Below are positions 1 through 32,000 of a stretch of 32,000 nucleotides of DNA, one piece after another. Position 1 is the stretch's first letter. Every line of letters starts with the position of its first letter. Location: NCBI RefSeq assembly GCF_017876815.1, contig NZ_JAGIOS010000001.1:2010001-2042000 (forward strand), given 5' to 3'. Source of the stretch: Sinorhizobium meliloti. GTDB lineage: Bacteria > Pseudomonadota > Alphaproteobacteria > Rhizobiales > Rhizobiaceae. The position numbers and the translations under genes were made by a program. Under the pieces are notes generated by a model. It had not been told where the DNA came from, ran no database searches, and worked only from the letters and a program-made list of their open reading frames with translations.

Positions 1-2
1 TG

Positions 3-416
3 GTTGCGCATCTATGCCGCTTTGGCTTCCTTTGCGCTTTTGCCCGCGATCTGCGCGACGGCTTCGACGCCCTGACCTGCGATCCAAACACTTTCCAAGG
101 CGCCGACGCCGTCGTGACGAACCCGCCGTGGACGCGGGCGGCGCTCCATCCGATGATTGAGCGCTTTTCCGATATCCTGCCGACATGGCTCCTGTTTGAT
201 GCCGATTGGGCGCACACCAAGCAAGCGGCGCCCTACCTCGATTATTGCTCCCACATCGTCTCTGTCGGCCGGCTCAAGTGGATACCTGACACGAAGCACC
301 AAGCCAAGGATTCCTGTGCGTGGCACCGCTTCGACCGCCGGCATTCTGGCGGCCCGCACTTCATCGGCCGCCCCTCAAATGAAATCGCAAAAAGTTACGT
401 GGAGGCGGCGCAATGA
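3..416 (+). CDS. DNA N6-adenine methyltransferase, C-terminal part (5' end lies left of the window)
   Basis: The frame is open from the window edge. The translation ...GADAVVTNPPWTRAA... carries the (D/N)PP(Y/W) motif IV of amino-methyltransferases. The stop at 414-416 overlaps the next start (ATGA). Confidence 0.7.
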   Translation, partial: VAHLCRFGFLCAFARDLRDGFDALTCDPNTFQGADAVVTNPPWTRAALHPMIERFSDILPTWLLFDADWAHTKQAAPYLDYCSHIVSVGRLKWIPDTKHQAKDSCAWHRFDRRHSGGPHFIGRPSNEIAKSYVEAAQ

Positions 417-1078
417 CTGCGGAACTCGCCCGATACGATGCCATGTGCCGGGCCATCGATGAGGCCTACCAAATCGATGAGGTCAAGGATATCCGGGACA
501 AGGCGCTGGCGTTGGAGGTCTATTCCCGGCAAGCGAAAAACATCGAAGCGGAACGCCGCGCGTGTGAAATCCGGCTCCGGGCCGAGCGCAAGGCCGGCGA
601 GCTGCGGCGCCAAGAGGAAAAAAGCAGGGGCGGGCGACCTGCAAAAAACCCTCCCGACCAAGCCGGGAAGGTTTCGACCAATGCGGAGCGCCGCGCCGAA
701 CTCGGGATTTCAAAAGATCAGGACGAGCGCTGGCAAAAGCTCGCTGCGGTTCCCAAAGAGGAATTCGAGGCGGCACTCGCCGAGCCGGGCGTGCCGACCG
801 CGAACAGCATCATCGCGAAGATTGCTGAAAAGCGATCGAAGCCCATGGACAGCGCCGCCCTATGGCTTTGGGGCCGCATGAAGGACTTCGAACGGAACGG
901 AATTCTGGCCGACGATCCCGACCGCGTTTGGGCGGAAATGGCGGATCACATGCGGGCAGATATGCGCCGGCTGGTACCGCGCGTCTGTGAATGGCTCAAC
1001 CAATTGGAGGCGTCAAATGCCGAACAAGGGAACATCGGAGGCCGCGAGGCTGCGCGAAATTCTGTCCGCCGTGTATGA
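413..1078 (+). CDS. hypothetical phage early protein (charged, helical)
   Basis: 221-aa ORF with an ATGA overlap to the methylase gene. The N-terminus (ARYDAMCRAIDEAYQIDEVKDIRDKALALEVY) is the type often seen next to phage methylases. No family assigned. Confidence 0.6.
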   Translation: MTAELARYDAMCRAIDEAYQIDEVKDIRDKALALEVYSRQAKNIEAERRACEIRLRAERKAGELRRQEEKSRGGRPAKNPPDQAGKVSTNAERRAELGISKDQDERWQKLAAVPKEEFEAALAEPGVPTANSIIAKIAEKRSKPMDSAALWLWGRMKDFERNGILADDPDRVWAEMADHMRADMRRLVPRVCEWLNQLEASNAEQGNIGGREAARNSVRRV

Positions 1079-1451
1079 GCGGCGGAAAGATGAAGCCCGC
1101 GTGAGCCCGTCGTGGCTGGCGACCGAGGCAATGACCGAGCTTGACCCGGATCGGGAGGCGCCGCCTCTGGTCTATCTCGGTTGCCACTTGGAGCTACGCC
1201 AGATCGCGCGGGAATTCTGCCGAAAGCGCTTCGAGCCGGAAGATGATGGGGAGGCGCATGATCTTTTCCCCGATCTACAGGCCCGCTATCCAACGGCGCG
1301 CTCATCCAAGGATGACCCCGAATATGTGAAACTCGAATGTCTGAATCGCGACGACATTGCCTTTAACGTCAACCGGCTTCGGTCTGAGGCCGCGCGCAAG
1401 CTGGCACACGCCGACGCTTTGGAAGAATACGGCGAGTTGCGGGCGGCCTGA
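1017..1451 (+). CDS. hypothetical phage protein
   Basis: The track ORF is 987..1451 (GTG). The internal ATG at 1017 is preceded by GGAGG (1006-1010) at 6 nt spacing. The gene is co-directional and tightly packed with its neighbours. Confidence 0.55.
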   Translation: MPNKGTSEAARLREILSAVYERRKDEARVSPSWLATEAMTELDPDREAPPLVYLGCHLELRQIAREFCRKRFEPEDDGEAHDLFPDLQARYPTARSSKDDPEYVKLECLNRDDIAFNVNRLRSEAARKLAHADALEEYGELRAA

Positions 1452-1453
1452 TA

Positions 1454-2038
1454 ATGCTGATCCTCGGCCTCGACCAGTCCATAACACGCACCGGGTTCGC
1501 GCTCTACGAATACCCCGGTGACGAGCGAGACATGCGCTGCGGCTCGTTTTCGTGCAAGGACGCGGGCGATCCCGAGGAAAAATGCGAACTGTTCGCGCGC
1601 CAGTTCAAGCGGTTGGTCGGGCCGAAAGATCGCCGCCCCGATTTCATCGTGTGGGAGCGCGCCCGGCGGCGCATCTCGGCCTATCCCAAGAAGCCTAACC
1701 CCGATCTGCTCGGGCTCGGCGGCGACGATCCCGCCATCTGGACCGTCAACGCCGATCAGCTGCTCTTGCCGGAAATCCAAGGCATCATCCGGGGCGAGGC
1801 AATCAGCTACCGCATTCCGCATGAGTCGGTCCCGCCGGCCACATGGCGCGCCGCGATCTATGGCAAGGGCGGCGGCAAGCTGTCGCGCGCCGACGCCAAG
1901 GCGCAAGCGAGGGCCTATTGCAAGGCGCTTCGGATCGCGGCCGGCAACGAGGACGAGGCCGAGGCCGCATGCATCGCCAGATGGGCCGCGACCTGCTCGC
2001 AAAAACTCCGCCTCCTATTTGCCGAGGCGGCAGCATGA
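1454..2038 (+). CDS. RuvC-like Holliday-junction resolvase (phage type)
   Basis: The N-terminus MLILGLDQSITRTGFAL matches the RuvC/RNase H-fold first acidic motif. A C-terminal acidic patch (NEDEAEAACIARWA) is typical of the last catalytic residues. The start lies 2 nt after the previous stop. Confidence 0.65.
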   Translation: MLILGLDQSITRTGFALYEYPGDERDMRCGSFSCKDAGDPEEKCELFARQFKRLVGPKDRRPDFIVWERARRRISAYPKKPNPDLLGLGGDDPAIWTVNADQLLLPEIQGIIRGEAISYRIPHESVPPATWRAAIYGKGGGKLSRADAKAQARAYCKALRIAAGNEDEAEAACIARWAATCSQKLRLLFAEAAA

Positions 2039-2595
2039 CGGCGGAACGGTGGATGCGCTTCTATCCGTCCGACTGGCTCGGAGACCCCGCCTTGCGCACA
2101 TGCAGCTATGCCGCGCGCGGCCTCTGGGTGGACATGCTTTGCCTCATGGATGCCGCTAAGCCTCGCGGTCATCTCAAGCTAGGTCGCCAGAAGGTCGATG
2201 CACAGACGCTCGCCACGCTGACAAACGGCACGCCGAGGCGGGTCGAAAAGCTGCTGGCCGAACTGCAAAAAGCGGGCGTTTTTAGCGTCAATTCGAGGGG
2301 CACGATCTACTCCCGGAAAATGGTACGTGAAGAAAAGTGGAGCAAAAAGGGAAAAAAGATGTCGGCGGCTCGGTGGTCGAAAACTGCTGAAAATAAAGCG
2401 GAATTCGGCACAAGCAATGCTCGCAGCATGACTCCAGAATCCAGAGTCCATAATAAGCAAGAATCTTGTAGCTCTAGACTCGGAGCCGCGCGCGCGAAGC
2501 GCCACCATCAGCCCGACCACGATCCCCCCGATTTCAGCAACGATCCAGTGAACCCAAGCGAGGCGCTTTTGCGCACTCGCATCGTCAAGCATTGA
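2035..2595 (+). CDS. DUF1376-family phage protein (YdaU-like)
   Basis: The ATG at 2035 overlaps the upstream stop (ATGA). MTAERWMRFYPSDWLGDPALRTCSYAARGLWVDMLCLM is the characteristic DUF1376 opening. The track ORF 1843..2595 begins further upstream inside the resolvase gene. The C-terminal tail is low-complexity and runs into lower-GC DNA. Confidence 0.7.
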   Translation: MTAERWMRFYPSDWLGDPALRTCSYAARGLWVDMLCLMDAAKPRGHLKLGRQKVDAQTLATLTNGTPRRVEKLLAELQKAGVFSVNSRGTIYSRKMVREEKWSKKGKKMSAARWSKTAENKAEFGTSNARSMTPESRVHNKQESCSSRLGAARAKRHHQPDHDPPDFSNDPVNPSEALLRTRIVKH

Positions 2596-2798
2596 ACCGA
2601 ACGGAGGAAGCTATGGAGCTAAGTGAGTCGCGGCAGCGTTCAGGTTGCTGTCAACGGGGATTGCTAGAAGGTTTGTTATCCGGACAGCAGACGGGAGCGA
2701 TTGAAGTGGCAAACGTCATGAAATTCCAATGTGCCCGATCACGGCGTCGCGAGCGACGCAGACCATACGCAAACACCTCACGAAACAGGGAAACTCCA

Positions 2799-3077
2799 AT
2801 GAAAAGATCATCAGACAAGACCCACGCAGGTCTCGCGGCATCGCCGCAATTTCGGTCTTGCTGGCTGCGCACAATACTTGCTGGGACCGCGCTGGTCCTG
2901 GCGACGACTGCTCAGGGTCCGACCGCAAGCGCCGGCGCCGTCTACGGTTTCACGCAAGTCGTGTGCGCGCCTGAGGACAAAGTCTGTGAGTTGGGCCGTG
3001 AGGCAGAACACCAGAACTTCGTGGAAGGGTGCAGAGAGGCCGGTGGTACTTCGGAGGGTAATACGTGCGTAATTTAG
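2799..3077 (+). CDS. small exported Cys-containing protein
   Basis: Internal ATG with AGGGA about 12 nt upstream. MKRSSDKTHAGLAASPQFRSCWLRTILAGTALVLATTAQGPTASAGA looks like a signal peptide. The mature part has 4 Cys. Confidence 0.45.
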   Translation: MKRSSDKTHAGLAASPQFRSCWLRTILAGTALVLATTAQGPTASAGAVYGFTQVVCAPEDKVCELGREAEHQNFVEGCREAGGTSEGNTCVI

Positions 3078-3379
3078 GAGTTAGGCGACGCGGGTGCGCG
3101 GCGTTAAGATTGACCGGGCCATGCGCTTCAATGCGCATGGCCCCGAAGGGCTGATCAATGGCAAGGCTCCCGGTCTGCCATCACGTTTGAACGATCACCA
3201 GCACGGAACTGGCTCTCAAACCGCATCGCAAAATCTACCAGGACATCGTCGCTCATTGCTGCGACGCCCGCCGCAAGCTCCAAAGTCAGCCTCGGCGCAT
3301 CATGTCCATCGGGCAGAGAATGGGCAAATAGGTCTTGATCAATGAGAGGCCGTATTGACCACAGAAATACAGAAATTGA

Positions 3380-3517
3380 GGAAGAACCCATTTATCTGCC
3401 AAGCGACAAGATGAACTCTTGCTCGCAGCCAGCGCGCAGAACCTCAGAAGGTTGGCAAAGCTCAGGCCTGGGCGTGAATGCCCACGCGAGTGCAGCAATA
3501 AATTTGCGAACCCCTAA
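3380..3517 (+). pseudogene. C-terminal remnant of an IS5/IS1182-type DDE transposase
   Basis: The frame reads ...RTHLSAKRQDELLLAASAQNLRRLAKL... The AAxQNLxRLAKL ending is typical of IS5/IS1182-group transposases. There is no start codon and no upstream catalytic domain, and in-frame stops lie upstream. Confidence 0.4.
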
Positions 3518-3886
3518 AACACCGCCCAGAGGCTCCGACCGCGCTCAAACTCGAAGTGTTTTCAAAGATATCCGCCCAGGAGCCGTGATTAAAAATCTAA
3601 CGGCCGTGCGAGTGCCGCGCGAAACCCCAAAAAACTCATAGTTGTATAGGAGCGACGAAAGGTTGTAGTTTGCCCATGCTTATTCGACCAATGCTTACCT
3701 AATGCTCTGAGTGGTGGACCTAGGTCGAAAAGGTCGAACTTTTGACGATAGCAGAAGGCCCGAGCCGTCGCCTAACGGCAGCAGGCTTCCATACTCACTT
3801 CTCGGTTCAGGCAATTTGGGATTGGCTTATTAAATCTCTGATGGTGCGATCGCTTCGATCGTCACATCGCTAACTGGAGCGTAAAA

Positions 3887-4471
3887 ATGGCAGATAGTTA
3901 TCTAAGGTACGGCGATACGTTGAGGATAGCCAACTCATACGGAGGACAGTTGAAGGGCGGCTATCTCGGTACTGGCGGGCCGTCGAACGTACCTGGTGCT
4001 GTGAGCACTGTTGGCGCCTATACGGACCCCAACAAGTTCACGCTATGGAAAATATTGCCGGGCGGCGATCAGAAACTTAGACAAGTCGTTAACAGTGGTG
4101 ATCGGATTCGCCTTAAAAATACCAGCGTTGAAGATACCAGCGATGAAAATACAAATTTGCTGGCATTATTCAGCTCCAAACCGGCGGCTACTAACGGTTA
4201 TCCCGTGGGTACCACCAATATTCTTGATGATGAAAGGATTACCCCCGCCTGGTACATCCTTGTTAGTACCCGAAGTGAAACCAATGATCCAGGTTTGGTC
4301 GACCGGAATGACATATTTTTGGTCGCTAGTTTTGGTCCACGGGCAAGCGTTTTGGACACCAACGGCGTAGGCAGTGGCGGTTTCAGATACGACGTCACGG
4401 GTGCCCGTCTCGTCAATCGTGACGGCGGAAGCGGCTCTTGGGTAGTGCAGACGTCATTGACGCCGGATTGA
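3887..4471 (+). CDS. hypothetical protein with three-fold internal repeat (beta-trefoil-like)
   Basis: ATG preceded by CTGGAG. There are three repeat units, each with a GD/ND-x-hydrophobic-x-hydrophobic strand (YGDTLRIAN, SGDRIRLKN, RNDIFLVAS) and ending in W-x-I/V (LWKIL, AWYIL, SWVVQ). No signal peptide. GC is clearly lower. Confidence 0.6.
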   Translation: MADSYLRYGDTLRIANSYGGQLKGGYLGTGGPSNVPGAVSTVGAYTDPNKFTLWKILPGGDQKLRQVVNSGDRIRLKNTSVEDTSDENTNLLALFSSKPAATNGYPVGTTNILDDERITPAWYILVSTRSETNDPGLVDRNDIFLVASFGPRASVLDTNGVGSGGFRYDVTGARLVNRDGGSGSWVVQTSLTPD

Positions 4472-4499
4472 ACGCGGGTAGCTTGTCGGATACTGTATA

Positions 4500-4536
4500 C
4501 GGGCCTCAGCTCAAGGTAGAGCGCGAGGCCCGTTTG
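4500..4536 (+). terminator. rho-independent terminator candidate after 3887..4471
   Basis: CGGGCCTC (4500-4507) pairs with GAGGCCCG (4525-4532). An inner GCTC/GAGC pairing extends the stem, and TTTG follows. Confidence 0.5.
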
Positions 4537-4608
4537 CCTGCTGAGGGACATGCGCCACCAAGGCGTAATATAAGGCGAACCTTTCGCACTAAGCAGTCAG
4601 TGCGACTG

Positions 4609-4863
4609 ATGCAAAAGGGAGGACATCATGAAGTGGACAAATGGCGACTGCCCCGTCTCAACGAGCCGGCGCAAGAGGCGTTGCCGAGATTGGGGGACTT
4701 CGCCGAGATCACCTGCCCTACCTGCGGTAGATTCAGGATCACCCGCACTGCTTTAGAGATGATCCGTGGTCGGGATCTTGATGGCAGGCAGTTCGCGCTT
4801 ACTCAGGCGAAGCGCAAAGCGCTGGAAGGCAAAATACCGGTGATCGACAGTTACATGCTGTGA
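4609..4863 (+). CDS. small hypothetical protein (single CxxC)
   Basis: ATG at 4609; an alternative GTG at 4633 lies 9 nt after GGAGGA. The stop overlaps the start of the lipoprotein gene (GTGATG), suggesting an operon. No family recognised. Confidence 0.35.
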   Translation: MQKGGHHEVDKWRLPRLNEPAQEALPRLGDFAEITCPTCGRFRITRTALEMIRGRDLDGRQFALTQAKRKALEGKIPVIDSYML

Positions 4864-5117
4864 TGCGAACGGTGCGGAAGCTATCGTTCATTTTGCTTGG
4901 AGCCGTGCTGGCAGGCTGCAACAGTTCATCATCAAGCGAGTGGCGCGAGGTCAAGACCAGCTCTTACGAGTCGCGTTTCGAACGTGCGAAGGCCATCTGC
5001 AACGGGCGAGCCGCTCAAACGCAGGTCATCGCCGGAAGGCTCTGGATTGCCGGTGCAATCGCAGCAAACAGCTCGTTTAACGCCTGTATGGCGGAACAAG
5101 GGTTCGCGCCCAAGTGA
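4860..5117 (+). CDS. lipoprotein
   Basis: MMRTVRKLSFILLGAVLAGC has a basic n-region, a hydrophobic core and an L-A-G-C lipobox, followed by a Ser-rich linker. Confidence 0.65.
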   Translation: MMRTVRKLSFILLGAVLAGCNSSSSSEWREVKTSSYESRFERAKAICNGRAAQTQVIAGRLWIAGAIAANSSFNACMAEQGFAPK

Positions 5118-5118
5118 G

Positions 5119-5286
5119 CTAGCAGCCCGCCGAATTGCGCCTGAAGATCAACACCCACTGACACGGGCTGCGCTCGATTACCTGGTGGAGCGCATACCCC
5201 GCGGCCGCCTTTTCATTGATGAAGGCTCGCATGCTCTTGAGGTTGTCTGGGCCGGTATCGAAGTGCTCGGCTAGGTATTCGGGCAT
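5119..5286 (-). CDS. small hypothetical protein (55 aa, not in ORF track)
   Basis: Minus-strand ATG at 5286 lies 6 nt after GAGGAG. The translation is MPEYLAEHFDTGPDNLKSMRAFINEKAAAGYALHQVIERSPCQWVLIFRRNSAGC. It fills an otherwise empty gap, and the style is reminiscent of DUF4177-type small proteins (recollection only). Confidence 0.35.
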   Translation of the reverse strand: MPEYLAEHFDTGPDNLKSMRAFINEKAAAGYALHQVIERSPCQWVLIFRRNSAGC

Positions 5287-5499
5287 CCGCATCTCCTCAA
5301 GGCTACGGCCTCGCGATTGAGCTACTGCGCTCTCAGTGGGTCCCCTTTGCCCTCGCGTTCGACCGACGAGACTGCGGCGGCTGTATCGTCGTCCGACACT
5401 TCAGGTCGAAGCAGCATGCCGTTCGCATCGTTGCTCCGTTTGTTGATGATCGTTCAGATTGCACTTGCGCTGCGACTTGATAACATGTTCGTCTGGCGT

Positions 5500-7236
5500 A
5501 TGGGGGCGAAAGTGACTGTGTTGCGTATCGTTTTGCTGGCATTGGTCGCATGCGTGTGGCTCACCTTGTCTGCGCGGGCGGAGATTATCCTTCAGCGCAT
5601 CGATACCGATCGCGGTGTCGTCATTCTCCTCAAGGGGGCGTTCGCCCTCGCGGACGATCCACAGGCGCTAGCCCGAGAGGTTTCCGCCACAGGAGCAAAG
5701 GTTATCACCTTCGACAGCGATGGCGGAAATGTCGTCTCCGCTATCGCCTATGGTCGGGTTATTCGGTCGCTGGGTCTCTCCAGTTTTCAGCCGCGTGCCA
5801 CGCAGTGCGTTTCCGCCTGTGCGTTAGCGTTCGTGGGCGCCGTTATCCGACATGCTGAACCCGGCTCCATCGGCGTGCACCAATCGTCATTCTCGGCGAA
5901 CGCTGTTCTGGATGGCCATACAGCAGTCGCTGCGGTACAGCAGATGACCGCGCAGATAATGACGTATCTGCTTGAGATGGGCGTCGACCCGAAGCTCCTG
6001 CAACTCAGCCTGTCGGTGGCACCCAACGATATGCGGTACCTGACAGCAGCCGAAATGGACGAATACAATGTGACGGCGGGGCTACAAAACGCCGTTCCCG
6101 AAACACTACCTGACACCACAATGACACCCTCGGACGAAACCACCGCTCACGAGGAAGAAGAAAGGCCCCTCACAAATGAAGACAGGGCCCTAGCGTTTGT
6201 CTCTGCCTATTACCAGGCGTGGTCGCTGGGAAATGCGGAGGCGCTCGTGTTTATGGATCGGGCATATAACGAGACAGTGAGCTTCTACGGGAAACCAAGG
6301 TCGCGGATTTATGTTGTCGACGAGAAGGTGAAGTTCGTCATGCGCTGGCCGGTCCGGGCCTACAACGTCAAGCCGGGCACCGCTACGGTCTCATGCGCCG
6401 CCTACTGCGTTGTTGCAGGGATCGTCGACTGGTACGCGAGGCGTGATGTCGGGTACGGAGTATCATCCGGCTCGGCGCGTTTCCTGATCTCGTGGGACCC
6501 CTCAACACAGAAGATTGCTTCCGAGAGCGGTGAAGTGCTGGATGTGGACAAGGATGCTGTGGCTCCGGTCCGCGTCCTATCTCAGTGGTACGATCAGAAT
6601 GCTGTTTGCCGCGGGACCGTCGACAACACCGAAAGGACACAGGCGGCCTGTACATATCGAGAAGTGATTGCAGCGAAGTTGAAGGCCGTCGGCTGGTGCT
6701 ACGCGGGCGAAGGCCAGGCCGCATATCAGACGGACTGGCATAAATGCGATATCACGGGATCGAGCTTCGCGAATGGGAGCCTTGCATCGAAGGCAGATTT
6801 CCCACGCCCCGCGCGATATGCGGTGACGGAGCGTTTCACCGGCCGAACTAAGCTTCCAGATTTCCGCGGGAGAGACCGAAAGTTCAACTCGTTCCGCACC
6901 CGAATCCGCAACGGCATGCGCGAAGGCCCCAACTTTGCGGGGCATTTCTCTGTGATCCAGATTGGATGCGGAACTGGGTGTACCTTTGCAATTGTCGGGG
7001 ACAATAACAGCGGAAGACCAGCCAATTTCCCGCGCGGCGGTGAGGAAAATATGTACATGCAGCTTCACTTCGAGATAGGAAGCCGCCTTCTAGCAGCGCA
7101 GTGGCTCGACTATAAAGCCAATAAGTGCTTCGTTGAGTTCTTTGACTACAACCGCAAGAAGTGGGAACTGATTAGTAAGCTCGATGTCGGATCGTCTGAT
7201 GCATGCTACCGGACCGTGGCCGAAAACCTGCGCTGA
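5500..7236 (+). CDS. exported multidomain protein: COG3904-like (ClpP/NfeD-fold) periplasmic domain plus unknown C-terminal domains
   Basis: The track ORF starts at TTG 5317. I prefer ATG 5500, which gives a classic signal peptide (MGAKVTVLRIVLLALVACVWLTLSARA|E). DSDGGNVVSAIAYGRVIRSLG...CVSACALAFVGAVIRHAEPGSIGVHQ resembles predicted periplasmic ClpP-like proteins. The start is uncertain (5317, 5416 or 5500). Confidence 0.6.
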   Translation: MGAKVTVLRIVLLALVACVWLTLSARAEIILQRIDTDRGVVILLKGAFALADDPQALAREVSATGAKVITFDSDGGNVVSAIAYGRVIRSLGLSSFQPRATQCVSACALAFVGAVIRHAEPGSIGVHQSSFSANAVLDGHTAVAAVQQMTAQIMTYLLEMGVDPKLLQLSLSVAPNDMRYLTAAEMDEYNVTAGLQNAVPETLPDTTMTPSDETTAHEEEERPLTNEDRALAFVSAYYQAWSLGNAEALVFMDRAYNETVSFYGKPRSRIYVVDEKVKFVMRWPVRAYNVKPGTATVSCAAYCVVAGIVDWYARRDVGYGVSSGSARFLISWDPSTQKIASESGEVLDVDKDAVAPVRVLSQWYDQNAVCRGTVDNTERTQAACTYREVIAAKLKAVGWCYAGEGQAAYQTDWHKCDITGSSFANGSLASKADFPRPARYAVTERFTGRTKLPDFRGRDRKFNSFRTRIRNGMREGPNFAGHFSVIQIGCGTGCTFAIVGDNNSGRPANFPRGGEENMYMQLHFEIGSRLLAAQWLDYKANKCFVEFFDYNRKKWELISKLDVGSSDACYRTVAENLR

Positions 7237-7331
7237 GAAGAGCTCGTCCGCCAATGCTGACTACCAATGTCGTTGCACGTTTGATACGCGCCGCGAACGA
7301 CGTTGGTCGTCCGACCAGAGCTAACCGGATA

Positions 7332-7406
7332 AAGGCTCAGCCCGAACCGGTAATAAAGCCAGACGGCATGAGCAACGATTTCGATCGGGAAGCGATGGTT
7401 CCTGTA
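7332..7406 (-). pseudogene. N-terminal fragment of an IS6-family transposase
   Basis: The minus-strand translation YRNHRFPIEIVAHAVWLYYRFGLSL matches the conserved RHRFPxEIIxHAVWLYxRFxLS opening of IS6-family transposases. Similarity stops abruptly after LSL, and there is no start codon or DDE domain. Confidence 0.4.
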
Positions 7407-7587
7407 GGTGGCGCATGCTTCGACCCTGCGCCACCTACTATCGTCAAACCGTTAAGCCAAAATCAAATGACAGCACCGGTCGGCGACATGTCCGGCACTG
7501 CGGCGACAAAGAAGCGCAGTGCCAAGGCCGGCCCCATCCGGCGGGGCCGGCCGAAAGGCAGCCTTGAAAAAGACGGCTGCCAAGACA

Positions 7588-7615
7588 GGAGGGCAGGCTT
7601 AACGGCCTGCCCTCC
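7588..7615 (-). terminator. hairpin immediately downstream of the 7621..8598 gene
   Basis: Perfect 11-bp stem GGAGGGCAGGC / GCCTGCCCTCC with a 6-nt loop. It starts 5 nt after the stop codon. On the minus strand it is followed by TGTCTT, so the U-tract is weak. Confidence 0.45.
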
Positions 7616-7620
7616 GAGAT

Positions 7621-8598
7621 TCAGCGGGCCGGAAGTTGTCCGATTTCCTCGCGCTCCGGTGCGGCGATCACTTTGTCAGGCTTCTCCTGGGCTTGCGCCG
7701 AAGGCTGGTTGCAGCAGCTGTCGAAAACAGTCTTTGCGCGCTCGGTGGCTGCGGCTCTTTCTGCACCGCTCAGTTCGTTGTATGGCTCCGTCTCGAAAGA
7801 GAATTTGCCGGAATCGAATGCCTCCCCATTGGATTGTTGGGCGACCATGGACCACATGGCCGATGTAGTCATGTCTTTTTGCCCGTAGGCGCTGAGGCCG
7901 GTCAGCAAGGCGGCAAGCTGGGCGCCTCTCAGATTTCCCTGTTCAGTCAGATGCACCGCTTCGCTCAGCCAATCCTTGTAAACGGCGGGATCGACGTCGA
8001 AGGCCTTGTTGGCAAGCTTGGCTTCGGCCCGGGCGGCATCTAGGGCGCGGAAATCCTCGAACAGGACAATGCCCTTGGCATTGACATCCCCCGCAGCCGC
8101 GGCTTCGCGCAGCAAATCGCCGGAATTGCGGATGTCTTCCGCGGTGACACCGCTGCACTGCACCTCCATCGTGCGAATCTTGAAAGCGGTGGCGGCGACA
8201 AGATCTTCGAAGTTCCTGTCGCCGCTTTTTTCCAGTTTTGCGGCATCGGCCAGATCCTGGTCGTGATGGCTCCGAGATTCGAAATAGTCGGCGCATCCCC
8301 GCGCCAGAATCGCTGCGCCGTAGGCGGGATGCCCCCCGTAATCCTTGGCCTGCAATGCATATTGCGCCGGATCCAACAGATCAAATCGAACGGGAGCTTG
8401 AGGGTCGGCAGCCAACTCCTCATTGTTGGATATGAGGATTTGATTCGGGATCGCAGGAGATTGCTGCTGGGAAATCTGTGGCAACACCTCGGCCATTGCT
8501 GCAATTCCATCCGACTGGACCGCCAAAGCTGTAAGCGATACGAGAAGGACGCGCAGCAATTTCTTTTTGCCTGTTGCCTTTGAGTCGTAGATCGGCAT
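7621..8598 (-). CDS. exported hypothetical protein
   Basis: The internal ATG at 8598 gives MPIYDSKATGKKKLLRVLLVSLTALAVQSDGIAAMAE, which is signal-peptide-like. The body is helical and Ala-rich, with faint Sel1/TPR-like repeats. The track ORF extends to 8673. Confidence 0.55.
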   Translation of the reverse strand: MPIYDSKATGKKKLLRVLLVSLTALAVQSDGIAAMAEVLPQISQQQSPAIPNQILISNNEELAADPQAPVRFDLLDPAQYALQAKDYGGHPAYGAAILARGCADYFESRSHHDQDLADAAKLEKSGDRNFEDLVAATAFKIRTMEVQCSGVTAEDIRNSGDLLREAAAAGDVNAKGIVLFEDFRALDAARAEAKLANKAFDVDPAVYKDWLSEAVHLTEQGNLRGAQLAALLTGLSAYGQKDMTTSAMWSMVAQQSNGEAFDSGKFSFETEPYNELSGAERAAATERAKTVFDSCCNQPSAQAQEKPDKVIAAPEREEIGQLPAR

Positions 8599-8674
8599 TT
8601 TTTTATCCTTGGATTTTGACGCCAGCCCACTGCTTTCAATGGGCCGGCCGAAGATTCGAACGGGCAAATGCAAT

Positions 8675-15209: not shown

Positions 15210-16646
15210 ATGAAACTTGTCAGCGACTTCAATGATTTTGTGATCGATACAGTCAACCTCAATCAAACTCGCTTAGACCGGCTTGAAGAGCGGATCGAAA
15301 CCATCAAGGATTTCATCAGAGGTTCTGAGTGGGAGCCGCGGATATCCACCTTCATCGAGCAGGGATCCTGGGCCCACGACACCATCATTCGCCCTGTAGA
15401 TGGGGGAGAATTCGACGCCGACCTTCTGGTGAAGGTGTACCCCGTAGAAGGGTGGAGCGCTGCCCAGTACGTCAAGGAGCTCGGGCGGCTCTTCTTAGAC
15501 AGCGGGAGGTACGGCGACAAAACGGTAGTCTATGACTACTGCGTCACGATCACATACGCGGACGACTGCAAGATCGACATTGCTCCCTTGGTCATGGACC
15601 GCGAGTACCAGGGCACTCTTGAGGTCTGCAACAAGCGCAAGGACGCGTTCGAAGGTTCACAGCCGGTTGAGTACACGCGGTGGATGCGTGAAAAGAATGG
15701 TTATTCGGGCAACAACTCATTCCGCAAAGCCACCAGGCTGATCAAGTATATTAGGGACATCAAGAAGCGTTTTAGCTGTCAGTCCGTTCTTCTGACGACG
15801 CTTATCGGTCACCGCATCGAGTGGTTCGATAAAGACTCCGGTGCGTTTTCCGATACGCCAAGCGCCCTGCAGACGATCATAGGCCGCTTGGACGACTGGT
15901 TGCAGGCACACCCAAACAAGCCGGAGGTGCCCAATCCGGCGCTCCCATCCCAGGATTTCGCCGACCTCTGGAATGACACCCAGTATGCTAATTTCCGGAA
16001 CTTCGTGCACAAGTACCGAAAATGGATCGACGAAGCTTTCAACGCGGCGACCCGATCCGAGAGCATCGAGAAATGGCGCAAAGTCTTCGGCGACGAGTTC
16101 GCCAAGGGTGAGAACGTGAAAAAGGCCGAGGCGACCGCCATACAGCGCACGAGCGCCTTGCTGATGGAAGGAGCTGCCCACCTCGACAGCCTCGTCGATA
16201 ACGTGATCGACTTCGGCATCACCATCCTGCCCTCTTGGTTCAAAACACCCGCACATATGCAGCCCCCACGCTGGCGACCTGCACAACATGTTTCCCGCAA
16301 CGTTCAAGTATCTGCCGAATACGCTTTTCAAAGAACGGGTAGAGCCTATTCGATCAACTCTGGAGAGGCGGTGCCGCCGCGCGGCGGCTTGTGGTTCGAC
16401 GTGAGAGTCAACAAGTTCCAGATGGTGCCAAGTGACTGCTACGTCCGATGGCGCATCACCAATACTGGCGCAGTTGCTATGGCGCTCAAGAAAGGACGGG
16501 GCGGTTTCGAGCGGCCCATTGAAGGCAATCGTCGTTGGGAAGAGCTGGAATATCGCGGCGTTCACATGGCCGAGGCATTTATCATCCGAATAATCGACGA
16601 TCGTCTGGTTGGTTACAGCGAACCATTCTACGTGGTCATCGGATAG
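15210..16646 (+). CDS. Pol-beta/SMODS-type nucleotidyltransferase with C-terminal beta-rich sensor-like domain (AGS-C-like)
   Basis: ATG 15210 lies 7 nt after AAGGGGG. The NTase signature is G52-S53 (QGSWAHDTIIRP), D69-A-D71 (EFDADLLV) and D123 (CKIDIAPL). This is followed by the helical region typical of CD-NTase/SMODS proteins (YTRWMREKNG...ATRLIKYIRDIKK). The last roughly 130 aa form a separate domain (...YVRWRITNTGAVAMALKKGRGGFE...). Confidence 0.8.
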   Translation: MKLVSDFNDFVIDTVNLNQTRLDRLEERIETIKDFIRGSEWEPRISTFIEQGSWAHDTIIRPVDGGEFDADLLVKVYPVEGWSAAQYVKELGRLFLDSGRYGDKTVVYDYCVTITYADDCKIDIAPLVMDREYQGTLEVCNKRKDAFEGSQPVEYTRWMREKNGYSGNNSFRKATRLIKYIRDIKKRFSCQSVLLTTLIGHRIEWFDKDSGAFSDTPSALQTIIGRLDDWLQAHPNKPEVPNPALPSQDFADLWNDTQYANFRNFVHKYRKWIDEAFNAATRSESIEKWRKVFGDEFAKGENVKKAEATAIQRTSALLMEGAAHLDSLVDNVIDFGITILPSWFKTPAHMQPPRWRPAQHVSRNVQVSAEYAFQRTGRAYSINSGEAVPPRGGLWFDVRVNKFQMVPSDCYVRWRITNTGAVAMALKKGRGGFERPIEGNRRWEELEYRGVHMAEAFIIRIIDDRLVGYSEPFYVVIG

Positions 16647-16696
16647 ATCGTGGGGACGCTGGTGGCAACAATCGAAATGATAGGCTACTGCAAGTC

Positions 16697-17560
16697 ATGG
16701 TAAGAACCATTGCAGATGCGTTTCGTGTTCTGCGCAGCAATCTTGAAATAACGGACCTGCAGGAGCAGACGGTTGCGAGCCGTCAGAAAGCAATCCGCGA
16801 GGTTCTGGCGCGCGATTTCATAATCAAGGACACGTTTCTCACGGGATCATACCGCCGCAGCACCATGATCAGGCCACTGAAAGAGGCTGACGTCGATATC
16901 TTCATTGTCCTAGATCTGAAATATTACCGCGATGATGGAAAGCGGACCCTTCTCGAGAGCATCAAGAAGTCGCTTCGCAAGACATATACCAAGACGCCCG
17001 ACATCCGGCCGGACGGTTCGGCCGTGACTGTCACCTTCACCGATTTCAAGGTCTACGTAGTGCCAGCCTTCTACCGCCAGGGTGGCGGCTACCTCATTCC
17101 CAGCCTCGAGCTGAACAAATGGATATCCACGGATCCGAAAAAGCATGTGGAGATTTGGACGGCAGCCAATAAGGCGCACAACGACGACCTCGTGCCGTTG
17201 ATTAAGATGATCAAGGGGTGGAATAAGAGCCGGAATCTCTTCAAGTCCTTCCATCTGGAGACGCTGATCCTGAAAGCGCTTGACGGCGTCACTATCACTG
17301 ATTACCCGTCTGGCATGCGCTACGTCTTCGACAAAGGCATTACGCTAGTGCAGTACAAACTGGCTGATCCGGCCGGCTATAGTGGTGACGTCGGGGCGCA
17401 CGTGGAAACGAAAGCCAAGATCCAGCTCCTCGTGGACCGCCTGATCTGGGCGCGAGATCGGGCGAAGGAAGCCGAAGCCATGGCGGCAGACGGCAACGTC
17501 GCGAACGCAATCGACAAATGGCGTCTAATCGTGCCCTCCTATTTTCCTAGATTTGGCTGA
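16697..17560 (+). CDS. second SMODS/CD-NTase-like nucleotidyltransferase (minimal, 287 aa)
   Basis: FLTGSYRRSTMIRPLKEADVDIFIVL contains G50-S51 and D65-V-D67. Downstream come ...FKVYVVPAF... and TDPKKHVEIWTAANKAHNDDLVPLIKMIKGWNK, as in minimal bacterial cyclic-oligonucleotide-synthase-like NTases. The position of the third catalytic acid reads Tyr (Y120). Confidence 0.8.
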   Translation: MVRTIADAFRVLRSNLEITDLQEQTVASRQKAIREVLARDFIIKDTFLTGSYRRSTMIRPLKEADVDIFIVLDLKYYRDDGKRTLLESIKKSLRKTYTKTPDIRPDGSAVTVTFTDFKVYVVPAFYRQGGGYLIPSLELNKWISTDPKKHVEIWTAANKAHNDDLVPLIKMIKGWNKSRNLFKSFHLETLILKALDGVTITDYPSGMRYVFDKGITLVQYKLADPAGYSGDVGAHVETKAKIQLLVDRLIWARDRAKEAEAMAADGNVANAIDKWRLIVPSYFPRFG

Positions 17561-17564
17561 CACT

Positions 17565-18500
17565 ATGCAGAACCAGATTCCGGTCCGGCAGGACGAAGAG
17601 GTACAGCTGAAGCTACTGCGGGCGCGAACGCGCACTTATACGGTTGCGACCCGCTTGATGGTGCTACAGCTATGCCTGACAGTGTTAGTTCCGGTCGTGG
17701 GGGCATTCTGGGGCGCAGCTGATCCGCAAGTGAGACCCTACTTCACCCTATTGGCATTGATGGTGCTTCTACTCGATCCGCTTTGGATCGACCGGCAATA
17801 CAAGGCAACTCTGAAACGTGCTGCGAAAATAGCGGAGCAGTTCGACTGTACCGTGCTGGAGATCGGATGGAACCCTTTCGTGGTGGGTGATCGGGTCGAG
17901 GCCGAAGACATTCACCGCGCGGCGACAAAATACAAGTCTGGTCACGACGACAGCCAACTGACAGGCTGGTATCCTAAGGCCGCCGGCGGCGTTCCGCTCC
18001 ACTTGGCGCGGTTTATTTGCCAGAGGACCAACCTCCGATACGACAGCGAGTTACGCCGGCACTACGCATCAATCTTATCCGGGCTGGCGGCTGCCGTAGC
18101 TGCAATTGTCGTGGTGCTCGGGATCGTGCAGCAGCTCACCCTACAGGAATGGGTGCTGAATATTGCGCTGCTGAGCCCACTGCTCAGTTGGTCGATCAGG
18201 GAATTCTACCGACAGCGAGATACGGCGGATCAACAGCAAGATCTCATGAAATCTGCTAAAAAACTGTGGGAACGGTGCCTCGAGGTAGATGGCATTGAGG
18301 ATGAAGCTACCGTCAAAGCACGGGAATTTCAGGACGCCATCTATGCACGCCGCGTGTCCAGCCCGCTGGTAATCCCTCTTGTCTACAAGTTCCTACGCCC
18401 CGGTCTGGAAGACGAAATGAACGAGGCTGCCAGTGACTTCTTGGCTCAATATACAGAGCGCAGCAGCCAGGACCTAACGGCAGCTCTTGCGAAACTATAA
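17565..18500 (+). CDS. four-TM membrane protein, candidate effector (S-4TM-like)
   Basis: The start is ATG 17565 (4 nt after the NTase stop) or TTG 17553 (8-nt overlap). There are two TM hairpins: LMVLQLCLTVLVPVVGAFWG / YFTLLALMVLLLDPLWI, and ILSGLAAAVAAIVVVLGIV / WVLNIALLSPLLSWSI. A soluble insert of about 95 aa separates them, and a soluble tail of about 95 aa follows. Confidence 0.8.
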   Translation: MQNQIPVRQDEEVQLKLLRARTRTYTVATRLMVLQLCLTVLVPVVGAFWGAADPQVRPYFTLLALMVLLLDPLWIDRQYKATLKRAAKIAEQFDCTVLEIGWNPFVVGDRVEAEDIHRAATKYKSGHDDSQLTGWYPKAAGGVPLHLARFICQRTNLRYDSELRRHYASILSGLAAAVAAIVVVLGIVQQLTLQEWVLNIALLSPLLSWSIREFYRQRDTADQQQDLMKSAKKLWERCLEVDGIEDEATVKAREFQDAIYARRVSSPLVIPLVYKFLRPGLEDEMNEAASDFLAQYTERSSQDLTAALAKL

Positions 18501-18798
18501 TACAAACTGCGACGACCGAAATGGGGAGCGAAGCCGTCTTTCAGTAATCGAACCTTTCGTGTCTGCAATAGGAGGAGCCCCGCTTGAACATAGTTCTAGA
18601 TGTGAGCTTTCAGGAGGTTGAGGGGGTGGCCCCCCTGTGATCGGAATCTCGGCAAAGCATGCATATTTCCAGGTCGCTGCGTTGATTGAAAATTTTCTTG
18701 TCATTTGACAGAGCGTGACCGAAAAGCTTATGAAGCAGCTATATCCCCGTCATAGCCACTAGATATAGGAAGCGCCAGCCCGATCGGCGCTCGATGCG

Positions 18799-19167
18799 AT
18801 GCCTCGACTCCGCGCTTTGCAAGCAAACATTTCAACGGTGGCGCCGCTGGTCGGCTACGCCTCCGACGGTGCCGACAAGAAGCGGCGGACCTTCCAGCCA
18901 TGGCGCGCTTGGTACAATACCGCCGCGTGGGAGGACCTGCGCCAAGCCGTGTTCCTCCGCGACAATTATATATGCCAGCGCACGGGCGAGCTTTGCACTG
19001 GAACGGCGCCGGCCCCGAATAGTCCCGTCGCCCACCATAAGACCCCGCATCGAGGCAATCCCAAACTCTTTTGGGATATCGACAATATCGAGACCGTATC
19101 CAAGCGGGTGCACGACTCCGAAATCCAACGTGAAGAACAGGCCATCCCCCGCGGCCAATGGGATTGA
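18799..19167 (+). CDS. phage HNH endonuclease (packaging-associated type)
   Basis: FQPWRAWYNTAAWEDLRQAVFLRDNYICQRTG...VAHHKTPHRGNPKLFWDIDNIETVSKRVHDS matches the HNH motif and context of HK97-like phage HNH proteins. Confidence 0.8.
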   Translation: MPRLRALQANISTVAPLVGYASDGADKKRRTFQPWRAWYNTAAWEDLRQAVFLRDNYICQRTGELCTGTAPAPNSPVAHHKTPHRGNPKLFWDIDNIETVSKRVHDSEIQREEQAIPRGQWD

Positions 19168-19171
19168 CGAC

Positions 19172-19255
19172 ATGCCCTTACATCTTGCGTTCTCGGTGCT
19201 GATCATCGTCGGCGCTCTGATCATCTTCGTGCTCGTCACCGGCATCGCCCCATAG
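19172..19255 (+). CDS. possible 27-aa single-TM peptide
   Basis: MPLHLAFSVLIIVGALIIFVLVTGIAP starts 4 nt after the HNH stop. It is too short to judge. Confidence 0.2.
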   Translation: MPLHLAFSVLIIVGALIIFVLVTGIAP

Positions 19256-19460
19256 GTGGAAAGTTCAGAAGAAGGCCCCCTGCCGACCATCCGCGCACTG
19301 TCATCACGCCAGCCTTCTTCGACTTGCCGGTCGCTGCCACGCAGGCGAGGCCGCTGACAAGTTCCTCGTCGGCAACTTCCAGCAGGCGGCGCTCTTTTAT
19401 CATGGGGCCGCGCGAACACGCCGACAGAAACCTCATCGCAGTCTCGGCTGAGTAGAGCAT
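19236..19460 (-). CDS. possible small ORF downstream of the membrane-protein pair
   Basis: 74-aa ORF, co-directional and beginning about 75 nt after the 19536 stop. The composition is not convincing, no RBS was seen and no family is recognised. Confidence 0.2.
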   Translation of the reverse strand: MLYSAETAMRFLSACSRGPMIKERRLLEVADEELVSGLACVAATGKSKKAGVMTVRGWSAGGLLLNFPPMGRCR

Positions 19461-19535
19461 CGGCCTTGCGTCAAGCAGTCGCGAGCGTTCACCTTCGGCG
19501 ATTTCGGAAACGTGGCCTGTAAGGTGTTTTGACGG

Positions 19536-20006
19536 TCAGCTTAGGAAAGCCCAAATGGCGCACATGAACCGAATACCGGCGAAAGTCACGAAGATAAGGG
19601 GCACCGTACTGAGGATGGCAACCTCCTTGGAACGAACGAGGTTTACGCTCGGCGCGCGCGTCGGTAGAGTGGCCAATGCATAAACGGCGCTTCCTAAGGC
19701 AGCCACGGAAAATGCGGCGGCGAGCCTGAGAAAAGCCAGAGTGTACGGGTCAAGGGCAGTAGGTGTGAGTGCAACGAATGCGCCAACACCGGCAACAATG
19801 ATTGAAGCGCTTGTGATCGCCCCGTTAAGCTGAGCCAATATTACTGACGCCCCTAGATTGCGCTCATCCACGTCGTCCCTTGTGCCGGGTGGCTGACAAC
19901 CTCTCCATGTGGCCCAAACGCTTCTGAACCAAAACGCCCCCACGATAGCGTCGACGACCGGCCACCTCGTAAGAAACAAGGTTAAGTCAGCAACGGAAGC
20001 TGACAT
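19536..20006 (-). CDS. integral membrane protein (about 4 TM)
   Basis: 156 aa with hydrophobic segments VVDAIVGAFWF, SIIVAGVGAFVAL, LRLAAAFSVAALGSAVYAL and ILSTVPLIFVTFAGIRFMCAIWAF. The ATG directly abuts the stop of the upstream gene (TAG-ATG). Confidence 0.6.
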   Translation of the reverse strand: MSASVADLTLFLTRWPVVDAIVGAFWFRSVWATWRGCQPPGTRDDVDERNLGASVILAQLNGAITSASIIVAGVGAFVALTPTALDPYTLAFLRLAAAFSVAALGSAVYALATLPTRAPSVNLVRSKEVAILSTVPLIFVTFAGIRFMCAIWAFLS

Positions 20007-20543
20007 CTATTTCTCCCCGGTCAGTTTGTCGGTGTCGAAGATGTACTTGGAATACTCCGCTTCGTTCGTTGGGAGATCGACACCCGAAGAAGCGTAGGCT
20101 GCGCTTCCCAGTTCTTCTATACGATCCGGAAGTTCTCTTGCAGCTGGCCCGACGGCCTCGCGAATAGCTTCCCTAACGGCGGCATTGTAGAAGGCGGGCG
20201 CTTGCAGGGGCCAAGATGCCTCGACCAATGGCGGTTTGTTGTTTGGCCAGATACATTGGATCGATAGAGCGGCTAAGAAATCTACCTCACCAGGCTCTTT
20301 CCGATTATTGCTGTTGGCAACAGTAATAGCGACTTCGTTGGTTGCCGCGAGAAATCCCAAATATTTTCCGACATCATCCGGTCCAGCATTATTCCAGTCG
20401 ATACTTAGCCGTTTGGAAATCGGAAACTTCAAAGCCAGCTGTTGCAGCTGTTCCGGTATAATTGCCGGTCCGTTCTCTTGAGCAAACGCGGCGCCTCCAA
20501 CGGAGGACGCGAGCAAAATAACTGTAACGACGTGTTTTCGCAT
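20007..20543 (-). CDS. exported hypothetical protein
   Basis: ATG 20543 lies 7 nt after GGAGG. The signal peptide is MRKHVVTVILLASSVGGAAFA|QE. The track ORF extends to 20741 through Arg/Pro-rich sequence. GC is lower than in the phage backbone. Confidence 0.6.
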   Translation of the reverse strand: MRKHVVTVILLASSVGGAAFAQENGPAIIPEQLQQLALKFPISKRLSIDWNNAGPDDVGKYLGFLAATNEVAITVANSNNRKEPGEVDFLAALSIQCIWPNNKPPLVEASWPLQAPAFYNAAVREAIREAVGPAARELPDRIEELGSAAYASSGVDLPTNEAEYSKYIFDTDKLTGEK

Positions 20544-20935
20544 TGGGGCCCCTCCGGCTCGACGTAGCATACCGATCCCACTTTCGCTGATCGGCTCCGC
20601 ACACTGACACATCCTTGGCGCCTTATCGAGTGTCAACAACAACCTGGCGGTGCGTTGAGGCCAGAATTCCAGACTCGTGGATCCTTCGGGGGGGGTGGGT
20701 AAACGTCCGAGCGAGTGATTGAGGGGCCGGCCCCCGCGCAATTCGGAGATTTTTTTCGCGCGGCGGAAAAAACGAGAGCGGAAATGGAGGATTTTTAAAG
20801 TCCATCATGGAAAACGCCGAAGATTGGGCGCCATAAGGTCGAGAGGCGGGCTGTATCGGTCCTTCAGGCTTTTGACCAGCAGATCGGCGCGACCTCGCCG
20901 GGCCGCGTGACCTCCGGGGTCGACAGGACAGACGA

Positions 20936-21319
20936 TCAGACGATCCGGATAAGCATTCGGCCGGGATATTGCCCGGCGGTGACATGGAGAAGCAGCGGGC
21001 TGTCGTTGGCGACCGCATTGCGGATGACTTCGGCGGCGATGAACTCGACTTCATTAATGCAGCCGTAGCTGGCTTTCTCGTCCAACCAGAGGCTGAAAGG
21101 CATGGTCTCGGGATTGTGTTCCAAGGCATGGACGACGGCGGGCTTTTCGCCCGCGTCCAGATTGGCATTGTGCATCAGGTAGACGCCATAATCGCAGCGC
21201 AGCCAAAAGCCCGGCTCGGGAGCATCCTGGTGCCAAAGGGCGCGCTGCCCCTTCGACCAGCTTGCCTCGGCGGATTTGAGCAGGTCGCGCAATTGCGCGA
21301 CTGGGAAAGTCAGTAGCAT
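20936..21319 (-). CDS. hypothetical phage protein (DUF3085-like by recollection)
   Basis: ATG 21319 lies 9 nt after GGAG. The sequence includes GFWLRCDYGVYLMHNANLDAGEKPAVVHALEHNPETMPFSLWLDEKASYG. This is a plausible compact globular protein with phage-like GC. Confidence 0.55.
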   Translation of the reverse strand: MLLTFPVAQLRDLLKSAEASWSKGQRALWHQDAPEPGFWLRCDYGVYLMHNANLDAGEKPAVVHALEHNPETMPFSLWLDEKASYGCINEVEFIAAEVIRNAVANDSPLLLHVTAGQYPGRMLIRIV

Positions 21320-21497
21320 TGTTGGGTGCTCCATTCATAGCATGCGGAAAGCACGCCTGCGCCGCTCGGGGCCTCGCATCCGATTTCTTGCCCGCCCTCG
21401 GCTGGTGTGCAAACCGCGCGAGCGCATGATTGCCGACGATAACCATACCGGCGGGTAAAATCATAGCGGTCATCCGGCCTCTCCGGTCGCGCCGGTT

Positions 21498-21740
21498 TTA
21501 CTCGGCCCGTGCCGCGTTGCGCTGCGCCTCAAGGGCGGTGACCGCGAAGTTCCGGTATTTGTTCGTCGCCTTCGGCGAGAAGGAAACCGGATTGATCGGG
21601 AAGGCCTTTAAGGGTTGATATCGCCCTTTTCGCCCCCGGACGAGGAAAAGCGATGCGGTGAATTTGACCGCGTAGGCTTCCGGCGAGGTCAGGTCGGGGT
21701 GGTCTTTTAGGTCCTTCCTTGGTTTTTGCCGGCCCCTCAT
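21498..21740 (-). CDS. small hypothetical protein
   Basis: 80-aa basic ORF, divergent from terS. No family recognised. Confidence 0.35.
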   Translation of the reverse strand: MRGRQKPRKDLKDHPDLTSPEAYAVKFTASLFLVRGRKGRYQPLKAFPINPVSFSPKATNKYRNFAVTALEAQRNAARAE

Positions 21741-21819
21741 TGGCGCGTGCTCAACACCTATAGAGACCGGGGTCGGGAGTTATCACTAAGTGGTTGTTGT
21801 TGCAGTAAAACGGTAAGCC

Positions 21820-22221
21820 ATGAGCAAGCGAAAACAAGCCGGCCGGCCGCCGCATGAGCCGAGCGAAAAAGATCGGAAAATGGTTGAGGTCCTATCGGGC
21901 TTCGCGGTGCCGACGAAGCATATAGCCGAGGTCGTGGGGATCACTCAGGCCACGCTATTCAAGCACTATCGGGACCAGCTGCGGCGCGGCGGCGCGCTCG
22001 TTCAGGCCAAGCTGGTCGCCAATCTCCTGCGGATCGCCAGCGGCAGCGATGGCACGGCGTTGAAGGCAATCACCTTCGCGCTGCAATGCCGCTTCGGCTG
22101 GTCGCAATATGTCCCGCGCCCGGATGGTGAGCGCGATCGGCCGCCGGGCAAGAAGGAAATTCAGCAGCGCGAGGCCGAAACCGCGCATACCGAATCCGAT
22201 TGGGGCCGGCTGTTGAATTGA
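21820..22221 (+). CDS. terminase small subunit (HTH type)
   Basis: 133 aa immediately upstream of, and overlapping, terL. The HTH-like segment is PTKHIAEVVGITQATLFKHY. The sequence is of the type found at this position in alphaproteobacterial HK97-like prophages. Confidence 0.6.
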   Translation: MSKRKQAGRPPHEPSEKDRKMVEVLSGFAVPTKHIAEVVGITQATLFKHYRDQLRRGGALVQAKLVANLLRIASGSDGTALKAITFALQCRFGWSQYVPRPDGERDRPPGKKEIQQREAETAHTESDWGRLLN

Positions 22222-23906
22222 CCGGCTGGAACTTCGCCTGCCCGGATTGGGAGCAACGGCTCCTTGCCGGTAAATCGCTGATCCCGGATTTGCCGCTGGA
22301 CGAGGCCGAGGCGGCCCGCGCCGTCGATATCTTCAATAAGCTCCGCTTGCCCGATGTGCCCGGCCAGCCGCTCCTGCGCGAGGCGGCCGGCGAATGGCAG
22401 CGCGATATCGTCCGCGCCATCTTCGGTTCAATGGTCGGCGACACGCGCATGGTGCAGGAGCTTTTCTGCATGGTGCCGAAAAAGAACAACAAGACGACCG
22501 GCGGCGCCGGGGTCTCGTTGACCGCCTTGCTGATGAATTCCCGGCCGCATGCCGAATTCATCTATGTGGGGCCGACGCATGAGGTCTCCGACCAAGCCTT
22601 TCAGCAGGCGGTCGGGATGATCGAGGCCGACGATTATCTAAGCAAGCGGTTCCATATCGCGCACCATACGAAGACGATTCTGGACCGGCGCAACAAAGCC
22701 CGGCTCAAGGTCAAGACCTTCGACATGAAGGTCGTCACCGGCTCCAAGCCGATTTTCGTGTTGCTGGACGAACTGCACCTTATGTCGTCCATGGCCGCCG
22801 CCGCCCGGATCATCGTCCAGATTCGCAACGGCATGCCGGCGCCGGAATCGGTGCTGGTCATGATCACCACGCAATCGGACGAGCCGCCGGCCGGGGCATT
22901 CAAGACGGAACTCCGATATGCGCGCGGCGTCCGCGACGGCCGGATCAAAGAAAGCCGTATGCTGCCGATCCTCTATGAATTCCCGGAGGAGATGCAGCGC
23001 AGCGGCGCGTGGCGCGATCCGGCGGTCTGGCCGCTGGTCAATCCGAACCTCGGCCGCTCGATCACGCTCGAAAAGCTGAAATCGAGCTATCAGGCGGCAG
23101 TCGAAAAAGGCGACGAGGATCTGCGCCTATGGGCGTCGCAAAGGCTGAACGTCGAAATCGGCGTCGCCCTGCATGACGACCGCTGGCTCGGCGCCGATTA
23201 TTGGGAAAGCGCGGCCGATCCGTCGATCACGCTCGACTCGCTGATCGCCGAGTCCGATGCCATCGTTTTCGGCATCGATGGCGGCGGGCTGGACGATCTA
23301 TTCGGGCTGGCGGCGATCGGCCGTTGCAAGCGCAATCGCAGTGAATGGCGGCTCTGGTCGCATGCCTGGGCGCACAAGGATGTGCTCTCCCGGCGAAAGG
23401 AAATCGCCGACCGGCTGCATGACTTTCAGCGCGACGGCGATCTAACCATTTGCGAGACGCCGACGCAGGATTTCGAGGAAGTCGCCGACATCATCGCCCG
23501 CGTCCGGGATACCGGGCTGTTGCCCGAAAAGGCCGGCGTCGGCCTCGATCCGGTCGGCGTCGCCAACATGGTCGATGCGCTGGCGGTGCGCGGCATCACT
23601 GGCGATCAGGTCGTCGCGATCCCGCAGGGCTACCGCCTTTCGGGCGTCATCCAAGGCACAGAGCGCAAATTGAAGGACGGCACGCTTTGGCACGCTGGCG
23701 CGCCGCTCATGGCGTGGTGCGTCGGCAATGCAAAGGTCGAACAACGTGGGAATGCGGTGCTGATTACCAAGCAAGTCGCGGGCAAGGCGAAAATTGACCC
23801 GCTCGTCGCCGCCTTTGATGCGGCCATGCTGATGAGCAAGAACCCCGAGGCGGTCGGGGCGGGCATGGATAGCTATTTCCTAAGCCTCGCAGGGGCAGCG
23901 GCGTGA
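22200..23906 (+). CDS. terminase large subunit
   Basis: 568 aa. The opening (TGWNFACPDWEQRLLAGKSLIP), the ATPase region (VGPTHEVSDQAF...IFVLLDELH) and the C-terminal nuclease region (FGIDGGGLDDLFG) are typical of phage TerL. The start could alternatively be TTG 22218, overlapping the terS stop. Confidence 0.9.
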   Translation: MGPAVELTGWNFACPDWEQRLLAGKSLIPDLPLDEAEAARAVDIFNKLRLPDVPGQPLLREAAGEWQRDIVRAIFGSMVGDTRMVQELFCMVPKKNNKTTGGAGVSLTALLMNSRPHAEFIYVGPTHEVSDQAFQQAVGMIEADDYLSKRFHIAHHTKTILDRRNKARLKVKTFDMKVVTGSKPIFVLLDELHLMSSMAAAARIIVQIRNGMPAPESVLVMITTQSDEPPAGAFKTELRYARGVRDGRIKESRMLPILYEFPEEMQRSGAWRDPAVWPLVNPNLGRSITLEKLKSSYQAAVEKGDEDLRLWASQRLNVEIGVALHDDRWLGADYWESAADPSITLDSLIAESDAIVFGIDGGGLDDLFGLAAIGRCKRNRSEWRLWSHAWAHKDVLSRRKEIADRLHDFQRDGDLTICETPTQDFEEVADIIARVRDTGLLPEKAGVGLDPVGVANMVDALAVRGITGDQVVAIPQGYRLSGVIQGTERKLKDGTLWHAGAPLMAWCVGNAKVEQRGNAVLITKQVAGKAKIDPLVAAFDAAMLMSKNPEAVGAGMDSYFLSLAGAAA

Positions 23907-25150
23907 GCCTCCTCCGCAAAATGGCGACCTTCTTCCGGCGGCTGTCCTTGCGCACCCCGGACGGCTGGTATCCCGATGGCCAGCGCTCGGACGCGGGCGA
24001 GCCGATCACCGACCAGAACATCCTCGCGATTTCGGCTGTATGGGCCTGCGTCAATCTGCTGGCCGGCACCATCGCATCACTCCCGCTCATGGTCTATCGG
24101 ACCAACAGCCGGGGCGAGCGCACGCTGGCGCGCGATCATCCGTTGTTTCGCATCCTGCATGACAGCCCGAATTACGACCAGACGGCCACCGACTTTTGGG
24201 AATACTCCTCGGCCTCTATCGAGCTTTGGGGCAATTCCTACGCGGCGATCGAAAGGAATGGCGGCGGCCGGGTCGCGGCGCTTACGCCCTTGCGCCCGGA
24301 TAGCGTCAGCGTCCGCCGGCTCGAGAATGGAAATCTGGAATACCGCTGGACCATGGACGGCGAGAACCATGTCGGCAGCGACCGCGCCATTCTTCATATT
24401 CGCGGCTTTGGCGGCGATCCCCTCGGCGGCATGTCCACCTTGCATTTCGGCCGGCATGCTTTCGGCCTTGCCCGCGCGATCGATCGGGCGGCGGCCGGGA
24501 CATTCAGCAACGGCATGATTTCGCAAACGGCGCTGACATTCGAGCGGTGGCTTACCGACGAGCAGCGCAATCTGGCCGAAACCAAGCTCTCGGAGAAATA
24601 CATCGGCGCCAAGAATAGCGGCCGGCCGATCATCCTTGAGGGCGGGACGAAAATCGATGTGCTTTCGATCAAGCCCGAGGACGCGCAGATGCTCGAATCG
24701 CGGGGATTTTCGGTCGAGGAGGTCTGCCGGTTCTTCGGCGTCCCGCCCTTCATGGTCGGGCACACGCAAAAGGTGACCAGCTTCGGCTCCGGGCTTGAGC
24801 AACAGGTTTTGGGCTTCCAGAAATTCACGCTTCGCCGCCGCCTAAAGCGGATCGAGCAGGCTTTGGAAAAGCAGCTGCTTACGCCGGCCGAGCGGGCCGC
24901 CGGGCTCACCATTGAATTCAATCTGGAAGGATTGCTGCGCGGCGATAGCACGGCGCGGGCGGCCTTCTATCAGTCGGTGCTGGCCAACGGCTGGATGACG
25001 ATCAACGAGGTCCGGGAAAAGGAAAACCTGCCTCGCGTCGAGGGCGGCGATGTGCCGCGCATGCAGATGCAGAACGTGCCGATCACCGAGGCGGGCAAGC
25101 AACAGGAGGCATTGCCGGCGCCGGCCGAAAATCAGGAGCCGGAACCATGA
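23903..25150 (+). CDS. portal protein, HK97 family
   Basis: 415 aa with a GTGA overlap to terL. The sequence is portal-like (FWEYSSASIELWGNSYAAIERN..., ...FGVPPFMVGH...) and sits in the canonical position. Confidence 0.9.
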   Translation: MSLLRKMATFFRRLSLRTPDGWYPDGQRSDAGEPITDQNILAISAVWACVNLLAGTIASLPLMVYRTNSRGERTLARDHPLFRILHDSPNYDQTATDFWEYSSASIELWGNSYAAIERNGGGRVAALTPLRPDSVSVRRLENGNLEYRWTMDGENHVGSDRAILHIRGFGGDPLGGMSTLHFGRHAFGLARAIDRAAAGTFSNGMISQTALTFERWLTDEQRNLAETKLSEKYIGAKNSGRPIILEGGTKIDVLSIKPEDAQMLESRGFSVEEVCRFFGVPPFMVGHTQKVTSFGSGLEQQVLGFQKFTLRRRLKRIEQALEKQLLTPAERAAGLTIEFNLEGLLRGDSTARAAFYQSVLANGWMTINEVREKENLPRVEGGDVPRMQMQNVPITEAGKQQEALPAPAENQEPEP

Positions 25151-25842
25151 AAACCAAAGATTTCACCCTCCAAGTCAAGGAACTGACCGAGGACGGCACC
25201 TTCGAAGGCTACGGTTCGATTTTCGGCAATGTGGATGCCTACGGCGAAAAGGTCGTTCCAGGCGCCTTTGTGGAGAGCCTCGCCAAGCACCGCCGCGAGG
25301 GCACCAACGTCCTGATGCTCTGGCAGCACGACCCCGACAATCCTATCGGCGTTTGGGAGGATTTGGCCGAAGATGCCAAGGGCCTTTACGGCAGAGGCCG
25401 GCTGATCCTCGAAATCCAGAAGGCCCGCGAGGTCCGCGCGCTGATGCTGCAAAAGGCAATCGGCGGCCTCTCCATCGGCTATCGCGAAGTCGAGACAGAG
25501 CCGGATGGCAATGTCCGCCTCCTGAAAAAGCTGGAGCTTTACGAGATTTCCCCGGTCGCATTCCCGGCCAATCGCCGGGCGCGGATCGAGGCCGTCAAAT
25601 TCGGAGAATTCGAGGCATTGGCGCGGCGCGGCGAGCGCCTCCAAGAGCTGGCGCGGTGCTTCCGCGACGGCGAGCCGATGCCGGCAAAGGAATTCGAGGA
25701 AATCCTGCGGGATGCAGGCTTCCCGAAAAGCGCAGCCGTACAGATCGCCTCTGTCGGCTACGCCAAGGCCATTCGGAGTGAGTCCGAGGGCAGCAAGGCG
25801 AACGAGCAGGCCGCGTTTCTTCAAGCCCTTTTGCGCGGCTGA
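25147..25842 (+). CDS. prohead (maturation) protease, HK97 family
   Basis: 231 aa with an ATGA overlap to the portal gene. GYGSIFGNVDAYGEKVVPGAF...MLWQHD...GLSIGY is typical of HK97 prohead proteases. Confidence 0.9.
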   Translation: MKTKDFTLQVKELTEDGTFEGYGSIFGNVDAYGEKVVPGAFVESLAKHRREGTNVLMLWQHDPDNPIGVWEDLAEDAKGLYGRGRLILEIQKAREVRALMLQKAIGGLSIGYREVETEPDGNVRLLKKLELYEISPVAFPANRRARIEAVKFGEFEALARRGERLQELARCFRDGEPMPAKEFEEILRDAGFPKSAAVQIASVGYAKAIRSESEGSKANEQAAFLQALLRG

Positions 25843-25872
25843 TTTTTCCCCTCACTGCGAAAGGACTCCGCT

Positions 25873-27078
25873 ATGCCGGACCCTGTAGAAAAGACCGCCG
25901 AGCAGCTGGCTCTGGAGGTCAAAGCCGAATTCGACAAGACCATAAATCAGGTCAAGGAGATTGCCGAAAAGGCACTCGCCGAGGCCGCCAAGGGCGTCGG
26001 CTTGACCGACGATTTGAAGGAAAAGGCCGACGAGTCTCTCCTGAAAATGAACGCCCTGACAGAGCAGGTCGCCGACATCGAGCAAAAGCTCGCGCGCGGC
26101 GGCGGCAACAAAAACACCCCTGAAAAGACCATCGGCGAGCAGTTCGTCGAGGACCAGGGCGTTAAGGACTGGGCGCAGTCCAGTCCGAGCAAGGGCAAGG
26201 CGGACGTTCGCTTTAAGGCGACGATCACCTCCGCGACGACCGACACGGCGGGCGCCGCCGGGGCCGCCGTCGAGACCACCCGCCTGCCGGGCATTCTTGC
26301 CCTACCGCAGCGGCGTTTGACCGTTCGCGGCCTGATTTCGCCGGGTCGCATGGACGGCAATTCGCTGGAATACGTCCGTGAGACGGGATTCACCAATTCG
26401 GCGGCGCCCGTCGCGGAAACAGCGGCCAAGCCGGAGTCGGACCTGAAATTCGATCTGGTCACGACCTCGGCGAAGGTCATTGCCCACTGGATGAAGGCGA
26501 GCCGTCAGATTCTTGACGACTTCTCGCAGCTTCGTTCGATCATCGACCAGCGGCTCCTGTATGGCCTCGCCTATGTCGAGGAAGGCCAGCTGTTGAACGG
26601 TGACGGCACCGGCCAAAACCTGCATGGGATCATCCCGCAGGCCACCGCCTATGCCGCCGCGTTCACGCCCGATGCGCCGACCGCGATCGATACCCTGCGG
26701 CTTGCTCAGTTGCAGGCGGCGCTGGCCGAGTATCCGGCCACCGGCCATGTCATGAACCCGACCGATTGGGCGCGGATCGAGTTGGAAAAGGACACGACCG
26801 GCCGGTACATCATCGGCAATCCACAGGGCATGATCGGGCCGACTCTTTGGGGCCTGCCGGTCGTCGCCACGCAGGCAATCGCGGTTGACAAGTTCCTGAC
26901 CGGCGCATTCCGGCTCGGGGCGCAGCTTTTCGACCGCTGGGACGCCCGCGTCGAGGCTGGGTTCGTCAATGACGACTTCATCAAGAACCTCGTCACGATC
27001 CTCGCCGAGGAACGCTTGGCGCTGGCCGTTTATCGGCCGGAAGCCTTCATCTATGGCGATCTTGGCTATGTAGCCTGA
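25873..27078 (+). CDS. major capsid protein, HK97 fold
   Basis: 401 aa. It has an N-terminal coiled delta-domain-like region and then a typical HK97 MCP core (...LEYVRETGFTNSAAPVAE..., ...GHVMNPTDWARIELEKD...). Confidence 0.9.
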   Translation: MPDPVEKTAEQLALEVKAEFDKTINQVKEIAEKALAEAAKGVGLTDDLKEKADESLLKMNALTEQVADIEQKLARGGGNKNTPEKTIGEQFVEDQGVKDWAQSSPSKGKADVRFKATITSATTDTAGAAGAAVETTRLPGILALPQRRLTVRGLISPGRMDGNSLEYVRETGFTNSAAPVAETAAKPESDLKFDLVTTSAKVIAHWMKASRQILDDFSQLRSIIDQRLLYGLAYVEEGQLLNGDGTGQNLHGIIPQATAYAAAFTPDAPTAIDTLRLAQLQAALAEYPATGHVMNPTDWARIELEKDTTGRYIIGNPQGMIGPTLWGLPVVATQAIAVDKFLTGAFRLGAQLFDRWDARVEAGFVNDDFIKNLVTILAEERLALAVYRPEAFIYGDLGYVA

Positions 27079-27087
27079 TCGATCAGG

Positions 27088-27113
27088 GGGCAGCCTTTCG
27101 GGGCCGCCCTTTT
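27088..27113 (+). terminator. rho-independent terminator/attenuator after the capsid gene
   Basis: GGGCAGCC (27088-27095) pairs with GGCCGCCC (27102-27109) with one mismatch. The loop is 6 nt, and TTTT follows. Confidence 0.55.
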
Positions 27114-27139
27114 CCTTGTCTTGAAAGGGAGCAACCACC

Positions 27140-27352
27140 ATGGCCGAGTTCACCGTGAAGCGGCAGCATCTTGGCGACCGTATGTATTTGCCGGGCGATA
27201 CCCGCCAAGCGGCAGAAAGCGAGGTCGCGCATCTGATCAGGAACGGCGTCCTGCAAAAAGAAAAAGCGCCGAAGCCGGAAAAGGGAAAAGCTGAACCCGG
27301 CGCCCCGGCAAACAAGGCCGAAGGCGCCGCCCCGAAGAATAAGGGTGCATGA
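27140..27352 (+). CDS. small hypothetical head-module protein
   Basis: 70 aa with GGGAG upstream and a Lys/Pro/Ala-rich tail. This is the usual position of a small ORF after the MCP gene. Confidence 0.5.
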   Translation: MAEFTVKRQHLGDRMYLPGDTRQAAESEVAHLIRNGVLQKEKAPKPEKGKAEPGAPANKAEGAAPKNKGA

Positions 27353-27936
27353 GCATGCTCATTCCAAAGCATCGCCCGGTTCGCGTCACCCCGCCGGCCG
27401 GGCCGCCCGTCGGTCTCGCCGATGTCAAGAAAGCCCTCCATGTCGAGCACAACGAGGACGACGGCCGGCTTCAAGATGAAATTGCGGCAGCTGTTGCACA
27501 TTATGAAGGGCCTGATGGCATCCTCGGCGGCGTTATCCTTTCCGAGCAAACATGGCGGCAGGATTTCGATCGGGTCGAGCAGAAATTGCTTCTGCCGCTG
27601 CGCCCGGTCGGCGATATCGTCACCGTGACTTGGAAGGATGAGGACGGCGCGGAGTCGACCATCGGCGACACCAATTATGCGCTCCTAACCGACGCCGCCG
27701 GCCGGTCTTATCTCCGCTTCCACGACTCCTATGAATTGCCGAACTATCTTTATGAGGTCGCGGGAGCGTCGATCGAATTCGCCACCGGCTATGAGACCGT
27801 CCCGGCTGACATCAAGACCGCCGTCATCGTCCGCGTGCAATTGCAATATGACGAGGCCGCATCGAACAACGGCCAGAACCTTGAACGGATAGAGGCAAAC
27901 CTCATCCGCAAATATCGCCGGCCGGGGATCGCCTGA
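27349..27936 (+). CDS. head-tail connector protein (gp6-like)
   Basis: LADVKKALHVEHNEDDGRLQDEIAAAVAHYEG is the conserved opening of gp6-like connector proteins. The start has an ATGA overlap. Confidence 0.75.
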   Translation: MSMLIPKHRPVRVTPPAGPPVGLADVKKALHVEHNEDDGRLQDEIAAAVAHYEGPDGILGGVILSEQTWRQDFDRVEQKLLLPLRPVGDIVTVTWKDEDGAESTIGDTNYALLTDAAGRSYLRFHDSYELPNYLYEVAGASIEFATGYETVPADIKTAVIVRVQLQYDEAASNNGQNLERIEANLIRKYRRPGIA

Positions 27937-28271
27937 TGACTATCGCGGCCGGCGATCTGCGCGAAAAGATCACCGTCGAGCGCGCCAGCTATATCAACAA
28001 TGAATTCAACGAGCCGGTTGAGACGTGGGCGCCCTATATCAGCCGCCGCGCCCGGCGCGAGGATTCCGGGTCGGGCGAGAAAGAGGCGGCCGGGCAAGTC
28101 GGCGCCTTTCTGATGGCGCGTTTTGCGATCCGCCGCGACGCGCTTGTCGATGGCATCAAGCCCACCGATCGCATCTCCTATGACGGCGCGCATTGGAACA
28201 TCAAAGAGATGAAGCAACTCCGCGACAATACGCGCTTCCTCGAAATCACCGCCGTAAAGGATTTGGGTTGA
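27936..28271 (+). CDS. head closure / head-tail adaptor protein
   Basis: 111 aa. GDLREKITVERAS...NEFNEPVETWAPY... is typical of SPP1 gp16 / HK97 gp9-like adaptors. The start overlaps the previous stop. Confidence 0.75.
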   Translation: MTIAAGDLREKITVERASYINNEFNEPVETWAPYISRRARREDSGSGEKEAAGQVGAFLMARFAIRRDALVDGIKPTDRISYDGAHWNIKEMKQLRDNTRFLEITAVKDLG

Positions 28272-28747
28272 TGGCTGGCTTTCGGGTCTCGATCGAAGGG
28301 TTGAAGCAGCTGGACCAAGCCCTGGCCGAATTGCCGAAAGCCACCGGCAAGGCGGTTCTGCGCCGAACGCTGATAAAGGCCGGCGAGCCGCTGGCCGATG
28401 ATATGCGCGCCAAGGCGCCCGACGATCCGCAAACCGGCGGCAACGATCTGCGAAGCTCCATAGGCGTCGGAACAAAGCTGTCCAAGCGGCAGGCGAAACT
28501 GCACCGCAAGGAATTCAAGAACGATAAGGCGAGCGCCGAGGTTTTCGTCGGCGCCGGGCCGGTGCCGCACGCGCATCTGCAAGAATTCGGCACCTCGCGC
28601 CATGGGCCGCAGCCTTTTGCGCGCCCGGCTTGGGATGCCGGCAAAAATCAGGTCCTCGATACCATCAAGGACGAACTCGCCGTCCAGATCACCAAGGCGG
28701 CGCAGCGGCTTGCGCGCAAGGCGGCAAGGCTGGCGGCAAAGGGCTAA
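28271..28747 (+). CDS. HK97 gp10-family tail-completion protein
   Basis: ATG 28271 overlaps the previous stop (TGATG). ...VGAGPVPHAHLQEFGTSRHGPQPFARPAWDA is the gp10-family signature region. Confidence 0.75.
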   Translation: MAGFRVSIEGLKQLDQALAELPKATGKAVLRRTLIKAGEPLADDMRAKAPDDPQTGGNDLRSSIGVGTKLSKRQAKLHRKEFKNDKASAEVFVGAGPVPHAHLQEFGTSRHGPQPFARPAWDAGKNQVLDTIKDELAVQITKAAQRLARKAARLAAKG

Positions 28748-28754
28748 ATCCGAA

Positions 28755-29138
28755 ATGGAAGAAGCGATTACGGCGCTCCTGTCCGGCGTGGCAGGCGGGC
28801 GGCGGTTCTGGACGCGCGCGCCCCAAAAGCAGGCGGACGGCTCGGCCATGCCGCGCCCCTATGTCGTGCTTTTCCGCATCGATGGCGTGCCCTCCTACCA
28901 CTATCAGGGCCGCGACCTGATCTCATCGCGCATTCAGGCGAATTGCTACAGCGACACTTTCACGTCCGCAAAGCAGACGGCCCGCGCCCTGATCGCCGCC
29001 GTAGAGGGCCATAGCGCCGGGATCATTCAGGGAATCTTCATCGAGGACGCCGGCCGCGATGTGACCGCCTCCGACCCCGGCGAGGTCACGCCGCTGTTCG
29101 CGATCGCCGTGGAATTCACGGTCATTCACTCCGCCTAA
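28755..29138 (+). CDS. DUF3168-type tail-completion protein
   Basis: Internal ATG at 28755. MEEAITALLSGVAGGRRFWTRAPQ...PYVVLFRI... is typical of DUF3168 phage proteins at this position. Confidence 0.65.
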   Translation: MEEAITALLSGVAGGRRFWTRAPQKQADGSAMPRPYVVLFRIDGVPSYHYQGRDLISSRIQANCYSDTFTSAKQTARALIAAVEGHSAGIIQGIFIEDAGRDVTASDPGEVTPLFAIAVEFTVIHSA

Positions 29139-29160
29139 CCCACCCCCAAGGAGCGCCGTC

Positions 29161-29592
29161 ATGGTTACTGCCGCTGCAATCGGCTGGTCCACCACCTATG
29201 AGATTTGGGATGCCAGCCTAACCACTCCCGCCTTCGCGTTTGTCGCGGAGGTCAATTCCGTCACGCCCGGCGCCGCCGAGGTCGATCGCATCGACGCCAC
29301 GCATATGCAAAGCCCGAACCGGCGCCGCGAATATATCGCCGGCCTGATCGACAACGGCGAGGCATCTTTCGAGATGAATTTCGTACCCGGCAGCGCAAGT
29401 GACGTGCTGATCAGGGGCCTCCTCGATAGCGGCGCCTCGGTCCAGCACCGCATCACTTTCCCGAATGGCCACCGCGTCACCTATAACGCGGTCATCACCG
29501 GCTACGAGAAAGAAATCCCGGTCGATGACAAGATGACCGCGACCGTGACCGTGGCGGTATCCGGGGCCGAAACTTGGGATGAGGCACCCTGA
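29161..29592 (+). CDS. major tail (tube) protein
   Basis: 143 aa with AAGGAG upstream. Its position and size, and the motif ...EVDRIDATHMQSPNRRREYIAGLIDNGEASFEMNF..., match the TP901-1/GTA-type tail tube family. Confidence 0.8.
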   Translation: MVTAAAIGWSTTYEIWDASLTTPAFAFVAEVNSVTPGAAEVDRIDATHMQSPNRRREYIAGLIDNGEASFEMNFVPGSASDVLIRGLLDSGASVQHRITFPNGHRVTYNAVITGYEKEIPVDDKMTATVTVAVSGAETWDEAP

Positions 29593-29594
29593 TC

Positions 29595-29960
29595 ATGGCA
29601 AATCCACACCGTGGCTCCGTCGCGTTCAACGTCGGCGACCGGGCCTATACCCTATCGTTCTCGATCAACGCGATTTGCGAGCTTGAGGAGCTTCTCGGCC
29701 AGCCGGTCCCGCAGATCGCCGCCACCCTCAACAAGCCCGAGGACATCCGCATGACGACCGTCCGCGCGCTGATCTGGGCGGCGCTGCGCGACTATCATGA
29801 GGAAGTCGATCTGAAAGAGGCGGGCGCCATCGCCAGCGAGGCCGGCATGCCGGCGGTTATGGAGGCGATTGGCCGCGCCTTTCAGCTTGCCTTCCCGGAG
29901 GCGGCGGACAACGCAAACCCTCGGAAAGCCCCGGCGCGGAAACCGGGGCGGGCGGCCTGA
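29595..29960 (+). CDS. tail assembly chaperone (GTA-family protein)
   Basis: MANPHRGSVAFNVGDRAYTLSFSINAICELEELLG is the conserved opening of the GTA/phage chaperone-like family between the tube and tape-measure genes. Confidence 0.7.
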   Translation: MANPHRGSVAFNVGDRAYTLSFSINAICELEELLGQPVPQIAATLNKPEDIRMTTVRALIWAALRDYHEEVDLKEAGAIASEAGMPAVMEAIGRAFQLAFPEAADNANPRKAPARKPGRAA

Positions 29961-29974
29961 ATCCGGTCGATCTG

Positions 29975-30289
29975 TTGCGGACATGGGTCGAAAGCGGTCA
30001 GGACCCCGCGCGGTTCTGGCGGCTTACCGTCCGGGAAATCACCGTCATCCTTGAGGGCTGCGCTAATCGCCTGAAACGCCAGCATAACGAGCGGGCGTGG
30101 CTGGCTTGGCATATCGAGGCGCTCGCCCGCCAGACCCGACTCCCGAAACTGAAAACGCTTCTCCACGGCGCGCCCGCCGGCAAGCGCCGCATGTCGCCCG
30201 AGGAAATCGAGGCGGTGGCGCGCACGTGGCTCGCCTCAAGGCAGAGGAAAAATCATGACATCAGCGGTCATCGGCGCCCTCCGGGTTAA
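29975..30289 (+). CDS. second tail-assembly-chaperone-like protein
   Basis: TTG start in the track. The frame is open from 29801 and is -1 relative to the previous gene. FWRLTVREITVILEGCANRLKRQHNERAWLAWHIEAL is typical of the small conserved ORF preceding tape-measure genes in GTA-like clusters. Confidence 0.55.
   Translation: MRTWVESGQDPARFWRLTVREITVILEGCANRLKRQHNERAWLAWHIEALARQTRLPKLKTLLHGAPAGKRRMSPEEIEAVARTWLASRQRKNHDISGHRRPPG

Positions 30290-32000: not shown

Follow-up and report, generated by a model that had tools for sequence, protein, structure and literature searches.

Does a prophage cassette that encodes two different nucleotidyltransferases and a single membrane protein represent a new type of immune module, or a known one with an additional part? 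The question is raised by three co-directional genes at 15210-18500 of the window, a 32,000-nucleotide stretch of Sinorhizobium meliloti DNA. A sequence-only reading had described these genes as an abortive-infection-type module, CBASS-like or Hailong-like but of atypical architecture, carried as prophage cargo. The open reading frame calls agree with the arrangement that it reported: ORF1 and ORF2 are separated by 50 nt, and ORF2 and ORF3 by 4 nt, or they overlap by 8 nt if ORF3 starts at the alternative TTG codon (Table 1). At 55.3%, the GC content of the cassette is, as had been estimated by eye, below that of the structural genes (62.6%) and of both flanks (59.4% on the left, 57.6% on the right). 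One side of the cassette is occupied by an HTH regulator gene and a phrog_21451 gene, and the other by HNH, terminase, portal, protease and capsid genes; the three genes are prophage cargo. All three proteins match PADLOC CBASS models from end to end, and the reading of 15210-18500 as a three-gene CBASS is far beyond chance.

Table 1. Positions of the features of the three-gene cassette in the window.
Feature	Position	Strand	Description
Mobile three-gene CBASS cassette	14994-18550	+	Unit of horizontal transfer; conserved relative to L139, L142 and L081
Upstream non-coding leader	14994-15209	+	Inside the conserved mobile unit, co-transferred; ribosome-binding site AAGGGGG at 15196-15202
ORF1	15210-16646	+	478 aa; CD-NTase (SMODS) fused to AGS-C
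AGS-C domain of ORF1	16254-16640	+	aa 349-477; C-terminal, all-beta
ORF2	16697-17560	+	287 aa; minimal clade-D-like CD-NTase
Codon 120 of ORF2	17054-17056	+	TAC (Tyr); third catalytic Asp of the family is GAC
Alternative ORF3 start	17553	+	TTG; overlaps the ORF2 stop
ORF3	17565-18500	+	311 aa; S-4TM membrane effector

The limits of the cassette were given by comparison with related loci. A region of ~3.6 kb is shared, at 96.5% identity, with L139, L142 and L081, the flanks of which have nothing in common with the window, and the homology to plasmid-borne relatives of the left flank ends at about 14965. Judged from these alignments, the cassette transfers as a single unit between the prophage and an unrelated S. 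meliloti locus. This unit contains only three genes. A promoter is presumed to lie in the leader, where a scan for the sigma-70 consensus found none.

ORF1 had been credited with a Pol-beta nucleotidyltransferase signature and a distinct C-terminal domain, and both were recovered by profile and fold comparisons. The protein matches Pfam SMODS (E=1.5e-39) and AGS_C (E=4.5e-14) as well as, over its full length, the PADLOC cyclase PDLC00793 (4e-186). A SMODS core (aa 1-163) is followed by a helical lobe that extends to about aa 345 and by the AGS-C beta domain, modelled by AF2 with a pLDDT of about 90; the model matches CdnD, CdnC, CdnB and CdnG structures of the PDB at E about 1e-10. Residues G52-S53, D69-x-D71 and D123 are invariant columns among 32 homologues, and the active site is intact. 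With 58 bits, ORF1 does not reach the NCBIfam equivalog cutoffs for CBASS (200). As all homologues begin with MKLV and the ribosome-binding site is located 7 nt upstream, the start was placed at 15210. ORF1 is a B/G-like CD-NTase with an Ig-like AGS-C domain.

The second nucleotidyltransferase, which had been described as minimal and clearly divergent from the first, is also a CD-NTase. ORF2 matches Pfam SMODS (E=2.8e-27), PADLOC PDLC00823 over its full length (3e-98) and the profile of PaCdnD (6p82; 2.7e-39), and scores just above the cutoff of NCBIfam CBASS_cyclase_b (200.2 versus 200 bits). G50-S51 and D65-x-D67 are invariant among its homologues. The sequence-only reading had further suggested that the third catalytic acid is missing and had counted this among the departures from described layouts. 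The first part stands and the second does not: position 120, within the KVDVVP motif, is a Tyr in the window and an Asp or Glu in all the other full-length SMODS open reading frames (~100 examined), including the S. meliloti alleles P0003 and P0004, which are 95-96% identical and keep Asp120. Among the sequences compared, D120Y is private to one S. meliloti allele lineage and is not a feature of the design. As the substitution removes the third metal-binding Asp, ORF2 of the window is probably catalytically inactive. It might also be a sign that the whole cassette is decaying in this lineage. The Y allele sits in prophage contexts (six places shown out of at least 22 contigs) and the D allele, among the places examined, in a non-prophage locus; Tyr120 may have been selected, in the copy borne by the prophage, as an adaptive loss of activity. 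By analogy with CdnD12-4TM, which is set off by the scaffold domain of a prohead protease (10.1101/2023.05.21.541620), a CdnD-type sensor could be tripped on induction by the HK97-like prohead protease or capsid of the prophage itself.

ORF3 matches the Pfam S_4TM family over its full length (E=2.5e-78) and the PADLOC 4TM effector PDLC00721 (1e-113). Its AF2 model (pLDDT 92.8) consists of four long helices in two hairpins, and its hydrophobicity profile has three strong segments and a weaker fourth. The four transmembrane helices described in the sequence-only reading are borne out by this model. A sequence search of the PDB gave no match, and a fold search gave nothing at E<0.001, the best hit being at E=0.07 in a library that runs to April 2026 and in which the HalA and HalB chains are unconfirmed.

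In its canonical form, Type I CBASS consists of one cyclase, a CD-NTase with a GS...[DE]x[DE]...[DE] active site, plus one or more effectors, and cyclic (oligo)nucleotides made in response to a phage activate the effector to the benefit of the population; by definition it is devoid of Cap2/Cap3 (type II) and HORMA/TRIP13 (type III) genes, and QueC/TGT/OGG genes characterise type IV. The mobile unit holds CD-NTase genes (ORF1 complete, ORF2 with a Tyr as third acid) and a recognised effector gene adjacent to ORF2, and none of the Cap2/Cap3, HORMA/TRIP13 or QueC/TGT/OGG genes is present in 14994-18550. The system is a Type I CBASS, not a Hailong system; SMODS cyclases and an S-4TM effector, as identified by Pfam and PADLOC, bear out the CBASS side of the sequence-only reading. 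Its composition differs from the canonical one in that two cyclases of different clades lie in one unit. The lack of Cap2/Cap3 and HORMA/TRIP13 genes, also put forward as a departure, is the very definition of Type I. Nor is the fusion of a sensor-like domain a departure: AGS-C is fused to about 40% of Type I CD-NTases (10.1101/2023.05.21.541620).

We wondered whether the presence of two cyclases is a recurrent character. Relatives were gathered by pattern matching rather than by an unbiased census; ORF1-type, ORF2-type and 4TM genes are hereafter called O1, O2 and T. Among 80 ORF2-family loci, taken as species representatives, 24 carry a second SMODS cyclase gene on the same strand. Combinations of O1, O2 and a single 4TM gene involve three 4TM subfamilies, are spread over three separate clades of ORF2 and come in four gene orders: (i) O1-O2-T in the window and in L001, L002, L081, L083, L093 and L095, (ii) O1-T-O2 in the L010 group, L085, L087 and L116, (iii) T and O2 divergent from O1 in L148, and (iv) O1-O2 in L144. 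The two-nucleotidyltransferase layout is thus real and recurrent, and its genes are co-localised in other genomes. Solo sister systems accompany the triad in each of the three ORF2 clades, and the relationships of ORF1 do not follow the ORF2 tree, a pattern that indicates repeated assembly of the triad. The effector is interchangeable. Each of the 4TM subfamilies PDLC00721, 00719 and 00724 occurs with only O1, with only O2 or with the two together; O1 with a 4TM gene and no O2 is common (L082, L086, L089-L092, L149), and the two-gene O2-4TM form (L003-L006, L065 and others) is the commonest layout among the relatives of ORF2. As nearly all the two-cyclase loci carry the full GS/DxD/D set in both enzymes, both cyclases would normally be active.

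This recurrent layout, together with the occurrence of each cyclase family alone with the same effector subfamilies, makes two parallel sensors acting on one effector the likeliest arrangement. We consider slightly better than even the prospect that the cassette is a Type I CBASS in which two cyclases form an OR gate on ORF3, ORF2 being probably dead in this allele. A temperate S. meliloti phage would carry the module and the lysogen would be protected against other phages. ORF1 and ORF2 would be sensors and signal synthases of different CD-NTase clades that both serve ORF3; in the ancestral design, each would answer its own infection cue and produce a nucleotide signal that, on our assumption, the shared effector accepts. 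Such an OR gate would widen the range of phages sensed. Once activated, ORF3 would permeabilise the inner membrane and infection would be aborted. Given D120Y, the working system of the window allele would most likely be ORF1 and ORF3.

Each cyclase family being self-sufficient elsewhere, the triad could instead derive from two Type I systems, O1-4TM and O2-4TM, joined in a defence hotspot with loss of one effector, so that a single cyclase talks to ORF3. As the closest solo relatives are O2-4TM pairs, this cyclase would be ORF2, and D120Y would leave the cassette non-functional or ORF1 an orphan. The nearest solo relative of ORF3, in L065 (67% identity), is indeed partnered with O2, and ORF2 is more tightly coupled to ORF3 than to ORF1. 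In L009 and L101, O2 is followed by a 4TM fragment, other sequence and then a complete O1-4TM pair, so that some triads may be what is left of two neighbouring systems rather than designed units. Decay is also seen, in D120Y and in the frequent pseudogenised members of the family (O1 split in L025, O2 in L032 and L060, the effector in L135). However, the combination with a single 4TM gene arose in no fewer than three ORF2 clades and in four orders, one of which places the effector between the cyclases, and L002 has retained the O1-O2 pair (85% and 83% identity) while its effector comes from another subfamily. Furthermore, the dN/dS values between the window and L001 (0.13 for ORF1, 0.18 for ORF2, 0.13 for ORF3) point to purifying selection on all three genes, every family-invariant residue is kept in ORF1 and ORF3, and at least 22 contigs maintain the Tyr120 cassette with both ORF1 and ORF3 intact. 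We hold this juxtaposition of two systems to be rather unlikely.

The two cyclase families are repeatedly and specifically associated with one effector, which might also reflect cooperation: a heteromer, a mixed signal, or a product sensed by AGS-C or by the partner enzyme. The Tyr120 form of ORF2 would then regulate ORF1 or ORF3 without catalysis. AGS-C has reportedly been predicted to be a ligand sensor by Burroughs and colleagues, and the Tyr120 tract is found in two allele backgrounds, those of the window and of L143, so that it could be maintained rather than accidental; L143, however, may be a chimeric product of assembly. Either family functions in two-gene systems that lack the other, with the same 4TM subfamilies, and the relay proposed in the sequence-only reading is therefore not required; AGS-C occurs without a second cyclase in about 40% of Type I CD-NTases. 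Complete active sites are the normal state of both enzymes, which argues against an ancestral pseudo-enzyme, and the frequent pseudogenisation of one cyclase fits redundancy better than obligate cooperation. Cooperation of this kind appears quite improbable in the cassette. More generally, we regard as improbable that triads constitute an unrecognised CBASS subtype in which the cyclases are functionally integrated, by a hetero-complex, an AGS-C relay or combinatorial signals, rather than merely redundant.

The two-cyclase architecture, seen here from sequence, is real, recurrent and, as far as found, uncharacterised; no description of a two-cyclase CBASS was found in the open-access literature. 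The module bears on how Type I CBASS senses phages, the main open question, and on the role of AGS-C. An AGS-C cyclase, a minimal CdnD-like cyclase and one effector provide a compact natural test bed for asking (i) whether each cyclase recognises a different phage cue, (ii) whether CD-NTase clades converge on a signal read by the same S-4TM and (iii) what S-4TM, which has no solved structure, binds. The natural Asp120/Tyr120 pair, of which one allele is prophage-borne and the other resides on a chromosomal island, is a ready-made control and also invites one to ask how a prophage escapes setting off the CBASS that it carries. Should the triad reflect only redundancy or decay, the cassette would be an ordinary Type I CBASS moron.

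Among the known systems, Pycsar combines PycC, a cyclase of the adenylate/guanylate-cyclase fold that sometimes carries AGS-C, with an effector. It was rejected as a candidate: the catalytic domain of ORF1 is a SMODS/CD-NTase and not a class III cyclase, AGS-C being the only element common to both. Hailong and Panoptes have more in common with the cassette. Hailong (Tan et al. 2025), according to PMC13434031, associates HalB, a nucleotidyltransferase making protein-primed oligo-dA, with HalA, a tetrameric DNA-gated channel of which a cryo-EM structure was reported in the 2025 paper; a nucleotidyltransferase gene adjoins that of a multi-pass membrane effector and the outcome is abortive infection, as proposed here. 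Panoptes comprises the mCpol OptS and the S-2TM-beta effector OptE and is often adjacent to CBASS (PMC12657218), so that a membrane effector of CBASS type has a second nucleotide synthase next to it and the neighbourhood contains two synthases. With these precedents, and with an operon made of nucleotidyltransferases and a transmembrane protein, a guard could be imagined in which a constitutive nucleotide or oligonucleotide keeps ORF3 closed until its removal by a phage sponge or nuclease leads to death. Panoptes, however, relies on an mCpol synthase with its own effector and is negatively regulated by a decoy nucleotide made constitutively; no such feature is seen in the window, where Pfam and PADLOC profiles gave no hits to mCpol or S-2TM-beta. 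Nor is the cassette Hailong-like, as had been suggested: ORF1 and ORF2 are bona fide CD-NTases, and their best PDB matches are all CD-NTases, in the library in which HalA and HalB are unconfirmed; with the same limit, the S-4TM protein ORF3 has no significant match. According to PMC13434031, catalytic mutation of HalB is toxic, whereas the natural active-site substitution of ORF2 is tolerated next to an intact ORF3 in many strains, which also disfavours a guard or decoy that depends on ORF2 catalysis. Finally, EcCdnD12-4TM behaves as a positively activated system (10.1101/2023.05.21.541620). The guard is highly improbable.

The closest likenesses of the two-sensor cassette are within Type I CBASS. 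The CD-NTase-AGS-C systems (clades B, H and part of F/G) share with ORF1 the SMODS core, the helical lobe and the all-beta AGS-C domain, fusions of which shift phage specificity (10.1101/2023.05.21.541620); ORF1 differs in being distant from the solved CdnB and CdnG structures and in having no private effector, ORF3 being shared with ORF2. EcCdnD12-4TM is a Type I CdnD-4TM operon with experimentally validated defence (Richmond-Buccola et al., 10.1101/2023.05.21.541620), and ORF2-ORF3 has the same succession of a clade-D-like CD-NTase and a 4TM protein without Cap2/Cap3 or HORMA/TRIP13. In contrast to that operon, the window adds an upstream AGS-C cyclase of another clade in the same mobile unit, and its CdnD-like enzyme has a Tyr in place of the third catalytic Asp. 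In VvCdnG09-CapV-Cap5, as in the cassette, a minimal two-gene Type I system is enlarged by the duplication of one role (10.1101/2023.05.21.541620); VvCdnG09-CapV-Cap5 has one synthase and two effectors, whereas the window, its mirror image, has two synthases and one effector.

The three genes of the cassette (Table) encode a Type I CBASS, with cyclase and transmembrane effector and without ancillary genes. ORF1 matched Pfam SMODS over residues 1-163 (E=1.5e-39), AGS_C over residues 349-477 (E=4.5e-14) and, along its full length, the PADLOC CBASS cyclase model PDLC00793 (E=4e-186). In its AlphaFold model (mean pLDDT 76.9; weak at the N-terminus, residues 52-66 and the linker 298-324), the N-terminal ~330 residues superpose on CdnD, CdnC, CdnB and CdnG (Foldseek E ~1e-10, target TM-score 0.55-0.69), and the C-terminal ~120 are modelled confidently as an all-beta domain. 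The sequence-only reading, which gave ORF1 a complete nucleotidyltransferase (NTase) signature and a separate C-terminal domain, was therefore right, as 32 homologues all keep G52, S53, D69, D71 and D123 and the C-terminal domain is AGS_C. ORF2 matched SMODS (E=2.8e-27), PADLOC PDLC00823 along its full length (E=3e-98) and, barely above the cutoff, NCBIfam CBASS_cyclase_b (200.2 bits versus 200). Because its family profile matches Pseudomonas aeruginosa CdnD (PaCdnD, 6p82; E=2.7e-39), ORF2 is a clade-D-like CD-NTase. The operon thus holds two different CD-NTases, as had been proposed: both are SMODS proteins and they match different PADLOC models. ORF3 matched Pfam S_4TM along its full length (E=2.5e-78) and the PADLOC 4TM effector model PDLC00721 (E=1e-113). 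Its very confident AlphaFold model (pLDDT 92.8) has four long helices (12-52, 54-98, 145-188 and 193-240), paired into two hairpins, and further soluble helices, in agreement with the topology first read by eye; hydrophobic cores lie at ~31-47, 59-75 and 172-188, the fourth (195-211) being weaker. The conserved basic motifs WYP, CQRxNLxYD and REFYRQRD sit in the soluble parts, which span about residues 77-165 and 212-311, and these regions are candidates for ligand binding.

Domain and fold tests rejected Hailong, Pycsar, Panoptes and Type II, III and IV CBASS. The Hailong-like character initially ascribed to the module had to be abandoned: ORF1 and ORF2 are CD-NTases, the 50 best PDB fold matches of ORF1 are all CD-NTases, and ORF3 resembles no PDB entry in sequence or fold (best Foldseek E=0.07), although the searched copy of the PDB may lack the HalA/HalB chains. 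HalB and HalA of Hailong are a different NTase and channel from those in the window (PMC13434031). Neither the components nor the system class is new, and PADLOC-type tools would call CBASS Type I; AGS-C is fused to ~40% of Type I CD-NTases (preprint 10.1101/2023.05.21.541620). Most departures from known layouts claimed earlier are definitional or allele-specific; the two-cyclase layout is real and recurrent.

Features of the window and gene orders of homologous loci (L numbers; O1, ORF1-type cyclase gene; O2, ORF2-type cyclase gene; 4TM, effector gene)
Feature or gene order	Position or loci	Remarks
Variable region	3353-5740	absent from sister prophages L132 and L133
ORF block	3887-9601, both strands	includes a 639-aa ORF (5317-7236); no Pfam, PHROG or PADLOC match
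IS21 element	9820-12410	farther upstream of cassette; istB 9942-10679 (-), istA 10692-12242 (-)
HTH regulator	13727-14185	upstream of cassette
phrog_21451 gene	14441-14956	upstream of cassette
ORF1	15210-16646	478 aa; co-directional with ORF2 and ORF3
ORF2	16697-17560	287 aa; co-directional with ORF1 and ORF3
ORF3	17565-18500	311 aa; co-directional with ORF1 and ORF2; alternative TTG start 17553
HNH endonuclease	18799-19167	downstream of cassette
Two ORFs	19536-20741 (-)	between HNH and terminase genes; no Pfam, PHROG or PADLOC match
Large terminase, portal, S78 protease, major capsid protein genes		downstream of cassette
O1-O2-4TM	window, L001, L081, L093, L095	
O1-O2-4TM	L002, L083	other 4TM subfamily, PDLC00724
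O1-4TM-O2	L010, L012, L013, L015, L023, L024, L025, L031, L032, L060, L085, L087, L116	4TM subfamily PDLC00719
4TM<-O2, O1-> (divergent)	L148	Sphingosinicella
O1-O2	L144	Cohaesibacter; transposase fragment (DUF4096) at the expected effector place
Small-paralogue two-cyclase operons	L041, L047, L058/L059, L067, L068, L078	~5000-9000 of each locus

The window is an S. meliloti prophage, and the neighbours of the cassette on both sides are phage genes, which bears out its description as prophage cargo. Re-derivation of the ORF coordinates returned exactly the intergenic gaps first reported, and the GC content of the cassette is indeed lower (55.3%, versus 57.6-59.4% in the flanks and 62.6% in the structural genes). 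The ORF1 start is supported because all homologues open with MKLV and a ribosome-binding site, AAGGGGG, lies 7 nt upstream. A scan of 14700-19000 found no sigma-70-like promoter and no terminator 3' of ORF3, its eight terminator-like matches all falling within coding sequence. Elsewhere in the prophage, the IS21 site is empty in L132, and L133 carries a 100% identical copy at another place, 3' of the HNH gene; these differing positions indicate that the element is actively moving in this prophage lineage. The region absent from both sister prophages is another variable one. One of the two minus-strand ORFs beyond the HNH gene (19536-20006) contains three hydrophobic segments; its product may be a membrane protein.

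The cassette forms a mobile unit of its own. Its segment (14994-18550) is 96.5% identical to one in other S. meliloti assemblies (L139-L142), where nothing else matches the window outside the cassette and where the copy adjoins a tyrosine recombinase, ABC-3C-like CTD6/MC2 genes and another IS21. The same three genes are found at ~90% identity in a Pelagibacterium genome (L001). On the left, window 13000-14965, with the HTH regulator and phrog_21451 genes, has counterparts of 94-96% identity on three S. meliloti plasmids, homology ending at ~14965; this flank was the sole match in the plasmid collection, and the adjoining plasmid content is unrelated. In pHRB800 (NZ_CP011000.1, L138:7001-8955), the one plasmid examined, the segment is followed by unrelated TlpA, IS5 and a RiPP cluster. 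Among isolated phage genomes, neither 12800-23900 at the DNA level nor ORF1 at the protein level had a match, and IMG/VR gave a single distant ORF1 relative (36% identity, L131). Other homes of the cassette are defence-island-like: the CTD6/MC2 and recombinase genes lie in L139:40-6239, and in L148:5555-7061 an AbiEi/AbiEii pair stands directly 3' of the ORF1-type gene.

The two-cyclase layout recurs well beyond S. meliloti. Among 80 species-representative genome loci centred on ORF2, 24 have, at most a few kb away and on the same strand, a second SMODS gene, which belongs to the ORF1 family in 13; of the 50 metagenome loci centred on ORF1, eight include a member of the ORF2 family and ~15 consist simply of an ORF1-4TM pair. 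The three genes thus co-localise elsewhere, in several orders (Table); triads (O1, O2 and a single 4TM) with the effector in the middle occur in Mesorhizobium, Rhizobium, Agrobacterium and Ensifer, and also in Pannonibacter as a triad with one broken cyclase. In a neighbour-joining tree, triads fall in three separate ORF2 clades, each with solo O2-4TM sister systems, and ORF1 identities disagree with the branching of the tree (84% between clades A and C, 58% between A and B), which indicates that the combination was assembled or reshuffled repeatedly. A 169-aa ORF 3' of O2 in clade-C triads (L010 7017-7526) was rejected as a second effector, having no TM segment, no family match and a non-coding-like composition. 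Other two-cyclase operons, in Bradyrhizobium, Anaeromyxobacter, Bacillota, Acidimicrobiales and a Flavobacteriales MAG, combine small SMODS paralogue pairs (PDLC00823, PDLC00776) with a single 4TM or 2TM/SLATT-like effector. The catalytic residues of both cyclases are intact in nearly all two-cyclase operons; only the window ORF2 departs from this, and L067, whose DxD motif contains a Lys. Comparison of the window with L001 gave dN/dS values (ORF1 0.13, ORF2 0.18, ORF3 0.13) that point to purifying selection on all three genes. The full-text literature searched describes no two-cyclase CBASS operon, and earlier figures or supplements (Burroughs 2015, Millman 2020) may show them; a recurrent two-cyclase, one-effector subtype appears to be undescribed. 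Being conserved, mobile and directly testable, the triad rises above an ordinary CBASS match.

The third metal-binding carboxylate of the ORF2 family falls in the motif KVDVVP, which aligns with VDAVPAF of PaCdnD and IDIAP of ORF1. The window ORF2 was correctly noted to lack it, having Tyr at position 120 (codon TAC, 17054-17056). Across ~100 ORFs from the 80 genome loci, this position is Asp in all other full-length SMODS ORFs, save for Glu in two divergent paralogues. Tyr is shared, among close relatives, only by P0001 (identical to the window protein) and P0002 (97%); the S. meliloti alleles P0003 and P0004 (95-96%) and all more distant relatives have Asp. D120Y results from one G-to-T change. 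An NCBI S. meliloti protein that occurs on at least 22 contigs matches ORF2 at 100% identity; since the substitution is present in many independent assemblies, it is real and not a sequencing or assembly error. Because Pol-beta-fold NTases such as cGAS and DncV are expected to lose catalysis without this Asp, the window ORF2 is probably catalytically dead. The missing acid is therefore a private, probably inactivating allele and no feature of the architecture. A test for relaxed selection gave ORF2 a dN/dS of 0.47 on the Y120 lineage versus 0.26 and 0.30, from only 9 synonymous and 14 non-synonymous changes. In the places examined, Y120 is prophage-borne and D120 (L139-L142) lies outside a prophage, so one may speculate that D120Y is an adaptation that keeps the cargo from being set off by the morphogenesis of the prophage itself. 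This idea is complicated by a mosaic ORF2 (L143:224-1087, Logan SRR13017591) that, compared with window 16697-17560 and L139:8001-8864, is of the L139 island type except at nt 780 and in a tract at ~nt 333-388, which matches the window and bears the Y120 codon; the mosaic arose either in the assembly, as a chimera, or by gene conversion between two cassettes resident together. In another S. meliloti assembly with the Y120 allele (GCA_000287495.1, L135:3068-4002), the S-4TM gene is broken into two ORFs (177 and 129 aa), which probably inactivates the effector.

The most economical reading of the triad is that ORF1- and ORF2-type cyclases would act as parallel sensors and synthases feeding one shared effector, since each family is self-sufficient with these effectors elsewhere and effectors are exchanged freely between families, the triad keeping one. 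All three 4TM subfamilies pair with O1 alone, O2 alone or both, and identities to ORF3 are interleaved between O2 partners (L065 67%, L003/L004 52%) and O1 partners (L096 48%, L092 44%). Redundancy also fits the triads of O1-4TM-O2 order in Pannonibacter, Ensifer and Mesorhizobium in which one cyclase is frameshifted or split and the other intact (O1 in L025:3765-5205; O2 in L032:6001-6864 and L060:6001-6863). Alternatively, the two cyclases might cooperate obligately or form a relay, or two systems might have been juxtaposed and be decaying, as supported by loci L009 and L101, where a 4TM fragment persists 3' of O2. With parallel sensors, pairing different cyclases would widen the phage range, a proposal supported by reports that AGS-C-bearing Type I operons differ in phage range from those without AGS-C and that a CdnD-4TM operon is triggered by a prohead-protease scaffold domain (preprint 10.1101/2023.05.21.541620). 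In the window, where ORF2 is probably dead, ORF1 and ORF3 would be the working pair if the signals are compatible. A guard of the Hailong or Panoptes type is disfavoured by the natural active-site substitution of ORF2, which coexists with an intact ORF3 in many strains: in Hailong, catalytic HalB mutants are toxic (PMC13434031), whereas the substitution in ORF2 is tolerated by S. meliloti.
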